Shown: piece after piece, positions 1 through 64,000 of the stretch | How the letters are laid out: every line of letters begins with the position of its first letter | Numbering within the stretch: position 1 is the first letter of the stretch | Assembly (NCBI GenBank): GCA_964615975.1 | Contig: CAZTTH010000008.1 | Location: forward strand, 13,814-77,813 | Direction of reading: 5' to 3' | DNA from: an uncultured Lentisphaerales bacterium | Lineage (GTDB): Bacteria > Verrucomicrobiota > Lentisphaeria > JABSQK01 > JAJFLO01 | DNA: 64,000 nt | Translations under genes and position numbers: made by a program | Notes under the pieces: model-generated | What the model was told of the DNA's origin: nothing | Databases searched by the model: none | What the model saw: only the letters and a program-made list of their open reading frames with translations

Positions 1-735
1 ACGCTGCGGCTAATGGGTGATGCCGGGATCAGGCGGGTCCTGGCTTTATTTACTTCGGCATATAGCAGCTATTCCGGCTGCCGTCAGTATCGGGAGAACC
101 TCCAAGATGCCAGGACCACCGCCGGACGACCTGATATGGTTGTCGATAAAATCCGGGTCTTCTTTAACCACCCCGGTTTTATTGAAGCGAACACCAACCA
201 TATCCGGGCGGCCATGACTTCATTGCCGACGCTGGACAAATCCCATACCGCCCTCGTCTTCACCGCCCACAGCATACCCCTGTCCATGGCACAGGGTTGC
301 GCCTACCAAAAGCAATTGCGGCAAGCGTGCAAGCTGGTCACCGCAGCGCTGGTTTGGGACGATTGGGATCTGGTTTATCAAAGCCGCAGTGGTCCACCCC
401 ATCAGCCCTGGTTGGAACCGGATATCCTTGACCATTTGCGGCGGTTGCACGAAGCAGGGACACAAGCGGTGGTGATTTCGCCGATCGGCTTCATTTCCGA
501 TCATCTGGAAATCCTCTTTGACCTTGACACCGAAGCCCGGGAATTATGTCAGGAGCTCGGCATGACCATGGCGTTGGCCAAAACCGCCGGCGCTCATCCC
601 GCCTTTGTGGCCATGATCCGCGAATTGATCGAAGAACGGCTGGGGTTGCGCGTTGACCGCCGTGCCCTCGGCCAGCTTGGTCCCTGGCATGATGTGTGTC
701 CGGAAAATTGCTGCCTTCCAACCTCTATGAAATAG
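1..735 (+). CDS. hemH: Ferrochelatase, 3' portion (gene begins upstream of window)
   Basis: Reading frame is open from position 1. The translation (VFTAHSIPLSMAQG...ISDHLEILFDLD...) resembles the ferrochelatase C-terminal half. Confidence 0.75.
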   Translation, partial: TLRLMGDAGIRRVLALFTSAYSSYSGCRQYRENLQDARTTAGRPDMVVDKIRVFFNHPGFIEANTNHIRAAMTSLPTLDKSHTALVFTAHSIPLSMAQGCAYQKQLRQACKLVTAALVWDDWDLVYQSRSGPPHQPWLEPDILDHLRRLHEAGTQAVVISPIGFISDHLEILFDLDTEARELCQELGMTMALAKTAGAHPAFVAMIRELIEERLGLRVDRRALGQLGPWHDVCPENCCLPTSMK

Positions 736-833
736 TGATCAGCGGCTTGGCTGAATTTACTGTCATGGATGAAAATCCAACATAATTAAAAGCATAACCC
801 CCAGCTGGTATGTGTTTAATTATGGTCCATCGC

Positions 834-1694
834 TCAGGTTGACCCTGATTTTCCACGGCGCTTGTCTTCATTTCCTGCACTGTTTTGCCCGGCCTTCCGT
901 TTATCGAAGTAGGGTTGCCATTTGGTGCCGTGCTTAGAAGATACAAATGACTTTGGCGCAACAGCATGCTTCTCGATGATGACGCAGAACGGGTAGAAAT
1001 GGATCGAATGGATTGACTTCTGGAACTCATTCAAGTCGCCAAAGTGATTTAGCTGGTCAACGAGACTGGTCGCGTAGGCGGAAAAATCATTCCCCTTTCC
1101 ATGCACGTCTTCACAAAAATACACCCCGCCGCAACGCAAATGTGGAAGCATCTCTTCAAGCGTTATGCGCTGTTGCTCAGGTGTATGGCCGCCATCGTCG
1201 ATCAAGATATCGATCGGAGGAGTATTTACTCTAAAGGCTTTCCAAAAGCTCCTATCAGCCTGGTCACCGATGCGCACGCTTATGTGATCGTTTTCGTAGG
1301 ACTTACAAGTCTCATTTATATCAACACCGTATATGTGACATTGGGGGCCGAAGTAGGATCGCCACATATCGAGGCTGCCGCCACTGTAGACGCCGATTTC
1401 CAATATATTAACCCTTCGCGCAACGAACTTTGAGAAGTGCCGTTGATATATCTCAAAGTAATGCCGCCATTTCCATATTCCGTGTCCTTCAGTATGATTC
1501 TCGAAGTAATCTCTCAGCGGATTTGCTGGCGGCAGTGCGGTTTCAACTGGTGCCCCGCCCTGCTCACGATACCGCGAAACATATTGCTCGGCCGTGAAGC
1601 GCGATGTTATCTTCCCCAACAGCACCAAGAAGAGCTTCGGAGAGGAAATGCCCGCAACCGCGAGGTTCCTGGCTTTTCGTAGATATCGTTTCAT
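834..1694 (-). CDS. Class I SAM-dependent methyltransferase (CmcI/TylF-like O-methyltransferase family)
   Basis: ATG start at 1694. It has a Gly-rich SAM motif (ILEIGVYSGGSLDMW), then IYGVDI and GGVYFCEDVH, which is typical of this family. Confidence 0.55.
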   Translation of the reverse strand: MKRYLRKARNLAVAGISSPKLFLVLLGKITSRFTAEQYVSRYREQGGAPVETALPPANPLRDYFENHTEGHGIWKWRHYFEIYQRHFSKFVARRVNILEIGVYSGGSLDMWRSYFGPQCHIYGVDINETCKSYENDHISVRIGDQADRSFWKAFRVNTPPIDILIDDGGHTPEQQRITLEEMLPHLRCGGVYFCEDVHGKGNDFSAYATSLVDQLNHFGDLNEFQKSIHSIHFYPFCVIIEKHAVAPKSFVSSKHGTKWQPYFDKRKAGQNSAGNEDKRRGKSGST

Positions 1695-2106
1695 TGTGCG
1701 TTTTACCTTGTTGCCAAATTTATCTTACTGAATACCTACTATTTGCGTTTGAGTCAAACTGTCAATTCATCCTGGGAATTCTGCTTGTACTTGAGTCATT
1801 GAATCAACATTCCCCCTCCGCGTCTCGGCGCCTTGGCGTGATGATCATCATCTTTCGAACTGATTGCTATAAAAAAATATTCGTGATCGCGTAATAATTT
1901 GACTGATTACGAATCGGGATACTTAAGAATATGGAATCATTACCTGCTTTCAATAAATATTCAGAAAATCGTTATGGCTTATCATCGTTCCCGAACATCG
2001 GCGCCAGCTCAAACATCGGTATTAATTGTTTTTTTTCGCTGATATGAAATTATTTTTAGGTGATTAATTGTTATCAGCGTATCATCGCATCACCATATCT
2101 ATTATT

Positions 2107-2337
2107 ATGAGGACAACAATAACCATTGATGATGATGTATTTGAAGCAGCTCGAGCGCTGGCGCAAGCATCTGGCATAAGGCTTGGTCAGGCTCTTTCAT
2201 TGCTGGCTCGGCGAGGATTGCGCGTTTCACTCGATAGTGCGAAAAAGCGTGGATTGCCTGTTTTTAAAGTCAACCAGGATGCCAGGATTATCCCAAATGA
2301 TCTCGCCTGTAAAATGATGGCAGAAGAAGCAACGTGA
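2107..2337 (+). CDS. vapB: Type II antitoxin, VapB-like (76 aa from the ATG; the ORF track starts at an upstream TTG at 2068)
   Basis: MRTTITIDDDVFEAARALA... is an N-terminal motif characteristic of antitoxins paired with PIN toxins. Its stop lies 12 nt before the toxin start. Confidence 0.65.
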   Translation: MRTTITIDDDVFEAARALAQASGIRLGQALSLLARRGLRVSLDSAKKRGLPVFKVNQDARIIPNDLACKMMAEEAT

Positions 2338-2349
2338 AAATCAGCCCGA

Positions 2350-2757
2350 TTGGATACGAATGTGGTTCTGGCGTTAGGATGGCTGAATCCTCAAGGTCAG
2401 CATCAGGCACATTTATGGTTTGCAATACAGTCAAAAAACGGCTGGGGCACTTGTGCTTTAACCCAACTTGGTTTTATTCGGCTCTCCGCCAATCCGGCAG
2501 ATACAGAAAGTGCCGTTACTCTCCAAGAAGCTGCTGGTTTGTTAAAACAATGGACCTAACTGAATTCCCATTATTTCTGGGATGCTCCACCAGCAGATAA
2601 TCCAACCATCTTCTCCCGTGCCATAGGGCATCAGCAAATCAATGACGCCTGGTTGGTGGAAGTAGCCCGTCATCACTCAGGAAAGCTGGTCACATTTGAC
2701 CTCCGCCTGTCAGCCCACTCTAGCGAATCAGGGTTGGTCGAGGTAATTGAAACCTGA
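2350..2757 (+). pseudogene. vapC: VapC-family PIN-domain toxin interrupted by an in-frame TAA at 2557-2559 (same frame continues to TGA at 2755-2757)
   Basis: The N-terminal half (MDTNVVLALGWLNP..HLWF) and the C-terminal half in the SAME frame (..NSHYFWDAPP..INDAWLVEVARHHSGKLVTFD..GLVEVIET) together make a ~135-aa PIN toxin. A single ochre codon separates them. Confidence 0.6.
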
Positions 2758-3088
2758 AACAACTTTCAGGGATATGAAAATTTTATTAATCCGGTAGTAG
2801 AGTCAGACATATGATCCCAGACTGAACTGACACCGTGGTTAAAATTCTTCCCCGAATTCCTCGCCCCTGATCGCTGAATTGCCAGTGATCGGCCATGCGC
2901 CCGGATTTGCCAAGGTGATCGAATTTAAGCCCGAATCCAGGTACTCAAAAAGTCCAACCGCGTTACTCAGATGGAGAATCCTTAGGTAAAGTGATTGAAA
3001 ACATCATCAAGCTTGTTAATTTTACCCCCTTCATTGCGAAATTATAATACGACAATCAGGCGATAAAACAGGATTGAATTATCAACTT

Positions 3089-3640
3089 ATGAAACGTCTA
3101 CTATCAGCGCTTAAAGCCTTCTGGCACATCCTTTGCGGTCGCGAAGAGGCTCCCCCTGTCCCGGTTCAACCAGAGTCAGTAAAACCAGCAACTGCTCCGG
3201 CAACACCTGCAGCGGCGATTACCGCCGCATCCAAATCAGCTTCATCGGATAAACATACATTTCAACACGGCGCCATCTATGCCCTGGTGCTGTTGCAACG
3301 GCATGGCCGCCTGATTGATTTTCTTCAGGAAAAGCTGGACGACTACAGCGACGAACAAATCGGCACTGCCGTCCGTCAAATCCATCATGATTGCCAGGTG
3401 GTTTTCACCGAGAATTTTCACCTCCAGCGTATCCTGCCAGAGGAAGAAGGACAGCCCATAAAATTCGAAAAAGCTGTCGACCCTCTGGCAATCAAACTGA
3501 CTGGCGCCATCCCCGCCGCGCCTCCCTACCAGGGGGTGTTGCGTCACAAGGGATGGAAGATTGGTAAAATTCATTTGCCGGAACGGAGCGGGAAAATCGA
3601 TCCCCACATCATTGCCGCCGCGGAAGTGGAAATCGCTTGA
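3089..3640 (+). CDS. DUF2760-family protein (Hsp70-associated partner)
   Basis: ATG at 3089 (the track starts at a TTG at 3074). Contains a GRLIDFLQEKLDDYSDEQIG-type motif and sits immediately upstream of an Hsp70-family gene. Confidence 0.55.
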   Translation: MKRLLSALKAFWHILCGREEAPPVPVQPESVKPATAPATPAAAITAASKSASSDKHTFQHGAIYALVLLQRHGRLIDFLQEKLDDYSDEQIGTAVRQIHHDCQVVFTENFHLQRILPEEEGQPIKFEKAVDPLAIKLTGAIPAAPPYQGVLRHKGWKIGKIHLPERSGKIDPHIIAAAEVEIA

Positions 3641-3693
3641 ATCGTATCCCGGGATTAAAGGATGATGATGGTGGTATAACTCATAAATAAACC

Positions 3694-3790
3694 GTTGAAC
3701 TCATTAACCTGCGAACCTTATAACCTATTAACTCTTTAACCTCTTAACACTGAACCCCATTAACCTTTGAACCTTGAACTTTATTAATCC
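3694..3790. repeat. Degenerate tandem array (~12 units, 7-9 bp period) of (T/G)(T/A)AAC(C/T) motifs in the DUF2760-Hsp70 intergenic spacer
   Basis: Read directly: ..gttgaactcattaacctgcgaaccttataacctattaactctttaacctcttaacactgaaccccattaacctttgaaccttgaactttattaatcc.. Confidence 0.5.
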
Positions 3791-3799
3791 CATACCCCC

Positions 3800-5611
3800 A
3801 TGTCACGTTATATCATCGGCATCGATTTAGGCACAACCAATATCGCCATATCCTATCTGGATCTGGAATCCGACACGCCCACAGTGGAACTCTTTTCCGT
3901 CCCCCAACTGGTGGCGCCGGGAGAGATCGATGCGCTTCCACTGCTCCCCTCATTTCTCTATCTCCCGCCCGAGGCGGATGTGGAACGCGGCATTTATGAT
4001 CTGCCGTGGGCAGAGAAACCCCAACATTGTGTTGGCACGTTGGCGCGCAAGAACGGGCCGCTGGCGCCCGGGAAGGTGATTGCTTCGGCCAAATCCTGGC
4101 TGTGCACACCGACCGTCGATCGGCTGGCGCCGATTCTGCCGTGGGGTCAACCTGCGACGGCAGGCAAGATCTCCCCGATTGACGCGACCCGCTATTATCT
4201 CGAGCATCTCAAAGGCGCTTGGAACCAGCATTTTGCCATGGACGATTCCACCCTCGCATTTGAACAGCAAAAAATCATTGTCACCGTGCCCGCCTCCTTC
4301 GATGCCGTGGCCCGGGAATTGACGGTCAAGGCGGCGGAACTGGCAGGATTGACAATTAATTTGCTTGAAGAACCACAGGCGGCGTTTTACGCCTGGCTGC
4401 ATGAGCATGAGAAGAATTGGCGCAAGATGGTGGCGATCGGCAAGCGCATACTGGTCTGCGATATCGGCGGCGGCACCACCGATTTCAGCTTGATTCAGGC
4501 GGTTGACGATAACGGCAGTGTCGGCCTTGAGCGGGTCGCGGTCGGCAATCACATCCTGCTAGGTGGGGACAACCTGGACCTGGCGCTGGCAGTCTATCTT
4601 TCCGAAAAACTCAAACGCGACAAGGGGATCAAGCTCGATCTCAATCAGTTCACCGCCATGACCCATTCCTGCCGAGAAGCCAAGGAGAAGCTGTTCTCGA
4701 GCGCTAAACCGAAACCGCAGAAAATCACCGTGCTGGGACGCGGCAGCAGTGTCATCGGCGGCACGATCACCACGGAACTTACCTTGGAGGAATTGACCAC
4801 GGTGGTGCTGGAGGGATTTTTCCCCCCCTGCGAGCTAAGTGACCAACCGACAACACAAAAGCGACTGGGATTACGCGAATTCGGCTTGAATTACGAGTCC
4901 GATCCGGTGATAACCAAGCATTTGGCGGCGTTTCTTTCCCGGCACTCAGACACGGCGGGGGCCGCCGGCCTGCCAGAGATGATCCTCTTCAACGGCGGCG
5001 TCACCAAAGCCGACAGCATCTGCCAGCGCATCATCGACAACCTGAGAAAATGGCATGGCAACTCTGAAGCCTCGGAAATCACCGTTCTCACCGGCACGGA
5101 TCCCGACACGGCCGTGGCGATCGGCGCCTGCTGGTATGGTCATGTCAGTATTGGCAAAGGCATTCGCATCAAGGCCGGCAGCGCGTTCTCCTATTATGTC
5201 GGGGTGGAATCATCACAACCGGCAATACCCGGATTTCAACCGCCATTGCAGGGACTGTGCGTAGCGCCATTTGGCCTCGAAGAAGGCAGCACTGTCGATA
5301 TTCCCTACACCGGCCTGGGCCTGGTGGTTGGTGAACGCACCGACTTCCAGTTCTTCGCCAGCACTGATCACAAGGAAGATCAATGCGGTACGATCATCGC
5401 CGATGTCGAAGAAGCCGGACTGCACACCCTGCCGGTGCTGACCGCCGAACTGCCGGCGGATGAAGCCACCATCCCTGCCGGCACCCTCCTGCCTATCCGC
5501 CTCAAGACCGTGCTCACCGAAATCGGCACTCTGCAGCTCTGGTGCCTGGAAGAAAACGGCGACCGCCAGTGGCAGCTCGAATACGAACTCCGCGCCCGCG
5601 ACGCGGATTAG
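3800..5611 (+). CDS. Hsp70-family (DnaK-like actin-fold ATPase) protein, noncanonical
   Basis: IGIDLGTTNIAISY, DIGGGTTDFSL and NGGVTK motifs. Its 603-aa length and divergent C-terminal substrate domain argue against housekeeping DnaK. Confidence 0.8.
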   Translation: MSRYIIGIDLGTTNIAISYLDLESDTPTVELFSVPQLVAPGEIDALPLLPSFLYLPPEADVERGIYDLPWAEKPQHCVGTLARKNGPLAPGKVIASAKSWLCTPTVDRLAPILPWGQPATAGKISPIDATRYYLEHLKGAWNQHFAMDDSTLAFEQQKIIVTVPASFDAVARELTVKAAELAGLTINLLEEPQAAFYAWLHEHEKNWRKMVAIGKRILVCDIGGGTTDFSLIQAVDDNGSVGLERVAVGNHILLGGDNLDLALAVYLSEKLKRDKGIKLDLNQFTAMTHSCREAKEKLFSSAKPKPQKITVLGRGSSVIGGTITTELTLEELTTVVLEGFFPPCELSDQPTTQKRLGLREFGLNYESDPVITKHLAAFLSRHSDTAGAAGLPEMILFNGGVTKADSICQRIIDNLRKWHGNSEASEITVLTGTDPDTAVAIGACWYGHVSIGKGIRIKAGSAFSYYVGVESSQPAIPGFQPPLQGLCVAPFGLEEGSTVDIPYTGLGLVVGERTDFQFFASTDHKEDQCGTIIADVEEAGLHTLPVLTAELPADEATIPAGTLLPIRLKTVLTEIGTLQLWCLEENGDRQWQLEYELRARDAD

Positions 5612-5789
5612 AGTGGATGCAGTTCACCGTTTGGAACAACGCTATCTGGATCACCCAGGATGAAATTTTAATCCATCCAAAAATTTGCTTGGAAAATGAT
5701 AATTTTGCCGTCACCATCTGACTACCATAACAGATATACTGCACATGAATGATGGCTATTCATCTTCCCGTCAGGTTGGGCAAGGCAGC

Positions 5790-7862
5790 TTAAGCTCGTA
5801 AGTCATCCAGGAATTCTGAGGCTGGTTCAATGCCTGTGACCAGTAAATGATCCCTTGCCCGTGTACAAGCGACATAAAGCAAGTGACGTTCAGTGTCGTA
5901 GACCTCTTGCAAATCGGCATCGTCACCGACTGTTTCAATACGTTCCTGTAAGGGGATAATCTCGTCATCACAGGATATCACGGCCACGGCGCGGAATTCA
6001 AGCCCCTTGGCCAGGTGCATGGTGCAGATCGATACATGACCACTGCTCGTCTCGACATGGTCATCGAGGATATTGAATGGCAAACCCGACTCCTTGACTG
6101 CATCTTGAGCTCGTTCCAGTTGCCCTGGTGAACGCACGAAGACGCCGAATTCATGGGGTAGGAGACCGGCTTTCGTGAGCTCGGCAATCCATGTACCAAC
6201 AGAACTTATTTCGTCATTTTCACTCTTGAACACGCGAATGTCGGGTAATGGACCATTGAAGATCGAAATTGTATCGCTCCGATCTTCTCGATTGCCGTCC
6301 ACATCAGTAACTTCCGGACCAAGCAGACGATCAGCTTGCTGGCGGATTTGATGGGATGTGCGATAATTGATTCGCAGCGTGCGGGAACGACCGCGGATAT
6401 CAACACCGAGTGATTTCCAGGAGAAGGGTTGTTGGAAAATACGCTGACCAAGATCACCGGCAAAGAATAAAGCGTTGGAGCGCTCACCACCAAGCACGGC
6501 AAGGAAGCGGAGTTGTGAAACACTGAGATCCTGTGCCTCGTCAACAACTACAAAATCGAAGGGTAGCTTTTTGCTTTCCACCAATGTGGACGACAAGGCA
6601 GTGAAAATCCCCGCATGAGTGGATAACTTCCGCTCTTTCAATCCACTGCTGACCTGCTCAAAGATAGACCAGAGTACCACTCGTCGCTTTTCGGGCAGCC
6701 GGGTTTTGCGGCCAAGGCGGGCTACATCGCGGTAAGACTCCCATGTTTCCAATTGCCACGCATCGACGACTTGTTCCCATTCGGTAACCAGGAAATGCAG
6801 ACTGAACTTGTGATCTCCCACCACTTTCGCCGCGACATTGAGCAATTCCCGCACGATATCACGAGTGGCCAGGTTCACCTTGCCACATTGTGATTTAAAG
6901 AGTCGGAGACCGATGGCATTCAGGGAGTAAACTTCAATGCGTTCGACAAGACGCGGTTCGTTGCCGACCAATCGTTTTAGCTTGGTACGAAGCGCATTTG
7001 CCAGCGTGTCGGAAAAGGTTGTGAGCAGGATGCGGGCATCGGGATAGGCGCGGGCCAGATACACTGCCCGATGCAACGCCACAATCGTCTTTCCGGTTCC
7101 AGCCGATCCTGAAACACGGGATGGTCCATTTTGGTCGCGTTCCACCCATTGACGCTGTTCGGGATGGAGAAAAACAGTCCACTTCTCCCAGGGGAAATCG
7201 AGAGCACATTGAAGCTCTTCGATATTGTTCATCACCCGGAAGCGGCGTTGCGCATCGGGGTGATCAAACGGACTTGCAATCGGCATGGCCGGTTGAATCA
7301 CTCGCGGTTTGCCACCGGTGGCAAGTTCCAGGAGCGCTTCAGCCGCTTCCCCGGGCAGACGTTCCGCTAACAATAACAGGCTGTCTTCATTAACCTGGCG
7401 CACATCATTCAACCATTCTGCCGGCACGCCATAGCCAAGCAGTTCTTCATCGGAATTGGCGGTAAACAGGGGTGGTTTCGGTAGCGCCGGCAATTCCTGT
7501 TGCACATACACTGGTACATAGACCTCCTTCACCGTCTCGCGAATTTCCACGAGCTGAGCCGCCCCCGTCTTGGGATGCGTTTCCAGTTTCCGGCGTTGCG
7601 CCCAATTATAGGCTTTATCGTGGTGATCGACATAACAGAGCATCAAACTGGTACCGGTTTTGTGAACGATGAGCCGAATATCACTGGTTGCTCGAATCGA
7701 CCAGAAGTTGGCATCTTTGGCGCCCTCAATACGATGGCATTGCATCCCGGGATTGAGGGGATTCATCTGCAGGTCAAATGCCGTTGTCTTGACCGCTTTC
7801 TGCTCATCGCCGGTCAGGCGTGCAAGGCTATCGGTGAAGGTGGCGGCAATGCGGAAGTTCAT
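5790..7862 (-). CDS. UvrD-like SF1 helicase (Walker A GSAGTGKT, DEAQD) with an N-terminal ~90-aa RelE/ParE-like fold
   Basis: Helicase motifs were read from the translation. The N-terminal segment ..ANFWSIRATSDIRLIVHKTG.SLMLCYVDHHDKAY matches the RelE/ParE C-terminal pattern. Confidence 0.75.
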   Translation of the reverse strand: MNFRIAATFTDSLARLTGDEQKAVKTTAFDLQMNPLNPGMQCHRIEGAKDANFWSIRATSDIRLIVHKTGTSLMLCYVDHHDKAYNWAQRRKLETHPKTGAAQLVEIRETVKEVYVPVYVQQELPALPKPPLFTANSDEELLGYGVPAEWLNDVRQVNEDSLLLLAERLPGEAAEALLELATGGKPRVIQPAMPIASPFDHPDAQRRFRVMNNIEELQCALDFPWEKWTVFLHPEQRQWVERDQNGPSRVSGSAGTGKTIVALHRAVYLARAYPDARILLTTFSDTLANALRTKLKRLVGNEPRLVERIEVYSLNAIGLRLFKSQCGKVNLATRDIVRELLNVAAKVVGDHKFSLHFLVTEWEQVVDAWQLETWESYRDVARLGRKTRLPEKRRVVLWSIFEQVSSGLKERKLSTHAGIFTALSSTLVESKKLPFDFVVVDEAQDLSVSQLRFLAVLGGERSNALFFAGDLGQRIFQQPFSWKSLGVDIRGRSRTLRINYRTSHQIRQQADRLLGPEVTDVDGNREDRSDTISIFNGPLPDIRVFKSENDEISSVGTWIAELTKAGLLPHEFGVFVRSPGQLERAQDAVKESGLPFNILDDHVETSSGHVSICTMHLAKGLEFRAVAVISCDDEIIPLQERIETVGDDADLQEVYDTERHLLYVACTRARDHLLVTGIEPASEFLDDLRA
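7767..7862. repeat. Direct repeat copy 1: start codon plus first 32 codons of the helicase gene
   Basis: Matches 10030-10125 with 12 mismatches in 96 nt by hand alignment. Confidence 0.7.
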
Positions 7863-7932
7863 GAACTTTCCTCACCCGTCACTTACAATCGTTTTCAGTT
7901 TTCATCTCAGGATATCCTCGATATAACTCGGA

Positions 7933-8361
7933 TCATTTAGCATAATGGCATTCCATAACAGTATCGGCGATCAGTTGTGCTATAGTCAGATTATCTTGAT
8001 GAGAAATCCCATGAATTCCGCTATGAGACGGATCATTGTCTTCAGGTTCATGAATGAACTGCAACTGACGCGAATCATTCGATTCATTTTTTACAAAATT
8101 CCTGGTGTTTCCAACATTCACCACTGCAAACATACCCGTTGATGCCACATTGAATTTTTTAGCAAAAATTCGTCTTACTTCTTCAATTTCTTGAACACGA
8201 GAAGTTTTCTTGAGATATTCCAGCCAATTCACGGACAGATAAGTTTCATCATCTCGAAGCATGAATGAGGCACCGGTTGGTAGTCCAGTGGAAGGTGAAA
8301 GACTCCGAGGTTTACAATATCTTGAAACGTGATCGGAATCCTGGATAATGTCATTTCTCAT
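7933..8361 (-). CDS. Hypothetical protein, 142 aa (cassette gene C)
   Basis: ATG start. It overlaps the upstream gene by 11 nt. No recognisable domain. Confidence 0.5.
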   Translation of the reverse strand: MRNDIIQDSDHVSRYCKPRSLSPSTGLPTGASFMLRDDETYLSVNWLEYLKKTSRVQEIEEVRRIFAKKFNVASTGMFAVVNVGNTRNFVKNESNDSRQLQFIHEPEDNDPSHSGIHGISHQDNLTIAQLIADTVMECHYAK

Positions 8362-9067
8362 TGATCGTCGTCCATCGTTCTGTATTGAAGGGCGTTATGA
8401 GTTGACGAAAATCTTTCATGCCACATTTTCCTGAATTCCTAATTATTCCGTCCTGAGACGGAGAAAATATCAAATAATTAAGGTTATAATCCGAAAGAAA
8501 CTCAATGGTCAGATTTCGGGATTTATCTTTGCGCCATTGACAGATAATTGTCCCATTAGGGGATGCCATAATGTCAGGATGACAAAGGTCTTTATTCTGG
8601 GATAAAAATCGCAAGCAAGCGCCGACAGATGTTGCACTTAATTTCGTTTCCTCTAGATCTTCGGCGAGAAGGTCATTCAATTCTGTAATGCGAGCCAGCA
8701 CTTCATCTTTCTTTAACAGTGTTCGGCTTGAAAGGCGAAAGTCTATTAATGTTGCTCGAACTTTGTCATATTCTGACCTTATATCTCCTAAAATAGCCAT
8801 GGAAGTATTTTCCGAGGATTCGATTTCAGCTATGATTGCTTTGTCCTCTGGGCAAACACTCAAATAGATCATGGGTGTAAAATAATTCCGCGGTTTGATA
8901 GATGAGAACGAGGTTTTGGGGTTGAGAGATGATTCCCACTGGGCAAGAATTGAATAATCCGTTTGTCTTCGAGATAACAACAATGATTGTACTTGATATT
9001 CATCTTGATCGAATAGTGCTTCGCGGGTTAAGTCAAAATCATCCTTGTATGCGACTGCGGCAGTCAT
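8351..9067 (-). CDS. Hypothetical protein, 238 aa (cassette gene B)
   Basis: ATG start. It has an ATGA overlap with gene A, which implies translational coupling. No recognisable domain. Confidence 0.55.
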   Translation of the reverse strand: MTAAVAYKDDFDLTREALFDQDEYQVQSLLLSRRQTDYSILAQWESSLNPKTSFSSIKPRNYFTPMIYLSVCPEDKAIIAEIESSENTSMAILGDIRSEYDKVRATLIDFRLSSRTLLKKDEVLARITELNDLLAEDLEETKLSATSVGACLRFLSQNKDLCHPDIMASPNGTIICQWRKDKSRNLTIEFLSDYNLNYLIFSPSQDGIIRNSGKCGMKDFRQLITPFNTERWTTINEK

Positions 9068-9858
9068 TTATCCTTCCTCCCCCAGAATTTTTTTTGGATA
9101 TTAATATCAGTAAAATCGCAAAATCCATAAACAATCCATTCATGCGCCAGGTCAAACCACTCCTCCATACGCTTATAACTGACGTCTCCACCCAAACCTT
9201 TAGCTGATAATTCGAGAATGTAAATAGGACTACCGTCCGTTTGTCTTTGACTAAAGCTCAAGCTTACCGTCAGTCGTCCAAAATCTTCAGGTAATGTAAA
9301 GATACCTCTCCATGCGTTTGATTCTGGTCCCGGCAGGAATCGGTCTTCATTTCGCCAAATCAAATCGGGGGCGAAATTTCCAACTTCTGCCGGCGTTTGC
9401 CATATGTCACCTATAGGTATGTGGTTGATGTAAGACAGTTCGCATTTCTGAATGTTGGGCTTGGGTATTTCTTGTTCGGAGAGAAAGGTACAAAATTCCT
9501 TAAGTTGATTCCAAAATTCGTTAATGACATTGGAATATCGCGGATAGGTTTCGTCACCTGTGATCCGCCGCCAATTAAACACGAAACAATTTCTCTGAAT
9601 TTGGATCAGCGATGTTTGGGTTGAGTTCAATAACCAAACACGCGGCCATGGCAGATCGTTCTCTGGGTCTAATGGTAAAAGTGGTTGTGCATGTTCACAA
9701 TGGGGATATCGCTCCTGAATTCTATCCCAATAACGTCCAATATGAGGAAGTTTGAATCCCGCCAATGATTTAAAATAAACACCAGCCACCACCTCATTGA
9801 TAGGCGGAGTTTCAAAATCCGGTAATTGTGTTTGTATGTCTTTTTTGTTTTTCTTCAT
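9064..9858 (-). CDS. Hypothetical protein, 264 aa (cassette gene A); its N-terminal motif resembles the uncharacterized TIGR04255 family (from memory)
   Basis: ATG preceded by an aaggataaatca SD. N-terminus reads LPDFETPPINEVVAGVYFKSL. Confidence 0.5.
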   Translation of the reverse strand: MKKNKKDIQTQLPDFETPPINEVVAGVYFKSLAGFKLPHIGRYWDRIQERYPHCEHAQPLLPLDPENDLPWPRVWLLNSTQTSLIQIQRNCFVFNWRRITGDETYPRYSNVINEFWNQLKEFCTFLSEQEIPKPNIQKCELSYINHIPIGDIWQTPAEVGNFAPDLIWRNEDRFLPGPESNAWRGIFTLPEDFGRLTVSLSFSQRQTDGSPIYILELSAKGLGGDVSYKRMEEWFDLAHEWIVYGFCDFTDINIQKKFWGRKDK

Positions 9859-9971
9859 TGATTTATCCTTATGTTTTTGGGTCTAACCAATTTCATATAT
9901 AACATTAACAAAATTAAGATAGACAATTCAATCCGTCTGAGGTCTGTATTTTACCCACACTGACCAAAATC

Positions 9972-10125
9972 ACCTGTCCTTTGCCCTGTCGAGTTTATAG
10001 AAGATCAGTGCCAATCTTGCCAGGTTAACCTGCAAATCAAATGCTGTCGTCTGAACTGCTTTCTGCTCATCGCCAGTCAGGCGTGCAAGGCTATCGGTGA
10101 AGGTGGCGGCGATACGGAATTCCAT
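9972..10125 (-). pseudogene. Relic 5' fragment of a helicase homolog (ATG + 32 conserved codons, then divergent, stop after 50 codons)
   Basis: Translation MEFRIAATFTDSLARLTGDEQKAVQTTAFDLQ then VNLARLALIFYKLDRAKDR*. It differs from the intact helicase N-terminus at only 2 of 32 residues. Confidence 0.55.
10030..10125. repeat. Direct repeat copy 2 of the helicase 5' end
   Basis: See 7767-7862. Confidence 0.7.
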
Positions 10126-10242
10126 TTCTTATTTCTAAACTTATTTATTTTATTTATAAATTTTTATTTTCAAAACAAGCGTTTTTGCAATGAGTTATGA
10201 TTTTCTTATAAATATTTTTTTATTAAAATCGCTGTTTTATTT
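10126..10242 (-). promoter_or_regulatory. Strongly AT-rich intergenic block, candidate promoter region for the cassette/helicase transcription unit
   Basis: About 115 bp almost devoid of G/C. Contains a TTGCAA...TAAAAAT-like arrangement on the minus strand and duplicated TTTATTTCTAAA words at both edges. Confidence 0.3.
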
Positions 10243-11898
10243 CTAAATAAGATGCCATTTCGGGTATTTTCGCGATCCTTCATTCCGGATTAAGTCCTCC
10301 CTTGCCATCGACTGAATCAGGTTAGTTACTTTGTTACGTTTCCGATCATCATCCAGGACATCAGATAATTTGCTGAATAAGAGCTTATCGATATCCTGGC
10401 GTGTGGCATGGCCATACTTCCGAATGAATTCCAGAATCATCTGCTTGTAATGTGCATCGTCGAAAGCGCGGTTTTTTATATACTGTGCTTTATCTCCAGT
10501 GGCCGAGGCGATATGCGCTGCCACGTATAGATTGGGATAACGGCCTTCAATAAGTTTATCATTTCGTAGCATATTCGCTTCATCTTTGGATACTGCTTGT
10601 CGTTTCTGAATTCGGTCTAATAAAATCACTTTGCTCAGCGGCAAATCTTTCTGATCCATAAGCATGACGGTGTAATTAGGGTCAATCACCTGGCCATGTA
10701 TGGTTACGATTACTTTACCCGGTGTCGATAGATTGAAATCGGGTAACGGATAAAATCGCTTGCGTTGCTCCTGGAACATCCGTCGAATGCCATATCCCAT
10801 GGTATCGATCATATTCACATTCACCATGGCGTCTGCGAGAAAACGATTACGATAGCGCTCTGGGGTCTTTTCCCGCAACGTATAATCCTCAAGCCCACCT
10901 TCGAAAAAATCTCCCGCACTCTCAAATACCAAACGATCAGGTCGCTCCGCGACAATTATCCGCGCTTGCTGGCGGTAATCCTGATGGGCAATCGCATTAT
11001 GCATTGCTTCCAGTACCACCCATTTTTCATACTTGGGGACTTCAAATGGAACCAGTTGACCGGGGACATCAAGCTTTTGCATGGTATTACGAATCCGGGC
11101 ATAACATTCACTGGTAGTCAGGAGAAATGGCGGACTGAAGTGTTCGTATGCCTGTTCCGTTCCTTCCAGTTTCCAGGTGATTTGCGCTACTGCCGGTTCC
11201 AGATGATAAGCCGCTTCTTCTCGCCCCAGCAACAGCAGACATGCACGGGTAATCGCGCCGTTCTTTGTCAATTTGGCTTTATCCAGCAATGTCGTATTCG
11301 ACCATGAATCAATCTCTCCGGCAAAGTACTTGTTTCGATTTTTATCACGAAAGTTCCGCCGAGCCGCCACGATTGCCTCCGAATTCAAGTCGTCAATAGT
11401 GGCTTGTGAACAGATTTCTGCTGACCAATCATCAAGCACTGCTTGTGACCGAATCTGCTCCAACTCATGAAGACTTAAGGCGACCAGCGACTCCCCATCG
11501 CGACCATACCAATGCCCTTTGAAGGAGACCGGCAACCCGGGCGGCGCCGCGGGAACCTGAAACATAATGACCCGGCCAGCGGCATGATACGCAATGTGAA
11601 TATCGATAAAACTCATGCGATTGGTTTGATTGGCAATTTCATGTTTAAGGCTATTCAAATAGTCTGCTTTGTCGCGATAACGACTCCCACAAATGCTCCG
11701 ATCATCATTGGCGATGCCGAACACCAGCCAGCCACAGGGTTGATGCTTGAGGTTTGCTTCATTCGCCAACGCTGAAAAATATTGCCCCAGTTTATCGAAG
11801 GAGAAATCATTTTTCGCTTCTTTGAACTCCACCCATTCCGTTTCATGGGGAAGCTGTCGTAGTTCATCAAGTTTATCAAGTAATTGCTGATTCGTCAT
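10243..11898 (-). CDS. AlbA_2 (Schlafen-like) DNA-binding + HATPase_c_4 ATP-binding protein of the RM-associated 'RecG-like C-terminal' type
   Basis: 551 aa with a typical N-terminus (LPHETEWVEFKEAK). Its ATG overlaps the mod stop as ATGA. Confidence 0.6.
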   Translation of the reverse strand: MTNQQLLDKLDELRQLPHETEWVEFKEAKNDFSFDKLGQYFSALANEANLKHQPCGWLVFGIANDDRSICGSRYRDKADYLNSLKHEIANQTNRMSFIDIHIAYHAAGRVIMFQVPAAPPGLPVSFKGHWYGRDGESLVALSLHELEQIRSQAVLDDWSAEICSQATIDDLNSEAIVAARRNFRDKNRNKYFAGEIDSWSNTTLLDKAKLTKNGAITRACLLLLGREEAAYHLEPAVAQITWKLEGTEQAYEHFSPPFLLTTSECYARIRNTMQKLDVPGQLVPFEVPKYEKWVVLEAMHNAIAHQDYRQQARIIVAERPDRLVFESAGDFFEGGLEDYTLREKTPERYRNRFLADAMVNVNMIDTMGYGIRRMFQEQRKRFYPLPDFNLSTPGKVIVTIHGQVIDPNYTVMLMDQKDLPLSKVILLDRIQKRQAVSKDEANMLRNDKLIEGRYPNLYVAAHIASATGDKAQYIKNRAFDDAHYKQMILEFIRKYGHATRQDIDKLLFSKLSDVLDDDRKRNKVTNLIQSMAREDLIRNEGSRKYPKWHLI

Positions 11899-14800
11899 GG
11901 GTTCACCCGGAATACCTTCATTACCTCGTCTCCAAGATGGTTGATTACTTTGATGGCGATGCGGCCGGACTTCGGCTTCTCGAATGGGCGGGAGGTGTCA
12001 CTGTTCAGAGTGGCCCAGGCGTCGGCGTTGATCTCGGCTTTGAGAGTGGTCTTGAGGGCGCTGTAGGGATCGTTGGCGCCAAGGAAATATGCATGGCGGA
12101 CAAAGAAGCTTTCTTCATTGTAATCGGTGTCGATGAACCAGCAGGCAATGCCATCGGTATTGCAGCTTTCTACTTCACCGGTTTGGGGTTTGAAGACATC
12201 CACTCCATTTACAGTGACCTGGAAATAGTGGCGAGTGGTCAGGGGAGAGTGGATAGCGATTTGATCAATGCGTTTAGCATTTTGTTGATCTTGGCACAAT
12301 TGTTCAATAAGTTTTCGCAGTCCTTCCTGGAAAGAAGTTCCAGCCTTTCGGACAAGATCAGAAAGGTTTCCAACTCCGCCAGCGATCCCCGCGCAATGCC
12401 AAGCGATTGTAGAAACTCCCCCGTGCTCCTGCGGGCCTGCCCTTCGGCGATGTTTGCCGGGACGGAGGTCACTGCCCGTCGCATTTGTGATGTAATCCCA
12501 TATCTCTCGGCGGCAGGAAAGCTGCGCGTAATCGCGTAGGTCTGCACCGCCAAGTCGATTGATTTCTGCCAGACTATTAACTCCCGATATGAGCTTATAG
12601 ATTTCATAAGGTGCTATTCTCCTTTCTGAACTATCCACTAACCACTCTTCACTTGCCACTTCAATATCAGGTTCCCCGAATATCACAAACAAGTTGCCTT
12701 TGCCGGTGTTCTTGAGATCTTCAGCCATGTGGAGGTCGGCGTTCATGCGGGCTTTGAGCACTGGGATGCGGCCCAGCTTCTTGAATTCGGTGGTGTGCGC
12801 TTCGTAGTTAAAAGCGCAGACGATCAAGACATCAAACCCGGCATCGCCGGCTTCGCGGGCGGCGGCGACGAGATCGGCGCGCTGGACGGTGCCGAACTCG
12901 GGGCCGATGAAGATTCCAGCACGGATTTCCGTGCCGGAATCAGTGGATAGTGAGGAGTGGTTAATGGCATATTTTTCTTGTTGATCACCCTTCACTAACC
13001 ACTCACCACTTGCTTCAAACCGCCCTTCGGCGCAGACCAATTCGCCCGGCCAGGGAACCAACGAGGTGAAAGTGATCCGATCCTCCTTGTGCGCCTGCTG
13101 CACCCCTGCGGTCTTGAGGTTTTCCAGAACCATCTGGGGGAATGACTGCTTTCCATATTCGACACCGCCTTCCAACATGGTGTCGATCAATTCGTCGTCC
13201 TCGTCGACCCCGAGCACACGATGAGGTGAAAGACTCTCCACGGTGAAGGGACCGGCGACGCGGACTGTCTTCTTGTCCTCATAGGGTTTGTCGTAGAGAT
13301 ATTCGACATCAGCCTTGGCGGAAATCGACGCATCAATTTCCTTTTGGCGGGCAATTCGTTTGTGCCACCAGTCGGAATGCAGCTTCAGAATGTGGGACAG
13401 ACATTCTTGTCTGTCTTTAGGGGGGAGTTTGGCGGTGGAAGAAGCAGACAGGAATGTCTGCTCCACACTGGCAGATTCGCGCGGAATTTCCCATTCTTCC
13501 CATTTCATATTAAGCGCGGTATTGAGCTCTGCTCGAAGAAATTCCAGCTCTGGTTGGAATTTCTCCCAGATAACATCGATCTCGGCGTTGTTGGCGATGG
13601 ACTTGAGCGTGATGTGTGGCACACGTTCATAGACGAAGCCGTGGCGGATGTTCCCCTGCACCGGTTGCGAACTTGGGGCGGTGCGAGTGACTTCGGCTTC
13701 CTTGAGCTGACCTTCAATGGAATCGACTAGTAGGTAAAAGGGATACCGTGCGCCCATGATGCGAGCACGGGCCAATGCCAGCGCCACGCGTGAGGTGTCG
13801 ATCGTGATCCAACGGCGCCCCCATTGCTCGGCGACGGTGGCGGTGGTACCAGAACCGCAGGTCGGGTCAAGTACGAGGTCACCGGGATCGGTGGCCAAGA
13901 GAAGGCATCGTTTTATTGCTTCTGTAGCAGTCTGAACGACAAAAATCTTTGGATCTGCACGGCTTTGAATGCCCCCGATATCATCCCAGACGTTTGAAAG
14001 TGTATGAACGGGAAAATCTTCAATGTAGCGAACGTAATTTAATATCTGCTTGCTCGGAGAAATACGATTTGCCAATTCGAGTCTGGCCATGCCATTGGGT
14101 GTTGTCTTCCAACTGCCTTGGTGTTCGCAGTTTCGTAGTGTCACTAACACTACTGGGTTTGCTTCTGACGTTGTCTTGTCGAGACGGAAAATTCGTGACG
14201 CGGGCGGGAAGGCATCAGGGAATTTTTCACTCGCTTGTTTTAGTGTAATTCTTGTTCCATCTGGTAGTTCGACTCCGTTGTATTTTGTGCCGCCATGTTC
14301 TCCTGGTCTCTTCTCGGCGTACAGATGCCGTGCTTTCGCATGGGTCTTATGCTTTGCGAACCAGAGAATGAAATCGCATTTGTTATTCACGAAGTCTTGA
14401 ACAAGACCTCCTGTCTTTACGAATGTGATTTGGCTGACACAATTCTCTTCTCCGAAGACCTCATCCATCACTGCCCGGACACGGTGAACATTTTCATCGC
14501 CGATCTGGACGAAGATGGAGCCGGAATCTGTTAACAAGTCACGGGCCACTGTCAACCGGTCCCGCAGGTAGGTAAGGTAGCTATGGATGCCTTCGCGCCA
14601 GGTATCGCGAAAGGCTTTAACTTGTTCGGGTTCACGTGTAATATGATCAACCTTGCCGTCCTTCACATCACGGCTGGTGGTGGACCACTGGAAATTGCTA
14701 TTGAACTTGATGCCATAAGGCGGATCGATATAGATGCACTGCACCTTGCCGCGCAACCCCTCGCGCTCGGCCAGGCTGGCCATGACCTGGAGGGAGTCGC

Positions 14801-15215
14801 CGAGGATCATGCGGTTGGACCAATTCTGATCGTGTTGATAGAACTCAGTCTTGTCCACGCCCTGAGGAATGCCATTAAAATCCGCGAATAAGTCTGGCTG
14901 CCACGATTCGGTGGAGTGATTAGTGGATAGTGAAGAGTGGCGCAGTAGATCGTCAATCAATACCTTGGGGTGAATTTTCTCCTGAATGTATAACGGCGGG
15001 GCATGGACAACGAGATCGCTCCAGTCCTGTTCATCCTTGCCGCGCCAAACGAGTTGGGGATCGAGATCGGTGTTGCGGGGATAACGCACCTGCTTGGGGT
15101 TCTGCTGCTCCTTCTCCAGCACCGACTGGTATTCGGCGGTGGGAATGTTCTTGCGCGTCGCGTCGTCGTGCTTGAGTGTTTCGACTGTCTTGGTTTTATT
15201 GTTTGCATTGGCCAT
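11895..15215 (-). CDS. mod: Type III-like N6-adenine DNA methyltransferase (Mod), long form (~1100 aa); ORF stays open across a nested four-helix-bundle gene
   Basis: Motif IV DPPYG precedes motif I DPTCGSGTT (beta-class order). The C-terminus ..GRIAIKVINHLGDEVMKVFRVNP matches the family. I prefer the ATG at 15215 (MANANNK) over the track's TTG at 15230. Confidence 0.7.
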   Translation of the reverse strand: MANANNKTKTVETLKHDDATRKNIPTAEYQSVLEKEQQNPKQVRYPRNTDLDPQLVWRGKDEQDWSDLVVHAPPLYIQEKIHPKVLIDDLLRHSSLSTNHSTESWQPDLFADFNGIPQGVDKTEFYQHDQNWSNRMILGDSLQVMASLAEREGLRGKVQCIYIDPPYGIKFNSNFQWSTTSRDVKDGKVDHITREPEQVKAFRDTWREGIHSYLTYLRDRLTVARDLLTDSGSIFVQIGDENVHRVRAVMDEVFGEENCVSQITFVKTGGLVQDFVNNKCDFILWFAKHKTHAKARHLYAEKRPGEHGGTKYNGVELPDGTRITLKQASEKFPDAFPPASRIFRLDKTTSEANPVVLVTLRNCEHQGSWKTTPNGMARLELANRISPSKQILNYVRYIEDFPVHTLSNVWDDIGGIQSRADPKIFVVQTATEAIKRCLLLATDPGDLVLDPTCGSGTTATVAEQWGRRWITIDTSRVALALARARIMGARYPFYLLVDSIEGQLKEAEVTRTAPSSQPVQGNIRHGFVYERVPHITLKSIANNAEIDVIWEKFQPELEFLRAELNTALNMKWEEWEIPRESASVEQTFLSASSTAKLPPKDRQECLSHILKLHSDWWHKRIARQKEIDASISAKADVEYLYDKPYEDKKTVRVAGPFTVESLSPHRVLGVDEDDELIDTMLEGGVEYGKQSFPQMVLENLKTAGVQQAHKEDRITFTSLVPWPGELVCAEGRFEASGEWLVKGDQQEKYAINHSSLSTDSGTEIRAGIFIGPEFGTVQRADLVAAAREAGDAGFDVLIVCAFNYEAHTTEFKKLGRIPVLKARMNADLHMAEDLKNTGKGNLFVIFGEPDIEVASEEWLVDSSERRIAPYEIYKLISGVNSLAEINRLGGADLRDYAQLSCRREIWDYITNATGSDLRPGKHRRRAGPQEHGGVSTIAWHCAGIAGGVGNLSDLVRKAGTSFQEGLRKLIEQLCQDQQNAKRIDQIAIHSPLTTRHYFQVTVNGVDVFKPQTGEVESCNTDGIACWFIDTDYNEESFFVRHAYFLGANDPYSALKTTLKAEINADAWATLNSDTSRPFEKPKSGRIAIKVINHLGDEVMKVFRVNP
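12239..12607 (-). CDS. Four-helix-bundle protein (TIGR02436 / '23S rRNA intervening-sequence protein' family), nested inside the mod ORF in a different frame
   Basis: ELIVWQKSIDLA..FP..ERYGITSQMRRAVTSVPANIAEGQARRSTGEFLQSLGIARGSLAELETFLILS.. is an unmistakable family signature. It has its own SD (aaaggag). Confidence 0.75.
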   Translation of the reverse strand: MKSISSYRELIVWQKSIDLAVQTYAITRSFPAAERYGITSQMRRAVTSVPANIAEGQARRSTGEFLQSLGIARGSLAELETFLILSERLELLSRKDCENLLNNCAKINKMLNALIKSLSTLP

Positions 15216-15376
15216 GTTATTAAATCCCAAAATCAGGTTGTTGTCTACATTTATTCGGCCCGCTAATCACGCAAAACACACGAATGTTCAGTTCTCAGTT
15301 AAGAATGAAGGCTGATTTGCTTGGATTGAATATTCGTGTCGTTCGTCTGATTCGTGGTTAAATTTGAACGGTGGTG

Positions 15377-15436
15377 AACGGAGGGCGGGTTTTCCAACCC
15401 GCCAAACAAGGCGGACAGGAATGTCCGCCCTCCGTT
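15377..15436 (-). promoter_or_regulatory. Structured element between the RHH gene and mod with mutually exclusive hairpins
   Basis: aacggagggcgg...ccgccctccgtt (12-bp inverted repeat) encloses the ggcgggtt-ttcc-aacccgcc and ggcggaca-ggaa-tgtccgcc stem-loops. On the mRNA strand the second loop is followed by TTGTTT. Confidence 0.35.
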
Positions 15437-15473
15437 ATCCTCAAAATCGATACCTGAGTTGTTACAATATATT

Positions 15474-15707
15474 TTATATTTTGCCATCGCGTTTCAATTC
15501 GATAATCATGTCCTCAAACGAAACTAATGGTTCATCCGCGCGCATATCGAAGGCGGCTAAATCCTCTGTATCCTCCGCCAGCGACAATATTACCGCTTCA
15601 TTAACGAGGTCGGACATCGATCTTGATGTATCAATGGACTTTTGCTGTAATGCTTTATGAATATCCGGTTTTAGGTAAATAGTGGAACGTTTTGATAATA
15701 CTGTCAT
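15474..15707 (-). CDS. Ribbon-helix-helix (CopG/antitoxin-like) DNA-binding protein, 77 aa
   Basis: TIYLKPDIHKALQQKSIDTSRSMSDLVNEAV is an RHH-like beta-alpha-alpha N-terminus. No adjacent toxin ORF. Confidence 0.45.
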   Translation of the reverse strand: MTVLSKRSTIYLKPDIHKALQQKSIDTSRSMSDLVNEAVILSLAEDTEDLAAFDMRADEPLVSFEDMIIELKRDGKI

Positions 15708-15777
15708 ATGATAACCTCCATGATTTTATTGATTGAACAATTATAACGTTACATTACCAATCGTGGAATGAAAAATT

Positions 15778-16350
15778 TCAAACTGCCAATCGGTCAGTGA
15801 CTACATCATCGATCATCTTGTTGAACTCGGCTTCAACCTTTTTAGTAAAATCCGCCTCGATCTGATAAACCATGCGTTCGCTCGCCCGGATTTCGCAGAC
15901 CTCTTCAAGCAGTTCCTCGAAGTATCGCCGGTCGAAACGAGTGCCGTGTTTAAAGCGGTCGGAATCGATAGCGAAACCTTTGAGGATGTAGTCCTTTAAC
16001 CGATCGGTAGCCCAGGTACGAAATTGGGTCGCTCGCACGCTTTTGACGCGATACCCAACAGCTATGATCGCTTCGAGGCTGTAAAGCTTCGTACGATACT
16101 GCTTGCCATCAGCGGCAGTTACCGAGGATTCCTCGGTAACTGCTGATTCGATTAGTTCTTGATCGGCGAAAATATTCTTTAAATGCAAGGAGATATTGTC
16201 GGTGGAACACTCATAAAGTTCGGCTATGAGTTTCTGGGTGAGCCAAACATTTTCGTTCTCGAAGCGAACTTCAACGCGAGCCCGCCCATCTTCACTTGCG
16301 AAGATGGTGATATTGTCGATGCGTATAGGTTGCGAATTTTTAGACATCAT
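15778..16350 (-). CDS. RhuM-family virulence-associated protein
   Basis: NISLHLKNIF..YSLEAIIAVGYRVKSVRATQFRTWAT block. Overlaps the fic stop by 1 nt. Confidence 0.6.
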   Translation of the reverse strand: MMSKNSQPIRIDNITIFASEDGRARVEVRFENENVWLTQKLIAELYECSTDNISLHLKNIFADQELIESAVTEESSVTAADGKQYRTKLYSLEAIIAVGYRVKSVRATQFRTWATDRLKDYILKGFAIDSDRFKHGTRFDRRYFEELLEEVCEIRASERMVYQIEADFTKKVEAEFNKMIDDVVTDRLAV

Positions 16351-17435
16351 TAACTTCCTTCCTGCATGGATTCTCTGGTCAAAATAGCATTCAAGGCGGT
16401 GTTAATGTAGTAATTAGTCCGCCCTATTTTTTGTTTTTTAAGGAAGCCGCCGCCGGTCAACGCATCGAGATATTTGGTGGCGGTGAGGCGCGACACCTTC
16501 AGATCACGTTCGACGAATTCGATCTTGGTATAGGGGTGGGTAAACAGGTTATTGATCAGATCCTGACTGTAAAACTTGTACTCCGCGCGAATACGGTGCT
16601 TCGCATCCATCAACGCCGCATTAATGGCATGGATGGTTTCGATGGCATCACCGGCGGTTGATTCAATGGCGGTAAGCAGGTAAAGCACCCACTCTTCCCA
16701 TGCATCGTTTTCGCGAACACTCTGAAGCAGTCGATAATAATCCGGTTTGGTGCGGACGATGTGGCGGCTGAGATATAGCACCGGGATATCGAGCAGACCT
16801 TCCTTCACCAAGTAAAGCACATTAACGATGCGGCCGGTGCGGCCATTGCCATCATAGAACGGGTGGATACTTTCAAACTGGTGATGGATCAACGCCATTT
16901 TAATGAGCGGGTCAGCGGCAAATAAATCACGATCATTGATGAAACGCTCAAGATCGCGCATGAGCGCGATAATGGTATCTGGATCTTGCGGCGGCATATA
17001 GATCGCCTGACCAGAGCCATCTTTCAACACAGTCCCTGGCAGTTTGCGGAAACCGGCGTTGTTTTGCTCCAGCTCTACCTGAATCTGAATGATATGGTTG
17101 ATGGTAAGCAGACCACTTTGTTGCACTAGATCGAATCCAACCCGTAAAGCCTGGCGATACCGTAGTACCTCCTTGGCGGCGCCATGGTGCAAGTTCTCGG
17201 GAAAAAGGTCATCTTTATATAATTCGTCATGAGTGGTCACGATGTTTTCTATGGCCGAACTATCCTTGGCCTCCTGTATTCCCAGAGTGTTGATGAGTAT
17301 CCCCTGGTTAGGAATGGAGGCGGCGACTCCCTTGAGTTCAGCTAGTTTACGACTTGTTAAAGCCAATTTTTTAAGGATAACGGGAGTATCGAATCTTATC
17401 GACGGCAAACGATCTAATGGCAGAATGGTGGTCAT
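16350..17435 (-). CDS. Fic/Doc family protein (AMPylation-type; motif HPFYDGNGRTGR) with a C-terminal wHTH-like region
   Basis: Canonical Fic motif HPFxDGNGRxxR was read in the translation. Confidence 0.85.
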   Translation of the reverse strand: MTTILPLDRLPSIRFDTPVILKKLALTSRKLAELKGVAASIPNQGILINTLGIQEAKDSSAIENIVTTHDELYKDDLFPENLHHGAAKEVLRYRQALRVGFDLVQQSGLLTINHIIQIQVELEQNNAGFRKLPGTVLKDGSGQAIYMPPQDPDTIIALMRDLERFINDRDLFAADPLIKMALIHHQFESIHPFYDGNGRTGRIVNVLYLVKEGLLDIPVLYLSRHIVRTKPDYYRLLQSVRENDAWEEWVLYLLTAIESTAGDAIETIHAINAALMDAKHRIRAEYKFYSQDLINNLFTHPYTKIEFVERDLKVSRLTATKYLDALTGGGFLKKQKIGRTNYYINTALNAILTRESMQEGS

Positions 17436-17537
17436 GTTATCCCCTTAACCCCTTGTCGATATGTATATAAAAATAGCGTTTTCTATACATATGGCGCACA
17501 ATGTGTATAGGATATGGCAAGATTGTATACGGATTAT

Positions 17538-20500
17538 TCATAATGATGCCGGCCGCGGGTGTATTATCATGCTTAACATCCGATCAAATTCAAATTTAAC
17601 CTTCTTGGAAAAATCTGCCTCAATCTGATAAACATCATTGAACTCGGCGAATGCCCAGCGGCCAAACGTGCCCAGGTTGTTCACACCGGGTACCCAGTAG
17701 GTTTCGATGGCGGACTTCTTATCCTTGGCATCCTCGCGGCGGTAGCCTTTGATCTCAACAATCAGATGGAGGAGATCGTCGGGCCCGTGGCCGTCATCCA
17801 CGCGCACGATAAAGTCCGGCAGATACTTGCGGATTTCAGAACCATGGCGATAGGGCACTTCGAGGCCGAGGTTGTGATTTTTGACGTAGGCATGAACTTT
17901 AGGGTGCGACTCGGCGACCCGGCAGAACTCGGCTTCCCAATCGCTGTCGAGGATAACCCAGTTGATATGGCAACTCTTGGAACTGGTTTCCCAGCGGTCA
18001 CGGCGCGAGGTGTTAAAGCGAACATGGGCCGTGGAGCCCGTGGGATTATAAGGGTCGAGCAGGGCTTTGATGGGACGTTCTCCGACGAAGGCGCGGGTAA
18101 TACCGGCAGTAATGCGTTCGCAAGCTATATCAGCGAGCATTTTGTATTTTAACTGCGCGGGGTAAGTTCTACCCTTGCAAATCAAGCAAGTGTCCAGCCA
18201 ATGCTTGGCAATCCGTTTCAATTGTCCGAAAAGATTAAAATGGGCAGACTGCCCCGGGTCACGCCAATGATTCAGAACGAGATGGGAAGTCAATTCAAAA
18301 AGAATTTGTGATGGACGCACCTCTCTAGTATGATCGAGAGTCAGGTCGACAGTTTGTCCAATTATTCCAGACTGACGAGTCGTTGTTGCACCAACCAACT
18401 CCGGGGTAAGCTCAAGAATCGAGTCTTGGTCAAATTGGGCAATTAGACGATCATCGGGCAATTCAACACGATAGCCTGCCACACGGGGGAAAATTATCTC
18501 CAGATGATTTCTCTCTGGGCTAATGGCTTTCACTCGGACGGTTTGCGGGGGTGGTTGTGGGGGAGAGATTACGGGCTGGGCTGTAAAGTTAAAGGGAATG
18601 CCAATAATATCAGCATATTCTACATTGAACAATCCTTTATCCGATCCTTCCTCATTTAGCCAATAGGACCATCGCCTCAGAGCTCGGCCGATGACCTGTT
18701 CACATAGTAGCTGAGTACCAAAAGCCCGAACTCCAAGTACATGAGTGACAGTGTTGGCATCCCAGCCCTCGGTAAGCATGGAAACTGAAACAACACAACG
18801 AATGTCACTACCAAGTGTCCCAGGTTTGCCCACAGTGTTCATAACTTCCCGCAATAGGGTTGTATCGTCGAAATCTTTTCCTTCCCTCAATTGCTCCGCC
18901 AAGGGGCCGCCTCTTTCCATAACTTGACTCTTGAACTGAGTAATTTCAGGGGCTGCAACTGCTCGGAAGTTATCATCGAAACCTTCCCCCGATTCCAATT
19001 GAGCGCTGTCGATGAGCAATGTGTATGGGCGAGTTAATGGGTTGCCGTGCTCGTCATGATTTCGGAATAGTTCGAGACGTCCACCCACAGGCTTGAAGCT
19101 TCCATCCTCCTGCAGTTGATCAAAGCCAGAAATGAAATCGTAGATTAGCTTCGAAACGGCCGTGTTCTGACAAACAATGATAAAGCATGGCGGAACCGGG
19201 ATCCCTCTTTCTCGCCAACACTGAAAAGTTTTGGAATAGTGGCCATAGAGTGCTTCGAGTGCGGTTTGAAGTAAGGGGGGCAGGCTCAAAGGGTCAAGTC
19301 TAGACTGACCGCGCTTTTTCTTTGGCATTTTCGAGCGCACGTTCTCCCACAGATTTCTGAATAACGGAACGTCAGCTCCGGGTATGTTGTCCGAGACTGG
19401 AACCCGAGGCAATTTCACGATTCCGCACTCAATTGCGTCCATGAGTGAAAAATCGCTCATCGTCCAGTGGAACATCGTACCTTCTCGATATCCAGAGCCA
19501 CGGAGAAAGAAAGGTGTTGCAGAAAGATCGATTACACGAAGAAGACCGATTTTGCGATTCACTTTCTCAAGTCCCGAAATCCAAAGTCGTGCCGCCTTGT
19601 TGTTCTCCGCAGCTTCTTCCCTGGCTTCTCTCAGTGCGTTGCCAGAAAGAGGATTACCTTCTGAATCAGTGAACTGACTGTCGTCTGCAGGTTTCTCACG
19701 ATAACAGTGATGTGCCTCGTCATTTATAACAAGGATATTTTTCATGCCCATGAGTTCGGGCATGACACGTTGAATCATCTGGCCTTCGGTCTCAAGTGTT
19801 AGCGGATCATCACCGGTTCGGCCCTTGAGGAGTTGACGGTTGCCTTTTGAAAGATTGGTGCGCTCCCGGAGTTTGAAGGCATGGTAGTTGGTGATGACAA
19901 TCTTGGCCTTCTTGAGATCGTCGAGCATATCATGCGGCACGAGTTCGCGGCTAGCATAATAGCTGTCAGGATCGTGGGGTTGGAGGACGCGCAGACGATC
20001 CTTGATGGTCAGACCGGGGGCGACGATGAGGAACCCACGGCTGAAATATTTGCTGCCAGGGCGGCGGACAGCATTGATGGTTTGCCAGGCGATAAGCATG
20101 GCCATAACGGTGGTCTTGCCAGCGCCGGTGGCCAGTTTCAGGGCGAAGCGCATGAGTTCAGGATTGGCATCCTGATTAGCGCTTGCCAGGTAATCGAGCA
20201 ATTGTTTACTGCTCTTATAAAAGGGAGCGACTTCGGTCAGCCAGATGGCGGTTTCGACCGCTTCAATCTGACAGAAGAACGGGCGGAAGTCGCCGAATTT
20301 ATGGTGACGCCAGTGCTGCAGCAGGCGGGTTGTCTCGGGGCTAACCTGCCATTGGCCGGGATTGGACAACGCCCGCCAGGCATTCACATGGCGGCGAACT
20401 TCATTGATGTTGGACGTAGGATCGTATTGCTGATCCTTGGTCGAAAGCCCCTGGCCTTCGTCGAATACGAATTCTTCCTGAGCGGCGGATTGCTTCCGCT

Positions 20501-20654
20501 TCTTCGGTTTGGGAATAGGAGTGATAAACTCAGCCCGGCGACGACTCAGCATGATCCGCTGTGTCGGTTGTCCAGATTTATCCAATTCCCAGTGTCGACT
20601 TGGACACTCATAAGGCGAGTTGAGGATGGGGTGGTCGAAGAAGGGATTGGACAT
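17538..20654 (-). CDS. res: Type III-like restriction enzyme Res subunit (SF2 helicase with DEAH box, C-terminal PD-(D/E)xK-like nuclease region)
   Basis: Walker A GAGKT and VINDEAHH are present. The C-terminus carries DFIVRVDD...EIKGY. The last ~20 aa (VYQIEADFSKKVKFEFDRM) copy a segment of the RhuM C-terminus. Confidence 0.7.
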   Translation of the reverse strand: MSNPFFDHPILNSPYECPSRHWELDKSGQPTQRIMLSRRRAEFITPIPKPKKRKQSAAQEEFVFDEGQGLSTKDQQYDPTSNINEVRRHVNAWRALSNPGQWQVSPETTRLLQHWRHHKFGDFRPFFCQIEAVETAIWLTEVAPFYKSSKQLLDYLASANQDANPELMRFALKLATGAGKTTVMAMLIAWQTINAVRRPGSKYFSRGFLIVAPGLTIKDRLRVLQPHDPDSYYASRELVPHDMLDDLKKAKIVITNYHAFKLRERTNLSKGNRQLLKGRTGDDPLTLETEGQMIQRVMPELMGMKNILVINDEAHHCYREKPADDSQFTDSEGNPLSGNALREAREEAAENNKAARLWISGLEKVNRKIGLLRVIDLSATPFFLRGSGYREGTMFHWTMSDFSLMDAIECGIVKLPRVPVSDNIPGADVPLFRNLWENVRSKMPKKKRGQSRLDPLSLPPLLQTALEALYGHYSKTFQCWRERGIPVPPCFIIVCQNTAVSKLIYDFISGFDQLQEDGSFKPVGGRLELFRNHDEHGNPLTRPYTLLIDSAQLESGEGFDDNFRAVAAPEITQFKSQVMERGGPLAEQLREGKDFDDTTLLREVMNTVGKPGTLGSDIRCVVSVSMLTEGWDANTVTHVLGVRAFGTQLLCEQVIGRALRRWSYWLNEEGSDKGLFNVEYADIIGIPFNFTAQPVISPPQPPPQTVRVKAISPERNHLEIIFPRVAGYRVELPDDRLIAQFDQDSILELTPELVGATTTRQSGIIGQTVDLTLDHTREVRPSQILFELTSHLVLNHWRDPGQSAHFNLFGQLKRIAKHWLDTCLICKGRTYPAQLKYKMLADIACERITAGITRAFVGERPIKALLDPYNPTGSTAHVRFNTSRRDRWETSSKSCHINWVILDSDWEAEFCRVAESHPKVHAYVKNHNLGLEVPYRHGSEIRKYLPDFIVRVDDGHGPDDLLHLIVEIKGYRREDAKDKKSAIETYWVPGVNNLGTFGRWAFAEFNDVYQIEADFSKKVKFEFDRMLSMIIHPRPASL

Positions 20655-20949
20655 TGATGAATAAGATTTTATTAGCGTATTAGAATCTTGTCAGAAATCG
20701 AGAACTCGATTAATAGAACTTGTAGTGTTGACAAATAAAAGATCACGTTAAAATCTTGTTCGACTTCCCATGACGTATAGCGAATACATTGGGGAGAAAA
20801 ATGCATGGAAAGTTGATATACAATGTCACAAACGGCAAGGATGCCGATGATACAAACAGCGATCCTCTATATTGGCAATATAGGCGCGCGACGTGATGTT
20901 CATGGAATGCTGACCCAGAACAAACTAGAGAGGGGAAAGCATTATTGTT

Positions 20950-21410
20950 AAATTCATCGGCGGGTGTAAGCCGGATTCTGTCCTCTGGTGGTAACGCCGT
21001 GTTGATCATGACGGTTAAGCCATGAATCAACGCGGCTCCCAGAGTAACGACCATTTATCTGCGCGGTCTACCCGGAACTTATATCTTGCGAAACGGCACG
21101 GGCCGCGCCTTGTTCCCTATTTGACCTTGCTCCAGGATGGGTTTACCCTGCGATTCGGCTTGCGCCGGAATCCGGTGGGCTCTTACCCCACCATTTCACC
21201 CTTACCCCATCTTCACCGCCGGCAGGATGGTTCGCATCCCGCCGGCGGTGAAGATGAGGCGGTATATTTTCTGTGGCACTTTCCTGACCGAGGCGTCTGG
21301 TCCTCGATATCCGGGATTGCTCCCGGATTCCTCGCCCTGTGGAGTCCGGACTTTCCTCCATTTCAGGTGATGATCCTGAAACAGCGACCGTTCCCCGCCG
21401 ATGAAATTTG
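20950..21410 (-). ncRNA. rnpB: RNase P RNA, bacterial type A
   Basis: Minus strand reads GGAGGAAAGTCCGGACTCC, ..AGGAAAGTGCCACAGAAAATATACCGCC.., GGTAAGGGTGAAATGGTGGGGTAAGAGCCCACC and ..GACAGAATCCGGCTTACACCCGCC. The P1 pairing is ttcatcggcggg / cccgccgatgaa. Ends are approximate. Confidence 0.8.
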
Positions 21411-21432
21411 TAAACATGATAAGGATTCTCCG

Positions 21433-22356
21433 CTATTTCAGCGGCGCTTCGATGCGTTCGACCGTTTCGACCTGAATCAGTGGTCGCGGCCAGCCTTTGA
21501 TCCAGCTTTCTTCGCCAGTGATTTCAACCTGTTTTCCCAGATGAACGGCCAGATCACCGTTGGGCATACTTAAATATGCCAGTGGATAATAGCGTTGATT
21601 GATGGCGATTGCCAGAGCGTATATCGAGCGTTGCTCACCCAGCTTCAACGTAATCAGCTCCCCCTGCCTGGTTACTGATCGCGGCGTTCCCACCGGAATC
21701 GTTTCCGCGGGAAGCGCCGCGGGCACCAAAGGATCAACGATCATGCCATCCCTTAGAGTCGCCGGCGCCACGGTTTGTTCTACCAATTGTTTGCTCAAAT
21801 CGTGCCCCTGTTCATCACGGGATTGGGATTTCCAGCTCTTGTCGCGCCGCATCGATTCCCGATCAACGGTTATGAAACTGGCGTTGACCCAGACAATCGT
21901 ATCTGCCGGCGGTTTTATATGCACCCAGCGATGGCCGACTCGATTGAGGATTTCAACGATATCATCCTTTGACAAGGTTAAATAAGCGGAAAACAATTCC
22001 CCCGGTCCGGCATATACAGGCGTGTGGTCATTAATGACCCGATTATCGGCGAGACGATCGGCGGCGATCCAGGTTTCAGTGTTGGTTGGCGCGGCGATGC
22101 CATACCAGTCATCGACAAGGCGTTTGATTTCCACCTCCGCTCCTTTTTCCAGCACACAGACGACTTCCGATTGAATACCTGCCTGGGCGCGCACATTCAA
22201 TTTATTGGAATTGACAATGCCCTTGAAGGGAAACGCGTAACGCGCCTCAGGATCAGCCGGCTCCGCACCGGAAACCAGCGCTACCATGCAGTAAAGTGAT
22301 AGGATGATGACCGCCAGCAGTGCCGGTTTGATGAGATTTTTTATCGCTCTAGACAT
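21433..22356 (-). CDS. Secreted SH3b-domain protein
   Basis: Signal-peptide-like N-terminus and two SH3b-like repeats (KLNVRAQAG...VVCVLEKGAEVEI). Confidence 0.5.
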   Translation of the reverse strand: MSRAIKNLIKPALLAVIILSLYCMVALVSGAEPADPEARYAFPFKGIVNSNKLNVRAQAGIQSEVVCVLEKGAEVEIKRLVDDWYGIAAPTNTETWIAADRLADNRVINDHTPVYAGPGELFSAYLTLSKDDIVEILNRVGHRWVHIKPPADTIVWVNASFITVDRESMRRDKSWKSQSRDEQGHDLSKQLVEQTVAPATLRDGMIVDPLVPAALPAETIPVGTPRSVTRQGELITLKLGEQRSIYALAIAINQRYYPLAYLSMPNGDLAVHLGKQVEITGEESWIKGWPRPLIQVETVERIEAPLK

Positions 22357-22370
22357 AACTACTCCCTAAT

Positions 22371-24143
22371 TTAATTAAGCACCGCCTTGATGCGGCGGAC
22401 CCCGCGGCTGGAACTTTCTTCCTTGAGAATTTTGAATTGACCCAGTTCCGCGGAATTTTGCACATGAGGACCCCCGCAAATTTCCATGCTGAAATCGCCG
22501 ATGGTATAGACACTGACCACCTCGCCATATTTTTCTTCAAACAATCCAATCGCGCCTTGTTTTTTGGCTTCGCTGACACTGGTCTCGCTCCGCGACACGG
22601 GTAAGCCGCGGCGGATTTGCTCATTCACGATCGTTTCCACCTGTTTGAGCTGTTGTTCATCCATCTTATCGGGATGGGAAAAATCGAAACGCAATCGATC
22701 GGCAGTGATGTTCGAACCTTTTTGGGCGACATGATCCCCCAATACCATTCGCAATGCCTTATGGAGAAGATGAGTGGCGGTATGCAGCCGTGTCGTCGCA
22801 TCGGAATGATCGGCCAGCCCCCCCTTGAATTTCTTTTCCGCCCCTTCCCGGGATAACGCCTGATGTTTTTTGAATTCTTCGTAAAATTCCGCTTCGGCCA
22901 CAGCATAACCCTTATCCCGCGCGATTTCTCGAACCAGCTCCAAGGGGAACCCATAAGTTTGATAAAGATCGAATGCCTGGATCCCAGAGATGGTTTTCTG
23001 ACTGGCGATGGCGTTGTTTGATTGTAATAACTTATTCAATTCATATAGTCCCTTGTCCAGGGTTTTCTTGAACTGCGCTTCCTCCGTCTCCAGGGTGTCA
23101 TAAATCTCGACGGCGCGGGATTCCAAATCCGGATGATCGGGGGTGTATTGGGTGATCACTGCTTCTGCCAGTGATCGGGTAAAGTGCCCATCGATGCCCA
23201 ATTGCCGCCCTTCGCGGATGGCACGGCGGATCAACCGCCGCAGCACATAACCCTGATCCACATTGGCGGGAACGATACCGGTGGTGATAATAAACACCGC
23301 GGCGCGCAGATGCTCGACCACGATTCTCCCACCCCTGCTCTGCCGGGGATTGTGAGCGGAAATAAACGATTGCAAGCGCTCGAACAAGGGGGTGAATAGT
23401 TCGGTATCGTAGACGCTTGATTTCCCTTGCAGAATCGCGGTTACCCGCTCGACTCCCATGCCGGTATCGACATTTTTCTGGCTCAGAGGAACATACAATC
23501 CATCCGGAGTCTTGTTGTACTCCATGAACACATCATTCCAAATCTCCACCCAGCGGGAATCATCGGGATCAAAGTTTTCTGGAGGAGAGCCGCCGCCTGT
23601 CCAATAAAACATTTCAGTATCCGGACCACATGGTCCGGTTTGTCCCGCCGGTCCCCACCAGTTGTCTTCCTTGCCCAGTCGGGCAAGGCGTGCTTCCGGG
23701 ATCCCGAGAGACCGCCAGCAGTCATAAGCGAATTGATCGAAAGCGGCGTCGTTGTCACCGGCAAAAACCGAGACCGCCATCCGCGCTGGCGGCAATCCGA
23801 GAAATTTTTCGGAGGTTAAAAATTCGTAACTGAAGGAAATAGCTTCTTTCTTGAAATAATCCCCCAGCGACCAGTTCCCCAACATTTCGAAATAGGTCAA
23901 ATGGGTTTCATCGCCAACGCTGTCGATATCGCCGGTACGAACGCATTTCTGGACATTAACTAGGCGATTGCCGGCAGGATGTTTCTGTCCCATGAGGTAA
24001 GGGACAAGCGGATGCATCCCGGCCGTGGTAAACAGACAGGTGGGATCGTTTTCCGGAACCAGGGAAGCACTCTTGATGGGGGCGTGATCGTGCTGGCGAA
24101 AAAATTCGATGTACTTCTTTTTTAATTCTGATGCGGTGATCAT
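22371..24143 (-). CDS. alaS: Alanine--tRNA ligase, short form (590 aa; catalytic plus editing region, no C-Ala tail)
   Basis: KCVRTGDID..FEMLGNWSLGDYFK, and the editing-domain HxxxH...CGGPHV motifs. Confidence 0.8.
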   Translation of the reverse strand: MITASELKKKYIEFFRQHDHAPIKSASLVPENDPTCLFTTAGMHPLVPYLMGQKHPAGNRLVNVQKCVRTGDIDSVGDETHLTYFEMLGNWSLGDYFKKEAISFSYEFLTSEKFLGLPPARMAVSVFAGDNDAAFDQFAYDCWRSLGIPEARLARLGKEDNWWGPAGQTGPCGPDTEMFYWTGGGSPPENFDPDDSRWVEIWNDVFMEYNKTPDGLYVPLSQKNVDTGMGVERVTAILQGKSSVYDTELFTPLFERLQSFISAHNPRQSRGGRIVVEHLRAAVFIITTGIVPANVDQGYVLRRLIRRAIREGRQLGIDGHFTRSLAEAVITQYTPDHPDLESRAVEIYDTLETEEAQFKKTLDKGLYELNKLLQSNNAIASQKTISGIQAFDLYQTYGFPLELVREIARDKGYAVAEAEFYEEFKKHQALSREGAEKKFKGGLADHSDATTRLHTATHLLHKALRMVLGDHVAQKGSNITADRLRFDFSHPDKMDEQQLKQVETIVNEQIRRGLPVSRSETSVSEAKKQGAIGLFEEKYGEVVSVYTIGDFSMEICGGPHVQNSAELGQFKILKEESSSRGVRRIKAVLN

Positions 24144-24230
24144 GTGATAAACGTTAGATATAAGATTAGTGATTTAGGATTTGGTTAATCAAATCAATAG
24201 AATCAGCCTTTTCGATAACCATCGGCAAGG

Positions 24231-24860
24231 TTACTCCGACCTGACAACATACTCCGGGGTTCCCTCCCTGACTTCATCGATAAGTTCATCGGGAGGAACG
24301 GGGAAGTTAAACACCTTCGTCAAATCGATTTCCAGTCCCGGAAACGAGGGGCTTGTCAATCGTTCGTCCTGACCATAACCCTGATGTATCCGATAGCTCG
24401 CGCCGTCCAACAGCAGGATTTCAACCAACGCGGGATACGGGGTTACCAGCCAATATTCCTTGATCCCAAATTTGGCATACACAAAAGTTTTTCGCAATCG
24501 GTCATGCCGTTGCGTGGATGGAGAAAGGATTTCAACAACCAGAGCGGGGGGCCCTTCGATATGAGTTTCCTTGATTTGCCTGGGATCGCATACGACCAAT
24601 AGATCCGGTTGAACAATGTCTTGATTTGAAAGTTTTACATCGACTGGTGATATCAATAATTCGCAAGACTTTTTAGCAAAATATGATCGCATCTCAATAA
24701 ATAACTCTCGGACTATCCGCTGATGTCGGATCATTGGCGCCGGAGACATGTTGAACGCTTCACCGTCAATGAGTTCCCAGCGCTGTCCATCATCCCAATG
24801 GCAATAATCTGCCCAGTTATAATGTGTTAAGTTGCGCACTGCATCCATAAAACCAACCAT
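24231..24860 (-). CDS. Uma2-family (DUF820) putative endonuclease
   Basis: Family-typical length and PD-(D/E)xK-like core (..PDLLVVCD...VVEILSPST). Confidence 0.6.
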   Translation of the reverse strand: MVGFMDAVRNLTHYNWADYCHWDDGQRWELIDGEAFNMSPAPMIRHQRIVRELFIEMRSYFAKKSCELLISPVDVKLSNQDIVQPDLLVVCDPRQIKETHIEGPPALVVEILSPSTQRHDRLRKTFVYAKFGIKEYWLVTPYPALVEILLLDGASYRIHQGYGQDERLTSPSFPGLEIDLTKVFNFPVPPDELIDEVREGTPEYVVRSE

Positions 24861-24886
24861 TTATATTGTCGTCTATTAACTTAAAA

Positions 24887-25987
24887 TTATTCGCGCTGAA
24901 AACTGCCGTCTTCCACGCTAAATACTGCCGCCGGCTGCAAACGCTCGATCCAATGACGGTCGGTGCAGGTGACAAAGGCCTGCGGCGCCAGGCGCAATAT
25001 TTCCAGGAAGATCTCCTGACGGCGGGCATCCAGTTCATTCAGAACATCATCGACCAGATAGATGATACACTCTCGGTTTTTACTGTTTACTAATAATTGA
25101 CCGATGGCAAATTTCAACGCCAGCATCGCCAGACGGCATTGCCCTTGTGAGCCATAAAACCGCAGTGATACATCATCCATGACAATGGCAAAATCTTCGC
25201 GCTGAGGACCGCTTTGAGTATAGCCATTGCGACGATCACTATCCTCATTGTCTTTGAGGGTCCGCGCATAGGCGATTGCCAGATGATCCTCATTAATTTT
25301 TTTTATCTCGGCAGCGCAGGAAAATTGATAGTCGAGGATAATCCGATGGTGATCGACGATCCGATAATCCGTTTCTGCCAGTTGACGATTTATCTGCTGA
25401 CACACCTGATAACGCCGCAAGGCTATGGCGGCGCTCTTGCGCGTCAGTAATCCATCGAAAGCTGTCAGGCTCTCATTGTCGGGAGGATATTGGCGCAAGA
25501 GAATGTTACGCGACTTCAAACTGTGCGAGTAATCATTAAGCAAAAAAATATACTCGGGATGAATGAGCGCGGTAATCAGATCGATGAAACGGCGGCGATC
25601 AACACCGGTTCCCTGGACAACACGCAAATCCTGAGGAACAAATGCGACAGAGAGAAAATTATTGATATAATCACTGGCACGCCCAACCGCGGCGCCGGCG
25701 ATGGTCAATTGCGTCGTTTGACCAAACTTGATGGAAACCTGCTGGCTGATTCCACGATCATTGAACCGGGCATGAAGGGCAAAATTATCCCGTTGCCAGC
25801 GGCTTAAATTTTGTGTACCGGAACCACGAAAAGAACGTAAATAACAGATAAAATGGATGGCTTCGATGAGATTGGTTTTACCCTGTCCATTGGCGCCGAG
25901 AATCAGATTGATGCCGGGGACGGTTGTGATCGCCGCATTCTCGAGATTGCGAAAATCAACCGGTGTTATTTCTTCGAGTATTCCCAT
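24887..25987 (-). CDS. recF: DNA replication and repair protein RecF
   Basis: Walker A GANGQGKTN and an ABC-type signature near the C-terminus (LSGGQ-like YGSQGQ). Confidence 0.85.
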   Translation of the reverse strand: MGILEEITPVDFRNLENAAITTVPGINLILGANGQGKTNLIEAIHFICYLRSFRGSGTQNLSRWQRDNFALHARFNDRGISQQVSIKFGQTTQLTIAGAAVGRASDYINNFLSVAFVPQDLRVVQGTGVDRRRFIDLITALIHPEYIFLLNDYSHSLKSRNILLRQYPPDNESLTAFDGLLTRKSAAIALRRYQVCQQINRQLAETDYRIVDHHRIILDYQFSCAAEIKKINEDHLAIAYARTLKDNEDSDRRNGYTQSGPQREDFAIVMDDVSLRFYGSQGQCRLAMLALKFAIGQLLVNSKNRECIIYLVDDVLNELDARRQEIFLEILRLAPQAFVTCTDRHWIERLQPAAVFSVEDGSFQRE

Positions 25988-26004
25988 GATCAGACAGGCT
26001 CACA

Positions 26005-26502
26005 TCAAACAAATTTCAGCAAATCTTCGAGATTGAGACGACGGGTGAACATGGCCAGTCGGCCATCGGTCGTGCGCGGCCAAAACTCTGGTGGACGATC
26101 CCAGTATAGCTCCACGCCATTGCGGTCGGGATCGCGCAAATATAATGCTTCACTCACTCCGTGGTCGGACGCGCCATCGAGTTTAATATCCGCCTTTATC
26201 AGCCGGCAGTAGGCATCGGCCAGGAGGGCACGGGAAGGATATAATATGGCCAGATGATACAGGCCGGTGGCATTATTGGGAGGAGGTTTCCCGCCCTGGC
26301 TCTCCCAGGTATTCAACCCGATATGATGATGGTAACCGCCCGCGGAGATAAATACCGCATCCTGCCCATAACGCTGCATTTCCTGAAAGCCAAGAACACC
26401 GCAATAAAAAGCCAAAGACCGATCAAGATCGGCTACCTTGAGATGGATGTGACCGATACGCACACCGGCATCGATTGGAGTATCCATGTCGATATCGGGC
26501 AT
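26005..26502 (-). CDS. VOC (glyoxalase/dioxygenase superfamily) protein
   Basis: HIHLKVADLDRSLAFYCGVLGF is a VOC N-terminal beta-alpha-beta-beta-beta module. Confidence 0.55.
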   Translation of the reverse strand: MPDIDMDTPIDAGVRIGHIHLKVADLDRSLAFYCGVLGFQEMQRYGQDAVFISAGGYHHHIGLNTWESQGGKPPPNNATGLYHLAILYPSRALLADAYCRLIKADIKLDGASDHGVSEALYLRDPDRNGVELYWDRPPEFWPRTTDGRLAMFTRRLNLEDLLKFV

Positions 26503-26752
26503 AAATAGTTTCCTTATATGCTGAGTGATGTTTTACTTAATGTTTTATGATTGGAATCGCTCCAAACTGACGATTGAATTTTTGTTTATATCCCAACGCG
26601 GCAAAACCATAAACAAACTAAATTTTTTCTGAAATGGTAAATGTTTTGTTTTTGAAAGAATATCCGTGTGCCTCCGATTCATTATCAGTGTTCATCCGCG
26701 CGATCCGTGGTTAAATTTTCTTAATTTTAAGCAGAAGTTTGTAAATATGCGT

Positions 26753-27391
26753 CTAACCGCCAGTCAATGACAACAGTAGCGTCCGCACATAATTGACTTC
26801 ATCCTGATTGATCACATGATTTGCACCAGGATAGATTCGTTCCGTTACACTCGCACCCATTCTCTGAAAAACCGTGCTAGACTCACGAACGCGTTGCACG
26901 GGGATATGCGGATCATTGTCGCTGCAACCAAGAAAAACCGGGGTCCCCAATAAGTTGCCCGGATAGTTAACCAATGTCCCGATCGGCCCAAAAAGACCGC
27001 CGCTCAACCCGACGATCCCGCCATATCGGCAGGGATAACGCGCCGCGAATTCCAAGGACAAACACGCGCCTTGTGAGAATCCCAGGACAACTATCTTTTC
27101 CCTGGGTATTCCGGCGGCTTCCACTGATTCGACCAACTTGTGTATCACCATAATACCTGATGAAATACCGGGTTCATTTTCAGGTATGGGGCGAATAAAA
27201 TTATATGGGTACCAGGTGCGGGAACTGGCCTGTGGCGCCAAATAAGAAAGGTTAATTTCCTTAAACTGATTTGCGAACTTTAACATATTTTCAGCTGTTG
27301 AACCGCGCCCATGGATCATGATCATCGCAGCCGTGGCTGATTCCAACGGTTCACCCCGGCGTAAAATCAGTTGTCCTTCATGTGGTTTCAT
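26753..27391 (-). CDS. Phospholipase/carboxylesterase-family alpha/beta hydrolase (MhqD-like)
   Basis: GFSQGA nucleophile elbow, 212 aa. Confidence 0.6.
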   Translation of the reverse strand: MKPHEGQLILRRGEPLESATAAMIMIHGRGSTAENMLKFANQFKEINLSYLAPQASSRTWYPYNFIRPIPENEPGISSGIMVIHKLVESVEAAGIPREKIVVLGFSQGACLSLEFAARYPCRYGGIVGLSGGLFGPIGTLVNYPGNLLGTPVFLGCSDNDPHIPVQRVRESSTVFQRMGASVTERIYPGANHVINQDEVNYVRTLLLSLTGG

Positions 27392-27460
27392 GTTTTACTC
27401 CCTAAAATTTCGCTGGCAGTTAAGATCATCTATAGATGAATCACCCTGAGTATGTCTGGG

Positions 27461-28402
27461 TTAATGGTATTTTAATGGCGGCAAGGCGTTTTCGATGGTA
27501 GCGCGCTGTAATTCCAGCCAGGGCGGTAGTTTGAGATGGCCTCCTAATTCCGCGAGGGTTTCATCAACAGTGAATCCAGGCGGATCAGTGGCGATTTCAA
27601 AGAGAATATTATTGGGCTCGCGAAAATAAATCGAGTGAAAATATTGCCGATCGATAATCGGACTGACGTTATAACCATGCCTGATTAATTGATTCCGGAG
27701 TTGAAATTGTTTCTCTGCATCACGAACGCGAAACGCGATATGATGAATAGTCCCGATGCCGATTTGACCGTTTCTACCCGTCGGCTGTGATACCACATCC
27801 ACCATGGATCCTGGACCACCACTACCTGATTCATAACGCTGTCGATTACCCTCACAGTCAATCAGTCGAAAACCTAAAAGCTCGGTTAAAAGAAGTGTTG
27901 TGCGTTCATCATCAGTAACCGTCAAAACCGCATGATGAAATCCACGAATCACATGCTCAGCCGGAATATCATATGACGCCCATGTCTGACGGGATTCCTT
28001 CACTGAGGCCACCAATTCGATCGGCAATCCATCCGGATCATGAAACGTGATGCAGTCATCCTCAAAACGTGTTATCGGACCGGCAAAGGATATCATATTT
28101 TCCTGAAGCCGGTTGACCCAAAATTGGAGCGACTGCGGCGGGATTGAATAGGCGGTCACAGTAGTTTGACCAGTACCGGCGTTTCCGCGGTATCCATTCC
28201 TGGTCCAGGGAAAGAAGGTAACGATGGAACCGGGATTTCCGGAATAGTCGCCATAGTAAAGATGGAAGGTGCCTGGGTCATCGAAATTAATCGTTTTTTT
28301 GACCAGTCTCAATCCCAACACATGCGCATAAAAATCGACATTTTCCTGAGCGTCTCCGGCAATCGCGGTAAGATGATGAATCCCCTGTACAAGTGCGGTC
28401 AT
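27461..28402 (-). CDS. Ring-cleaving extradiol-type dioxygenase of the VOC superfamily (MhqO-like)
   Basis: Tandem VOC modules (IHHLTAIAGD...; FHHAVLTVTD...; IHHIAFRVRD). Confidence 0.6.
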   Translation of the reverse strand: MTALVQGIHHLTAIAGDAQENVDFYAHVLGLRLVKKTINFDDPGTFHLYYGDYSGNPGSIVTFFPWTRNGYRGNAGTGQTTVTAYSIPPQSLQFWVNRLQENMISFAGPITRFEDDCITFHDPDGLPIELVASVKESRQTWASYDIPAEHVIRGFHHAVLTVTDDERTTLLLTELLGFRLIDCEGNRQRYESGSGGPGSMVDVVSQPTGRNGQIGIGTIHHIAFRVRDAEKQFQLRNQLIRHGYNVSPIIDRQYFHSIYFREPNNILFEIATDPPGFTVDETLAELGGHLKLPPWLELQRATIENALPPLKYH

Positions 28403-28462
28403 CTTATGCCTGGTGCTATTCGCGCTGCTGGATGGGATGGTTTCAACAGAACGATAACCTAA

Positions 28463-29557
28463 TCACCCGCGCATCGGCATGATCACATAGAGAAACCCTT
28501 CATCACCCAGAATTACCACGGGTTTGAATTCGTCGTTAAACCGCAGGGTCAGATCATCACACTCAAGATTTTTCAATGGTTCCTTGATAAACAGAGGATT
28601 AAAATTGATAATTACAGGGTCACCGACATATGCGACCGTGATTGGTTCTTCAGCCTCGCCAATCTCGGCAGACATTGCGCTCAATATCATCAAATCGTTT
28701 CCGAGCTTCATCTTCACTGACGCGCTGCCATCATTGAGAACCATGGAGACACGATTCATTACTTCAGAGAATTCTTCACGTGGAAGTATAACCGAATTAT
28801 TGAAAGAAGCCGGAATGACCTGGCGATAATTGGGATAAGTGCCATCAACTAATTTTGATGTCAAAATCGTCCCTGGTATAATAAATTGAACATACGATTG
28901 TGAGAGTTTTATAATAATCTCCCCCTCGGATTCAAGAAGTTTCTGGAGTTCATTTACCACTTTGGTCGGCATGATGATATCACTGTCGATGAGGTTCTTG
29001 TTGGAATCGAAAACTTTTTCGACCATGGCCAGACGCCGTCCATCGGTTGCCACTGTTGTCATGGTACAATCACGGATGCTGAGGAGAATGCCATTTAAAA
29101 CCACGCGGCTGGGATCATTGCTCATGGCATATGAAATTTTACGCAGGTTCTTGGCCAGCTCGAGTTTTTGCAGAATGATTTCCTGTTCACCGTCAAATTC
29201 GATTTGTTTGGGGAACGAGGCCGGATCCAATCCCATGATTTTAAATAAGGCCCGCCCGCATGAAATGGTGGTAATTAACTGGTCATTGGTATCCAGGGTG
29301 ACGATACCATCGGGAAATGTCCCAACTATCTGGGCAAACTTTTTTGCGGGAATGGTCGTTTGTCCGGATTTTTCAACCGTGGCATCGATGGTTGTGACAA
29401 TGGTAATTTCATTATCAGAGGTGGTCAGCCATAACTGATTGTCTTTGGTTTCCAATAAGACGTTATTCAAAATTGCCATGGTGGTCCGATTGGCGACGAC
29501 ATTCAATACCTTTTTCAAGGCGTCATTGAGTAATTTCGAAGGTACAAGTAACCTCAT
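28463..29557 (-). CDS. dnaN: DNA polymerase III beta sliding clamp
   Basis: 364 aa with three-domain clamp architecture. The C-terminus ..LGDEGFLYVIMPMRG is typical. Confidence 0.85.
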   Translation of the reverse strand: MRLLVPSKLLNDALKKVLNVVANRTTMAILNNVLLETKDNQLWLTTSDNEITIVTTIDATVEKSGQTTIPAKKFAQIVGTFPDGIVTLDTNDQLITTISCGRALFKIMGLDPASFPKQIEFDGEQEIILQKLELAKNLRKISYAMSNDPSRVVLNGILLSIRDCTMTTVATDGRRLAMVEKVFDSNKNLIDSDIIMPTKVVNELQKLLESEGEIIIKLSQSYVQFIIPGTILTSKLVDGTYPNYRQVIPASFNNSVILPREEFSEVMNRVSMVLNDGSASVKMKLGNDLMILSAMSAEIGEAEEPITVAYVGDPVIINFNPLFIKEPLKNLECDDLTLRFNDEFKPVVILGDEGFLYVIMPMRG

Positions 29558-29901
29558 GTTAAATCCCCGTGTTAGCGATTGAGAGCAGTTATTGGTTTAG
29601 TGATAATTGTTAATATAAGTATTGGTATAATAAACTTTAAACTTAATATTATAAGCTGTTAGTATGTTGACAAATTTTCCTTCTTATTGAAATTCAAACC
29701 AGTTACGTCAGAATATACCTGTTTATAACCCTATTCATAGTTTTAGCCGATTTGTTGATAGATTGGTTATTGATATTTTATTAACAACTTGTTTTAATTA
29801 TATCAAATGCATCTTTTGACGCGTGGCTGCGGTTTGATGTCACCAATCAGTGGTGAATGGTTTGAGTCAATTCAATTTATGGTATCTTATACTTACATCT
29901 T

Positions 29902-30543
29902 ATGACAGCAAATGATATCGATTCATTATTATTGAGATTTCCTGAATTACATTCCTGCCAGGTGGATATCGATATGGCATTAAAAACCATGATTTTGGTG
30001 CTGGAAAGTGATGGCCATATTTACATATGTGGAAATGGCGGGAGTGCTGCGGATGCCGAACACATGACCACGGAGTTGGTGAAGAGTTTTGTAATGCCAC
30101 GACCACTTGATGAGGATTTTCAGGTGCGATTATGTGAGGATTTTCACGAGACTGGCCGGTATTTAGCCACTCACCTGGAGAATGGATTGCGAGTATCATC
30201 GTTAACCAGTAATGCGGCGTTTATCACTGCCATGTCCAATGATGTGGGGGCTGATCTGATTTTTGCCCAACAGATTCTGGCTTTGGGAAAAAAAGGAGAT
30301 TTACTGATTTGTATCAGCACCTCAGGGAACTCAGCCAACGTGTGTCACGCCGCGCGGGTGGCGAAAACCATAGGGATGAAAACTGGAGCATTAACCGGGA
30401 GGAAGGGAGGAACAATTGCCACGATCTGCGATTGGTCCATCAAGGTTCCTGTGACTGAAACTTATCGGATTCAGGAGCTTCATTTACCGGTATATCACTT
30501 TCTATCGGCTGCGATGGAAAATCACTTTTTTGCTAATAACTAA
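29902..30543 (+). CDS. SIS-domain phosphoheptose isomerase / DiaA-like protein
   Basis: [16 protein letters not shown] and ISTSGNS motifs. Confidence 0.65.
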
Positions 30544-30557
30544 CTGAGGAGGTCAAT

Positions 30558-31628
30558 ATGGCAATCGAAATGAGTGATTTGTTGCAATTAATTTTGGATG
30601 AAGGAGGGAGCGATCTTCATATTTCAACGAATGTTCCGCCTGCCATCCGTATGAATGGCAAAATGGTGTGTCTTGATGCCGATCCATTGACTCCGGAAGA
30701 TTCAGAACGGCTAATGAAATCAGTAACATCCGAGCCGAATCAACAGAAGATCAGGCAACAGGGGGGATGTGATTTTGGCTTTGCCTTTGGCGATCAGGCA
30801 CGCTTTCGTGTCAGTGTACTCAAGCAGAAAGGGGCGATCGGCATGGTGCTCCGCGTGATCCCCAATAAGCTGCTCACCATGGAACAAATCGGTCTGCCCC
30901 CCATGATCAAGGATTTGCTCTTCCGTCCACGCGGATTGGTACTCGTGACTGGACCGACGGGGAGCGGTAAATCCACCACCCTGGCTTCAATGATTAATAT
31001 TATTAATGAAGAACGAGATGATCACATCATCACCATCGAGGATCCAATTGAATTTTATCATCCCCATAAAAAATGCATTGTCACCCAACGCGAGGTCGGC
31101 GTCGATGTGCCATCATTTGCCGAAGCCTTGCGCCGCGCCCTGCGGCAGGACCCGGATATCATCCTGGTGGGAGAAATGCGCGATCTGGAAACCATTGAGG
31201 CTGCTGTCTCCGCCGCGGAAACCGGACATTTGGTCTTTGGCACTCTCCACACCACGGGCGCCGCTGAAACCATTGATCGCATAGTGGATGCCTTTCCCAG
31301 CACTCAACAGGAACAAATTCGGACGCAGTTGGCCTCTTCGATCGTTGCTGTCATCTCCCAAGTGTTGATGCCAAGATCCGATAAACCCGGACGGGTTGCC
31401 GGCTTCGAGATCATGGTGAACACACCGTCCATCAAAGCATTGATTCGGGATGGAAAAACCTTTCGTATCACCTCGGATATTCAGACCGGAGCCAAATTTG
31501 GCATGAATACATTGGATGCTCATCTAACCAGTCTTTACGAGAAAAATATGATCACTTATGGTGAATTGATCACGAAATGCAAAGACCCTCAGGGTATCAT
31601 TCAAAGTTTGCAGGGAAGTAAAAATTAG
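30558..31628 (+). CDS. pilT: Type IV pilus retraction ATPase PilT
   Basis: Walker [10 protein letters not shown], and the twitching-motility family N-terminus ([16 protein letters not shown]). Confidence 0.85.
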
Positions 31629-31718
31629 TATAAAGTAGATTTTGCTGTAAGATATGTATCGGACCAGCCGCAACTGTGGCGTAATTTCCGACTTAATTAT
31701 TTATTTGGAGCGTGGTTT

Positions 31719-32984
31719 ATGCCAAAATTCAACTATGTCGCAATGGACGGTCAGGGAAAGGAACAAAAAGGGACGCTTGATGCCGATAATGAAAATGATG
31801 CCTCATCAAAATTAAAAGAAAAAGGCCTTTTTCCTACCAGTATTAACGAAGAAAAAGGCTCAGGAGGAGGCAAGGGAGGCGCGGCTAAATCCCGTACCAC
31901 GGGTAAGAAAAAAGGGATCAACATTTCTCTTGGTTCCCCAACCATAAGCATCAAAATATTATGCCAATTTACCCGGCAATTGGCGACCTTATTGGATGCG
32001 GGGCTGCCGCTTCTCAGAGCCTTGAGAACATTGGAAAAGCAGGCTCCCGATAAAAATGCCAAAAAAGTATTTGGCGATATCGCCGAGAGTGTTGAAGGCG
32101 GCAAGACCTTTTCTGAAGCGTTGATGAAACATCCCAAATCTTATAACAAACTTTATGTCAACATGATCAGGGCTGGTGAAGCTTCCGGCGCCATGGAATC
32201 AGTGTTGAACCGGCTGGCTGAATTCATGGAGAAATCGGCAAAATTAAAAGCGAAAGTCAAAGCCGCGATGACCTATCCGTTGGCGGTATTGTTTATCGCG
32301 GGCGGCATCACCTCTGGGTTGATGGTCTTCATTGTACCAAAATTCGCCAAAATGTTTGATGAAATGTTAGCCGGAGAACCCTTGCCTGGCCTGACACAAT
32401 TCGTTATGGGCATCAGCAATGTCATGAGTCATTATGCCATTCATGCGGCCGTGGGTGCGTTTGTCGGCTGGATAATTTTCAAGCAACTTATGAAAACCAA
32501 ATTAGGATCTTATTTATTTGATCTGATTGTCATCAAATGTCCGCCCTTCAGCGGATTGGTCGTCAAGGTTTCTGTCGCCCGGTTTTGTTCAACTCTAGGG
32601 ACATTAATGAGCTCGGGAGTGTCGATTTTAAATGCCTTGTTAATCGTGCGCGACACAACCGCAAATCAATTGATCGCCAATGCCGTGCAGGTTACCCATG
32701 ATGCCGTCGCTGAAGGGGAAGGGGTAACCAGACCCTTGGAATCAGCAAAAATATTTCCGGGAATGGTCATCAGCATGATCGAGGTGGGCGAGGAAACCGG
32801 CGCCTTGCCGGACATGTTGGCTCGAGTTGCCAAAACCTATGAAGAAGAAGTCGATTTGGCAGTCGATGCGTTGACATCATTGATCGAGCCGCTGATGATC
32901 TGTTTTTTGGCTGTGGTTGTCGGCGGTATTGTCATCGCGCTCTTCATGCCCCTGATCAAACTGATAGATTCACTGGGCGGATAA
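31719..32984 (+). CDS. pilC: Type IV pilus assembly platform protein PilC (GspF family)
   Basis: Two GspF repeats (..LLRALRTLEKQAP.., ..LPDMLARVAKTYEEE..). Confidence 0.8.
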   Translation: MPKFNYVAMDGQGKEQKGTLDADNENDASSKLKEKGLFPTSINEEKGSGGGKGGAAKSRTTGKKKGINISLGSPTISIKILCQFTRQLATLLDAGLPLLRALRTLEKQAPDKNAKKVFGDIAESVEGGKTFSEALMKHPKSYNKLYVNMIRAGEASGAMESVLNRLAEFMEKSAKLKAKVKAAMTYPLAVLFIAGGITSGLMVFIVPKFAKMFDEMLAGEPLPGLTQFVMGISNVMSHYAIHAAVGAFVGWIIFKQLMKTKLGSYLFDLIVIKCPPFSGLVVKVSVARFCSTLGTLMSSGVSILNALLIVRDTTANQLIANAVQVTHDAVAEGEGVTRPLESAKIFPGMVISMIEVGEETGALPDMLARVAKTYEEEVDLAVDALTSLIEPLMICFLAVVVGGIVIALFMPLIKLIDSLGG

Positions 32985-32998
32985 TCGTCCTGCGGTAT

Positions 32999-33952
32999 TT
33001 ACTTGGTTTGTAATCCGATACGAACTTCCAGGGTTAGCGGGGTGATTTCCAGCGGGACACAATCATTGGCATCGACCCAAAGGTGAACCGGAAGTCGGCA
33101 GGTGCCAATCGTGGATATCTTTGAGATATCAATGAATGGACGCAGCGACGAATTGCTCAAGGCGTCCATTACCCCTTTGGGGCCATTGACCACTGCTTCC
33201 GCCTTGAGAGACCCTCCCGATAAAATCTCCGCCACGTAAAAATCCTTGTTTGAGGAATTCATTATGGCAATGTCAAGATCACTGAATAATTTGGAATCTC
33301 GCATCTTATAAAGCTCGACAGTGACTTTGACTTTTTCCGGTGTGATGGTGACCTGAGGGAGTTTCTCGAGGGCGATTTCGATTTCAAAATCCTGCATGAT
33401 CGATTTATCCAGCTTGATTGGCTCGGTGGTAATATCTCTGATACCCCTGATGGTTTTGGAGGGTCCGGTTATTTGCACGATCTTGGGGACAATGATCAGG
33501 TTTTTCCGTCCATAATCCTCCGGTAATTGACCATCAAAACGACATCGGATGGGCACGGAATCCTTGGTTTCAACCTGATCAATATAAACGTGGAATGAAT
33601 TGGGTTGAATATCAACCACTTCCATATGACCGGGTAATTCGATATTTTTGTCCCTTAACTGCACGGTATAGCGTCCGTTGGTGGCTTCTTCGCTTATCTG
33701 ACCAAAAACTTTGATATCGGCATTGGTCATATTTTTCAACCGCTTTTTTGACCCTTTAACCGTGACATTTACTTTGGGTAATTCCTGTTCGCCGACAGTG
33801 ATTGATTTGTTATGTTTCAAGGTGATGGGGATATCGCGATACACTTCTTCTTCGCTCAATTGTTTATGGACGGAATACCAGATGAGGAAAGCGCAGGTAA
33901 ATGCCATAAGTTTCCGTGGCAAGTCGATGCGAAGCGGCCCATGCAATTTCAT
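32999..33952 (-). CDS. cdaR: YbbR-domain protein CdaR (diadenylate cyclase regulator)
   Basis: Repeated YbbR-like beta domains. Its ATGA overlap with cdaA implies translational coupling. Confidence 0.6.
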   Translation of the reverse strand: MKLHGPLRIDLPRKLMAFTCAFLIWYSVHKQLSEEEVYRDIPITLKHNKSITVGEQELPKVNVTVKGSKKRLKNMTNADIKVFGQISEEATNGRYTVQLRDKNIELPGHMEVVDIQPNSFHVYIDQVETKDSVPIRCRFDGQLPEDYGRKNLIIVPKIVQITGPSKTIRGIRDITTEPIKLDKSIMQDFEIEIALEKLPQVTITPEKVKVTVELYKMRDSKLFSDLDIAIMNSSNKDFYVAEILSGGSLKAEAVVNGPKGVMDALSNSSLRPFIDISKISTIGTCRLPVHLWVDANDCVPLEITPLTLEVRIGLQTK

Positions 33953-34851
33953 GACGATTTTTCCTTTTCCATGTTTTTCATGACCGGCAAGGACTTGACG
34001 ATTGAGGTGATTTGGGATTTTAAGTCGATTGATTTCCCTGCCAGAACGATTCCGGTCTTATCTTTTTTTACCAGATAATTGAGGAGGTGACGCCCCAGTC
34101 TCTCCGCGTTAATATTGCGCACCAACTTGCCTTTGTGTGCCAGGCTGACAAAACCCTCTTCTTCCGAGACAATGATCGAGACGGCATCAGTTTCTTCCGT
34201 GATCCCGACCCCGGCGCGATGTCGGGTCCCCATGGATTTGCCAATTTCAGCCTGAGTCAGAGGAAAAAAGCATGCAGCCGAGAGGATGATGCCGTTTTTA
34301 ATCACGACCGCGCCATCATGAAGGGGCGTATTGGGATAAAAAATCGTCGAGAGCAATTCAGAGGATACGGGCGCATTGATCTTGACCCCGGCTTCGGTGT
34401 AAAACCGCATGCCGATATCCCTTTCGATGGTAATCAAAGCGCCGATCTTTTTTTCCGCCAGGCTATAGGCGGAGTGAATCAATGCGTTGATGGTTTCTTC
34501 TTTCGTTTTAGCCGTGCTGATCAAGCGGTGAGGATTGACTCCGATTTCGGCAAATACACTGCGAATTTCGGGTTGAAAGATGATCAACAGCGCAAAAAAC
34601 ATTAATGCGGGGAGCTTGGCGATAATCCACTCAATGACTTCCAATCCGAAAATCTGAGAAAGGATCCACCCGCTGAGAATGGTAATGACAATTCCCACCA
34701 GTATGGGTTCCGCGCGGGTCCCTTTCAAAAACAATAAAACCGTGTAGATAATAACCGTCAGTAATCCGATCTGAATTATAAATTGCACCATTTCGCGCAA
34801 AGGCGTCCAGTATCTTCCGAAATACTCGATTGCGGTTACCAGGTTTTCCAT
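33949..34851 (-). CDS. cdaA: Membrane-anchored diadenylate cyclase CdaA
   Basis: Three N-terminal TM helices, then a DAC domain with DGA and RHRAG motifs. Confidence 0.8.
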   Translation of the reverse strand: MENLVTAIEYFGRYWTPLREMVQFIIQIGLLTVIIYTVLLFLKGTRAEPILVGIVITILSGWILSQIFGLEVIEWIIAKLPALMFFALLIIFQPEIRSVFAEIGVNPHRLISTAKTKEETINALIHSAYSLAEKKIGALITIERDIGMRFYTEAGVKINAPVSSELLSTIFYPNTPLHDGAVVIKNGIILSAACFFPLTQAEIGKSMGTRHRAGVGITEETDAVSIIVSEEEGFVSLAHKGKLVRNINAERLGRHLLNYLVKKDKTGIVLAGKSIDLKSQITSIVKSLPVMKNMEKEKSS

Positions 34852-34881
34852 AAGTAGGGTGCGATTAAAAATCCAGTGTTA

Positions 34882-35448
34882 TCATGATTCAATGAGTGTG
34901 CAAGCCTTTTGATGCTCCGTATGCAAAATTCCAATATAGGGCAGCTGGCGATAATATTCATTATAATCCAAGCCATAGCCAATTACGAACTGATCATCAA
35001 TCGAAAAGCCCTGATAGTCTGGGATTATTGCCGGCGGGGTGTGGCGTTTCTTATTTAATAATACACAGCAGCGCAAGCTGTCAGGGTGATGTAACGCAAA
35101 ATCCTTCATGAGCGCGTCCAGGGTAAAACCAGTATCCAAAATGTCATCGATGATCAGTACATGTCGGTGGTGCAGCGGCAGTTTTAAGTCTGAGCGAACG
35201 TTGAGGGCGCCTGTGCTCGCGGTTCCTCGATAGGAGGAAACCGGGTAGACATCGTAGCGGATGGAAATGGTCAGCTTGCGGATCAGATCGGCGGCAAAGA
35301 CTATGGCGCCGTTGGCGATAATAACAAGATCAAGAATTTTACCATCGTAATCCGTGCTTAACTGGGCCGCAAGTTCACTCGTCCGGGCACGCAATGCTGC
35401 CGCGGTTATCAGCGGTTTGATTTGGCGATTATCTAGAGGATGTATCAT
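34882..35448 (-). CDS. hpt: Hypoxanthine phosphoribosyltransferase
   Basis: PRPP-binding motif VLIIDDILDTGFTL. ATG at 35448 is preferred over the track's GTG at 35469. Confidence 0.8.
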   Translation of the reverse strand: MIHPLDNRQIKPLITAAALRARTSELAAQLSTDYDGKILDLVIIANGAIVFAADLIRKLTISIRYDVYPVSSYRGTASTGALNVRSDLKLPLHHRHVLIIDDILDTGFTLDALMKDFALHHPDSLRCCVLLNKKRHTPPAIIPDYQGFSIDDQFVIGYGLDYNEYYRQLPYIGILHTEHQKACTLIES

Positions 35449-35603
35449 GGTAATGAAAATAGACTGCACGCAGTCGAATTTATGAACATCGTCGTTCCAA
35501 TCAGGCTGGTAATCGTGTGATCTTGTTCTAAAACCTGATTATGTTTAGTAGATTTGTCAGCAATACAACTTGAAACCTAACGCCAATATTCCCGGATGTA
35601 ATC

Positions 35604-36794
35604 ATGAATACCGATAATAAACGAGGTAAATATATCTATTTCGACAATGCCGCGTCGACTCCGATGGTTCCCTGCCAGCGAGCGGATTATCTTCAGCTCC
35701 TGTCTGATTATTATGCCAACCCAACTGCGCTGCATAAGCTGGGACGTTCCATAAAGAATGAGATTTCTCGAAGCGAAGAAATGTTTCTCCGGCAACCGGG
35801 ATTTGAAAATGAAAAAGTAAATATCATCTGGACCAGTGGCGCCACGGAAGCCAATAATTTGGCGATACTTGGTTATGCCGCCACCTTCAAAAAGGCGGCG
35901 GATTTCACCGCGGTCAGCCTAAAGACCGAACATGCGTCCATTTATCAACCGCTTCTGTATCTTCAGGGACGTGGAGCGCAGGTGAAATGGGCTGCAATCG
36001 ATAACCATGGCCATATGGATGTCAATCATTTTGCTGAGATGCTCGATCATAAAACCAATTTAATCGCACTCTCCGCAGTCAATAATGAGATCGGTGTCAT
36101 GGCGGATTTGACGGCACTGAGAAATATGATTTCCTTACATGCGCCCGAAGCCAGATTGCTTGTTGATGGTGTTCAGTCGATGGGAAAATTTCTCCTCCCC
36201 TGGCATGCGGCAGGTATTGATATGCTGACGCTTTCTGGTCACAAGATCCACGGGCCAGGTGGTATCGGAGCCTTATTGACACGTCAGGATCGGGTCACAT
36301 TACACCCCTTATTCCACGGCGGTGAACAGCAGGATGGCATTCGTTCCGGCAGTCTCGATGCGCCGGCGATTCTCGGCTTCCTGAATACGGCCGCCTGCTG
36401 GCATACCCGATGGCGGCAGGAATCGGAACAACGCGTTATCAAACTTCGTGAATTATTGCTTGACGGATTAACCCGCATGAAGGATGCGCGAGGCAGCCAG
36501 ATCGAATGCCACATCAACTCTCCTGAAAATGCTTCTCCCTATATAATCAGCCTGAGTTTTCCGCACTACGATGGCGCGGTATTGATGCGGATGCTGGGAG
36601 AACAGGATATCATTGTCGGAACCGGCAGCGCTTGCGCCGCCGGCGCTAAAAAGCCCAACCGGGTGTTGACCGCTTTGGGATTGTCGTCGCGCCGGATTAG
36701 CGGAACCATCCGGATCAGCTTTGGCATCCAGAACACCGAAGCGGATGTACTCCGTTTTTTGGCGGCATTGGAGACCATTTTGATTCGTTATTAA
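35604..36794 (+). CDS. Cysteine desulfurase (class V aminotransferase; NifS/IscS/CsdA-type)
   Basis: PLP-lysine motif SGHKIHGPGGIGAL and C-terminal active-site Cys region (GSACAAG). Confidence 0.75.
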   Translation: MNTDNKRGKYIYFDNAASTPMVPCQRADYLQLLSDYYANPTALHKLGRSIKNEISRSEEMFLRQPGFENEKVNIIWTSGATEANNLAILGYAATFKKAADFTAVSLKTEHASIYQPLLYLQGRGAQVKWAAIDNHGHMDVNHFAEMLDHKTNLIALSAVNNEIGVMADLTALRNMISLHAPEARLLVDGVQSMGKFLLPWHAAGIDMLTLSGHKIHGPGGIGALLTRQDRVTLHPLFHGGEQQDGIRSGSLDAPAILGFLNTAACWHTRWRQESEQRVIKLRELLLDGLTRMKDARGSQIECHINSPENASPYIISLSFPHYDGAVLMRMLGEQDIIVGTGSACAAGAKKPNRVLTALGLSSRRISGTIRISFGIQNTEADVLRFLAALETILIRY

Positions 36795-36896
36795 CCGATG
36801 AGATTGGCTAAGCTGCAATGACAGCCAATTTTCAAGTGATAGTTCGATCCTATTGCAGAGCGCATTTTTGAGGATAATTGGAAGAATCGATCTCCC

Positions 36897-37622
36897 TCAG
36901 GTGCGGCGTTGATTGCCAAAAAGTTCGATGTGGGCGCGGGGCGTGTATTTCCACCCATGCTTGAAGCACATGGCAAGGCATTTTTTGCCATTGTTGGCAA
37001 GCGTTTCCGGGGTTATCCCCTGGGGCATGAGGTAGATATCGGGATCGTTGTGCGCATGCAAGTCGGCAAGAATTTGGAGGATTTCACTTTCATCATTCTC
37101 ATTGTCGATGACAAATTTAAACTGATGGGGATAATTTTTACACCAGAAACGCAGTGCTTCGGGGTGATAACGAACCTGTTGATGCAGCTCGGTATAAGGA
37201 GTATTCAATGGCGTCGAACTCGCTAATTTTGGTGATAAGGTGACAAAATCGAAAGGCAGGTAGTGCGCGATGGTGCCGTTGGTTTCCAGCATCAGGGTAA
37301 AATCATGCTGATGTAAGGCGCAAAGCAACTCTTTCAGCGCCGGTTGCAGCAATGGTTCGCCGCCGGTTATGATGATCAAGTCAATCACCGGATGGCGTGC
37401 CTGTAGTGCAAGAACCATCGCCAAGGCATTATCGACAGAAAGAAAGTTCGCTTCCGCCTGCCAGGACGTATAAGGGGTGTCACATGGGTTGGTTTGCCAC
37501 TGACAGCGGAGATTGCATCCGGAGGTGCGGATAAAAATAGCCGGATGACCAAGGTATTTTCCTTCACCCTGTATGGTCACAAAAATATCACTGATGTTGA
37601 TTTTGTCGGATGCAATCGGCAT
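36897..37622 (-). CDS. queE: 7-carboxy-7-deazaguanine synthase (radical SAM)
   Basis: IFIRTSGCNLRCQWQ radical-SAM cluster motif. Confidence 0.75.
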   Translation of the reverse strand: MPIASDKINISDIFVTIQGEGKYLGHPAIFIRTSGCNLRCQWQTNPCDTPYTSWQAEANFLSVDNALAMVLALQARHPVIDLIIITGGEPLLQPALKELLCALHQHDFTLMLETNGTIAHYLPFDFVTLSPKLASSTPLNTPYTELHQQVRYHPEALRFWCKNYPHQFKFVIDNENDESEILQILADLHAHNDPDIYLMPQGITPETLANNGKKCLAMCFKHGWKYTPRAHIELFGNQRRT

Positions 37623-37667
37623 GACGGAATAAGACTCACGCAGTTGATTATGGGGCTGGCGCTGTTT

Positions 37668-38108
37668 TCAGGCAATAAAATCTGCCCAGGAATTCGGGGT
37701 TTCATACAGACGCAGTTTGTCAATCTGCAACCGGTTGGGAAGATGGGAGACAAGCGCGCGATAACACCATCCAGAAATATTTTCAGCGGTCGGGATGAAG
37801 GGAACACTGATTGCTTTGAAATCGCCGCGATGTTGTTGATTGAAAAACTCATAGAGGATGGAATCATTTTCGTAGAACATGAACGCATGATCCAGCACAT
37901 CATGGATGTTTTCCATGATGACTTTTTTGATGTCGCCAAAATCCATGACCATTCCTTCCGAACTGTTCCCGGGTATTTCAATCAGGTCGCCATTGAGTGT
38001 CACTTCCAAACGATAGCGATGTCCATGGAGATTGCGGCATTTGCTATTGTGATTCGGAACCCGATGCCCCATATCCCATTCGATACATTTGGTTATTTTT
38101 ATCATGAT
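37668..38108 (-). CDS. queD: 6-carboxy-5,6,7,8-tetrahydropterin synthase
   Basis: CxxxHGH motif (CRNLHGHRYRLEV). The ATG at 38108 gives ~146 aa, whereas the track's TTG at 38186 adds 26 implausible residues. Confidence 0.7.
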   Translation of the reverse strand: MMIKITKCIEWDMGHRVPNHNSKCRNLHGHRYRLEVTLNGDLIEIPGNSSEGMVMDFGDIKKVIMENIHDVLDHAFMFYENDSILYEFFNQQHRGDFKAISVPFIPTAENISGWCYRALVSHLPNRLQIDKLRLYETPNSWADFIA

Positions 38109-38375
38109 CTTGAATACAATTTTTTTTATGGTGTGGTATTGTTTAAACCCTTGGTTATAATTCAATCTTGTGCGATATTCATACAAGACAATAAGGATTT
38201 ATCTGTTTGTTTACTTGGTGTGTAAGTAAATACAATTTTGCCGTTGAAATTGACAGTATAAAATCAGTCGGCTAATGTACGGCGTTTTATTTATTAATTA
38301 TGACATTAGTTGTTTTCGTGCTTGCTGGCAAGCCGGGAATAACATAATCAATAATACAGAAAAGGGGTATTATTT

Positions 38376-39125
38376 ATGAGCGACAAAAATAATCAGACAG
38401 GAGATGAAGCCGCTATTTTGCGCCGGCTGGAAAGTTTGGAAACACAAATTACGCGCCATGACGATTTGCAGGTAAAGTTAAAATACATTTCATTGTCGGG
38501 TCTTTTTCTGGTACTCTTTTTCTTCCTGCTATTTGTGTATCGTCTGATCAACTATGTACGGCATTACGAGGTAAATATCTTGATTGACAATTTGCGGGCT
38601 CAGTCCATGGAAGTTGTAAAACCGGAAATAGAATTGTTTTTAAATGATCTTCGTTCTGATTTGTTGCCGACATTCTCGAAACAATTAACCGATGAATTTG
38701 ATAAACAAATGCCTTTGCTTAAAGATACGACGTTGGAATTGGGGCATCGGCTTGAAGAAAAAGTTCGTCTTCATGCTGAAGAGCGGTTAGTTGAATCAAT
38801 GATCACTGGTTTGGAGTCCAGCGAAAAGGAAATCCAGATCATTTTTCCGGCATTCACCGCCGAGAATTTGGAAAAACAAATCGGTCAATCCATGACTTAC
38901 TATGTCGACACTCTGCATGATTCGCTGGAAGAACGAATCGCGTACATCTCATCCAGCATCGAAACGCTTAAATCATCGATCATGGAACTGGGTAAATCTG
39001 ATGCCATGAAGGATCATGTTCCCACTACCAAGGAGCAGGCGGAAGCTCAAGTGTTGGATTCAATTCTCGATTTGGTTGTATATGAAATTAAACCCGAGCT
39101 CGGCGATGAACCGGTAAAAAAATAA
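38376..39125 (+). CDS. Hypothetical single-pass membrane protein with a coiled-coil/helical C-terminal domain
   Basis: N-terminal LESLETQI coiled segment, one TM helix (LSGLFLVLFFFLLFVY), then a helical domain. Confidence 0.5.
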   Translation: MSDKNNQTGDEAAILRRLESLETQITRHDDLQVKLKYISLSGLFLVLFFFLLFVYRLINYVRHYEVNILIDNLRAQSMEVVKPEIELFLNDLRSDLLPTFSKQLTDEFDKQMPLLKDTTLELGHRLEEKVRLHAEERLVESMITGLESSEKEIQIIFPAFTAENLEKQIGQSMTYYVDTLHDSLEERIAYISSSIETLKSSIMELGKSDAMKDHVPTTKEQAEAQVLDSILDLVVYEIKPELGDEPVKK

Positions 39126-39141
39126 TAGAAAGAGGTGAACC

Positions 39142-39951
39142 ATGAGTAAAATAGCGGATAAAATTTCGACTCTGGAAACGCTCCTGAATCAAAAGGAGAC
39201 AAAACTAAAGAAAAAGATCACCAACACCCTGATTATTTATGCGGTATTGGTTGCCGTCGTTGCTGGTTACACTCTGTGGATTGTCCCGAAACTCAAGGAA
39301 ATCACCAGCACCCAAGCCATGACAGAAATCATTTTAACTGAGGTTTCTGAGTTATTATCTAAAATGAGGACGAATTTTACTGATGAGGTGCACGCTAATT
39401 CGTCCGTCTGGGCAGTCGAAATAGTCAAGCAATCCATTGAAGCCATTCCTCAGGTGGAAGAGCCTCTCCTTGAAAAGGCGGATGCCATGATAGATTACCT
39501 GGCACAGCATTTGGAAAATCAGTTGATCCCCTCATTTACCGATTTTCTGCGTGAAAATTCAGTGGAATTACGCGAACGTTACGCTGAGTTCAAGGATGAG
39601 GAAATGATGCAGGGGCTATCGCTCATATTTGTGGAAACCATCGAAACCGAGATCGATCAATACTTAAATGATTATCTCATTAAGGAAATATCCCATTTGC
39701 GGAATCAGATCCGCCAGTTGAATCAGGGCAAGAAAATATTAACAAAAAGGGATGAGGCACAACGAAATTTAATCGTCTCATGGGTTTATCTGACGGAAAA
39801 TCATGCGGATGAAGGGTCAATATTGAGTGATTGTTTAAGCAGAGTAAAAGATCGTTGCATGAGTATGTTTACCATCGAGAATATGAATGTCAAGGAACTT
39901 ATGGAAGCCGAACCAGAGGATGTTGAAGGCGTTGGCGAAGTCTATGAATAA
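39142..39951 (+). CDS. Hypothetical single-pass membrane protein, divergent paralog of the preceding gene
   Basis: Same architecture (ISTLETLL, a TM helix, then LIPSFTDFL matching LLPTFSKQL). Confidence 0.5.
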   Translation: MSKIADKISTLETLLNQKETKLKKKITNTLIIYAVLVAVVAGYTLWIVPKLKEITSTQAMTEIILTEVSELLSKMRTNFTDEVHANSSVWAVEIVKQSIEAIPQVEEPLLEKADAMIDYLAQHLENQLIPSFTDFLRENSVELRERYAEFKDEEMMQGLSLIFVETIETEIDQYLNDYLIKEISHLRNQIRQLNQGKKILTKRDEAQRNLIVSWVYLTENHADEGSILSDCLSRVKDRCMSMFTIENMNVKELMEAEPEDVEGVGEVYE

Positions 39952-40122
39952 CAGAACATTCCCGGGCTGTGTCGTCAGATATCAGTTTAGTTAATTTGTT
40001 TACAACACGCGAATTCAATATGAGTATGATCGATAATGTCAATCTTAATACCACGACTGAGAAAGACATGTATCTGCATAGTGTTAGGGCATAGTTTTAT
40101 TGGCAATGTAAAAGTATGTGAA

Positions 40123-40158
40123 GGCGGAACCCATTCAGGGGGTTCCGCCTTCTTTTTG
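40123..40158 (+). terminator. Rho-independent terminator
   Basis: ggcggaaccc-attcag-gggttccgcc followed by ttcttttt. Confidence 0.7.
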
Positions 40159-40200
40159 TCGCCATACGCCACCCAGCTGATTCTCCCTGGTGAAAGTTCA

Positions 40201-41370
40201 TTGCCTGTTTCCGCTGAAAAATCATCTTCTTCATCCGCAACCCCAAACTGTTATCCCGAGTGGGCATTGGCACAGAGATCGAATGCGGATTCTTCTTTGC
40301 ATACTTCAAGTCCAGACCAAGGTGACGATGTTCTGTTTCAACGTTCGGTTACGATCTCAGATATTGAAGAGTATTTACAGGCATCCGATAATGCACTGGA
40401 TATTGGCTACGCGAACTTATTGATTGGCAAGGTGTTTGAACCACGCTTGAATGTCAAGAATTATCTTGATTTCATTGATAAGATGTTGGAGACCATAAAA
40501 GATAAATCAGGGCGAAGCAATAAACCGGAAACGGTCATCGCCGCTATCAATCAATGCTTTTATGAAGACCATCGTTTTACGGCAGTTATTGATCCATTTC
40601 CGGAGGATTTCCTGATCAATAATTTGGTGGATAATAAACAGGGAAGATGCATGTCGCTGGTGGCTCTTTATCTCGCTGTGGCGAAACGGCTAAAAGTACC
40701 GGTAGTGGCCTTATGCATACCCGAACATATATATGCTCGCTGGGAGATCGACAAAGGAGTCCGGAGGATTTTTTCCCGTGGACCGGATTACGTTAATATC
40801 GAAACGACCCTGAAAGGCAGTAATTATTCAGATAAGCATTATTTGGAGATGCTTGGATCCAACCCCGCGGAATTGCATGGGGAGTTCTACCTTCGCCCGT
40901 TGTCACCGAAGGAAACAATCGCGACTTATTTAAGCCCCTTAGGCAGCCTTCTGCGCGATCAAGGACGTTTGGATGAAGCGATTTCAGCGTGTCGGCTTGC
41001 GGTTAAAATTAATCCTGGAGATGCGGAAGCATGGAATAATCTGGGCATGTCTTATCGGCGCAAGGAGATGAAGGACCTGGCAATGACTTCCTACCAGAGA
41101 GCGGTGGAAGTATATCCTAGATTCGCCGAAGCCTGGCATAATATGGGAAGTATTCAGGATGAACACAGCAAGCGCATCGAATATTTTAAAAAAGCCATTA
41201 CCATTAAACCTCAATTTGTCGAAGCCTGGCGTAATCTGGTCATTGCTTATTATGAAAACCAGAATTATCAAATGGCCATGGCATGTGCTAATCAATGCCG
41301 CTCCCTCGGTTATGAATTACCTGGAGAATTGCTCAATAAAATCCAGCGGCATTTGAATGCGGCAAAATGA
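40201..41370 (+). CDS. Transglutaminase-like cysteine-protease-fold domain protein with C-terminal TPR repeats (start uncertain; TTG at 40201 proposed)
   Basis: Cys (RCMSLVALYLAVA) and His (IPEHIYARWE) typical of the transglutaminase-like core, plus 4-5 TPR repeats (AEAWNNLGMSY...). The track's ATG at 40036 lies upstream of an intrinsic terminator, so it is rejected. Confidence 0.5.
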   Translation: MPVSAEKSSSSSATPNCYPEWALAQRSNADSSLHTSSPDQGDDVLFQRSVTISDIEEYLQASDNALDIGYANLLIGKVFEPRLNVKNYLDFIDKMLETIKDKSGRSNKPETVIAAINQCFYEDHRFTAVIDPFPEDFLINNLVDNKQGRCMSLVALYLAVAKRLKVPVVALCIPEHIYARWEIDKGVRRIFSRGPDYVNIETTLKGSNYSDKHYLEMLGSNPAELHGEFYLRPLSPKETIATYLSPLGSLLRDQGRLDEAISACRLAVKINPGDAEAWNNLGMSYRRKEMKDLAMTSYQRAVEVYPRFAEAWHNMGSIQDEHSKRIEYFKKAITIKPQFVEAWRNLVIAYYENQNYQMAMACANQCRSLGYELPGELLNKIQRHLNAAK

Positions 41371-41594
41371 TTCCTTTCGTAGAACATGCTTGTAACAGGT
41401 ATACCGCAATGCATCAGTTGATGCTGCAGTGGAGTACGAACTAAATTGGTGTTGAATTAAAGATTGCATGAATTTCAACATAACGATCAAATTCCCAACA
41501 CTTTCTGCTCCGATAGTGACGATAATCAAGTTCTCTCGCATGCGGGTTCAATAAACGCGAAGAGAGCGTTAAACTTATATTAATCTTGAGAGAC

Positions 41595-42890
41595 ATGGCT
41601 GCAATTATTTTGAGAAATGGGCGGGTGGTCGATCCATACACCGGTAAGGATACCGTCCGCGATATTGGGATCTGCGGAAGCACCTTGGTATTGCCTCAAG
41701 AAATTGAATCAGATCCGCAGCTTCACACATTCGATCTTTCCGGTATGATCGTGGCGCCGGGACTGATTGATATACATGTGCATTTACGAGAACCTGGTTT
41801 TGCATATAAGGAGACAATTGCCACCGGCACCGCCGCGGCTGCCGCGGGAGGCTTTACCACAATTGTTGCCATGCCCAATACCAACCCCGCTATCGATACC
41901 ATCGCCCGGGTTACCGATTTGCAGCATCGCATTGATGAAAGCGCCCTCATCGCGACTCATATCACCGCATGCATCACCCGGGATCGCGCCGGCGAGGAAT
42001 TGACTGATATAGCGAGATTAAAACAACAAACCAAAATCGTCGCGTTATCCGATGACGGGGACTGTGTCCAGGATTATGGTCTGATGAAAGCAGCGGCACG
42101 GCTTGCCAGAGAAAATGATCTTCCAATCATGGATCATTGTGAAGATCATTTCCTTAGTAAAAACGGGGTAATGCGGGCCGGACCAATATCCCAAAGTATG
42201 CGTCTGCCTGGAATGCCAGGAGAAACCGAAAGCAATATCGTTGCCCGCAATATCCAATTGAGTCGGGAAACCGGTGCTCATTTCCACCAGCAACACCTGA
42301 GTTACAAGGAATCAGTTCGGCTTCTTCGTTGCGCTCGTCAGGAAGGATTGCCGGTTTCCGGTGAAGCTTCACCACATCATTTGACACTTACCCATGACCT
42401 GGTACCCATCCTGGGAACCAATGCCAAGATGAATCCACCGCTGGGGACTGAAGAGGATCGCCAGGCTTTGATCGCGGCAGTATTGGATGGCACGATCGAT
42501 ATCATTGCCACCGATCATGCTCCACACGCGTCTTGGGAAAAGGCGCGAGATTGGGGCGCGGCCCCCTTCGGCATCCTTGGTCTGGAAACTGCTTTACCAC
42601 TCGTCCTTACTGAACTTTATGGTAAACATCACATGGACTTGATGGCGTTGTTGTCGCGATTTACGCTAGGACCAGCCAATTTATTGCATCTGCCTAAAGA
42701 CGGTTTGATACCAGGTGCGCCCGCAAACCTGGTTATTTTTGACCTCACTCAATCATTCCCGCTGGATATTACAAACTCCCGGTCGCGCTCCCGAAATTCT
42801 CCCTTTCATCACAAACAGGTCATCGGTAAAATCATGGGGACCATGTCAAACGGCCGATGGGTCTACCAACATCAGGACTTTTCCTCCTAA
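41595..42890 (+). CDS. pyrC: Dihydroorotase (multifunctional-complex type)
   Basis: DIHVHLREPG metal-binding motif and ..IATDHAPH.. The ATG at 41595 is preferred over the TTG at 41586. Confidence 0.75.
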   Translation: MAAIILRNGRVVDPYTGKDTVRDIGICGSTLVLPQEIESDPQLHTFDLSGMIVAPGLIDIHVHLREPGFAYKETIATGTAAAAAGGFTTIVAMPNTNPAIDTIARVTDLQHRIDESALIATHITACITRDRAGEELTDIARLKQQTKIVALSDDGDCVQDYGLMKAAARLARENDLPIMDHCEDHFLSKNGVMRAGPISQSMRLPGMPGETESNIVARNIQLSRETGAHFHQQHLSYKESVRLLRCARQEGLPVSGEASPHHLTLTHDLVPILGTNAKMNPPLGTEEDRQALIAAVLDGTIDIIATDHAPHASWEKARDWGAAPFGILGLETALPLVLTELYGKHHMDLMALLSRFTLGPANLLHLPKDGLIPGAPANLVIFDLTQSFPLDITNSRSRSRNSPFHHKQVIGKIMGTMSNGRWVYQHQDFSS

Positions 42891-42950
42891 TTTTTGATGC
42901 ATTTTCATAAGCAAAATTAATTCTCTTTATTTCTCGTTGCCGGGGTATGA

Positions 42951-45701
<2,751 letters not shown>

Positions 45702-45819
45702 TTGGGAATTGTCTGGATGATAAATCCGCCCGATGGAATTATTATCCGGGGACGAATACAACATGATGATGCTTATATGTTCATAAGCGCATCTTTATCA
45801 AAGAGCGAAGCAATAATCT

Positions 45820-48405
45820 ATGGCTAACGAACCGGACCACAGCAAAGGCTATATTGACGTCAATATCGAAGATATCATGCATTCGGCATATCTGCAGTAT
45901 TCGCTGAGTGTCAATATCGGCCGCGCAATTCCCGATGTCCGTGATGGCTTGAAGCCCGGCAACCGCCGCATTCTCTACGCCATGCGGCAATTGGGACTTA
46001 CCCATACTCATGCCTATACCAAATGCGCCAAGGTTGTCGGGGAAGTAATTGGTAATTATCATCCGCATGGAGATCAATCGATTTATGATACCATGGTGCG
46101 CATGGCGCAGGATTTTTCCCAGCGTTATATGCTGATCGATGGGCAGGGAAATTTCGGCAGTATCGATGGCGATGCGGCGGCGGCATATCGCTATACGGAG
46201 TGTCGGCTGAAACGATTGGCGGAAGAATTGTTGACCGATTTGGATAAAGACACGGTTGAGATGATCCCTAATTTCGATGAGAGCCTGCTTGAACCAACCG
46301 TATTGCCTGCCGGTTTTCCCAATCTCCTGGTCAATGGCTCCACTGGTATTGGGGTTGGCATGGCCACCAATATTCCTCCTCACAATCTGGGAGAGGTTAT
46401 CGACGGCATTGTTAAATTGATCGATGAGCCGGCAACCACCTCCAAGGAATTAATGATGTTGATTCAAGGTCCGGACTTTCCCACCGGCGCCATGATTATC
46501 GGCCGTCAGCCAATCATTGATCTATACGAAACCGGACATGGGATCATCAAGGTGCGGGCTAAAGCGACCATTGATGAAACCGAAACTGGTCGTGAACGCA
46601 TTGTCGTTACTGAAATTCCCTATATGGTCAACAAGGAATCATTGCAAAAACGCATTGCTGAATTAGTCAATAAAAAAGTTATTCCCGGCATTTTCGCGAT
46701 GCGAGATGAATCGAGCAGCCGGACGGGGATTCGTCTGGTAATCGAAGTCAAGAACAACGAACGTGCGGATATCGTACTTAATCAGCTTTACAAGCATTCA
46801 CAATTACAGACCAGTTTTGGCGCCACATTCATGGTCGTCAGTAACAATCGTCCCGTGACCATGAATCTGTCGCAGTTGTTGCAGGCTTACATCGACCACC
46901 GCCTGGAAATCATTACTCGCCGCTCCCAATTCGAGCTGGAGAAAGCTCAGGCCAAAGCGCATATCCTTGAAGGACTGATCAAAGCTGTTGATAATATCGA
47001 TATTGTCATTGCCATTATCCGAAGTGCCAGGGATCGGGAGGACGCGGCCGGACAGTTGATTATCCGTTTTGAACTATCCCGCAAACAGACCATGGCAATC
47101 CTGGAAATGCGGCTCCATCAATTGACGAGCCTGGCACGGGAGGAGTTGATCAAGGATTACAATGAGACCATGTCGCGCATTGAGTATTTGAAAAGTCTGT
47201 TAGCCACCAAGGAATTGCGCATTGAGGTGGTTAAGCAGGAATTGATTGATATCAAAAATAAGTATTCCGATCCACGGCGCACTGAAATTATTGCTGCTGA
47301 AACCGATATCAACATCGAAGATCTTATTACCCGTTCAATCTGTGCCATCACAATTTCCAATACCGGTTACATCAAGCGCCTGCCTTTGGATGAATTCCGC
47401 GTTCAACGGCGCGGCGGTGTTGGCGTCAGTGTCATGCAGACCAAGGAAGATGACTTTGTCCGGCAGGTACTTTCAGCATGTACCCATGATTATATCATGT
47501 TCTTTACTAATAAAGGGTTAATGCATTGGCTCAAGGTTTATGAAATTCCAGAGGGGATGCGCGCGGCGCGCGGCAAGGCAATCGTCAATCTGGTGGGAGT
47601 TCAGCAGGATGAACAGATTCGTGCACTCATTACGGTTACAGAAGTCGATGTGGATGATCTGTTTATCATCCTTGCCACGCGGCGCGGGATTATCAAAAAG
47701 ATGAAATTGTCCCTGTTTCGCAAAATGCGAAAAAAAGGCATTATCGCTGTCACCCTCAAAGAGGGAGATGATGTGATCGATGTCCGCCTGGCTCGTCAGG
47801 ACGATCAAGTCATGCTCTTTACATCGTTGGGCAAGGTTTGCCGTTGTCCGATTCGTGAAATTCCCGTAAGATCCCGTATTGGTATTGGAGTGATCGGGAT
47901 TCGTTTGCGTGGCGGCGATGAGGTGGTGTCACTCCTGGTGGTAAATCCCGGCGATGAGATTTTAAATATTACCAGCAGGGGCATGGGGAAACGCAGTCAG
48001 ATCGGTTCGGGAATAAGCGAAGAAGACGCGGAAATTGGGGGTGGTTATCGCTTGACCCGCCGGGGCGGCACCGGGGTGCGTTCAATGTCATTGCGTGAAG
48101 GCGACCGGGTGATGGGAGCGTCGTTGGTGCAGGCTCATGATGAGTTGATGATTACCACCATGTATGGCAATATAGTCCGTATCAATACCGATGAAATTCG
48201 CACCATCGGGCGCTCTTCCAAAGGAGTCCGGCTCATCAATTTACGCGAAGGCGATACCGTCATGGGCATGGCCATTATCCAGCAGATGGATGATGAAGAT
48301 GGTCAGGGAACCAGTGAAGCCGGAGATGACCGCATTGCAGCCGCCTCCGTCCCGCCCGCGCTCCCCCCGGCGACCCCGGAATTGCCCGAACCGGATGAAG
48401 ATTAA
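45820..48405 (+). CDS. gyrA: DNA gyrase subunit A
   Basis: Active-site region ..AMRYTE(C)RL.., and GyrA-box-containing C-terminal repeats with an acidic tail. Confidence 0.85.
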
Positions 48406-48410
48406 CCGCA

Positions 48411-50540
48411 TTATTTGGTGAGTGATTTTCTCTCCTCAAGATTGACAACAAGGGTTTTGGATAAATGCGTTGTCGCGGCCGCGGCAGGTTTGATGATCGA
48501 GGTGGTTTTGCTTTGAAATCGCTTCCACCATTGGCTGGCATCATCTTCACTCCAGGGAGTATTTAATTGCAGTCGTTCCAATTCGACCATCAACTCTTTC
48601 ACATTCGCAAATCTCATTTCTGGTTGCTTTTGCAGGCATTTCATAATCACGTTTTCCAGATCCTGGTCAAAGTGCTTCTTAAATCGTTGCGATGGGGGTA
48701 CCGGCGGAGTTGCGATGTGATGGCGGCAAATATCGACGACAGTCTTGGCGGTGAACACCTCCTGTCCGGTTACCAGCAGATAAGCGGTAGCGCCGAGGGA
48801 ATAGATATCGCTCCGGGGATCGATATTCTCGGGATTGAGGATGGTTTCCGGCGCCAGATATTGCGGGGTGCCGCTGATGATATCCAAGTCTCTTGATGAA
48901 TTACCGTTGTCATCCGATGTCGTCATGTTTTCCATCAGACCAAAGTCGAGAACCTTGATAAAATCGTAAATATTTCCACGTTTACCGATAATAATATTCG
49001 AGGGCTTGATATCGCGATGAACCAGTCCGATTTCATGTGCTTCGGACAGGGAGCCGCAGACTTGTTTGATCATATGAATAACCCGGCCGGGTGGCTGGGC
49101 GCCGTCGATTTGTACCAAGTCTTTCAGATTAACGCCATCCAGATATTCCATCGCGTAATAAAAAATTCCATCCGGAGTATGGCCGTAATCATAGATTTGA
49201 ATCGTGTTGGGATGAACCAGCCGGCTGGTTAGCTGAACCTCCTCTTCGAATCGCTTTATCATGGTCTGGGCGGCATTTCCGGGCAATAGCAGTTTTACCG
49301 CGGTGGGGCGACGCATGAATGCGTGTCGCGCCCGATAAACCGGTCCCATGCCGCCTTCACCAATTTTATATTCGAGTGTGTATTGCCCCAGTTGCCGGGT
49401 TTCCATTTCCGCGGCGTGAATTCTTCGTTGCAGCCTGGATGCCACAATTGAACATATCAGTGTGATACCGGTATAGGATGCCAGCAATCCAAATAATACG
49501 CAAAACAGTCGGCGCATGGTTTTCAATGATTGATAGGCTTCAGCGTACGCGGTTTCGGTGGCGACACCAAAGTCATAGTCATAGAGCCAGGTCCAGGCGC
49601 CGATTACCGGTACCCCCAGATAATTTCGATAACCGTCCACATTTATTCCGGAGTGACCGGACACCGCGCTGGCAGCCATTTCGGTCAATGGCAGATGAGA
49701 TCGCGGGCGGGCCGTTTTATATCCGCTTGTCACAGCGCTGCCGGGGTCGCGCAAATCCAGGTTGAGGACTGAGCTTGATTCGGTCATATCCATAAGCAAA
49801 TCAGCCCTTTTCAATTCGTCAATAAAGCGGCTTTCCGAAATCATTATTCCTTGCTTGTCGAAGGCGTAGGTTTCGCCGGATTCACCGGAACGGGCAACCG
49901 AGAGAATTCTGGTAAATTCGCTTTCCGGATGGAAGTGAAGTCCTAACACCGCGACAATTTGGCCCGCAGTGTCTTTTATTGGCGTTCCGACCACCATCGA
50001 CTTGGATTTTCCCGAGTCTGAGTGAGGAAAACGAGGTATAAACGGAGTGCTTACCAGGGTTCGACCTTCATTGAGAATGGGTTGAATACGATGCAATGCA
50101 ATTTCATCTAATTCTTGACCGATGACAAAGTCATTGCTGGCGGCAATAAAACCCCCATTTCTGCCGATGATGCTAAAACTAAAATACTCCATCCGCATCA
50201 ATTTGGGACTTAGGTAATCACGCAGTTGCTGGAGAGCTGTGTTTTGGATCAGGTGTTTATGATCCTTGCGTCCGGTATTTTGTAGCAATTGCGCGACCAA
50301 CTCGCGAACCAGAGGTTCATAGGCAATCGACTCGGCATTACGTTCCTGGCCTTGGTTCCAGATACGCAGTGCTTTGACATTGGCCCTTAATACATCATTT
50401 AGGTCCTTGGTGAGGATTTCCTGGGTTGCCTGTTTCATCAGATTGTCTGCCCGCCATCCAATTAAAATAATTGAGAGGCCGACAATGCTTGGAATCAGTA
50501 ATGACTCGATGCCCGTTAAAAAATGAAATTTTTTTATCAT
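48411..50540 (-). CDS. Membrane sensor Ser/Thr protein kinase (N-terminal TM helix + extracytoplasmic sensor + TM helix, C-terminal Hanks kinase)
   Basis: Kinase motifs GEGGMGPVY, VAVK-like AVKLL, HRDIKPSNIII and DFG. Confidence 0.75.
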   Translation of the reverse strand: MIKKFHFLTGIESLLIPSIVGLSIILIGWRADNLMKQATQEILTKDLNDVLRANVKALRIWNQGQERNAESIAYEPLVRELVAQLLQNTGRKDHKHLIQNTALQQLRDYLSPKLMRMEYFSFSIIGRNGGFIAASNDFVIGQELDEIALHRIQPILNEGRTLVSTPFIPRFPHSDSGKSKSMVVGTPIKDTAGQIVAVLGLHFHPESEFTRILSVARSGESGETYAFDKQGIMISESRFIDELKRADLLMDMTESSSVLNLDLRDPGSAVTSGYKTARPRSHLPLTEMAASAVSGHSGINVDGYRNYLGVPVIGAWTWLYDYDFGVATETAYAEAYQSLKTMRRLFCVLFGLLASYTGITLICSIVASRLQRRIHAAEMETRQLGQYTLEYKIGEGGMGPVYRARHAFMRRPTAVKLLLPGNAAQTMIKRFEEEVQLTSRLVHPNTIQIYDYGHTPDGIFYYAMEYLDGVNLKDLVQIDGAQPPGRVIHMIKQVCGSLSEAHEIGLVHRDIKPSNIIIGKRGNIYDFIKVLDFGLMENMTTSDDNGNSSRDLDIISGTPQYLAPETILNPENIDPRSDIYSLGATAYLLVTGQEVFTAKTVVDICRHHIATPPVPPSQRFKKHFDQDLENVIMKCLQKQPEMRFANVKELMVELERLQLNTPWSEDDASQWWKRFQSKTTSIIKPAAAATTHLSKTLVVNLEERKSLTK

Positions 50541-50826
50541 AACACAGATTAATCAATTAAATTTTCTCTACTGACAGTACTATATAACCTTGTGGTGATG
50601 GAAGTTACTGGGCTGGATGCCACGCAATACAAAAATGGACAAGCACGATAGTATTATTAATGTCATTATGGCCATGTCAAGATTAGTTATGATCGACCTG
50701 GTGTCCACGGTAGCGAGAGCAGCAGATTGGCACTACGATATGAGATTAATTGAATCCTCGCGATCCTGCAGGTATGATGTCGGTCGCAAGCCAATGAAAA
50801 AAACTTCATTATCACCAATATAAATC

Positions 50827-51576
50827 GTGTTGACTGAATCACACATACAACATAACCCATTTCAAATTACCATTGATGGTCCAGCTGCATCCGGGAAAAG
50901 CACTGCCGCCAGGATACTGGCAGGGAAGCTTGGCGTTTATTATATCAATACCGGTGAAATGTATCGGGCGGTTACCTGGTTCATTTTGCAGGCGGGAATC
51001 GATCCGGGTCATTCGCCGTCTCAAGTCATTGAACTATTGTCTCAACTCAATTTAAGTTTTCGCGTTAACACCAGTGGTAACGCAAGGGAAAATGGAATAC
51101 AACTCTACTTCAACGATCAACCTGTGGACATTCAAGCGATTCGTGATCCGGATGTGACGCGTTACGTCAGTCAGCTCGCTGCCATTTCTGAAGTTCGAGA
51201 GCGGCTGGTGAGCTATCAACGACAGGCAGCGCAATTGGGGACGATAGTCATGGAGGGACGGGATATTGGAACCGTGGTGTTTCCCGAGGCCAGGGTAAAA
51301 TTTTTTGTCACCGCCAGTCCGGAGGTTCGCGCGCGGCGCCGACTGGCACAATCCGGAGAAGTGAAGGAGGGCGCTACCCTGCAATCGGTTATTGATGATA
51401 TTACCCGTCGCGACCATCTTGATTGTACCCGTGCCATCGCTCCCTTGTGTCCGGCCGCGGATGCAGTGATCATCGATACGTCACAGCTTTCGCTGGCGAA
51501 AACCGTTGATGCGATGATTGCGCATCTCACCGATATAGGGATCTATGAGGATCGGTGTATTGCTCAGGATGAGTGA
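50827..51576 (+). CDS. cmk: Cytidylate kinase
   Basis: ITIDGPAASGKST P-loop. Non-ATG start (GTG at 50827). Confidence 0.75.
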   Translation: MLTESHIQHNPFQITIDGPAASGKSTAARILAGKLGVYYINTGEMYRAVTWFILQAGIDPGHSPSQVIELLSQLNLSFRVNTSGNARENGIQLYFNDQPVDIQAIRDPDVTRYVSQLAAISEVRERLVSYQRQAAQLGTIVMEGRDIGTVVFPEARVKFFVTASPEVRARRRLAQSGEVKEGATLQSVIDDITRRDHLDCTRAIAPLCPAADAVIIDTSQLSLAKTVDAMIAHLTDIGIYEDRCIAQDE

Positions 51577-52357
51577 AAAAGATTTTACTTTTCCAATTGC
51601 TTTGGAGACAGTCAATTTTTATAGTACCCAAGTCTACGGACGATGTGGGTGTTCATTATGAAAATAGCAATTGGGAAATATGGTGTAATTGGATCGTGAG
51701 TTATTCATGTATAGTTGTAATCGGTAATAAGGTATTAATGGGTATAATGGGAATAATTATGCTCTCTTTGGAATCGATTCAAATGTTGGTATTGAGGATG
51801 AGAAGGAGTATGGATTGCATAACTGAATGTGTTTTTAGGGCATTCATGCCTTTAAAGCGTTTGGTTTTTGAATTTCACAACGGATACAATTGTGTCTGCG
51901 ATATTGTGAATAATTGGCTTCGGTTGTTGTTGCTTCCACTTTATCAGGATGGGGGTAGAAATGCAGACTCCGAGTGGGCGGCGAAACCAGCTTTCGCCCA
52001 AAATGCTCACTTAGTGAAGTCCACCGTCTGTATTATCCCAATGGAGCAAAAATTTTGTTCCTGGGATGAAGGGTATTGGCAGCAACTGCAGCTTTGTCCA
52101 ATCGGTCATCCACGGTTATTTCCGGGGTAAATTGCCCCCTCTTAATCACCGCCACTTCTGCCAACTTTGTCTTCAACACGATCTTGCCTGTTGTTATTCT
52201 CCCAATCGGGTCATTAATAGTCCAACCTTCTCATCGTTCTTAAATGAATTGATTCATCGTCGTGATGACGAATGAAGAGGTAAGGATAATAAAATCGACA
52301 ACCCCTTCGGGGTATCCGTTAATCGATTATCCAAAGTATTTGGGAGGATGAATTAAC

Positions 52358-53698
52358 ATGCTGTTTTCCGCTGACTTTGGTAAGAATCCACCGCCAAATT
52401 CGCGGGTGGAGCAACCGCTTGCCGCGCGTTTGCGGCCCAGAACCTTTAGTGAGTTTGTCGGCCAGGAGCATCTTCTTGGGGCAGGCAAACCTTTGCGTGT
52501 TGCAATTGATAATAATACTCTGTCTTCGCTCATCCTTTTCGGGCCTCCGGGAGTGGGAAAAACCACCATCGCGGCGCTGATCACAGCAACTGCCGCTGCC
52601 CGGTTCGAACGCTTGAGTGCTGTCGTTGCGACGGTATCAGATATCCGCCGGTGCATTGAAAACGCGGCCCGGGAATGGCAGTCAGGCACGGGCAGGCGAA
52701 CCTATTTATTTATCGATGAAATCCATCGCTTCAATAAGGCGCAACAGGATGTGCTTCTGCCGGATGTCGAAAATGGCACCATTCGTTTAATCGGCGCCAC
52801 CACAGAAAATCCTTTTTTCCATGTCATCGGCCCTTTGCTTTCGCGTTCTCAAGTATACCAGCTCCACCCCTTAATGACGGCGGATATCCTTTCCATTCTC
52901 GATCAGGCCTGCCAGGACGAACGCGGATTTCCGGGATGGCAAATTCATCTGCTGCCGGAGGCGGCACAATTCATCGCCGAATCATGCGAAGGCGATGCCC
53001 GCAAGGCATTGAATATTTTGGAAGTTGTGGTGACGGCAGCAACCCAAGATAATTCCACGGCGGCCCAGTCACTGACAATCTCCCTGAAACAAGTGGAAAA
53101 CGCGTTGCAAACCAAAGCGATCGACTATGGAGCTGATGGCCATTATGATACCATCAGCGCGTTTATTAAAAGCATGCGCGGCAGTGATCCCAATGCTGCC
53201 ATTTATTGGCTGGCAAAAATGTTGTATGCCGGAGAGGATTTGCGGTTTATTGCCCGTCGAATCATTATTTTTGCGGCTGAAGATGTGGGCAATGCCGATC
53301 CGCGGGCACTGGTGCTGGCGGTCAATGCCTTGCAGGCAGTGCAGGCAATTGGCATGCCGGAGGCTCGCATCATCCTTGCTCAAGCAGTCACGTTTTGTGC
53401 CACGTGTCCTAAAAGTAATGCGTCCTACCTTGCCATTAACCGCGCCATGCACGATGTCGAGCACCATCCGGTTGCCTCGGTGCCGGTTCATTTGCGTGAT
53501 GCTCATTATGCCGGAGCGAAACGGTTGGAACACGGTAAGGGGTATCAATATCCCCATGATTATCCCGGACACTTCATTGCACAGGAATATCTCCCTGAAC
53601 CGCGAATTTATTATGAACCAGCCGATAGTGGGTATGAAACGCGGATCAAGGAACGGATGCGGGATTGGAATGAACAAAGGAAAAATACGACCGCATGA
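52358..53698 (+). CDS. rarA: Replication-associated recombination protein A (AAA+)
   Basis: [28 protein letters not shown] and a MgsA C-terminal domain. Confidence 0.85.
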
Positions 53699-54342
53699 AT
53701 CAATCATTGAGATTAAAAAAGAAGCGTCAACGTGACGCGCTTCTGAAGCGGCGGCAAGCCATGGCAGAAGGTGAATCAAAGATAGCTGGTGAACGAGTTA
53801 CCCGCCTTTTGCTCGATGTGCCGTGGGTGCGGAAGATACGCCATATTGTTGCTTACGCGGCAGTGGGCAATGAAATTTCACTGGATCATTTTGTGGCGCT
53901 AATGGGCGATCTGGGCGCGCAAATTTTTTATCCTCGTTACAATAAGGACCGCGATCAATATGATGTGGCATTTGTGGATCAACCTGAAACTGATTTCATT
54001 TCCGGTCCACATGGGATTCGCGAACCTCGGCCTGAGGCTCCGGGAATTCAGGTCAAGGAGATCGCCAATCGGATTCTCTGGCTTGTTCCCGGTGTCGCGT
54101 TTGATCGAACTGGCGGGCGCTTGGGGCGGGGTTACGGTCATTACGACCGGATGCTGCAGGGTACGGAAGGAATAAGGATAGGAATTGGTTACGATTGGCA
54201 GATCATAGATAAGGTTGCCATTGGCTCGGAAGACATTCTGATGCAGTATGTGGTTACGGATCGTCAGTGGGTCGAATGTCGCAATCAAACCAAGACTAGA
54301 AATTTAATCAGGAGTGGAGATCGACAGCAACAACCGATTTAG
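53695..54342 (+). CDS. 5-formyltetrahydrofolate cyclo-ligase
   Basis: GRGYGHYDRML motif. Has an ATGA overlap with rarA. Confidence 0.65.
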   Translation: MNQSLRLKKKRQRDALLKRRQAMAEGESKIAGERVTRLLLDVPWVRKIRHIVAYAAVGNEISLDHFVALMGDLGAQIFYPRYNKDRDQYDVAFVDQPETDFISGPHGIREPRPEAPGIQVKEIANRILWLVPGVAFDRTGGRLGRGYGHYDRMLQGTEGIRIGIGYDWQIIDKVAIGSEDILMQYVVTDRQWVECRNQTKTRNLIRSGDRQQQPI

Positions 54343-54446
54343 GCATAATTATCGCGGATGCGAATGCCATGGGTACATGCGGAACTCCATCCCTCTGATG
54401 GAATACAAGGACAATTAACAATTGATACAATGAAGGAGAAATAGTT

Positions 54447-56009
54447 ATGGCATTAGTATTTGCACTAATATTGGCGATCGTCGGAGCCGTTATCGGAGCA
54501 GGAGTTGGGTATATCATGGCGCAAAAAGCCAGTCAGAACGCCCGAAAAACCATCGATGAACTGGTCCTTGAAATGAAGAACAATGCGACGCTGGAGGCCG
54601 AACAGATTATTAAGGAAGCCAAATTAAAGGCCAAGGAAGAAGCGATTAAAATGCGGGAGGATTTTGAACAGTCTACCCGGGATCGAAAACTGGAACTGCA
54701 TGAAGTAGAAAGACGTTACAAGGAGCGTGAAACAACCATCGATAAAAAAATGGACATTGTCCAGAATCGGCTCGATGAAGTCATGCGTCGAGAAAAGGAA
54801 ATTGATGAAATCGAGAAACGGTTTAAATCCCGACAACATGAACTCGATGAAATAAGCAAAAAACAAATTGTTCAACTGGAAGGGATCGCCATGCTTACTC
54901 GTGATCAGGCCCGGGTGCAAATCATGCAAAAGTTGGAGCAGGACCTGGTCAATGATCGGGGCGTATTGATTCGTCGGCATTTGGATGAACTCAAGCAAAA
55001 ATGCAAAAAAGAATCCCAGGTGCTGATGATCCAGGCAATGCAAAAATTTGCCAGTGAATGTGCCAATGAGCGCACCACCGCTACGGTCGCCCTGCCCTCA
55101 GATGAAATGAAAGGCCGGATTATTGGCCGCGATGGCCGGAATATTCGTGTCTTTGAAGCTGAAACCGGGGTGAATGTGCTCATCGATGATACCCCATCAG
55201 CGGTAGTTTTGACCTGTTTTGAGCCAACCCGCTTGGAAATCGCCCGCCTGGCAATGGAGAAATTGGTGGAAGATGGTCGGATTCATCCGACTCGGGTAGA
55301 AGAAGTTGTGAATTGGGCAAAAACTGAAGTTGAAAGTGAATTGGTGCGCGCGGCGGAAGAAGCGATACATGAATTGCGCATCGGTCATGTCAATCCCCAG
55401 GTCATATCCGTATTGGGTAAACTAAAGTTTCGTTATAGTTATTCGCAAAATGTACTTAAGCATTCGATTGAAGTGGCTAAATTTATGTCGATCATCGCCG
55501 CTGAGCTCGGTCTGAATGTGGAGAAAGCCAAACGCATGGGGTTGTTTCATGATATCGGTAAGGCCTTGGATGATGAGATCGAGGGGCCCCATGCGATGAT
55601 AGGCAGAGAATTTCTCAAGCGTGCCGGTGAAGATTCGGAAGTCGTTAATGGCGTTGGTTGCCATCATGGCGATATTCCTGCGGAAACCCCGCTGGCTTCT
55701 CTGGTGAGTGTCTGTGATGCCATGAGTGCCAGCCGGCCAGGTGCCCGCTCTGAAACCAATGAAGTGTATATTAAAAGACTGGAGCAACTCGAACAAATTG
55801 GCAAAAGCTTCAATGGCATTGAATCCTGCTACGCGGTTCAGGCAGGCCGGGAATTGCGGGTGATCGTCGAACCCGCAAAAATGAGTGAAGGCGAAGCGCA
55901 TTCACTGTCTCGCGATATTTGCCTAAAGATTGAGTCGGAAATGCAGTATCCAGGGCAGATAAAAGTATGCGTTATTCGTGAAACCCGCGCCATTGTCTAT
56001 GCGCGTTAA
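54447..56009 (+). CDS. rny: Ribonuclease Y
   Basis: N-terminal TM helix, coiled coil, KH domain (RIIGRDGRNIR) and HD domain (HDIGKA). Confidence 0.85.
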   Translation: MALVFALILAIVGAVIGAGVGYIMAQKASQNARKTIDELVLEMKNNATLEAEQIIKEAKLKAKEEAIKMREDFEQSTRDRKLELHEVERRYKERETTIDKKMDIVQNRLDEVMRREKEIDEIEKRFKSRQHELDEISKKQIVQLEGIAMLTRDQARVQIMQKLEQDLVNDRGVLIRRHLDELKQKCKKESQVLMIQAMQKFASECANERTTATVALPSDEMKGRIIGRDGRNIRVFEAETGVNVLIDDTPSAVVLTCFEPTRLEIARLAMEKLVEDGRIHPTRVEEVVNWAKTEVESELVRAAEEAIHELRIGHVNPQVISVLGKLKFRYSYSQNVLKHSIEVAKFMSIIAAELGLNVEKAKRMGLFHDIGKALDDEIEGPHAMIGREFLKRAGEDSEVVNGVGCHHGDIPAETPLASLVSVCDAMSASRPGARSETNEVYIKRLEQLEQIGKSFNGIESCYAVQAGRELRVIVEPAKMSEGEAHSLSRDICLKIESEMQYPGQIKVCVIRETRAIVYAR

Positions 56010-56224
56010 CCGGTGCTGAAATGGGCTCTCTGTGCCGATGCTGTATGATGACGCGCGCAAGCAGCTTTGGAATTGATATTTCGCTGTTACCTGATTGTCA
56101 CCTGTCTTCCAGCATCGTTGACTCGACGATGATTCAGAGCAAGAAAGACAATGATTTTATGGGATCACAACCTTCACCTTGGAGTTGTAACCATTCAAAG
56201 CCGAATAATTGTAAGGAATAACTG

Positions 56225-56764
56225 ATGTTAATACTATCTATTTTCCTGGTCTTGACACTGTCTACGCTGGTAGCGATGAAATTACTGAATTTTCCCCTGA
56301 ATTTATTGCCCCCGCACTCATCTCCGCCACGATCTGTCATGGGCATGATAACATTATGCGGTGTGGGTTTGATCGTTTTCAATGGTCTTCAAGTCGAACA
56401 TGGCATGTTACAGAAGAAATGGCCGACTCTGCCAGGTCGGGTCATCACGGCGGTAGTCTCGGATGATTCGACCTGTGTTCCAGATATTACTTATTCCTAT
56501 GAATCTTTGGGGGTTACCTATACCGGGAGATCAGATTTGCAGGTTCCTTATTTCGGGGGCAAGAGCTCGCGCCGGGAAGTGGCGTATAAAACCATAATGG
56601 AATGCCGTCAACATCCTGTTGTCACCGTCTATGTCAATCCTGAAAACGCCGCAATTTCAACCTTGAAACCCGGTCCGCGTTGGGATCAATTTACGCGGTT
56701 GTCCTTGGGAGCATTGGTATATATGTTAGGGATCGGCGGCCTAATTTCGGTCGGCAAAAATTAA
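56225..56764 (+). CDS. DUF3592-like membrane protein
   Basis: N- and C-terminal TM helices flanking a beta-rich segment. Confidence 0.4.
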   Translation: MLILSIFLVLTLSTLVAMKLLNFPLNLLPPHSSPPRSVMGMITLCGVGLIVFNGLQVEHGMLQKKWPTLPGRVITAVVSDDSTCVPDITYSYESLGVTYTGRSDLQVPYFGGKSSRREVAYKTIMECRQHPVVTVYVNPENAAISTLKPGPRWDQFTRLSLGALVYMLGIGGLISVGKN

Positions 56765-56940
56765 GTCGAATTCCGTAGTCGGGGTTAGAGATTATTTTCC
56801 ACAAATCGCTAAACCGCAATCCTGTATCGCATTCTCCGCGAGAGTTGTAACGAGCTTAATTGACAGGCCAGAGTAGATCAGGCAGAAAACCTGAATTTCT
56901 CAGAGGCAATCACACTTCTCTCGTCCACTTCCTTCAGGTT

Positions 56941-58851
56941 TTATTCCTCCCCAAATGCCAGCCATGCAGTTGCCGACGCGTCAGATGGCATCCGCCAATC
57001 ACCGCGTGGAGAAAGTCCGATTGTCCCGACCTTGGGCCCATCTGGTAGGCAGCTGCGTTTGTATTGGTTGCTGAAGAAGCGTTTGAGGAATACCGCGAGC
57101 CAACGGTCGATGACTTCGGGTTGATATTGACCGGCAAATGCATGAATGGCTAAAAATCTGATTTTTGCGGGTGACGCTCCGTATTTAAGCAGATGATAGA
57201 GGAAGAAGTCGTGTAATTGGAAGGGGCCAATGATCTTTTCAGTTTCCTGCCCAATGCTTCCGTCTGCTTTGGGCTCGGTTAGTTCCGGTGAGATCGGTGT
57301 ATTCAAAATATCGATTAAAATCTTCATCAGCTCTGTCGAGGAATGATCCGCGACCCATTTGATAATATATTGGACCAATGTTTTGGGTATGCCGCTGTTA
57401 ATTCCGTACATTGACATGTGATCGCCATTATAGGTGGACCAGCCCAGCGCCAACTCCGAGAGATCGCCGGTGCCCACCACCAATCCATGGTTTTGATTGG
57501 CCAGATTCATCAGGATAAGGGTTCGTGTCCTTGCCTGAATGTTTTCAAATGTGGTATCCTGGCATTTGGGATCGTGGTTGATATCCTTATAGTGCTGATT
57601 GCAGGCGTCTCGGATTGAAATTTCACGAAAATTAGTATTCAATGCCAGGCACAGCTTTACCGCTTGTGAGAGGGTTTTGCTGCTGGTTCCAAAGCCCGGC
57701 ATGGTGACCGTGATAATTGAGTCGTTCTCTTTCTTTAATAATTTTGCGGTTTCACAGACTGCCAGTAATGCCAGGGTTGAATCCAATCCGCCGGAAATAC
57801 CAATGATCATCGTATGCGCTTGTGTATGCACCCAGCGTTTAGCCAGGCCTGCGGCTTGAATTTGAAAAATTTCCTGGCATCGTTCATTGCGGGTTTCGCT
57901 TTTACGGGGAATAAAAGGATGGGGATCAAAGACGCGTTGCAGGCGGGTAATCGTGGGCTTCAATGTCAGCGGTATATGACGGTACGATGCCGGTTGGTTT
58001 TGCTTGAAACAGGTTTCGGACAGTCGACTCATCGTCAACCGCTGGCTATCAATATCGCCGCAGAGAAGTTGGTTACTGCGTATGAAGCGCTCATTTTCAG
58101 CCAATAATATGCCGTTTTCCGCGATCAGGCAATGACCGCCAAAGACCAGGTCGGTGGTGGATTCGGTTACGCCGCTTGAAGAATACACATAGGCGCACAC
58201 ACACCGGGCGCTCTGGTGGCGAACCAGTTCGCGGCGATAATCCGCTTTGGCAACCAGTTCATTGCTGGCCGACAGGTTGGCAATAATCGTCGCGCCTGCC
58301 AATGCGTGATGACAACTGGGGGGAATCACATTCCACAGATCTTCGCATATCTCTACGCCCAGGATGGCTTCATGGTTTATGGGAAAAAGCAGATCGACAC
58401 CAAATGGTATTGGCGTGCCAAAAATCTCAATGGTGTCACCGACAAGCTCTTTGCCTGGTTTGAACCACCGCTGTTCGTAATATTCCTTGTAATCAGGCAG
58501 ATAACTTTTGGGTACAATGCCCTGAATTTTCCCTTGATGGATGACGACGGCACAGTTGTATAATCGATCACGATGACGCAAAGGGCAGCCGATTATGGTG
58601 ACAGGAGAGCGTTTCTTACCCAGTGTCGTAAGCAGGGTATTCAATCCTTCAAGGGTTGCCGTCTGCAGTTGATCCTGAAAGAACAGGTCGCCACAAGAGT
58701 AACCGGTCAGGCATAATTCCGGAAATACCACAACCGCCGCTTCTTCAGTTTGAGCTTGGGTTATCAGGCTGAGAATGTTCTTGATATTGGCATCCACATC
58801 AGCAACTGAAATGGTTGGCACGGCGCAACTTAAACGTATAAAACCATGCAT
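56941..58851 (-). CDS. nadE: Glutamine-dependent NAD+ synthetase
   Basis: N-terminal CN-hydrolase domain (FPELCLTGY) and C-terminal PP-loop SGGLDS. Confidence 0.85.
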   Translation of the reverse strand: MHGFIRLSCAVPTISVADVDANIKNILSLITQAQTEEAAVVVFPELCLTGYSCGDLFFQDQLQTATLEGLNTLLTTLGKKRSPVTIIGCPLRHRDRLYNCAVVIHQGKIQGIVPKSYLPDYKEYYEQRWFKPGKELVGDTIEIFGTPIPFGVDLLFPINHEAILGVEICEDLWNVIPPSCHHALAGATIIANLSASNELVAKADYRRELVRHQSARCVCAYVYSSSGVTESTTDLVFGGHCLIAENGILLAENERFIRSNQLLCGDIDSQRLTMSRLSETCFKQNQPASYRHIPLTLKPTITRLQRVFDPHPFIPRKSETRNERCQEIFQIQAAGLAKRWVHTQAHTMIIGISGGLDSTLALLAVCETAKLLKKENDSIITVTMPGFGTSSKTLSQAVKLCLALNTNFREISIRDACNQHYKDINHDPKCQDTTFENIQARTRTLILMNLANQNHGLVVGTGDLSELALGWSTYNGDHMSMYGINSGIPKTLVQYIIKWVADHSSTELMKILIDILNTPISPELTEPKADGSIGQETEKIIGPFQLHDFFLYHLLKYGASPAKIRFLAIHAFAGQYQPEVIDRWLAVFLKRFFSNQYKRSCLPDGPKVGTIGLSPRGDWRMPSDASATAWLAFGEE

Positions 58852-58882
58852 CGTAACCCCCGTGATTACAGTAGTGAGTTAA

Positions 58883-59899
58883 TTAAAACTGCTGCAGAAA
58901 GCGGACATCGTTTTCATACAACAGCCGGATATCCGGAATCTTGTATCGAATCATTGCCAATCGTTCGACTCCCATGCCGAATGCAAATCCAGTAATATGA
59001 TCGGGATCGTAACCGACCGAGGTAAAAACTGCGGGATCAACCATCCCGGCGCCAGAGATTTCCAACCAGCCGCTTTGCTTGCAGATTGAGCACCCTTCTC
59101 CGCGACAATTGATGCAACTAAAGTCATACTCCAAACTCGGTTCGGTAAATGGGAAAAAATGAGGCCGAAATCTTACTTGGATGTCGGGACCAAACATTTC
59201 ATGGGCAAATCGCAGGAGTGTTCCTTTTAATTCAGCCATTGATACCTGCCGGTTGACATATAACCCTTCGATTTGATGAAAATTCATGCTGTGGGTCGCG
59301 TCGGGAGTGTCACGTCGGTAACAACGACCGGTTGCGATAATGCGCACCGGCGGTTGTTGCTTCTCCATTACCCGGATCTGTACCGGGGAGGTGTGAGTGC
59401 GGAGGAGTCGCCCGTCGGCAAAATAAAAGGTATCCTGCAAATCTCTCGAGGGATGATCGGAAGGGGTGTTGAGGGCATCAAAATTGTGATATTCGTCTTC
59501 GATGTCAGGACCATCGGCCACAATAAATCCCATACGGCGAAAAATGTCGACCGCGTCGTCAATCACATGATTGATGGGATGTTTATATCCAGTTTTACGC
59601 CGGCGTCCCGGAAGAGTCACATCAATAGTTCGGTCAGCTGCTGAAGTATTTTTGATCACAACCAGTCTTCGATCAATCGCTTCCTGGAGTGTTTTCTTGA
59701 CCCCATTGGCTTTTTTACCGGTTTCCGGCCGTTCTTCGGGTGACAATATCCCCAGGCTTTTCATCATCTGTGAAATAGCGCCATTTCTGCCTAAGTATAA
59801 AGCTTTAATGGCTTCGAGTTCCGGTATCGTTTCGACCTGGTCAATTGCTGTCAGGCCATTTTGCAACGCAGAGTCGAGATGTGTCATCAAATCGTTCAT
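58883..59899 (-). CDS. pheS: Phenylalanine--tRNA ligase alpha subunit
   Basis: Class II aaRS motifs (FRPHFFPFTEPS; GFAFGMGVERLAM). Confidence 0.85.
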   Translation of the reverse strand: MNDLMTHLDSALQNGLTAIDQVETIPELEAIKALYLGRNGAISQMMKSLGILSPEERPETGKKANGVKKTLQEAIDRRLVVIKNTSAADRTIDVTLPGRRRKTGYKHPINHVIDDAVDIFRRMGFIVADGPDIEDEYHNFDALNTPSDHPSRDLQDTFYFADGRLLRTHTSPVQIRVMEKQQPPVRIIATGRCYRRDTPDATHSMNFHQIEGLYVNRQVSMAELKGTLLRFAHEMFGPDIQVRFRPHFFPFTEPSLEYDFSCINCRGEGCSICKQSGWLEISGAGMVDPAVFTSVGYDPDHITGFAFGMGVERLAMIRYKIPDIRLLYENDVRFLQQF

Positions 59900-60599
59900 G
59901 GGGTGACGTTTGTTTCCAATTAATTATATTAGTATCGATTCAAGTACATTTGGTTTTCACGATATTATTCGCTCTCGTACGATTATCTGATTATATACTA
60001 ATCGTTATCAGGTTTTCTTAATTTTATTGATCTGGGATGGATGTCTTTTGTAAGCCCGAAGGGCTGAGATGTAGCCCAGGGTAACACCCTTGGGTAGGTT
60101 AAATCAATGAAAATTTAGCTGTGAAGGAGTGTAATAAATGTTGGAAATTCCGAAAACCTGATTCATACAAGTTTATAACTATCCTCACAATCTTGATCGA
60201 GATTTTTTTTATGTTAGATCAGTCGAATCCTTTTTGGCAACCTCCCCCTTGTCTCTTCATCAGATGTGGATCCATGTCCCGGTCATACTTTTGAAGATAC
60301 AAACTTGACGAGAATAAAATGCACCGTTCCCCGGCAGTCGTGGGCGGGCGGAGAATTCACCCCTATTACTTGATCATTACAATAGCGGAGTTCAAGTTTT
60401 ACTCAGATACTCATGATGATTGATTAATGTGCTTCTCAAGTTTTAGGAGATTGAGGGATCTAATCGACACTCCTCTTTAATGAAATCTTGGTCAAGATTG
60501 GCATTCACATTTGGTGCGGGCAAGGAATACCGAAACAGCAAACCCTTCCAGGGAAATCAGCCTCGAGGTTTGAGTGAGTGATAATAATTGACAGCACTA

Positions 60600-60632
60600 C
60601 AGAGTAAAAAATCACTTCGTTTGAAGTGATTA
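60600..60632 (-). terminator. Rho-independent terminator of the HEAT-repeat gene
   Basis: aatcacttc-aaac-gaagtgatt hairpin followed by TTTTTACTCT on the minus strand. It directly abuts the stop codon. Confidence 0.6.
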
Positions 60633-62219
60633 TCATTGGGGTACAAATTGTGGTATGGTTGGGGGAAAAGACAGACTTCCGCCAAGTAGGGGTAGAATCA
60701 GTTGCCGCAAGGTGATATCCGTGGTGGTGGCCGCGATTTCCTGGAGTAATATTGTCCCCTTATCAGGTTGAAAACGGAGTAAATGGGTGAGGACTTGCTG
60801 GCGCAATAACTGATCCTTGTCAGCCAGGGTTTGGGTGGTGATTGTTTCCCAATTGTCCAGCTGGCGACGAATGATTTCTCCCACTGCGTCTGAACGAATC
60901 GATTGTTGATCGTCGAGCATTAATTCTTCCAGCAGCAATGCGGCATCCCCATTGTTGAGTCGCCGGGAGAGCAGAATAGCGGTTTTGCGGTTGTCACCAA
61001 AACGACTTTTAGCCAGTGACATAAGTTGGGCGGTGGTTGGTTGTGGAATGCGGGGTAATAATTGTTCTGCAGCCTCGCGCACCGACCTGTCATTGTCGCA
61101 TGCCAAACTAAATAGCAGCTCAACATCTGATTCGAAACGATAGTGTAATCCGTATGTTTTCAATGCCATGGTGCGATAGCCGGGATTCGGATGTTTCATG
61201 AGTTCCTGCAAAGCAGTCCTGCCGGAATCTCCCAATACTGGCATTGATTGAATAATGGATTCCGCGAGTGTGGGATCGATTCGCGGATCATCAAGTGCTT
61301 GTCGCAATGTTTTATCGTGAGCTGGTTGACCGTGAAGAAGTAATTTTAAGCGTGCGGAATGCGCAATTTCAAAATCGCTGTCTTTGATCATTTCTTCTAG
61401 GATTTTATCTGCGCGTTTGTCATTGAATTGACCTAATATTTGGGTAAGGCGTTTACGGATGGAAATATCAGGATCCTGAGTCAGTCTGGCAATGGTCTCG
61501 AAGAGCTCCGGCATCGACAATGTTATTGATGCCGCCTGCAACGCCAACATGCGGACATCGCGATCGGCATCCAGTAATAATTTTTTTAAGTTCTCGGCGG
61601 GTAAAATTGTTTGGAAATAATGGTAATAGGTTATCATGTTTTTTCGCACGGTGACATCGCTATCCGCAAAGGCTTTTACCAGTGCGACTTTCAATTGTTC
61701 GTCAAACTCCTGTCCCGGCGTGATAATAATACCCCAACTCCGGAAGCGAAAAATTTCCGGAATATAAGATGAAATAATGCGTCGGATATAAACGTCTTCA
61801 TCGGCGATCATCTCCAGCATCGTTTGGGCGATGGTGGCGGGAATAGCTTTTTTTTCGGTAAGTGATACCAGGGCTGAACGACGAATTAGGGAAGCTGGAT
61901 CTCGCAATGATTTCTGAATTCCCAGCATAGCATTCGGTTGATTATATTTGCCCAATATCAACACCGCACGTTGACGGACTTCCACCTGTGTGGAATTCAA
62001 ATCGGCAAGGCATTTGGCAATGGTTTCCTCTTCCGTTTCTACTCCAGATATGAAAGGTTGGTTTTGGCAGTATCCTGATTGCATAATCAGCACAAATGCC
62101 CCCAGAATGATGACAGAATTGAAATACGGGAAACTAACCCCCTGAAAAACCCAAGTTTTTGTCAATGCCTGAAACATGGTAATTTCTGCTACTCTTTTTC
62201 GTCCTCCTATCCCTATCAT
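60633..62219 (-). CDS. HEAT/ARM-repeat protein with N-terminal signal-like segment
   Basis: Multiple ..DxxVRxxAxxxLG.. repeats. Confidence 0.55.
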   Translation of the reverse strand: MIGIGGRKRVAEITMFQALTKTWVFQGVSFPYFNSVIILGAFVLIMQSGYCQNQPFISGVETEEETIAKCLADLNSTQVEVRQRAVLILGKYNQPNAMLGIQKSLRDPASLIRRSALVSLTEKKAIPATIAQTMLEMIADEDVYIRRIISSYIPEIFRFRSWGIIITPGQEFDEQLKVALVKAFADSDVTVRKNMITYYHYFQTILPAENLKKLLLDADRDVRMLALQAASITLSMPELFETIARLTQDPDISIRKRLTQILGQFNDKRADKILEEMIKDSDFEIAHSARLKLLLHGQPAHDKTLRQALDDPRIDPTLAESIIQSMPVLGDSGRTALQELMKHPNPGYRTMALKTYGLHYRFESDVELLFSLACDNDRSVREAAEQLLPRIPQPTTAQLMSLAKSRFGDNRKTAILLSRRLNNGDAALLLEELMLDDQQSIRSDAVGEIIRRQLDNWETITTQTLADKDQLLRQQVLTHLLRFQPDKGTILLQEIAATTTDITLRQLILPLLGGSLSFPPTIPQFVPQ

Positions 62220-62731
62220 TTTCGTTTACCTTTCTTTCCTTGAGTGCTTACTCATCGGATCGGATGCAAGTAACTCTTTGCCGTAAAAGCAATTATCCGG
62301 CATATCGCATTAAGTCATTTTGGTCTCAAGACCAAAGCGTAATCATTACAGACTGCTGAAGGGGGATGACACATTTTTTTTCACTCATAGAATTTTAATT
62401 CACCAATCAATTAACTGCCTGGAAGCCCTTCTCGGCTTTTCCCGCTGACGTAAACCGATACGAATGTGTGCTTTCTGAGACCTACCCTGATTGGTTATAC
62501 CCTCAATAATGATTTATGTTGCAATTCCCACTTCCAATATTGGGAAGGGAATCATCTCTCAGTAATATCTCTTCAGGGAGAACAGTATCGACCGCGTATA
62601 ACACCACAGAGAGGTCCTGAGCCTGACATTACATGTTTAACGGCCATTATTTGAAAGATTGGTGAACGGTTGTGCAACGGAGTGTGGATATTCGCAGAGA
62701 ACCGCATTGATCAAAATCCCAGCTTGGATCT

Positions 62732-63832
62732 TTACAATTTACCAATCCGTTTTAAAACGCGAAGTATGTCGTCACCGCTGTTGCCGTGTGAGGCCGCGAC
62801 GTCGCGAGCTTCCATGCCAAGGTCTACTTCTAATTTAGGCAAAGTCACATATTGGTCGACTGCTTTTTTTACTCGGGTTCGTTTATGATGACCGGAAATT
62901 TGATTGAAATCATCGACTAATTCGAGCGGTTTACGTGAATATAATACCGACACGGTAATCAAGGGTTTCTTTATTTGTGGATTGTGGATTACACTGTAAA
63001 TCGGCGACACTCCATCCGTGGCAAAAAAATCAATAATATCATAAAACTTTGAGGTTAATTCGGGATCAGGCAATTCCAATAGGAACAGCGCTTCAATTGC
63101 TCCTTCTGGCGCCAACAACAATGGATTATGATGATTTTGATATTGGGTTCCAAACGACTTATTGGGATCAAATACAAACTGACAAAAGTGATTAAAATAT
63201 GGCTTGCTTTTGTACAGCGAAAAATCTTCGTGATCAATATTGCCATCCAGATTGGCAAGCTTAGCGTTTTTATCCGGAATAATGAGAAATTGCCGCAAGG
63301 AATCGATTACCATTTCATTATATGTTTTTTCAGCCAATCTTTCTGTGAACTTTACCCGGTTCGAGAATAATACCATATTTCCCGTATTTCCAGTATCGAT
63401 GGCTGCGGAAACCGGACCTTGTAAAAATATCAAGGTATTATCAACATATTCAGATGCTTCCAATTCTGGATATGGAAGAACAAACACAAACATGGTTTTG
63501 TTCGCTAGGGGTATGGTTTCATTCCCACTCAATCTTTCAAGTATTTGCGAGCAGATCCCATTGCCGGTGCCACCGCCTGTAGAACTAAAAACGATGTTGC
63601 CTCGTATAATTTCAAGAAGTTTATCGCTGATGGAATGGTATGCCTCTCGACCAATCTGGGGTTCTTTCCTGGCGCCCTTGAATTGATCCTTATATGAATG
63701 GATGACTGCCCGTATTTTTTCCTGTGCGGCCACCTTGTCCAGTTCCACCTCAGAAATATTCACAATTATCGCCTCACCATTATCCAATAATGAAGCCAAC
63801 TTGCTGCCTGCTCCGCCGATGCCAATACTCAT
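62732..63832 (-). CDS. Divergent tubulin/FtsZ-superfamily GTPase (366 aa), not canonical FtsZ
   Basis: N-terminal IGIGGAGSKLA (like IGVGGGGGNA) and tubulin signature VFSSTGGGTGNG (GGGTGxG). No FtsZ C-terminal tail. Confidence 0.55.
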   Translation of the reverse strand: MSIGIGGAGSKLASLLDNGEAIIVNISEVELDKVAAQEKIRAVIHSYKDQFKGARKEPQIGREAYHSISDKLLEIIRGNIVFSSTGGGTGNGICSQILERLSGNETIPLANKTMFVFVLPYPELEASEYVDNTLIFLQGPVSAAIDTGNTGNMVLFSNRVKFTERLAEKTYNEMVIDSLRQFLIIPDKNAKLANLDGNIDHEDFSLYKSKPYFNHFCQFVFDPNKSFGTQYQNHHNPLLLAPEGAIEALFLLELPDPELTSKFYDIIDFFATDGVSPIYSVIHNPQIKKPLITVSVLYSRKPLELVDDFNQISGHHKRTRVKKAVDQYVTLPKLEVDLGMEARDVAASHGNSGDDILRVLKRIGKL

Positions 63833-63835
63833 GTT

Positions 63836-63997
63836 TTAGCCCTCCAGAAAAAGAGATGATTTGGTGGTGAATGATCGTTGTTTTATTAATATTTCCAATG
63901 CTTTTGCGCCTTCCTTGGTGATATAAAGATTGCGCCGATTTTGCTCCAATAGAATGGCAATAAAACACAGCAGTGAAAGCGATTCGATATATGTCAT
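63836..63997 (-). CDS. Small ORF (53 aa from the ATG at 63997) ending 4 nt upstream of the tubulin-like gene; it may instead be the 3' end of a longer gene that starts beyond the window edge
   Basis: Translation is MTYIESLSLLCFIAILLEQNRRNLYITKEGAKALEILIKQRSFTTKSSLFLEG*. The frame is still open at the window edge. Confidence 0.3.
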   Translation of the reverse strand: MTYIESLSLLCFIAILLEQNRRNLYITKEGAKALEILIKQRSFTTKSSLFLEG

Positions 63998-64000
63998 TGC

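Follow-up and report, generated by a model that had tools for sequence, protein, structure and literature searches.

The Res-Mod-helicase operon of an uncultured Lentisphaerales bacterium, studied here in a window of 64,000 nucleotides, carries three small overlapping genes, A, B and C, as cargo beside the relic of a second helicase allele. Judged from sequence comparison, this trio is an autonomous, conserved and horizontally mobile three-gene module, and the UvrD-like helicase downstream of it belongs to the operon. As a possible new system of anti-phage or toxin-antitoxin type the trio is a good candidate, and on balance it is probably a self-contained mobile set of toxin-antitoxin-like or abortive-infection genes, embedded as cargo by recombination at conserved core-gene ends. 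The features of the locus, in order along the window, are as follows.

5790..7862, minus strand, UvrD-like helicase, 690 aa, with an N-terminal extension of ~230 aa (Pfam UvrD-helicase and UvrD_C)
7762..7862, minus strand, proximal repeat copy, the resident helicase start codon plus 32.7 codons
7863..7932, minus strand, intergenic spacer from C to the helicase, with a GAGGAAA Shine-Dalgarno-like motif; conserved in alignments with the spacer 3' of C in trio locus L001
8361..7933, minus strand, gene C, 142 aa, new family with an ADP-ribosyltransferase (ART) fold
9067..8351, minus strand, gene B, 238 aa, variable in its N-terminal half, conserved in a C-terminal domain of ~115 aa
9858..9064, minus strand, gene A, 264 aa, TIGR04255-family protein
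9859..9951, minus strand, leader 5' of A, ribosome-binding motif AAGGA
9952..10125, minus strand, helicase-allele relic, 58 codons (tblastn E 8e-21)
10025..10125, minus strand, distal repeat copy
10126..10242, minus strand, AT-rich block from the AlbA_2 stop to the relic ATG, 15% GC
10243..11898, minus strand, Schlafen/AlbA_2 and HATPase_c_4 protein, 551 aa, cargo in the Mod/Hel slot (Pfam)
11895..15230, minus strand, Mod, type III-like DNA methyltransferase, 1111 aa, operon core gene (Pfam N6_N4_Mtase; PADLOC MTase_III, 1355 bits)
15778..16350, minus strand, truncated RhuM ORF, 190 aa (Pfam RhuM covers just profile positions 1-97 of 252)
16350..17435, minus strand, Fic protein adenylyltransferase, cargo in the Res/Mod slot
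17538..20654, minus strand, Res, BPTD_3080-family restriction endonuclease, 1038 aa, operon core gene (NCBIfam NF046055)

The Res, Mod and helicase genes have the same order and strand as in plasmid operons of the BPTD_3080 type, to which they are 51–65%, 52–60% and 47–61% identical, respectively. Res scores 1319 bits against an NF046055 cut-off of 800, a homologous Mod and an N-terminally extended UvrD-like helicase are collinear with it, and the plasmid helicases are full-length homologues encoded directly after Mod. In the P. avellanae plasmid Res-Mod-Hel is uninterrupted, with the helicase ATG overlapped by the Mod stop, and in the Gemmobacter, Rhizobium and Sphingomonas plasmids unrelated hypothetical genes occupy the same slots. 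Because the Res-Mod-helicase operon, with the N-terminally extended helicase, exists without the trio in at least five plasmids, the helicase lies outside the trio's unit and is, on this comparison, the third core gene of a BPTD_3080-type operon; at least seven loci, in turn, have the trio but not this helicase, and the original prediction that trio and helicase form one functional unit fails.

The trio is cargo in the Mod/helicase slot, on the same strand as the core genes to either side, and Fic, the RhuM fragment and the AlbA_2/Schlafen gene, which overlaps the Mod stop by 4 nt, are further cargo. The predicted RM/Fic/RhuM island next to rnpB (20951-21403) is confirmed. The AT-rich block is flanked by an 11-nt direct repeat, TTTAGAAATAA; scanning with the consensus gave no sigma-70-like promoter on its minus strand and no terminator-like sites between the genes, a result that is uninformative in both respects for a non-E. 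coli host. All window proteins that were looked up exactly are singletons at 90% identity, so the collections hold no close relative of this genome.

The anatomy of the trio agrees with the prediction of three tightly coupled minus-strand genes of the sizes listed, with overlaps of 4 nt (A/B) and 11 nt (B/C); such co-directional, adjacent small genes with coupled translation are the arrangement of type II toxin-antitoxin (TA) modules, and the overlaps are kept in other trios. The trio is compositionally foreign to the window. Its GC/GC3 values are 0.416/0.389 (A), 0.400/0.372 (B) and 0.394/0.308 (C) versus 0.527/0.541 (helicase) and 0.524/0.586 (Mod), that is, GC3 of 31–39% versus 54–59% in the adjoining genes, which bears out the earlier impression of a cassette more AT-rich than the helicase. 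Trio GC is also below that of the flanks in eight of nine other loci.

Nine further loci contain A, B and C in this order, again with stop and start codons that overlap, and family profiles for A, B and C each match every member. The surroundings are varied. Ordinary housekeeping genes flank about half of the trio loci (L013, L015-19, L029 and L030), and L008 adjoins tRNA-Asn. In L011/12 the trio lies between PDC-S39 and DrmA-DrmB, with the DISARM genes drmA/drmB directly 3' of it, so that here too same-strand cargo stands among immune core genes; in L005 it is beside Hma-like genes, and in L027, from Burkholderia cepacia, beside a homologous Mod-Res pair. With about half of the loci housekeeping-flanked, the link of the trio to defence is suggestive. 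We note that a Mycobacterium plasmid carries a related TIGR04255-led trio just behind its MobF relaxase.

The ends of the trios were aligned both 5' of A and 3' of C, and the sole common end sequence is the C–helicase spacer shared with L001, where the trio likewise leads into this spacer and a 5' helicase fragment, keeping the C-spacer-helicase-5' junction MEFRIADTYMESHAKLTGDEQKVL. The leader of A in the window is unlike the helicase and unlike the leaders of other trios. Flanking repeats are found in some loci: in L017 (Nitrospinae) a direct repeat of at least 30 nt (93%) flanks the trio, with the contigs breaking there, and in L001/L002 the trio is flanked by an inverted copy of 92–119 nt of an alcohol-dehydrogenase gene; no repeats flank the trio in L011 or L013. 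An assembly artefact was rejected for the L001 inverted repeat, the arms of which are 95% and not 100% identical in L001, with four independent assemblies in agreement.

Profile searches of A, B and C against Pfam, NCBIfam, PADLOC, PHROGs and PDB found TIGR04255 alone. Gene A passes the TIGR04255 check proposed for the trio (NCBIfam HMM, 44.5 bits, E 1.7e-11; curated cut-off 30 bits), as do the first genes of seven other trios (47–134 bits, every one tested being above the cut-off). In the predicted structure of A, two alpha+beta modules in tandem make up a single antiparallel sheet; Foldseek returned only weak, low-TM matches for A in the PDB. Gene B is without a Pfam or PDB match and its family comprises 662 cluster representatives at E<=1e-3; scans of genome contigs with B, both as a single sequence and as an alignment, retrieved no locus, and the B domain stands alone in a phage-like contig, L007. 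The suggested search for a known defence system came back empty: in PADLOC-DB v2 (E<=0.1) A and C have no match and B matches only PDC-M32A (E 0.012, 77 residues), so that none of the three corresponds significantly to a known or candidate model, PDC candidates included. Neither TIGR04255 nor BPTD_3080 turned up in any paper by full-text literature search.

The structure model of gene C has the split beta-sheet of the ART fold, and its invariant or near-invariant residues (H11, R14, S43-V-N45-W46, H104, P106, D110 and S112-H113) map to model strands 1, 2 and 4/5. The candidate catalytic ART motifs for these residues are H-Y-E, R-S-E and the R-H-R-R of Tpt1. C has no profile-level match to the DarTG, RES-Xre/MbcTA, ParST or KptA/Tpt1 families, and it is listed as a new family and a putative effector or toxin; B may be an antitoxin or adaptor, and A a sensor or regulator.

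The long direct repeat predicted to flank the trio was recovered by a repeat search as the sole long one in positions 5000-11000; its copies (7762-7862 and 10025-10125) are 101 nt long, 86% identical and spaced 2263 nt apart. In register from the ATG they differ at 14 of 101 positions, with positions 16-50 forming a 35-nt perfect run. Twelve differences fall in the first 96 nt and two of 32 codons are changed (E2N and Q25K, followed by V33M), both counts reproducing those made by hand. Of the 14 differences, 10 occupy third codon positions, and second positions are untouched (binomial P = 0.004). Because the differences are biased to synonymous sites, they support the proposal that the distal copy derives from a different, once-functional helicase allele and not from a fresh duplication. 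The helicase 5' homology of the distal copy was correctly recognized but its extent was not: the repeat spans 101 nt and the relic 58 codons instead of 32. Homology to the helicase family runs for 56–58 codons (10125-9952) with an in-frame stop at codon 52, leaving an ORF of 51 aa (10125..9970).

The relic is closest to other helicases over part of its length, residues 35–59 matching Gemmobacter at 15 of 25 positions, P. avellanae at 12 of 25 and the resident helicase at 6 of 25; identity between relic and resident is 86% over nt 1–101 and 39% over nt 102–180. A Campbell-type or double-crossover model was rejected on this sharp drop, as it predicts uniform divergence, and an earlier mosaic history must therefore be assumed. 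Target-site duplication was rejected with the relic being a divergent allele, and a diversity-generating retroelement with no RT present and differences that include transitions and transversions at mostly synonymous third positions. A second scar of the same kind appears at the Res 3' end, where the last ~29 codons of the RhuM ORF (15784-15870) duplicate the C-terminus of Res as a relic (tblastn of Res 1008-1036 against 15870-15784), both containing VYQIEADF[ST]KKV..EF..M. The proposed swap anchored on a conserved gene end fits this Res relic, the variable operon slots and the ABC-intergenic-helicase-5' unit shared with L001.

In the reading that we favour, of a mobile trio embedded at core-gene ends, C would be an NAD+-using effector that ADP-ribosylates nucleic acid or protein, or consumes NAD+; B, translationally coupled to C, would restrain it, and A would sense or regulate. 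A segment containing ABC, the spacer and a helicase 5' end would have recombined in via the conserved helicase 5' end, and the distal copy, 58 codons from the start of a former helicase allele, would have been stranded as an insertion scar. The predicted anti-phage or abortive-infection role is retained in part, with the trio a reasonable candidate (the ART fold of C; positions in or beside immune operons) and the helicase not a member. The trio could instead be a selfish addiction or toxin-antitoxin module, or have another non-immune role, with insertion-tolerant defence operons serving as a 'genomic sink' and no protection from phages. We regard this as possible if doubtful: the housekeeping flanks of about half the loci and the relaxase-linked Mycobacterium trio are consistent with it, but the trio is co-oriented inside two different multi-gene immune operons and adjoins two more, and the B-domain homologue in a phage-like contig would be in keeping with a counter-measure by phages. 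Many TA systems act against phages in their own right, and this alternative overlaps to that degree with the embedded-trio reading. Somewhat unlikely, and bolder, is a proposal that the trio is a new anti-phage abortive-infection guard of methylation-based immune operons (type III-like RM-helicase, DISARM and Hma-like) that fires when the host system is inhibited, and that is exchanged without an integrase via conserved core-gene ends (helicase 5', Res 3'), the relics being the footprints.

Three further explanations fare less well. A four-gene anti-phage unit of trio plus helicase, driven from the AT-rich block, would account for the shared strand, the short spacers free of terminator-like sites, the L001 trio that again precedes the same spacer and helicase 5' fragment, and the L011/12 trio that abuts another helicase gene, drmA; it is nonetheless quite improbable given the trio-less operons, the trios that lie without this helicase beside housekeeping genes, a tRNA or convergent genes, the GC3 gap of ~0.2 between trio and helicase, and an AT-rich block in which no promoter was detected (with the sigma-70-like consensus, uninformative for a non-E. 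coli host). Copies of flanking sequence stand on either side of the trio in three unrelated loci (the window, L017 and L001/L002), as they might if they were target-site duplications or att sites of a self-mobile element encoding or recruiting its own integration machinery. We hold this to be highly improbable, with A, B and C free of any recombinase, transposase or integrase fold, repeats that have no common sequence between loci and are missing from L011 and L013, and a relic that, unlike a target duplication, differs at synonymous sites and is divergent through 58 codons. The least credence goes to retention of the 51-codon relic ORF as a leader peptide or helicase N-terminus decoy regulating the operon. 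Its first 34 codons are intact, with almost all changes synonymous relative to the resident and the remainder decayed, and its ATG is retained directly after the AT-rich block, but there is no recognisable Shine-Dalgarno motif, the five plasmid operons lack a comparable small ORF (one helicase-N-terminus match each), and recent truncation of a functional allele explains the synonymous pattern equally.

If the trio is active, a new enzyme family with a minimal ART fold (~140 aa) and two partner families would join the NAD+-based immune and toxin systems, and TIGR04255, a sporadically distributed family, would gain its first functional context. Two relics preserved within a single operon offer rare physical evidence of how accessory defence genes come to be embedded in immune operons. 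How embedding arises, on which the 'guilt-by-embedding' paper is silent (bioRxiv 10.1101/2024.01.29.577857), is made directly testable by this locus, with the 35-nt perfect run as the core of the repeat.

Among known systems, CmdTAC (ART toxin, antitoxin and SecB-like chaperone; Nature 2024, PMC11618068) is likewise a tripartite operon with an ART-fold effector, and by analogy the trio would release a toxin on infection; the trio falls outside the TA and TAC definition of neutralisation by a cognate antitoxin, with a SecB-like chaperone in TAC. Unlike DarTG, RES-Xre/MbcTA, ParST and KptA/Tpt1, the trio has no macrodomain (absent from A and B), Xre or HTH partner, C is smaller and without a DarT Pfam or PADLOC match, and A has no counterpart. 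Integron cassettes resemble the trio as promoterless-looking gene sets between direct repeats of ~100 nt that are exchanged among related platforms, but the identification was rejected: the repeat here consists of core-gene coding sequence, from the 5' end, and varies by locus, there is no attC-like structure, and the stretch from the Hsp70-like gene to rnpB encodes no integrase. The closest relatives of the host operon are the BPTD_3080-family RM operons with a UvrD-like helicase, among which the window has the largest cargo of those compared, with seven extra ORFs and two relics. Embedded defence systems such as PrrC in the EcoprrI type I RM, BrxU in BREX and the HEC/PDC candidates (Payne et al. 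bioRxiv 10.1101/2024.01.29.577857) share with the trio the co-orientation of accessory genes between core genes of a multi-gene immune operon, and elsewhere the trio is itself inside DISARM and beside Hma-like genes; the host here differs in being a BPTD_3080-type Res-Mod-helicase operon, outside the survey of Payne et al., and the window locus in preserving the scars of recombination.

The cassette consists of three tightly coupled genes on the minus strand, with the lengths and both overlaps that were originally predicted:

9858..9064, minus strand: gene A, 264 aa, TIGR04255 family
9067..8351, minus strand: gene B, 238 aa, overlapping A by 4 nt
8361..7933, minus strand: gene C, 142 aa, ADP-ribosyltransferase (ART) fold, overlapping B by 11 nt

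It is also more AT-rich than the adjacent helicase gene (Hel, 7862..5790), as had been judged without calculation, with GC3 values of 0.31–0.39 for the cassette, 0.54 for the helicase and 0.59 for Mod, a core gene of the surrounding restriction operon. None of the three proteins matches PADLOC v2, embedded-candidate models included.

The Foldseek matches of A are weak, and the fold counterparts named include TBP and the TBP-like domains of RnlA/LsoA. A TIGR04255 gene is also located directly behind a MobF relaxase gene in Mycobacterium paragordonae plasmid NZ_CP025547 (L032, 5983-7722), and the two small genes behind it, which overlap each other (180 and 142 aa), match neither the B nor the C profile; trios with different partners may thus be headed by TIGR04255 proteins. 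B has no match in Pfam, NCBIfam or PDB searches, and an exhaustive profile search yields 662 cluster representatives, mostly of 210–300 aa, with a variable N-terminus and a common C-terminal domain of ~115 aa. This domain is also present as stand-alone proteins of 113–160 aa (L007, 5847-6329; L009, 44-385; L010, 1769-2110), and the L007 contig is composed of small ORFs on one strand, with PHROG hits, where the domain could be a phage-encoded antitoxin mimic. The counterparts listed for C are Tse2 (5.9), a RES toxin (5.5), OspC3 and Tne2 (both 5.4) and DarT (5.1), together with pertussis- and cholera-like toxins; the conserved residues H11, R14, S43-x-N45-W46, H104, D110 and S112-H113 are located on core strands. 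On a Rhizobium gallicum plasmid (L033, 5860-6390), a C-family protein of 176 aa (profile E 6e-22) is encoded next to a VapC/DUF433 pair; the annotation upstream shows neither a TIGR04255 nor a B gene, and this seems to be a C that stands alone or has other partners.

The trio is an autonomous operon, found in nine further loci:

L006: short contig, trio alone
L013/14: flanked by aldo-keto reductase, PRAI and MFS transporter genes
L015-19: Nitrospinae, with nitroreductase and RlmN
L029: Scalindua
L030/31: with amidase and isocitrate dehydrogenase
L027/28: Burkholderia cepacia
L011/12: DISARM locus
L005: adjoining Hma-like genes
L001-4: marine metagenome

The A-B-C order and the gene overlaps are kept in all of these, local HMMs, one per family, match all nine trios, and the first gene is TIGR04255 in every case tested; trio GC is below that of the flanks in eight of the nine. 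At L008 there are B and C only, followed by tRNA-Asn. Defence contexts occur repeatedly: in the DISARM locus the trio is directly upstream of DrmA-DrmB, behind a PDC-S39 candidate, at L005 it adjoins HmaB/HmaC/PglZ-like genes, and in B. cepacia it is convergent with a Mod-Res pair homologous to that of the window (44% and 32% identity).

Two of the loci carry repeats of their own. A Nitrospinae trio (L017) lies between direct repeats 30 nt or more in length (93% identity, 2-31 and 2228-2257), and four Nitrospinae contigs, including L015, L016 and L019, start 84–220 nt upstream of A, so the assemblies break at the repeat. This points either to an element in repeated copies or to a cassette that is present in some cases and absent in others. 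In the marine metagenome contig L001 (7732-8784), residues 29–263 of A are fused in frame behind residues 1–114 of a zinc alcohol dehydrogenase/quinone oxidoreductase, and a full alcohol dehydrogenase gene is located downstream on the opposite strand. The dehydrogenase copies form an inverted repeat of 92–119 nt, with 95% identity in L001 (7998-8089 and 10711-10802) and 100% at the ends of L002, on which four independent assemblies agree.

The proposal that trio and helicase form one four-gene unit is not supported, as full-length helicase homologues, N-terminal extension included (47–61% identity by tblastn), stand in plasmid Res-Mod-Hel operons without the trio. The gene orders are:

Pseudomonas avellanae: Res(BPTD_3080)-Mod-Hel, the Mod stop overlapping the Hel ATG
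Gemmobacter: Res-hyp139-Mod-hyp192-Hel
Rhizobium: Res-hyp307-Mod-hyp273-hyp110-Hel
Sphingomonas: Res-DUF3883-[Mod]-hyp119-Hel
Window: Res-Fic-RhuM'-RHH-Mod-AlbA_2-[AT block, relic]-A-B-C-Hel

The window Res scores 1319 bits on NF046055, and Mod and Res are 51–65% identical to the plasmid genes. Because the core order is kept while the genes in the plasmid slots are mutually unrelated, and without Pfam match, the Res-Mod and Mod-Hel junctions are variable cargo slots. The helicase family shares a conserved N-terminal domain of ~95 aa (M[ED]FRIA.TFT.SLARL...EQKA.K..AFDLQ...FHKLD.AKD.NFWSVRV..D.R.IVH; window 7577-7862, residues 1–95; homologues in L020-L026), which has no Pfam match and which may resemble a RelE/ParE-like toxin fold. 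The window Mod has ~110–130 extra residues (window ~12220-12600, Mod residues ~877–1004), the plasmid homologues aligning to residues 14–876 and 1005–1110 with ~15 residues between. A 77-aa ORF between the RhuM fragment and Mod (15474-15707), with a faint ribbon-helix-helix-like match (RH3_dom, E 0.008), is possibly a regulator or an orphan antitoxin.

The predicted 96-bp direct repeat is recovered as the single long direct repeat in 5000-11000, with copies at 7762-7862 and 10025-10125 that both start exactly at an ATG on the minus strand. It extends over 101 nt with 86% identity, and the spacing of the copies is 2263 nt; in-register comparison reproduces the earlier count of 12 differences in 96 nt and gives 14 in 101, with a perfect 35-nt run at positions 16–50. 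Ten of the differences fall at third, four at first and none at second codon positions (P = 0.004), a bias unlikely under neutral decay, so both copies were coding for most of the time since divergence, in keeping with the view that the distal copy was once a functional helicase homologue.

This relic extends beyond the repeat: in tblastn, helicase N-termini align over 56–58 codons (10125-9952; E about 1e-20), of which codon 52 is an in-frame stop. Its in-register identity to the resident helicase is 86% over nt 1–101 and about 40% over nt 102–180, with none beyond. Relic residues 35–59 (LARLALIFYKLDRAKDR*FWSVWVK) are identical to the Gemmobacter homologue at 15/25 positions and to that of P. 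avellanae at 12/25, and to the resident gene at 6/25. The ranking is reversed over the first 101 nt, where relic and resident agree at 87/101 nt and 23/33 third positions, and either agrees with the plasmid homologues at only 70–74/101 nt and 13–16/33 third positions. Given this reversal, the relic is what remains of the start of another helicase allele, one that recently shared with the resident only the first ~34 codons. Origin in a single step, by Campbell integration or double crossover, was rejected, since neither predicts the break in identity; we read the break as evidence of a separate recombination history for the conserved 5' end.

Further footprints are consistent with cassette exchange. 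Downstream of C, L001 has a spacer that aligns with 7863-7932 and then MEFRIADTYMESHAKLTGDEQKVL, the N-terminus of a helicase truncated after 24 codons, implying that ABC, spacer and helicase 5' end moved as a single unit in the ancestor shared by the cassettes of the window and of L001. The RhuM ORF (15778-16350) covers just the first 97 of 252 Pfam profile positions, and its end, ...VYQIEADFTKKVEAEFNKM..., duplicates the Res C-terminus ...VYQIEADFSKKVKFEFDRM... (motif VYQIEADF[ST]KKV..EF..M in both), a copy of the last ~29 Res codons being fused in frame (15784-15870; original 17547-17633). This mirrors the helicase relic, with the end of a core gene duplicated at a cargo border.

In the AT block between AlbA_2 and the relic (10126-10242, 15% GC), a putative promoter, a scan with a consensus that may not be the host's finds no minus-strand sigma-70-like site, and the same scan finds no terminators between the genes. 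An 11-nt direct repeat, TTTAGAAATAA, brackets it (10129-10139 and 10237-10247), one copy containing the AlbA_2 stop codon and the other ending 3 nt before the relic ATG; with the block removed, the ATG would lie 9 nt past that stop, spaced as in the plasmid operons. The block may have been inserted where AlbA_2 and helicase were once closely joined, a weak indication, as the repeat is of low complexity and its match may be chance.

The original locus would have been a tightly packed Res-Mod-AlbA_2-HelX, HelX being the former helicase allele, into which a segment comprising A's leader, genes A to C, the spacer and the 5' end of a helicase gene recombined, stranding HelX codons 1–58. We regard this account, of an autonomous trio in a cargo slot of a Res-Mod-Hel operon with the relic as recombination scar, as well supported. 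The functional account is more tentative, and draws on fold, gene coupling and context: C, with its ART fold, could be an effector that uses NAD+; B, coupled to it in translation, would restrain it, and A would act as a sensor or regulator. A serious rival is that the trio is purely a selfish toxin-antitoxin (TA) module. Under the functional account the role of the module would be TA-like or abortive infection, and it might serve as a backup for the host's restriction system, comparable to PrrC with EcoprrI. No description of the three protein families, their combination or the host operon type was found in the libraries or literature searched; an accessory toxin module embedded in an immune operon is a kind of thing already known, and the paired relics are a mechanistic clue to how such embedding arises.

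Follow-up and report, generated by a model that had tools for sequence, protein, structure and literature searches.

The gene at positions 5790-7862 codes for an ArmD-like protein, in which a RelE/YoeB-type domain is fused to an SF1 helicase, and it ends a predicted Type III-like restriction-modification array, in which it lies downstream of the genes of a restriction endonuclease (Res) and a DNA methyltransferase (Mod). The whole is best explained if this protein acts as an accessory motor and RNase effector of the array, a reading to which we assign a probability of about 0.6. The fold, the helicase motifs, the homology with ArmD, the synteny, the cargo slot and the conservation of the RelE-like domain are observed directly, and from these we infer the accessory role. 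The window is the whole stretch of 64,000 nucleotides that was analysed, and the features considered here are as follows.

5790-7862, minus strand: complete gene of the RelE-like/UvrD-like helicase (ArmD-like), 690 aa, from the ORF, Pfam and the alignment with an ArmD ortholog
7545-7862, minus strand: RelE/YoeB-type fold with C-terminal beta-hairpin, residues 1-106, from AlphaFold, Foldseek and hhalign
7170-7544, minus strand: linker, residues 107-231, from the full-length model, colinear in the ArmD ortholog
5793-7169, minus strand: SF1A UvrD/PcrA/Rep-type helicase core, residues 232-690, from Pfam, PADLOC, Foldseek and phmmer against the PDB
7933-9858, minus strand: cargo of three genes in the same orientation, for proteins of 142, 238 and 264 aa (the last of the TIGR04255 family), GC content 0.40
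9970-10125, minus strand: relic left by the 5' end of another helicase gene, a 51-codon ORF, at a cargo boundary
10243-11898, minus strand: cargo, Schlafen AlbA_2 + HATPase_c_4 protein, 551 aa
11895-15230, minus strand: Mod, an N6_N4 DNA methyltransferase of large size (1111 aa), with 1355 bits for MTase_III of PADLOC
15474-17435, minus strand: cargo of the Res-Mod interval, with Fic (16350-17435), a RhuM-family gene (15778-16350) and a 77-aa ORF (15474-15707)
17538-20654, minus strand: Res, BPTD_3080-family restriction endonuclease, 1038 aa, from Pfam and NCBIfam

The helicase gene starts with an ATG codon, with a GAGGA-type ribosome-binding site just 5' of it, and its coordinates are those of the initial annotation. 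A promoter and terminator scan around the gene finds sites no more frequently than in shuffled sequence. A gene-fusion artefact, caused by a frameshift or misassembly, was considered and is rejected, as no fewer than 590 genomes carry the fusion intact. The linker (residues 107-231) has no Pfam match, and in the full-length model it consists of a disordered stretch (110-136), a small helical bundle (138-181) and a low-confidence region (185-230); the pTM of this model is 0.62, and its inter-domain geometry is uncertain. The linker is conserved in ArmD too, as seen in the colinear alignment with the ArmD ortholog.

ArmD is the protein of ARMADA type II from E. coli NCTC 12900 / EDL933 OI-172 (WP_000218177.1) in which a RelE-like domain is joined to a GajB-like helicase (Bell et al., bioRxiv 2025, PMC12458937). 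An ortholog of ArmD was reached by a protein-level plasmid search; this 704-aa protein is encoded at the end of an array laid out as ArmA-ArmB-ArmC-ArmD on the E. coli plasmid NZ_AP027623.1, and its residues K266 and D454 have the very numbers given in that paper. The window protein aligns colinearly with this ortholog (residues 9-676 versus 14-692) at 32% identity and E=4e-96. The idea that the fusion is new among defence helicases is therefore not upheld, ArmD having the same architecture and the window protein being its full-length homolog. Nor was the fusion without a name, since the automatic annotation of the JGI pipeline labels many relatives as 'RelE ... / superfamily I helicase'. The RelE-helicase fusion is already described, as ArmD. 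The clade of the window protein is separate from ArmD, with identities of 47-82% within the clade and about 30% to ArmD.

Defence by ARMADA is abolished by deletion of armD or by the Walker A mutation K266A of ArmD; all four genes are needed, ArmD alone being insufficient, and the ArmD mutants that were made concern the Walker A and Walker B motifs only (PMC12458937). In a second study, the armD deletion has the mildest phenotype (10.1101/2025.09.22.677730). The defence is reported to be direct and non-abortive, which sits poorly with a growth-arresting RNase. Membership of the window array in ARMADA II was also considered, and it is rejected because the partner genes are absent. These are ArmA (Snf2/BrxHII-like), ArmB (a PglX-like methyltransferase of about 1640 aa) and ArmC (a YprA-like helicase of about 2100 aa), and the window contains no ORF longer than 1111 aa.

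Single-sequence and profile searches with the N-terminus against PDB sequences give marginal matches only, so that a fold search was needed. The AlphaFold model of residues 1-105 has a pLDDT of 92.8 and contains the elements E2-5, H7-14, H18-33, E42-44, E53-57, E62-68, E72-80 and H81-89. When this model is compared with the PDB by Foldseek, the best 50 matches all belong to the RelE superfamily (RelE, YoeB, YafQ, HigB and ParE), the first being 3bpq_B, RelE3 (E=3.4e-5, target TM 0.74). The initial annotation had proposed a RelE/ParE fold in front of a full UvrD helicase core, and AlphaFold/Foldseek and Pfam agree with this; an unrelated N-terminal fold was looked for in the same AlphaFold and Foldseek analysis, and the RelE reading survived. 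In hhalign comparisons, the domain aligns without gaps with the authentic E. coli YoeB (E=5e-5), whereas the alignment with E. coli RelE is not significant (E=0.68); YoeB is the closer of the two. The Pfam model HigB-like_toxin matches the window N-terminus below threshold (E=0.04, 14.7 bits versus a cut-off of 27). Among 42 diverse family members, HigB-like_toxin is matched in 36 (best 3.9e-5) and ParE_like in 21 (best 9e-4), in both cases below the gathering threshold. A search of representatives with residues 1-105 gives 2333 representatives, and the 150 listed are all of the same family, many of them being fragments.

The active-site residues of YoeB are E46, R65, H83 and Y84. The conserved residues of the N-terminal domain are S55, R57, R63, H81, D82 and Y85, and four of these (S55, R63, H81 and Y85) are invariant in both clades and are aligned to S57, R65, H83 and Y84 of YoeB. 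The glutamate E46 of YoeB is without counterpart and aligns to G39, and position 43 is a histidine in the Res-Mod clade and a glutamate in E. coli ArmD. Within the protein, conservation is highest in the RelE domain, with a mean pairwise identity of 80% versus 67-70% for the helicase core. In the loci compared, no conserved small gene that could be a cognate antitoxin is found on either side of the helicase, and there is no room for an antitoxin-sized gene in those loci where Mod abuts the helicase.

It is possible, although we consider it distinctly the lesser option, that the RelE-like domain is a catalytically dead adaptor, which binds RNA or the ribosome, or docks onto Res or Mod, and so positions or regulates the helicase, the latter alone doing the work, for example by unwinding cleaved foreign DNA or stripping proteins from it. 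The missing glutamate and antitoxin gene, the difference at position 43, the below-threshold Pfam toxin matches and the non-abortive nature of ARMADA defence are all in agreement with such an adaptor. However, R63, H81 and Y85 do not vary between the clades, although these are only about 32% identical, the high conservation of the domain also argues against this explanation, and toxins of the RelE family are known to differ in their catalytic residues and yet be active (PMC11090510).

The helicase core is well defined. UvrD-helicase of Pfam matches residues 232-477 with 70.9 bits (cut-off 23), UvrD_C matches with 65.6 bits, and AAA_19 and UvrD_C_2 also pass their thresholds. The motifs GSAGTGKT (Walker A, K258), VVDEAQD (Walker B, D441/E442), NYRTS, MHLAKGLEF and YVACTRAR occur in this order in the translation. 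In PADLOC, the helicase matches the GajB profiles (E=3e-24) and the NERD+UvrD profiles. Foldseek finds UvrD at E=3e-21, and both Foldseek and phmmer against the PDB place UvrD, PcrA and Rep nearest among solved structures. These nearest structures would suit a housekeeping paralog of UvrD or Rep that functions in DNA repair and has an incidental N-terminal extension. Such a function is very improbable, as the NCBIfam uvrD, rep and pcrA equivalogs score only 50-72 bits versus cut-offs of 911-1168, and the gene is patchy, horizontally transferred and always in defence contexts; at the DNA level it is also absent from E. coli chromosomes, blastn of the window gene versus complete E. coli genomes giving no match.

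In the gene neighbourhood, Res has a ResIII helicase-like domain and a C-terminal endonuclease domain (RE_endonuc, both Pfam), and it scores 1319 bits against NCBIfam NF046055 (cut-off 800). Mod holds an optional insertion of about 140 codons. The search for orthologs and their neighbourhoods, as proposed in the initial annotation, was carried out and finds the same fusion in at least 590 species genomes of many phyla, at 68-81% identity; the clade also occurs on plasmids, its distribution is patchy, and it is horizontally mobile. Of 63 loci whose upstream sequence reaches 2 kb or more, 58 have Mod upstream of the helicase, on the same strand, and when at least 9 kb is available, Mod is seen in 38 and Res in 37 of 40 loci. 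This linkage with a Type III-like Res-Mod pair that has a cargo slot is the most informative trait of the locus, and the initial annotation had missed it. Mod and the helicase are less than 100 bp apart in 14 loci, the genes overlapping or lying within about 8 bp of each other, and these tight junctions, together with the near-universal linkage with Mod, suggest co-transcription. There are also BPTD_3080 Res-Mod pairs without the helicase (in Rhodococcus), so that the helicase is dispensable for restriction as such. In addition, the helicase is intact beside deleted or truncated Res or Mod genes in several loci (L017, L050, L069 and L028), and for this reason it may be able to act alone.

Of 66 loci, 52 have variable defence cargo in the Mod-helicase interval, including GmrSD, Hachiman, Gabija-like systems, reverse transcriptase, SIR2 and others. 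Arrays free of cargo also occur, for example as Res-hyp-Mod-helicase on pPae2250X of Pseudomonas amygdali (L093) and in L036 and L047. In the window, the three-gene cargo (7933-9858) sits between the relic and the helicase, and it is absent from about 90 related loci. The initial annotation had noted a fragment with the helicase N-terminus, and this relic is real: the first 101 nucleotides of the ORF at 9970-10125 (10025-10125) are 86% identical to helicase nucleotides 7762-7862, and similar relics are found in two other loci (L026 and L059). The relic is a recombination scar at a cargo boundary, which would have been left by recombination between two arrays that stacked their cargo. In the interval between Res and Mod, the 3' end of the RhuM gene (15832-15870) duplicates the 3' end of Res (17595-17633). 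A recurrent cargo trio of 254, 182 and 145 aa, seen at 8287-9978 of locus L031, is without annotation. The junction of Mod and the helicase is a reliable marker of defence cargo that is variable and co-oriented. As many of these cassettes lack annotation, new defence genes could be sought at this junction.

The relics at the cargo boundaries are also what one would expect if the helicase were an autonomous one-gene defence or guard module at the 3' border of the array, without biochemical cooperation with Res and Mod, its conserved 5' end serving as a recombination anchor for cargo exchange. This is rather unlikely, even if the intact helicases beside damaged Res or Mod genes, the existence of the Res-Mod family without a helicase, and the attachment of the same protein type to a quite different system, ARMADA, fit with it. 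The linkage with Mod and the co-transcription implied by the tight junctions are difficult to reconcile with such independence, as is the need for the other three genes in ARMADA (PMC12458937).

The mobility of the array (68-81% identity across phyla, presence on plasmids) brings up another explanation, in which the protein is an addiction module of the toxin-antitoxin kind, neutralised in cis: the RelE toxin would be masked by its own linker and helicase and would stabilise the mobile array. The RelE-like fold, the conserved active-site-like residues and the lack of a separate antitoxin can be accommodated in this way. Nevertheless, it is improbable, as it is not evident how an antitoxin fused to its toxin could decay differentially, post-segregational killing is already a property of restriction-modification systems, and nothing in the data specifically favours it.

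If the protein is an accessory motor and RNase effector of the restriction array, the sequence of events could be as follows. An encounter of Res-Mod with unmethylated DNA would give DNA ends or stalled complexes, and these would be engaged by the helicase core, a step proposed by analogy with ArmD, for which Walker A is essential, and with GajB, for which a model of activation by DNA ends from the partner nuclease has been put forward. The RelE-like domain, having no cognate antitoxin, would be held inactive in cis, and engagement of the motor would free it to cleave or bind RNA, which may be ribosome-bound mRNA or nascent phage transcripts.

A wider reading, which is tentative and to be taken as a doubtful extension when all its parts are considered jointly, is that the array is an unrecognised defence platform of many phyla, for which the ArmD-like protein would be a general guard or effector add-on to methylation-based restriction. 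Its DNA-sensing SF1 motor would be coupled to a RelE-type RNase, giving a second line of defence like that of PrrC, and the conserved 3' end of Mod and 5' end of the helicase would together form a docking slot. In this slot, recombination between arrays would stack diverse defence cassettes, and relics such as 9970-10125 would be left behind. If this is true, the stacked cassettes include unannotated ones, such as the 254/182/145-aa trio and the three genes of the window. Point mutants of the RelE domain would tell if such systems join DNA restriction with RNA targeting.

When compared with known systems, the array resembles classical Type III restriction-modification (EcoP15I-like Res2Mod2 or Res1Mod2), with which it shares matching domains and adjacent, co-oriented Res and Mod genes. 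Classical Type III systems consist of two genes, whereas in the clade of the window a third gene is conserved as well and cargo is tolerated in the intervals. In the literature, no description was found of a Res-Mod-helicase three-gene array, nor of 'BPTD_3080', and this context of the fusion appears to be new to the literature.

For the helicase part, the UvrD-like SF1 core is shared with GajB, which is an accessory NTPase with a partner nuclease. GajB lacks an N-domain of the RelE kind and works with GajA, an OLD/TOPRIM nuclease; the window helicase is not flanked by a GajA-like gene, and a Gabija-like pair is seen only as cargo, in one locus (L007). The N-terminal domain has the fold, the topology and the counterparts of R65, H83 and Y84 in common with the type II toxins RelE and YoeB. 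It differs from these in being fused to 580 residues of linker and helicase, instead of being a stand-alone protein of about 90 aa, and in having neither an antitoxin gene nor the YoeB glutamate. A RelE fold inside a larger defence protein is also seen in Cami1 (CARF-RelE), which is among the Foldseek matches of the window N-domain, but the partner in Cami1 is a CARF sensor and the system is type III CRISPR. The RTL domain of CoCoNuT CnuH is a RelE-like domain beside a helicase, as in the window protein, although in CnuH the helicase is UPF1-like, the RelE-like domain is internal and the system is of the McrBC type of restriction (PMC11090510). In Cami1 and the CnuH RTL domain, there are precedents for the RelE fold as an effector that targets RNA, be it predicted or proven. 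For the guard role proposed above, PrrC of the EcoprrI type IC locus is a functional analogy; it is a translation-targeting RNase in a restriction-modification operon and is coupled to the state of the restriction enzyme (PMC12707154). Its fold is unrelated, being an ABC-ATPase with a HEPN-like nuclease and no helicase, and it belongs to a Type I system.

With ArmD, the architecture is shared from end to end. Both proteins are about 700 aa long and have a RelE-like N-domain, a conserved linker and a UvrD/GajB-like helicase, RelE3 (3BPQ) is the top match of the N-domain for ArmD (PMC12458937) and for the window protein alike, and each is encoded at the end of a defence operon with several helicases and a methyltransferase. 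The partners are different, being BPTD_3080 Res and N6_N4 Mod in the window array, in which there is also a cargo slot immediately upstream of the helicase. ArmD-like proteins are not specific to ARMADA, as in hundreds of species they also close the operon of another methylation-based restriction system, with a different mechanism. This recurrence in two systems suggests a portable accessory function, which could be dissected in the simpler, three-gene setting.

The open reading frame at 5790-7862 (-) is intact, encodes 690 residues from an ATG start codon and is preceded closely on its 5' side by a GAGGA-type ribosome-binding site. Residues 232-690 of the protein are a complete SF1A helicase, with UvrD-helicase (70.9 bits), UvrD_C (65.6 bits), AAA_19 and UvrD_C_2 all passing the Pfam cut-offs, in agreement with the complete UvrD/AAA_19 core described in the initial annotation. 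In the translation, the Walker A motif reads GSAGTGKT (K258) and the Walker B motif VVDEAQD, and the PADLOC profiles GajB and 'NERD+UvrD' are matched. Five regions can be distinguished in the full-length model (pLDDT 80.6, pTM 0.62):

residues 1-106, RelE domain and beta-hairpin
residues 110-136, disordered stretch
residues 138-181, small helical bundle
residues 185-230, low-confidence linker
fifth region, helicase core (nearest solved structures: UvrD, PcrA and Rep)

These structural neighbors favor the rival, very unlikely reading of the protein as a repair helicase. The scores for the NCBIfam uvrD/rep/pcrA equivalogs, which are far below threshold, count against it; because of these scores, a housekeeping UvrD, Rep or PcrA ortholog is rejected.

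For the N-terminal domain, the sequence searches by themselves are consistent with a RelE-type fold but remain sub-threshold. Pfam HigB-like_toxin matches the isolated N-terminus with E=0.04 and is found in 36 of 42 family members (59-76% identity; best 3.9e-5), ParE_like is found in 21 of the 42, all below threshold, and RelE3 (PDB entry: 3bpq_B) aligns end to end with the family profile, but with E=0.5. With hhalign, Escherichia coli YoeB matches at E=5e-5, its residues 53-83 pairing without gaps to residues 51-81, and E. coli RelE gives no significant match. The AlphaFold model of residues 1-105 (pLDDT 92.8) has the topology beta-alpha-alpha-beta-beta-beta-beta-alpha, and all of the top 50 Foldseek matches in the PDB are RelE, YoeB, YafQ, HigB and ParE toxins or proteins containing this fold (Cami1), the best being 3bpq_B (E=3.4e-5, target-normalized TM 0.74). 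The predicted structure thereby settles the question in favor of the RelE-type fold proposed initially; the alternative, an unrelated fold, is not what structure prediction returns.

The RelE domain is the best-conserved region, with a mean pairwise identity of 80% versus 67-70% for the helicase core. Residues S55, R63, H81 and Y85, invariant in this clade and in that of ArmD (of the E. coli phage-defense system ARMADA type II), pair with S57, R65, H83 and Y84 of YoeB, of which R65, H83 and Y84 belong to the active site. A counterpart of YoeB E46 is absent. This absence favors the rival reading of the domain as an inactive adaptor, and the invariant residues count against that reading.

The initial annotation had not recognized the RelE-helicase fusion among known defense helicases. 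Its structural interpretation stands, but the novelty does not, as the fusion is already present in ArmD, whose RelE-like domain has PDB entry 3BPQ as its HHpred match (Bell et al., bioRxiv 2025, PMC12458937). A full-length search gives 8000 scored homologs, of which the best 120 are all about 690 residues long (79-83% identity), and many of these carry the JGI pipeline name 'mRNA-degrading endonuclease RelE ... / superfamily I DNA/RNA helicase'. A plasmid protein search with residues 1-230 finds E. coli and Klebsiella 'ATP-dependent helicase' genes (about 29% identity). In NZ_AP027623.1, a DEAD/DEAH helicase, a 1638-residue methyltransferase, a 2113-residue DEAD/DEAH helicase and, last, a 704-residue helicase follow each other, which is the ARMADA II layout; Thermus and Nostoc relatives (30-34% identity) are located in similar arrays. 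Residues 9-676 of the window protein are colinear with the 704-residue helicase (32% identity, E=4e-96), which bears K266 and D454 in numbering identical to ArmD. Because of this alignment and these matches, the window protein is an ArmD homolog of a new clade. Deletion of armD or mutation of its Walker A K266 abolishes ARMADA defense (PMC12458937); in EHEC OI-172 armD contributes to defense, with the mildest deletion phenotype (10.1101/2025.09.22.677730).

The gene order around the helicase gene is as follows:

17538-20654 (-), Res, a restriction endonuclease with ResIII and RE_endonuc (NCBIfam 'BPTD_3080 family restriction endonuclease', 1319 bits)
between Res and Mod (-), Fic, RhuM and a small ORF
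11895-15230 (-), Mod, an N6_N4 methyltransferase (PADLOC MTase_III, 1355 bits)
after Mod (-), Schlafen/AlbA_2 protein
after the Schlafen/AlbA_2 gene (-), a relic of a second helicase 5' end, three unannotated/TIGR04255-family genes, and the helicase

The Res-Mod-helicase order is seen in all metagenomic neighborhoods examined and on a Pseudomonas amygdali plasmid. Relatives occur in at least 590 species-representative genomes. The best 80 of these (68-81% identity) come from Verrucomicrobiota, Pseudomonadota, Nitrospirota, Planctomycetota, Acidobacteriota, Chloroflexota, Bacillota, Elusimicrobiota and other phyla, which, at such identities, implies extensive horizontal transfer. Among these 80 loci, Mod lies upstream on the same strand in 58 of 63 with at least 2 kb of upstream sequence; with at least 9 kb, Mod is present in 38/40 and Res in 37/40. 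The BPTD_3080 family extends beyond the helicase-linked clade: plasmid Res copies sharing 50% identity or more with the window Res mostly have the helicase alongside or are cut short by a transposon, and distant copies (e.g., Rhodococcus, 41%) belong to plain two-gene Res-Mod systems. It follows that the helicase is an addition specific to this clade rather than a core subunit of the restriction system. In four degenerate arrays (L017, L050, L069 and L028), internal deletions or fusions affect Res, Mod or both, and the helicase is full length each time; L017 carries a fusion of Res residues 1-319 with the C-terminus of Mod, and in L050 Res 1-224 runs into the start of the helicase.

Mod and the helicase are separated by at most 100 bp in 14/66 loci, and by 0.3-7.9 kb of co-oriented genes in the other 52. 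Sampled cargo includes GmrSD (three loci), a 1412-residue reverse-transcriptase protein, DEAD helicase with SIR2, HerA, Hachiman (HamA/HamB), a Gabija-like OLD and UvrD pair, AAA_15/21 ATPases, Mrr_cat, DUF2326, NOV_C and FRG. A recurrent cassette of three overlapping genes (about 254, 182 and 145 residues; L031:8287-9978) fills the interval between Mod and the helicase in at least six genomes (54-66% identity; L031, L035, L044, L054, L058, L066), with a distant copy at L090:6703-8364; its genes have no Pfam matches, and it is a candidate uncharacterized defense module. The window cargo (7933-9858 (-)) comprises three genes of 264 (TIGR04255 family), 238 and 142 residues that overlap or adjoin each other, the latter two without family matches; homologs are absent from about 90 other related loci, and the GC content is 0.40 versus 0.52 for the helicase. 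It may be another such cassette. The three-gene array is not described in the searchable literature, whose coverage is limited, so that this is absence of evidence; an ArmD-like helicase with a Type III-like Res-Mod pair and a defense-cargo slot is apparently an undescribed and very widespread context.

Both window cargo blocks have at their border a second copy of one end of a conserved gene. The relic was correctly recognized at the outset as a helicase N-terminus: 10025-10125 is 86% identical to the helicase 5' end (7762-7862) over 101 nt. The RhuM ORF tail (15832-15870) is 85% identical to the Res 3' end (17595-17633) over 39 nt. The last 30 or so codons of this ORF (15778-15870) copy the Res 3' tail (17538-17633), with likeness running on at lower identity, so that a duplicated Res end bounds the Fic and RhuM cargo, mirroring the helicase relic. 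Relic helicase N-termini also occur in L026 and in L059, where the relic directly adjoins a Mod 3'-end relic between two cargo blocks, the arrangement expected after a deletion joining two tandem arrays. Because of these duplicated ends and relics, the window relic is read as a scar left by recombination at the edge of a cargo block. The last 110 or so residues of Mod (11895-12230 (-) and equivalents) are 80-95% identical between loci versus about 65% for the rest, and on the other side of the slot the helicase 5' end is likewise highly conserved; this is consistent with both ends acting as recombination anchors. In L091:10001-11791, a 596-residue gene call (P0178) combines a RelE-like N-terminus of about 105 residues, which shares 72% identity with that of the window protein, with FG-GAP repeats in place of the helicase. 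Several IS elements adjoin this gene, which is probably a relic N-terminus fused by rearrangement rather than an alternative fusion with a function.

Wholly inside Mod, 12239-12607 (-) encodes a 122-residue protein matching Pfam 23S_rRNA_IVP (8e-39; four-helix bundle, bAvd-like), in every case in frame +1 with respect to uninterrupted Mod. Neither frame is interrupted in the window or in any of five divergent loci (L012, L021, L058, L059, L062), the IVP frame being more conserved (55-76% identity versus 32-67% for the overlapping Mod frame), and the insertion of about 140 codons is missing from the majority of Mod genes in the family. It resembles either a conserved nested gene or a mobile insertion leaving the host reading frame intact. 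Convergent with the helicase gene, 3074-5611 (+) encodes a DUF2760 protein (188 residues, E=2e-41) and a divergent Hsp70-like ATPase (603 residues), which look unrelated to the array. At 2068-2600 (+), a VapB-like antitoxin ORF (89 residues) precedes short ORFs, apparently broken, at the expected VapC/PIN position, which may be a decayed toxin-antitoxin pair.

The best-supported reading is that the window protein would act as an accessory motor or effector of the restriction system; beyond fold, motifs and synteny, we infer each step. The SF1 core would engage DNA ends or stalled complexes generated by Res-Mod, as suggested by the essential Walker A of ArmD and by the GajB model, in which GajB engages DNA ends made by GajA. 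The RelE-type domain would be kept inactive in cis, and its action would then be to bind or cleave RNA. No space remains for an antitoxin gene at the loci in which Mod abuts the helicase, which also fits the rival, unlikely reading of a cis-neutralized addiction toxin. The non-abortive action of ARMADA counts against an RNase effector. Retention of the helicase next to deleted Res or Mod in some loci counts against an accessory effector and favors the rival of an autonomous module whose role in the array is limited to anchoring the slot; the linkage to Mod counts against this rival.

Compared with ARMADA type II, the window has no ArmB-like or ArmC-like gene, since none of its ORFs exceeds 1111 residues. 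The proposed role of the RelE-type domain resembles that of PrrC/EcoprrI, in which an RNase is embedded in a restriction locus (PMC12707154), and RelE folds are likewise built into the defense proteins Cami1 and CoCoNuT CnuH (PMC11090510).

Follow-up and report, generated by a model that had tools for sequence, protein, structure and literature searches.

The DNA analysed here is a 64,000-nucleotide stretch from an uncultured Lentisphaerales bacterium (the window), in which a mod gene and a res gene belong to one restriction-modification locus, with SoFic and PDC-S05 genes between them (Table 1; all features described lie on the minus strand). The Mod protein is 100% identical to a database protein of 1106 aa (P0001). 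A profile search placed the methyltransferase domain PF01555 in Mod (E=2e-33), and comparison with PADLOC returned MTase_III PDLC03632 (E=0). The methyltransferase motifs DPPYGIKF and PTCGSGTT are invariant in an alignment of homologues, and the top structure matches, by sequence as well as by fold, are the Type III Mods 6k0w and EcoP15I 4zcf. The res gene matches PADLOC REase_III weakly (9.6e-5); it is intact, as had been noted before, and supplies at the same locus the helicase and endonuclease partner expected of a Type III Mod. We assign the mod product as the Mod subunit of a Type III restriction-modification system and a predicted methyltransferase.

Table 1. Features of the mod-res locus, numbered from the first nucleotide of the window
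Feature	Coordinates	Strand	Details
mod, Type III-like, open through the nested element	11895..15230	-	1111 codons from TTG
IVS-type element, 434 nt	12227..12660	-	5' arm, SD-like spacer, 4HB ORF, 3' arm
5' arm, four 7-nt units AGTGGCA AGTGAAG AGTGGTT AGTGGAT	12631..12660	-	
Shine-Dalgarno-like AAGGAG	12619..12624	-	11 nt upstream of the 4HB ATG
4HB (23S rRNA IVS protein / S23p family) gene	12239..12607	-	122 aa, +1 relative to mod
3' arm, four 7-nt units ATCCACT CTCCCCT GACCACT CGCCACT	12227..12256	-	
Read-through peptide, Mod codons 857-1003	12222..12662	-	encoded by the element, 4HB -1 frame
ORF-less mini-hairpin, 7-nt-unit family	12936..13010	-	in frame, Mod aa ~741-765, '..EWLVKGDQQEKYAINHSSLST..'
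Solo 3'-arm-type remnant, 7-nt-unit family	14905..14940	-	in frame, Mod aa ~97-108, 'HSSLSTNHS'
res, intact, same restriction-modification locus	17538..20654	-	1038 aa, ResIII and RE_endonuc domains

Nested within mod on the same strand is a second gene, and the distance between the two starts (15230 - 12607 = 2623, which is 1 modulo 3) places it in frame +1 relative to Mod. The original prediction had described a TIGR02436-type ORF inside mod in another frame, with its own Shine-Dalgarno sequence and with the Mod frame open across it, and each of these points was confirmed: the ORF matches TIGR02436 with E=2.3e-39 (134 bits, cut-off 24), the 1111-codon Mod ORF is uninterrupted, and a Shine-Dalgarno-like AAGGAG precedes the nested ATG. 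The ORF additionally covers the whole of PF05635 (E=8e-39; 132.6 bits, cut-off 33.8; profile positions 1-106 of 106), scores 146.6 bits against NF008911 (cut-off 137) and matches the PDB entries 2gsc (E=8.5e-23) and 2rld (E=1.2e-10) by sequence. The string 'PANIAEGQAR' in its product corresponds to the ANIAEG motif of the family, and the length of the product falls within the about 110-130 aa typical of it. The nested ORF is a PF05635/TIGR02436 four-helix-bundle (4HB) protein with a predicted fold. Avd (bAvd) belongs to the same four-helix-bundle superfamily, but an Avd of a diversity-generating retroelement was rejected, since both relevant scores are below threshold (PF22296, 30.7 bits with a cut-off of 40; NF033474, 32.1 bits with a cut-off of 80) and neither a reverse transcriptase gene nor template or variable repeats were found near mod. 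A purine-rich GGAGG-type tract occupies the position of AAGGAG in most, not all, orthologous elements; its 11-nt distance from the ATG and its non-canonical form in some copies count against the main reading given below.

The two arms that flank the 4HB gene are 30 nt each and 77% complementary, with a duplex energy of -33.6 kcal/mol compared with -17.2 +/- 3.4 for shuffled arms. In the MFE fold the ends of the element pair with each other, and across 23 elements the 21-pair consensus stem shows pairing in 96% of cells. The inverted 9-mers thought earlier to bracket the gene, AGTGGATAG (12248-56) and CTATCCACT (12631-39), are both present and form the core of the arms, but the bracket is not external to the gene, as the 4HB ORF runs into the 3' arm, where its final codons and its stop lie. 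No part of the element is better conserved than the 5' arm (pairwise difference 0.104), and at Mod third positions the variability of this arm is 0.19, compared with 0.43-0.46 in the flanks. Stem covariation is weak, with two compensatory pairs only, which counts against the main reading; the near-invariance of the arms accounts for this weakness. The junctions of the element show no evident target-site duplication.

Alignment of Mod with insert-free orthologues, a check that accompanied the original prediction, places the insertion site in a loop of 14-19 residues, after which the conserved Mod C-terminus resumes as anticipated. Between the landmarks GEPDI and GVDVF there are 152 residues here and 15 in insert-free orthologues; the insertion is in frame, as proposed, but its net size is ~137 aa rather than ~125 aa. 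AF2 puts the read-through peptide between strands 854-865 and 998-1014, and in this model the element site is a beta-hairpin loop of the Mod C-terminal domain. In a called-protein database, which is biased to open frames, 118 close Mod homologues could be scored, and 72 of them, spread over several phyla, have an insert at the same loop (54 with 152-158 aa, 17 with 161-166 aa and one with 97 aa); the other 46 have the short loop instead. The 4HB ORF is +1 to Mod in every homologue for which DNA was obtained, from sources including Balneolales, Dehalococcoidia, Arenicellales, Chromatiales, Pseudanabaena and 43 metagenome loci, and in all orthologues with the segment the 4HB ORF is present, whole or as recognisable remnants. 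The case that would have refuted the original prediction, a homologous segment in Mod with no 4HB ORF, was thus not encountered. Distances between 4HB genes follow those between flanks (Mantel r=0.73, reached by 0 of 2000 permutations), which shows co-divergence of the element and its host gene. The element is old and moves along with the horizontally spreading mod family. At one locus (L006), a second 4HB element lies immediately upstream of mod.

In its build the element resembles the IVSs of 23S rRNA genes, which have helix 25 or helix 45 as their defining site and of which ORF-bearing examples occur in Leptospira too. In Azospirillum lipoferum AZO_p2 (L137), we found a 4HB ORF ~1160-1180 nt into the 23S gene, between arms of 7-nt units. 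The IVS of Coxiella burnetii, located in helix 45, measures 428 nt and has a 28-bp terminal stem, tandem heptamers and an S23p ORF (PMC4990558). The mod element is alike in size (434 nt), in its terminal inverted repeats with a stem of about 28-30 bp, in the tandem 7-nt units of its arms, in the sense PF05635/S23p ORF in its loop with a purine-rich SD-like tract from the 5' arm to the ATG, and in the existence of ORF-less hairpin forms, rRNA IVSs likewise occurring with and without an ORF (PMC4990558). It accordingly shows the features by which IVSs are recognised, namely stem-closing inverted repeats and a heptamer arm with an S23p ORF within about 0.4-0.75 kb. Unlike an rRNA IVS, which RNase III excises with no ligation afterwards (PMC4990558), the mod element has a protein-coding gene as its host, cannot simply be cut out and would therefore be read through in frame. 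The Coxiella S23p is reported to be probably unexpressed and decaying (PMC4990558), so that expression of the 4HB gene cannot be assumed by analogy, whereas the ORF of the mod element is under purifying selection. An rRNA IVS proper is ruled out, since the element is located within the mod ORF and a Rfam gathering scan of the 64-kb window found no rRNA, RNase P RNA being the sole match. By analogy, the mod element is IVS-like in build and probably in working, and is not an rRNA IVS.

Other classes of inserted element share less with it. Rickettsia palindromic elements (RPEs) are about 150 bp long, have no independent gene and are dispersed over many unrelated genes of one genome. They and other intragenic MITEs that form in-frame fusions are palindromic elements in frame within protein-coding genes, tolerated as extra peptide (PMC10969869), and the mini-hairpins of Mod are likewise in frame; the large mod copy differs in bearing a conserved gene, read in a second frame, its copies in the 64-kb window are confined to mod, and the family moves with its host gene between phyla. 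REP/BIME sequences with their RAYT (REP-associated tyrosine transposase) genes also place a protein gene between hairpin-forming inverted repeats and have related short ORF-less copies nearby, but the 4HB protein lacks a transposase fold or motifs, the copies related to the mod element lie inside ORFs rather than between genes, and their mobility is putative. Inteins and group I/II introns are similar as selfish inserts at a fixed site in a conserved, horizontally moving gene whose function is preserved, whereas the mod insert stays in the mRNA and, we infer, in the protein. They were rejected, as a Pfam search of Mod found no Hint or homing-endonuclease domain and the Rfam gathering scan found no intron RNA family in the window.

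Shorter relatives of the element lie elsewhere in mod. The mini-hairpin has an energy of -22.3 kcal/mol against -13.5 +/- 3.0, and the site of the solo arm remnant holds a complete hairpin in some orthologues. Mods with the 4HB element also have in-frame ORF-less minis in other loops, and the density of the arm motif is 0.89/kb within mod compared with 0.07/kb in flanks. The motif was absent from about 70 insert-free mods, and at the protein level an extra arm-type motif occurs in 26 of the 72 insert-bearing Mods and in 0 of the 46 insert-free ones. The presence of minis differs between close orthologues and between sites. One mini lies inside a neighbouring helicase gene. Within the 64-kb window there are no copies of the arm motif outside mod, and the many dispersed copies with target-site duplications that mark MITEs or RPEs were not found. 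Related 4HB elements in the same relative frame are present in three MmeI-like genes and in a distant Mod-C-domain homologue, cyanobacterial plasmids carry intergenic 4HB genes that also have heptamer arms, and among the unrelated contexts in which 4HB genes occur are the nrdB-nrdA and parA-parB intervals and 23S rRNA.

We compared the two overlapping frames in 35 non-redundant copies, which differ by ~23% at the nucleotide level. Within the 4HB coding sequence, the Mod frame contains 1 stop compared with 101.7 expected from synonymous-codon shuffles, the copies being related by descent and hence not independent trials; 34 of the 35 have no Mod-frame stop anywhere in the nested gene, and in the third frame observed stops agree with those expected (4-16 per copy). 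Variability inside the overlap by 4HB codon phase is 0.138/0.168/0.378, and that in both flanks by Mod codon phase is 0.08/0.05/0.45. The overlap has an amino-acid identity of 75% when read in the 4HB frame, 58% for the Mod frame and 53% for the third frame. Downstream of the insert, purifying selection on the Mod frame is strong. Judged from the aligned copies, the deficit of stops and the 4HB-phased substitutions show purifying selection on the amino-acid sequence of the 4HB frame, the Mod frame merely being kept free of stops and frameshifts while its peptide sequence is barely constrained.

These results bear on whether Mod tolerates the in-frame insertion or is split or inactivated by it, both of which had been considered in the original prediction. 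Tolerance is supported by the stop-free copies and by the constraint on downstream Mod. Disruption, with mod a pseudogene or in two pieces and its open frame left over from a recent insertion, is very unlikely, even though the Mod frame is broken in L102, L090, L097/99, L114, L117, L126 and L131 (with the 4HB gene intact in L102 and L097/99) and NCBI records of Pseudanabaena assemblies annotate the 4HB gene without a mod gene. The near-absence of Mod-frame stops at such divergence and the downstream selection speak against it, as do deletions that destroy the 4HB gene while preserving the Mod frame and the intact state of both the catalytic motifs and res. L021, L043, L096 and L123 retain an open Mod frame although their 4HB gene is deleted or carries a stop; the two frames decay independently. 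It is also highly improbable that the ~150-aa segment is a true Mod domain and the 4HB ORF incidental or overprinted. The segment, earlier described as not protein-like, is indeed barely constrained, yet it aligns without gaps in dozens of orthologous Mods and is not mere junk. AF2 predicts helices (pLDDT 72-88) in parts of it, and the peptide could thus exceed a passive linker, or the helices could be a covariation artefact from the 4HB gene. The gap-free alignment, however, arises because the overlapping 4HB gene is conserved, and variability in the overlap tracks the 4HB codon phase and not that of Mod, which already contradicts a Mod domain. In identity the Mod frame lies close to the third frame, which is non-coding; the nested ORF matches PF05635/TIGR02436 strongly, 46 of the 118 close Mods lack the segment, and the 4HB family occurs alone within hairpins of rRNA genes and of intergenic DNA.

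The remaining alternatives concern what the element does. The 4HB protein may have been co-opted as a restriction-modification partner, either a regulator or an Avd-like nucleic-acid-binding accessory, with nesting ensuring co-inheritance and co-expression. Long-term purifying selection on it within mod, co-divergence with mod, related nested copies in other restriction-modification methyltransferase genes, the second element just 5' of mod in L006 and the weak overlap of PF05635 matches with bAvd would all fit. We nevertheless consider co-option improbable, since the insert-free Mods do without the 4HB gene, some lineages with an open Mod frame have a decaying 4HB gene, it matches no PADLOC model, its relatives occur in the unrelated nrd, par and 23S rRNA contexts, and the choice of query biases the set of hosts found. 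Equally, the element could be, or recently have been, autonomously mobile, the 4HB protein spreading the hairpin and seeding minis in the manner of RAYT and REP. The restriction of 7-nt-unit minis and extra arm-type motifs to 4HB-bearing Mods, the variation of minis among close orthologues and sites with one in the helicase gene, independent insertions in MmeI-like genes and the two forms of rRNA IVS, with and without an ORF, argue for such mobility. It is unlikely all the same: the main-class element co-diverges with mod with no recent movement seen, neither nuclease nor recombinase chemistry is known for the 4HB fold, no target-site duplications and no copies elsewhere in the window were seen, and the minis could be leftovers, passed on by descent, from full elements that were deleted, with L021 and L043 resembling intermediates. 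Removal of the element, by RNA excision and re-joining or by ribosomal bypass, such that the linker never appears in Mod, is scarcely credible. The long stem of paired ends would juxtapose both Mod junctions, and RNase III does excise rRNA IVSs, but that excision proceeds without ligation (PMC4990558), the window holds no intron family and Mod no intein or Hint domain, and skipping offers no reason for the Mod frame to be kept open and in register, as it is.

We therefore favour, with a probability of about 0.8, a long-resident dual-coding element of IVS type in a loop of Mod, old and with both frames maintained. The core of the original prediction, an inverted-repeat-bounded 4HB element inserted into mod, is upheld by the insert-free orthologues and by the IVS-type anatomy. 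Ribosomes on mod would read straight through the element, so that Mod would carry a tolerated surface linker of ~137 extra residues, and the 4HB protein would be translated separately from the same mRNA, using its own SD-like site and ATG. By analogy with rRNA IVSs, where such a stem is an RNase III substrate, the conserved arms may form an RNA stem. In every nested copy found the host uses the 4HB -1 frame, which is probably the only viable one because the arms and the 4HB gene have stops in the other two sense frames. We take the 4HB protein to be the element's own maintained cargo and not a part of Mod.

An element of a type known from 23S rRNA genes thus appears here inside a Type III DNA methyltransferase gene, with both overlapping frames intact in dozens of distantly related bacteria. 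Beyond what was originally predicted, the insertion is old and common to most close homologues across phyla, it is accompanied by minis, and related elements have other restriction-modification hosts. More speculatively, and on balance still against the odds, IVS elements, taken as heptamer-armed hairpins with a 4HB gene in the loop, may form one widespread selfish class in 23S rRNA genes, intergenic spacers and large defence genes, in which the 4HB protein maintains or propagates the hairpins. Such a role would pair autonomous with ORF-less elements and could account for the build-up of minis in 4HB-bearing genes alone. If this is true, the defence-gene hosts would be Type III Mod and MmeI-like enzymes, survival inside an ORF would be possible only with read-through in the 4HB -1 frame, and long-lived dual-coding regions would be the result.

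The N-terminal half of Mod is a Type III-type beta-class methyltransferase (PF01555, E=2e-33). The protein also matches the PADLOC model MTase_III PDLC03632 (E=0), and among PDB entries it is closest, in both sequence and fold, to two Type III Mod structures, 6k0w and 4zcf (EcoP15I). Mod is very conserved, with 60-80% identity in many phyla, and a database search returned an identical copy of the window protein, P0001, called from Met6. The locus sits in a composite defence island around the restriction-modification locus (10243-20654 and 20951-21403, both minus strand), which runs res, SoFic, PDC-S05/RhuM-like, a 77-aa ORF, mod and a Schlafen-AlbA_2/HATPase_c_4 gene. The start of the last gene overlaps the mod stop, and RNase P RNA lies directly beyond res.

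The original prediction placed a four-helix-bundle (4HB) gene inside mod, and we found this arrangement to be real and wider than was supposed. In profile searches the nested ORF scored strongly as PF05635/TIGR02436; its product is related to a four-helix-bundle protein of solved structure (2gsc), and AAGGAG lies 11 nt 5' of the ATG. The inverted 9-mers thought to bracket the gene are also present, as the core of 30-nt arms that delimit an element of 434 nt (12227-12660, minus strand). The pairing energy of the arms is -33.6 kcal/mol, compared with -17.2 +/- 3.4 for shuffled arms, and they shut the element in its minimum free energy fold; the fold of the element as a whole is unremarkable (z=-1.78). 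No Rfam family matched the element and no PADLOC hit was obtained for the 4HB protein. Elsewhere in the window, a weak tblastn match to the 4HB protein at 33783-33956 (minus strand) was dismissed as chance, lying inside a 317-aa ORF in another reading frame.

Features of the mod locus in the window, and further 4HB genes between heptamer arms
Feature	Location	Strand	Description
mod ORF	15230 to 11895	minus	open for 1111 codons
Nested 4HB ORF	12607 to 12239	minus	122 aa, +1 frame relative to Mod
5' arm	12631-12660	minus	AGTGGCA AGTGAAG AGTGGTT AGTGGAT (four 7-nt units)
3' arm	12227-12256	minus	ATCCACT CTCCCCT GACCACT CGCCACT (four 7-nt units)
Mini-hairpin	12936-13010
Solo arm	14905-14940
PDC-S05/RhuM-like gene	15778-16350	minus
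SoFic gene	16350-17435	minus
Second 4HB gene	L006:5623-5907		just 5' of a mod with a nested class-B element; distant (26% identity); GAAGAGT-type heptamer arms
Heptamer-armed 4HB gene	Nostoc plasmid		between nrdB and nrdA
Heptamer-armed 4HB gene	Geminocystis plasmid		between parA-like and parB
Heptamer-armed 4HB gene	Calothrix plasmid		after an integrase gene

To score the insert among orthologues, we used the distance from GEPDI to GVDVF, two invariant landmarks, in the 118 scorable top Mod hits. An insert-free loop of 14-19 residues ('tLLPEkDGKLRVKVN') was found in 46 of these proteins and an insert in the other 72; from the loop lengths, the net insertion is ~137 aa. Class A inserts of 152-158 aa ('VASEEWLVDS...HSPLTTxHY'), to which the window belongs, occur in 54 proteins, while 17 carry inserts of 161-166 aa, mostly the 161-aa class B ('V.SGQWLV...DFPLSLTTDH'), and one has a shrunken insert of 97 aa. 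Two DNA loci also have shrunken inserts, of 89 aa (L043) and 74 aa (L021). DNA was retrieved for four species representatives (Balneolales, Dehalococcoidia, Arenicellales and bacterium BMS3Bbin14; L001, L002, L003 and L006), for Chromatiales (L081), for several Pseudanabaena assemblies (L082-L089) and for 43 metagenome loci. Every locus so obtained contained a PF05635 ORF within the insert, in the +1 frame relative to Mod. The 4HB genes of classes A and B share ~51% identity, and the nearest 4HB proteins in a 5.8-billion-protein database (70-82% identity) were mod-nested wherever checked. In neighbour-joining trees of three conserved Mod regions both classes were interleaved with insert-free sequences, these regions being too conserved to resolve the relationships, and synonymous sites in the flanks were saturated (0.50-0.55 identity in every comparison).

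In an AlphaFold model, whose overall mean pLDDT is only 63, the insert lies between strands 854-865 and 998-1014. The read-through peptide (window 12222-12662, minus strand) includes predicted helices at Mod residues 861-920 and 961-980 with a pLDDT of 72-88, higher than the model gives some truly conserved parts of Mod. Either the linker does fold in this way, or the prediction is an artefact produced by covariation from the 4HB gene that overlaps it.

Across 23 class-A elements (alignment A4), the 21 pairs of the terminal stem were formed in 96% of cells, with variation mostly towards G-U on the 3' arm. Only two compensatory changes were seen, and the covariation score was matched by 13 of 500 shuffles, the arms varying little beyond G-U. 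By the pairing itself, the stem structure is conserved. No part of the element is better conserved than the 5' arm (pairwise difference 0.104), and Mod third positions vary by 0.19 within it, compared with 0.43-0.46 in the flanks, which points to constraint at the nucleotide level.

Examination of the overlapping frames revealed that the Mod frame has a single stop over all 35 non-redundant intact 4HB coding sequences, where 101.7 are expected when synonymous codons are shuffled within each gene. Stops in the third frame are about as frequent as expected (4-16 per gene). Among 26 class-A copies, per-site diversity in the overlap was 0.138/0.168/0.378 at 4HB codon positions 1/2/3, whereas the flanks (240 nt upstream and 285 nt downstream) gave ~0.08/0.05/0.45 in Mod phase. 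Read in the 4HB frame, the overlap has a mean amino-acid identity of 75%; the Mod and third frames give 58% and 53%, respectively. Judged by stop counts, codon-phase diversity and identities together, the 4HB protein is demonstrably under purifying selection, and the same measures indicate that the Mod-frame peptide over the overlap is hardly constrained while its frame is kept open and in register. The sequence comparisons also indicate that the Mod C-terminus past the element is translated and functional.

The two frames decay independently: at four loci (L021, L043, L096 and L123) the 4HB gene is stopped or internally deleted in multiples of three and Mod is still open, at others (L102 and L097/99) Mod is broken and the 4HB gene intact, and both frames have degraded at a few loci. 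Within class A, 4HB divergence follows flank divergence (Mantel r=0.73, with none of 2000 permutations as high), which indicates long co-inheritance of the 4HB gene with mod rather than recent hopping.

Other explanations for the insert were considered. An assembly chimera was ruled out by the same arrangement in dozens of independent assemblies, and readings of the insert as an intein, an intron or a diversity-generating retroelement were rejected. A programmed frameshift fusing Mod to 4HB was likewise ruled out, because stops are conserved in the 4HB frame 5' of its ATG. At one locus (L117:3553-3884), the nested gene has a 1-nt frameshift close to its 3' end, which runs the 4HB frame into the Mod C-terminus and leaves the Mod frame closed; this fusion represents either pseudogene formation or an error in sequencing.

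We also searched the Mod-frame peptide against 1.84 billion representatives, and obtained 58 hits comprising Mod fragments and other proteins; one match, P0261, was discarded as a eukaryotic low-complexity false positive. In DNA retrieved for such proteins, three MmeI/Eco57I-like genes carry an intact nested PF05635 ORF in the +1 frame, at one site in L139 and at a different one in L141 and L142. In each gene, arms border the ORF and the host frame has no stops. The same arrangement recurs at L140, in a sequence distantly homologous to the Mod C-terminal domain, where the PF05635 ORF occupies the homologous loop, again in +1 with arms and an open host frame. The host frame is the -1 frame of the 4HB gene in every nested case, as expected if stops in the arms and gene close the other sense frames. 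The L140 homologue forms part of a 545-aa ORF with a DUF559/MTES_1575 endonuclease-like N-terminus. An IS3-type transposase and a PF01555 gene that looks truncated lie directly 5' of this ORF (all within L140:1-3138), and from these neighbours the locus is probably rearranged.

Over all loci, the density of the arm motif (AGTGGnnAGTG or its complement) is 0.89/kb in mod and 0.07/kb in flanking DNA. Within mod genes it is confined to those bearing a 4HB gene, being absent from all ~70 insert-free mods; at the protein level, an extra arm-type motif is present in 26 of 72 insert-bearing and 0 of 46 insert-free Mods. The copies are ORF-less mini-hairpins of 50-140 nt (dG -17 to -60 kcal/mol), in frame in other variable loops, and their presence varies between close orthologues. 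The window mod has one of these mini-hairpins and a solo arm (Table). They may have been seeded by the 4HB protein or be remnants. A comparable case is Rickettsia, whose palindromic elements also lie in frame (PMC10969869). In Pseudanabaena, a UvrD-like helicase gene downstream of mod holds a hairpin of the arm family in frame (L082:6799-6894), so the mini-hairpins are not strictly confined to mod. Directly 5' of another mod start (ORF from 303), sixteen tandem AGTGGnn arm units form a tract (L107:130-241) that, by analogy, is simple sequence of the kind making Type III mod genes phase-variable. The window mod also holds a perfect-looking palindrome unrelated to the arm family (13391-13467, minus strand; TGTGGGACAGACATTCTTGTCTG / CAGACAGGAATGTCTGCTCCACA), with a hairpin energy of -33.5 kcal/mol (shuffles, -14.5 +/- 2.9). 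The insertion keeps the Mod frame ('..SASSTAKLPPKDRQECLSHILK..') and occupies a loop that in orthologues is empty or holds a different 54-aa insert, and no further copy was found within the window.

Intervening sequences (IVSs) of 23S rRNA genes provide the closest parallel. The Coxiella IVS is 428 nt long, with a 28-bp terminal stem and tandem heptamers 5' of its S23p ORF, and is excised by RNase III (PMC4990558). On the Azospirillum lipoferum 4B replicon AZO_p2, a stretch with an rrn operon (L137:1798-4996) includes a 23S gene holding an ORF-bearing IVS. Its 4HB ORF (L137:3001-3345) lies ~1160-1180 nt into the 23S rRNA gene on the sense strand, and its arms, built of 7-nt units, are complementary at 22 of 24 positions; this element is a genuine ORF-bearing IVS. 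The gene table of the plasmid has no annotated gene at the ORF. Unrelated 4HB genes also lie between inverted arms, as tandem heptamers of lineage-specific sequence (Table). Based on this shared architecture, the sequences identify the mod insert and ORF-bearing IVSs as one kind of element, housed here in a protein-coding gene. The mod elements differ from rRNA IVSs in lying outside the rRNA location that defines the latter, and show the same split into ORF-bearing and ORF-less forms.

Alongside the anatomy, distribution, dual-frame maintenance, co-divergence and IVS kinship established here, we propose that Mod would be translated continuously through the element. The 4HB protein would be initiated separately on the mod transcript, since no sigma-70-like promoter was found on the minus strand inside mod, and the arms would form an RNA stem that is a possible RNase III target. 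The locus is a variant of IVS elements, in-frame palindromic elements and overlapping genes rather than a new category; in the searchable literature, whose coverage is incomplete, we found no prior description of IVS-type elements inside protein-coding genes.

Pipelines annotate either mod or the nested gene, never both, so that these loci are mis-annotated as pseudogenes or lack a gene. For the window source only Mod (P0001) is on record; for Pseudanabaena (L082-L089) the nested 4HB gene alone is on record and the surrounding 1186-codon mod ORF is not.

Taken together, these loci are a clean natural case of dual coding, with ~370 nt of same-strand overlap across bacterial phyla, in which one frame is selected for its sequence and the other is only kept open. 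The origin and mobility of IVS elements, and the function of their S23p/4HB proteins, have been unexplained for more than 30 years (PMC4990558). Here the IVS architecture is found outside rRNA, in a protein-coding defence gene, and the locus offers tractable genetics, as a stop in 4HB can be silent in Mod and the reverse. The signature of purifying selection argues that the 4HB protein does something, and IVS-type elements may prefer restriction-modification genes.

Follow-up and report, generated by a model that had tools for sequence, protein, structure and literature searches.

A predicted rhuM–res tail chimera between res and mod of a Type III-like restriction system in an uncultured Lentisphaerales bacterium

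Genes and features between res and mod

We analysed a stretch of 64,000 nucleotides (the window) from an uncultured Lentisphaerales bacterium, in which a Type III-like restriction system is encoded on the minus strand (Table 1). The product of res matches NCBIfam NF046055 with 1319 bits (cutoff 800), its residues 6-1018 covering profile positions 1-969 of 970, and is also matched by Pfam ResIII. It is 72-76% identical to the best-scoring 119 homologs listed. The C-terminal endonuclease domain (PF19778) scores 21.3 bits, marginally below the gathering threshold of 23.4 bits; a precomputed match to this domain is present in many Res homologs. The partner methyltransferase gene mod lies downstream on the same strand (Pfam N6_N4_Mtase match; PADLOC MTase_III, 1356 bits), and 2.3 kb of cargo separates the two genes. 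The res, fic, and mod genes all look intact, and GC content marks no boundary at the insert.

Table 1. Features of the res–mod locus, in window coordinates.
Feature	Coordinates	Strand	Description
res	17538..20654	-	BPTD_3080-family Type III-like restriction endonuclease/helicase, 1038 aa, complete
res tail copy 1, in use	17538..17633	-	VYQIEADFSKKVKFEFDRMLSMIIHPRPASL, then stop; repeat core 17595-17633
Direct repeat, end of res	17633..17538	-	Paired with the repeat below
Direct repeat, end of the 190-aa "rhuM" ORF	15870..15778	-	Paired with the repeat above
res–fic spacer, 102 nt	17436..17537	-	Regulatory region of the fic cassette's own, with four TATACA/TGTATA boxes
Operator-like palindrome	17462..17489		TGTATAGAAAA-N6-TTTTTATATACA; 21/22 to clade consensus
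fic	16350..17435	-	SoFic-type class II Fic AMPylase with C-terminal wHTH, 361 aa, intact
RhuM-only part (residues 1-160)	15871..16350	-	N-terminal domain, linker, first helix of C-terminal domain
Junction microhomology	15862..15870	-	GTT TAT CAG (Val161-Tyr162-Gln163); native to RhuM (..ERMVYQK..) and Res (..DVYQIE..)
Displaced Res tail (residues 164-190 and stop)	15778..15861	-	IEADFTKKVEAEFNKMIDDVVTDRLAV, then stop; repeat core 15832-15870
RHH/RelB-like antitoxin ORF, 77 aa	15474..15707	-	Probably older slot cargo, downstream of the displaced tail
ORF beginning MAKYKIY	15299..15487	-	Overlaps the RHH stop; runs into nested hairpins 15377-15436
mod	11895..15230	-	Type III-like N6/N4 DNA methyltransferase, 1111 aa, partner of res

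The fic product is matched above cutoffs by Pfam Fic_N, Fic, and SoFic-like_C, and it also matches PADLOC SoFic (8e-113) and the SoFic chains in PDB (1e-69 to 1e-76). It carries the catalytic motif HPFYDGNGRTGR (HxFx(D/E)GNGRxxR) and the N-terminal inhibitory motif SSAIEN ((S/T)xxxE(G/N)). Its score against NCBIfam NF046030 is 342 bits, below the equivalog cutoff of 550, and we read the protein as a SoFic relative, not an equivalog. Phage protection and EF-Tu AMPylation are experimental properties of SoFic (PMC12249575; bioRxiv 10.64898/2026.07.09.737422).

Relative to the fic ATG, the boxes of the res–fic spacer are positioned at -94, -74, -54, and -32; a 103-nt spacer containing the same units is found in the closest relatives. 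The initial annotation had proposed a palindrome in this spacer as a candidate operator. The palindrome is present, and no second copy was found in the window. From 78 loci we derived the clade form TGTATAGAAAA-N5-6-TTTTCTATACA, which is matched at no fewer than 18 of 22 positions upstream of 64 of the 78 related fic genes and in none of 323 control segments. This conservation fits the published binding of SoFic to its own promoter, for which the exact binding sequence was not defined (bioRxiv 10.64898/2026.07.09.737422). The palindrome is probably a SoFic autoregulatory site, and it would give a large SoFic clade an operator sequence specific enough to be tested.

The RHH ORF has weak family matches (NCBIfam RelB-like, 0.0056; Pfam RH3, 0.0077) and is preceded by a TATAAT box and a GGAGG site. 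The ORF overlapping its stop found no family match in an NCBIfam search and is possibly a truncated RelE/ParE toxin, an assignment that we regard as uncertain.

A Res tail at the end of the rhuM ORF

The initial annotation had reported a direct repeat at the ends of res and rhuM, and the repeat is real. Its core comprises 39 nt with 85% identity (33/39 nt) in a repeat search of the window, the start-to-start spacing is 1,763 nt, and blastn of the island against the window returned the pair with E=3e-5. Compared codon by codon on the minus strand from GTT (Val), the two copies are identical at 42/57 nt (74%), and at 31/36 nt (86%) over the first 12 codons. The best local alignment of the rhuM tail elsewhere in the window scored 24, compared with 12.3 ± 1.0 (maximum 16.5) for 100 shuffles. 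The similarity is far above chance.

The shared motif, VYQIEADF..KV..EF..M, is present as claimed, but it begins 31 codons ahead of the res stop and not about 20. It is the normal C-terminus of BPTD_3080-type Res, carried by 117 of the 119 Res homologs. The tail fused to rhuM agrees with the family pattern V[YF]QIE.DF..KV..EF..MI, followed by a short variable end and the stop, and the tails nearest to it are P0041, L043, and L023. Against a profile built from 117 other Res tails, the rhuM-ORF tail (VYQ included) reached E=3.3e-15 (52 bits), a better score than that of the res gene's own tail (E=1.7e-9, 34 bits). No third match to this profile was found in the six-frame translation of the whole window, the next best having E=0.37. 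Neither tail shows a specific affinity to those of fic-linked Res genes, and sliding-window identity along Res revealed no crossover point.

The remainder of the ORF matches PF13310 (RhuM) with 120.9 bits (gathering threshold 33.7), over only positions 1-97 of the 252 in the profile. RhuM homologs align to it over residues 1-163 only (query coverage of about 86%), and full-length RhuM has about 332 aa. The gene is cut after codon 163: neither the core IRASERxxYQKxxDxY nor the C-terminal helical domain is complete, and the sequence departs after YQ, at the point where full-length homologs pass from RASERMVYQ to KITDIY. In the AlphaFold model of a full-length homolog, the cut position falls inside the helix containing Y152-Q153-K154. 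The Res tail motif was not found in 60 full-length RhuM homologs, which continue VYQKITDIYAT. Since the motif is the normal C-terminus of Res and is absent from RhuM, the comparison indicates that rhuM was truncated and fused in frame to the tail, now displaced, of another res allele that had diverged. These same counts lead us to reject the converse proposal, in which a rhuM-like sequence would have been used to rebuild the C-terminus of res. It had also been considered that a motif general to type III Res C-termini would speak against a scar; the motif is indeed general in the family, but this very generality shows that the rhuM tail is res-derived.

The joint coincides with a microhomology of 9-10 nt, GTTTATCAG(A), read as Val-Tyr-Gln in RhuM and Res alike. 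Its nine bases are identical in the res copy (17625-17633). The parental sequences at the joint were reconstructed from homologs: homolog rhuM DNA reads ATG GCG/ATG TAT CAG/CAA AAG ATC, and res reads GAT GTT TAT CAG ATT. A Res tail at the end of a truncated rhuM, joined at the VYQ microhomology, bears out the earlier suggestion of a recombination scar. The event is of an ordinary kind; its joint is well resolved, and both parental families are known.

Among the 15 nt differences between the copies, 8 are at third codon positions, 5 of the 10 differing codons are synonymous, and residual similarity extends to both stop codons. The third-position bias and the similarity up to both stops point to two diverged alleles that evolved under selection as Res, not to a fresh duplication. 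The fic and rhuM' genes adjoin as TAATGATG. With most of the conserved C-terminal domain lost, the product of the chimeric ORF is probably a dead toxin remnant.

The res–mod junction in related loci

The order res then mod was found in 69/69 scorable genome loci. The gap between them is at most 50 bp in 24 of these loci and exceeds 300 bp in 38, and SoFic, Bro-N, AlbA_2 (AlbA_2/Schlafen), GmrSD, DUF1016, HepT, and PIN genes occupy it on the same strand. The BPTD_3080 family, a very widespread, unstudied R-M family that is not mentioned in the literature we searched, has a cargo slot at the res–mod junction, a hotspot at which these genes gather.

Terminal remnants comparable to the one described here occur in other loci. 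In L037, a mod 5' remnant, then res fragments, and then a res tail lie between a full res and a full mod; L001 retains a res tail remnant, and res or mod remnants flank fic in L165 and L090. Many of the related records are MAGs, and the comparable remnants come from independent assemblies, including long-read chromosomes and isolates. The island in the window contains a second scar of this type, a 96-nt remnant of a helicase 5' end (87.5% identity) that brackets two genes. The remnants and the res–mod cargo support, at the family level, the earlier idea of cassette swapping at gene termini. They suggest that slot cargo sometimes turns over through illegitimate microhomology joints and not by clean double crossover.

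The same annotation had taken fic and rhuM for a travelling module. The survey lends this no support: in about 90 loci with a related fic, rhuM never adjoins it. The arrangement around the Fic proteins nearest in sequence (84-89% identity) is res-103 nt-fic-1 nt-mod, so the fic–rhuM' adjacency would need an unseen donor or a second event. No donor-type res-fic-rhuM or res-rhuM arrangement was found in 80 genome loci, 80 fic loci from metagenomes, and the contexts of the three nearest fic genes (about 170 loci). Look-ups by exact sequence likewise retrieved no sister genome that lacks the insertion.

Origin of the joint and comparison with known systems

We favour, with moderate confidence, the reading that the duplicated segment was left behind by an illegitimate joint, formed through homology-facilitated illegitimate recombination (HFIR), or "C-terminal displacement". 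HFIR is said to have been defined by de Vries and Wackernagel in 2002, by Prudhomme in 2002, and by Meier and Wackernagel in 2003. At this joint, a rhuM gene that was formerly full-length would have been broken at codon 163 and continued in frame by the final 27 codons of a diverged res allele different from the res now in use, the crossover lying within the 9-10 nt of GTTTATCAG(A). Incoming linear DNA would have brought in cargo preceded by the 3' region of a related res. On the left it would have paired with the resident res; on the right, microhomology inside rhuM would have linked it to the tail of that resident gene. This tail and, behind it, older cargo (the RHH antitoxin and a probable toxin stump) would have been shifted downstream, and the res 3' end now in use would have been supplied by the incoming DNA. 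The fic gene would have arrived with its own promoter/operator of about 100 nt, either at the same time or through a further event of similar kind. Two copies of the res end, the anchor, flank the acquired DNA, as expected of HFIR or C-terminal displacement. An insertion that placed the module beside a replacement res 3' end and left the other res 3' end downstream, as the initial annotation had envisaged, is supported by this arrangement. The Res-family tail, the truncated rhuM, the microhomology, the diverged copies, the cargo slot, and the remnants elsewhere can be read from the sequences; we infer from them in which direction the event went (which tail was resident), how many events there were, and that HFIR was the route.

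The exact end product could also be reached, with the same VYQ microhomology, by deletion in a tandem array. The ancestor would have been res1-fic-rhuM(full)-(mod1) followed by res2-RHH/toxin-mod2, and a deletion from rhuM codon 163 to res2 codon 1010 would have removed the rhuM 3' half, any mod1, and nearly all of res2. Microhomology deletions are the commonest illegitimate events, and L037 resembles a collapsed tandem. However, two full res genes stand side by side in 0/80 genome loci, the helicase 5'-end scar would need a separate array of a different gene, and an unseen res-fic-rhuM unit would still be required. We hold this route to be unlikely, while taking it seriously.

Direct repeats bracketing inserted genes have the classical look of a target duplication, and the res 3' end might have been duplicated in situ when the cargo was inserted, by long target duplication or replication slippage, and have diverged in place. 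The copies differ by 26% over 57 nt, yet the fic and rhuM' ORFs are still open, and third codon positions are over-represented among the differences. Of the two copies, the unused one is nearer to the Res consensus, whereas decay without selection predicts the opposite. We found neither a transposase or integrase nor terminal inverted repeats flanking the block, and we judge such a duplication improbable.

The RhuM N-terminal domain and the Res C-terminal helix could have been selected as a functional fusion, for example for docking on Res/Mod or as a regulator or antitoxin for SoFic. A small downstream antitoxin, AS1, has been reported for an E. coli SoFic (PMC12249575). The reading frame is uninterrupted across the fusion and its translation is coupled to that of fic (TAATG), and PADLOC has short profiles for the RhuM N-terminus alone (174-214 positions). 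Nevertheless, the chimera forms a singleton cluster, no further RhuM–Res tail fusion was found among 7,760 RhuM matches or the roughly 170 loci, no other fic locus has rhuM downstream, and little of the conserved core motif region of RhuM survives the cut; a selected fusion is very improbable. That a metagenome assembler joined contigs of two strains (res-fic-rhuM and res-RHH-mod) is scarcely credible: the window's proteins are singletons on one 105-kb NCBI contig and MAGs abound among the related records, but the joint shares 9-10 nt (11 nt between the window copies), much less than the k-mers used by assemblers, the fusion keeps the reading frame and terminates at the native res stop, and comparable remnants recur in the independent assemblies.

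The HFIR-type displacement favoured above may be extended, tentatively and with considerable doubt, to the slot as a whole. The res 3' end and the mod 5' end would serve as standing recombination anchors for defence genes, with one-sided anchored entry pushing older cargo and gene tips downstream and leaving a readable stratigraphy. The layers here may then be fic, rhuM' with the old res tip, and RHH with the toxin stump. If this holds, the duplicated tips would permit precise cargo loss that regenerates an intact res, and the displacement mode of Rhs, CDI, and T6SS toxin loci would extend to restriction systems.

Fic/Doc, RhuM, and PrrC genes within R-M operons were described by Anantharaman in 2013 (PMC3710099). 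As in those multi-layer defence loci, the Fic/Doc and RhuM genes of the window lie within an R-M operon, where they share its strand and are closely coupled. Those loci are mostly of Type I/PrrC, whereas the present one is the res–mod junction of the BPTD_3080 Type III-like family and its rhuM is a truncated remnant. With SoFic (PADLOC; PMC12249575; bioRxiv 10.64898/2026.07.09.737422), the fic product shares the domain architecture and intact catalytic and inhibitory motifs, with a palindrome less than 100 nt upstream of the start, the region in which binding by SoFic has been shown. Unlike in published SoFic work, the putative operator was derived here, from the 78 loci, and the clade falls below the NCBIfam equivalog cutoff (342 versus 550 bits).

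The HFIR literature is cited in PMC5361080 and PMC3240628. Like HFIR products, the locus has one homologous anchor and one illegitimate joint at a 9-10 nt microhomology, with foreign DNA trapped between them; unlike HFIR as experimentally defined, the event is deduced here from its end product. Jackson in 2009 and Poole in 2011 reportedly treated C-terminal displacement and orphan modules. A displacement model with orphan modules has been published for Rhs, CDI, and T6SS effector loci, with HFIR as the proposed route (Kirchberger 2017, PMC5361080). Unlike in those systems, the anchor in the window is a restriction endonuclease and not a polymorphic toxin, its tip has no known specificity role, and the displaced tip consists of 27-30 codons fused to a truncated cargo gene and is not free-standing; one clear layer is visible, perhaps three in all. 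As in those systems, the conserved body of the upstream gene would act as the homologous anchor, incoming DNA would give a new 3' end with linked genes, and the old 3' tip with its linked gene would be shifted downstream and persist as remnants.

Gene content of the region

The region has a single orientation, with every gene on the minus strand. Res scores 1319 bits (cutoff 800) as a full-length member of the "BPTD_3080 family restriction endonuclease" of NCBIfam, a Type III-like family (NF046055), and Mod is a Type III-like N6/N4 methyltransferase. Fic has a Fic_N/Fic/SoFic-like_C architecture and matches the PADLOC SoFic model (8e-113) and solved SoFic chains (~1e-70). The Pfam RhuM match of the 190-aa ORF (rhuM') is strong and restricted to profile positions 1-97 of 252. 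Neither Res nor RhuM had a sequence relative in the PDB, and scans of 15100-17700 for sigma-70 promoters and terminators returned fewer sites than in shuffles.

The RNase P RNA upstream of res is one edge of the defence island. Downstream of rhuM', a putative RHH/RelB-like antitoxin ORF with its own TATAAT box and RBS is overlapped by an ORF that begins MAKYKIY and at once enters nested hairpins. The two look like a toxin-antitoxin pair with a truncated toxin; no family match was found for the putative toxin.

Features of the window
Feature	Coordinates	Strand	Size	Remark
RNase P RNA, class A, bacterial	20951-21403			220 bits; ~300 nt upstream of res
res	20654..17538	minus	1038 aa	
repeat, copy in res	17595-17633		39 nt	
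res-fic spacer	between 17538 and 17435	minus	102 nt	
operator copy	17462-17489			21/22 match
fic	17435..16350	minus	361 aa	
fic stop/rhuM' start junction	16348-16355			reads TAATGATG
rhuM'	16350..15778	minus	190 aa	ATG overlaps fic stop (TAATG)
repeat, copy in rhuM'	15832-15870		39 nt	
RHH ORF	15707..15474	minus	77 aa	
RHH ORF plus overlapping ORF	15299-15707			
nested hairpins of overlapping ORF	15377-15436			
nested-hairpin stretch	between RHH ORF and mod		~240 nt	
mod	15230..11895	minus	1111 aa	
Mod insertion	12221-12660		142 codons	Mod residues ~862-1003
ORF nested in mod	12239-12607	minus		other frame
inverted repeats of nested ORF	12227-12256 / 12631-12660		30 nt	
AlbA_2/HATPase_c_4 gene	11898..10243	minus		after mod
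helicase stump ORF	9970-10125		51 aa	
helicase repeat, copy	10030-10125		96 nt	
inserted ORFs	9064-9858, 8351-9067			
helicase repeat, 5' end	7767-7862		96 nt	
UvrD-like helicase	5790-7862	minus		

The repeated res tail and the truncated rhuM

The initial annotation placed a direct repeat at the ends of res and rhuM. The repeat is real and lies where it was described, with 85% identity over 39 nt and a spacing of 1,763 nt (local alignment score 24 against 12.3 ± 1.0 in shuffles). Compared codon by codon from the Val codon, 42 of 57 nt are identical, as are 31 of 36 in the first twelve codons, and fainter similarity extends to both stop codons. The tails of 117 other Res proteins were combined into a profile, which matched the end of the 190-aa ORF (E=3.3e-15) and, more weakly, the tail of the res gene itself (E=1.7e-9); six-frame translation of the window gave no further match below E=0.37. 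The displaced tail closes ...KKVEAEFNKMIDDVVTDRLAV and the in-use tail ...KKVKFEFDRMLSMIIHPRPASL.

The shared motif is a feature of the Res family, because 117 of the 119 best-scoring Res homologs (72-76% identity, many phyla) carry ...GRWAFAEFTEVYQIEADFKAKVESEFNKMI at the C-terminus, followed by 5-15 variable residues. Full-length RhuM (~332 aa) reads ...EIRASERMVYQKITDIYATAADYS... at the matching place. The window ORF tracks RhuM exactly up to ...RASERMVYQ and then changes to IEADFTKKVEAEFNKMIDDVVTDRLAV and a stop codon, which is evidently a native res stop. The 190-aa ORF is a truncated rhuM plus a displaced res tip. RhuM homologs are without the motif, which excludes the proposal that res borrowed its end from rhuM; a functional or convergent motif common to RhuM and Res was rejected on the same grounds. 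The earlier interpretation was half right: the repeat exists and sits where it was placed, the reading as a recombination scar is supported, and the derivation of the res end from rhuM is rejected.

Val-Tyr-Gln is thus native to both families. RhuM homologs read ATG-GCG/ATG-TAT-CAG/CAA-AAG-ATC there and Res genes GAT-GTT-TAT-CAG-ATT. The joint resolves to GTTTATCAG(A), a microhomology of 9-10 nt, and by construction the fusion is in frame. In the AlphaFold model of a full-length RhuM homolog (pLDDT 75), an alpha/beta domain at the N-terminus is connected by a disordered linker to a C-terminal domain made up entirely of helices. By this model, rhuM is cut inside the helix with the invariant Y152-Q153-K154-D157 and nearly all of the C-terminal domain is removed. 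The model had no significant fold match among solved structures in the PDB.

On long contigs, the nearest RhuM homologs are frameshifted stand-alone genes with neither fic nor a restriction-modification (R-M) system adjoining. These genes (L081-L087; contexts of P0128 and P0129) consist of two ORFs each, split near the conserved IRASER..YQK motif where the window rhuM is also cut, and the split is identical across contigs of several samples. It seems that rhuM genes are often inactivated at this point. At the other end of rhuM', the sequence of the junction with fic makes the protein open with Met-Met, against a single Met in its homologs. The closest fic loci have TAGCATG here, the start of mod, and the additional ATG may have been left over from a mod start codon.

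The res-mod junction and fic in related loci

We scanned the Res alignment against one genome per species and kept 80 loci. res precedes mod on the same strand in all 69 loci in which both could be scored; the gap is at most 50 bp in 24 of these and exceeds 300 bp in 38. Long gaps contain one to three same-strand ORFs, often beginning on the res stop codon. By Pfam, they encode Bro-N (8), Fic/SoFic (7), HATPase_c_4 with or without AlbA_2 (4), YhcG/DUF1016, ORF6N and GmrSD (3 each), HepT, PIN and four-helix-bundle IVP (2 each), and further DUF4411, PDDEXK_3, DUF4062 and deaminase families. Given this varied same-strand cargo, the junction is a slot for defence genes.

Gene remnants comparable to that of the window recur. 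In L037 (11370-13100), a mod 5' stump, res internal fragments and a res tail are interspersed with two toxin-antitoxin pairs, all lying between complete copies of res and mod. L001 retains a res tail stump of 56 codons and L026 a res 5' stump. Among metagenome fic loci, mod 5' stumps lie upstream of fic in L090 (1150-2820), res in L165 (2680-5860) survives as three fragments, followed by a pair of fic genes and a 3' stump of mod, and a res fragment follows fic in L095. L037, L165 and L090 are the heavily scarred relatives. None of the 80 genome loci carries two complete res genes in tandem. The window island has a second scar of the same type, in which a UvrD-like helicase has its opening 32 codons repeated at 87.5% identity as part of a stump ORF, the two copies bracketing two inserted ORFs. 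A homolog of the bracketed 264-aa ORF occupies the res-mod slot of L074.

mod itself contains an insertion that most homologs are without. It coincides with a complete ORF for a four-helix-bundle "23S rRNA intervening sequence protein" flanked by inverted repeats, and the mod frame is open throughout. L028 likewise has the nested ORF in an open mod; degraded versions occur in L055, L029 and L070.

Scanning metagenomes with Fic yielded 80 loci (67-86% identity), and relatives of up to 89% came from a protein search. The closest with genomic context (L170, L171, L168, L088; 84-89%) all share the order res-103 nt-fic-1 nt-mod, and more distant ones mostly lie outside a BPTD_3080-type R-M system. 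The window fic has the canonical left boundary, and its right neighbour is the rhuM'::res-tip block, not mod. No rhuM adjoins fic at any of about 90 related fic loci, so the "Fic-RhuM pair" of the initial annotation is not a recurrent module; rhuM lies downstream of mod in L007, L028, L139 and L090.

The inverted repeat noticed earlier in the res-fic spacer proved to be part of a conserved unit, TGTATAGAAAA-N5-6-TTTTCTATACA, upstream of the clade's fic genes, often present twice about 41 nt apart. At a match of at least 18/22 within 140 nt upstream, it occurs at 64 of 78 clade fic genes and in 0 of 323 control segments; the window copy is the sole such site in the window. This predicted operator is consistent with the reported binding of dimeric SoFic to its own promoter, no more than 100 bp from the start codon, in work that defined no site; the wHTH Fic protein CccR is also a reported autoregulator (bioRxiv 10.64898/2026.07.09.737422). 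In L092 (3500-5000) the unit occurs three times: one copy precedes fic, and two precede a DinD/Bro-N-like pseudogene sharing the res-mod slot with fic. This suggests control of adjacent cargo by the element or by SoFic itself.

Origin of the joint

Whatever the history of the locus, a second res allele must have had its end placed beside rhuM and joined to it at VYQ. The tail copies diverge by 26% over 57 nt, mainly at synonymous or conservative sites (8 of 15 differences at third positions). Both still fit the Res profile, the unused copy better, and fic and the chimeric ORF are still open. Such a pattern is expected of two already diverged res alleles brought together, and not of in-place decay of one copy.

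We consider homology-facilitated illegitimate recombination (HFIR) the probable route. Donor DNA would have anchored in res through homology, and its far end, inside rhuM, would have been joined to the resident res tail by microhomology. The donor res end would now be in use, and the resident tip would have been displaced with the downstream RHH/toxin-stump cargo. HFIR is favoured by the diverged copies, the second anchored-looking scar, the mirror-image mod stumps elsewhere and the lack of tandem res pairs. It is weakened because no res-(fic)-rhuM donor turned up in about 170 loci, and neither a crossover point nor a mark of the resident tail was found. Sliding 80-aa identity against 199 Res sequences gave mosaic nearest neighbours without a crossover point, and no enrichment of fic-linked Res genes toward the res 3' end. 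Fic-linked Res tails rank mid-field for both window tails, giving no sign that the in-use tail travelled with fic; a by-eye likeness of SMIIHPRPASL to SAHLPVEAVA was dropped for this reason. GC content and skew were uninformative as boundary markers. The window Res, RhuM' and AlaRS-like protein were absent from the contig index searched for a donor or sister locus, and their protein clusters were singletons. Since fic directly adjoins mod in its closest relatives, a single event and two successive ones (rhuM before fic) are equally likely.

The main rival is a microhomology deletion collapsing a tandem pair of units; L037 resembles such an outcome, and we regard this rival as possible but doubtful, with no tandem res pair among the 80 genome loci. 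In-situ duplication of the res end would yield two tails in place, and is improbable beside the divergence pattern described. A selected functional rhuM'::res-tail fusion is still harder to credit, as the chimera is a singleton, and an assembly mis-join is the least credible, the sequence common to the joint being far shorter than assembler k-mers.

The feature itself is of an ordinary kind, a recombination scar within a slot for defence genes. HFIR, like C-terminal displacement, is an established concept. Anantharaman et al. (PMC3710099) described R-M operons with embedded Fic/Doc and RhuM genes, and SoFic is a recognised defence protein (PMC12249575). The literature searched held nothing on the BPTD_3080 Res family. 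What is new is the particular slot in this family, the clean joint at a microhomology and the consensus for the operator. Read as HFIR, the locus would follow the logic of "C-terminal displacement", a model put forward for Rhs, CDI and T6SS loci (PMC5361080).
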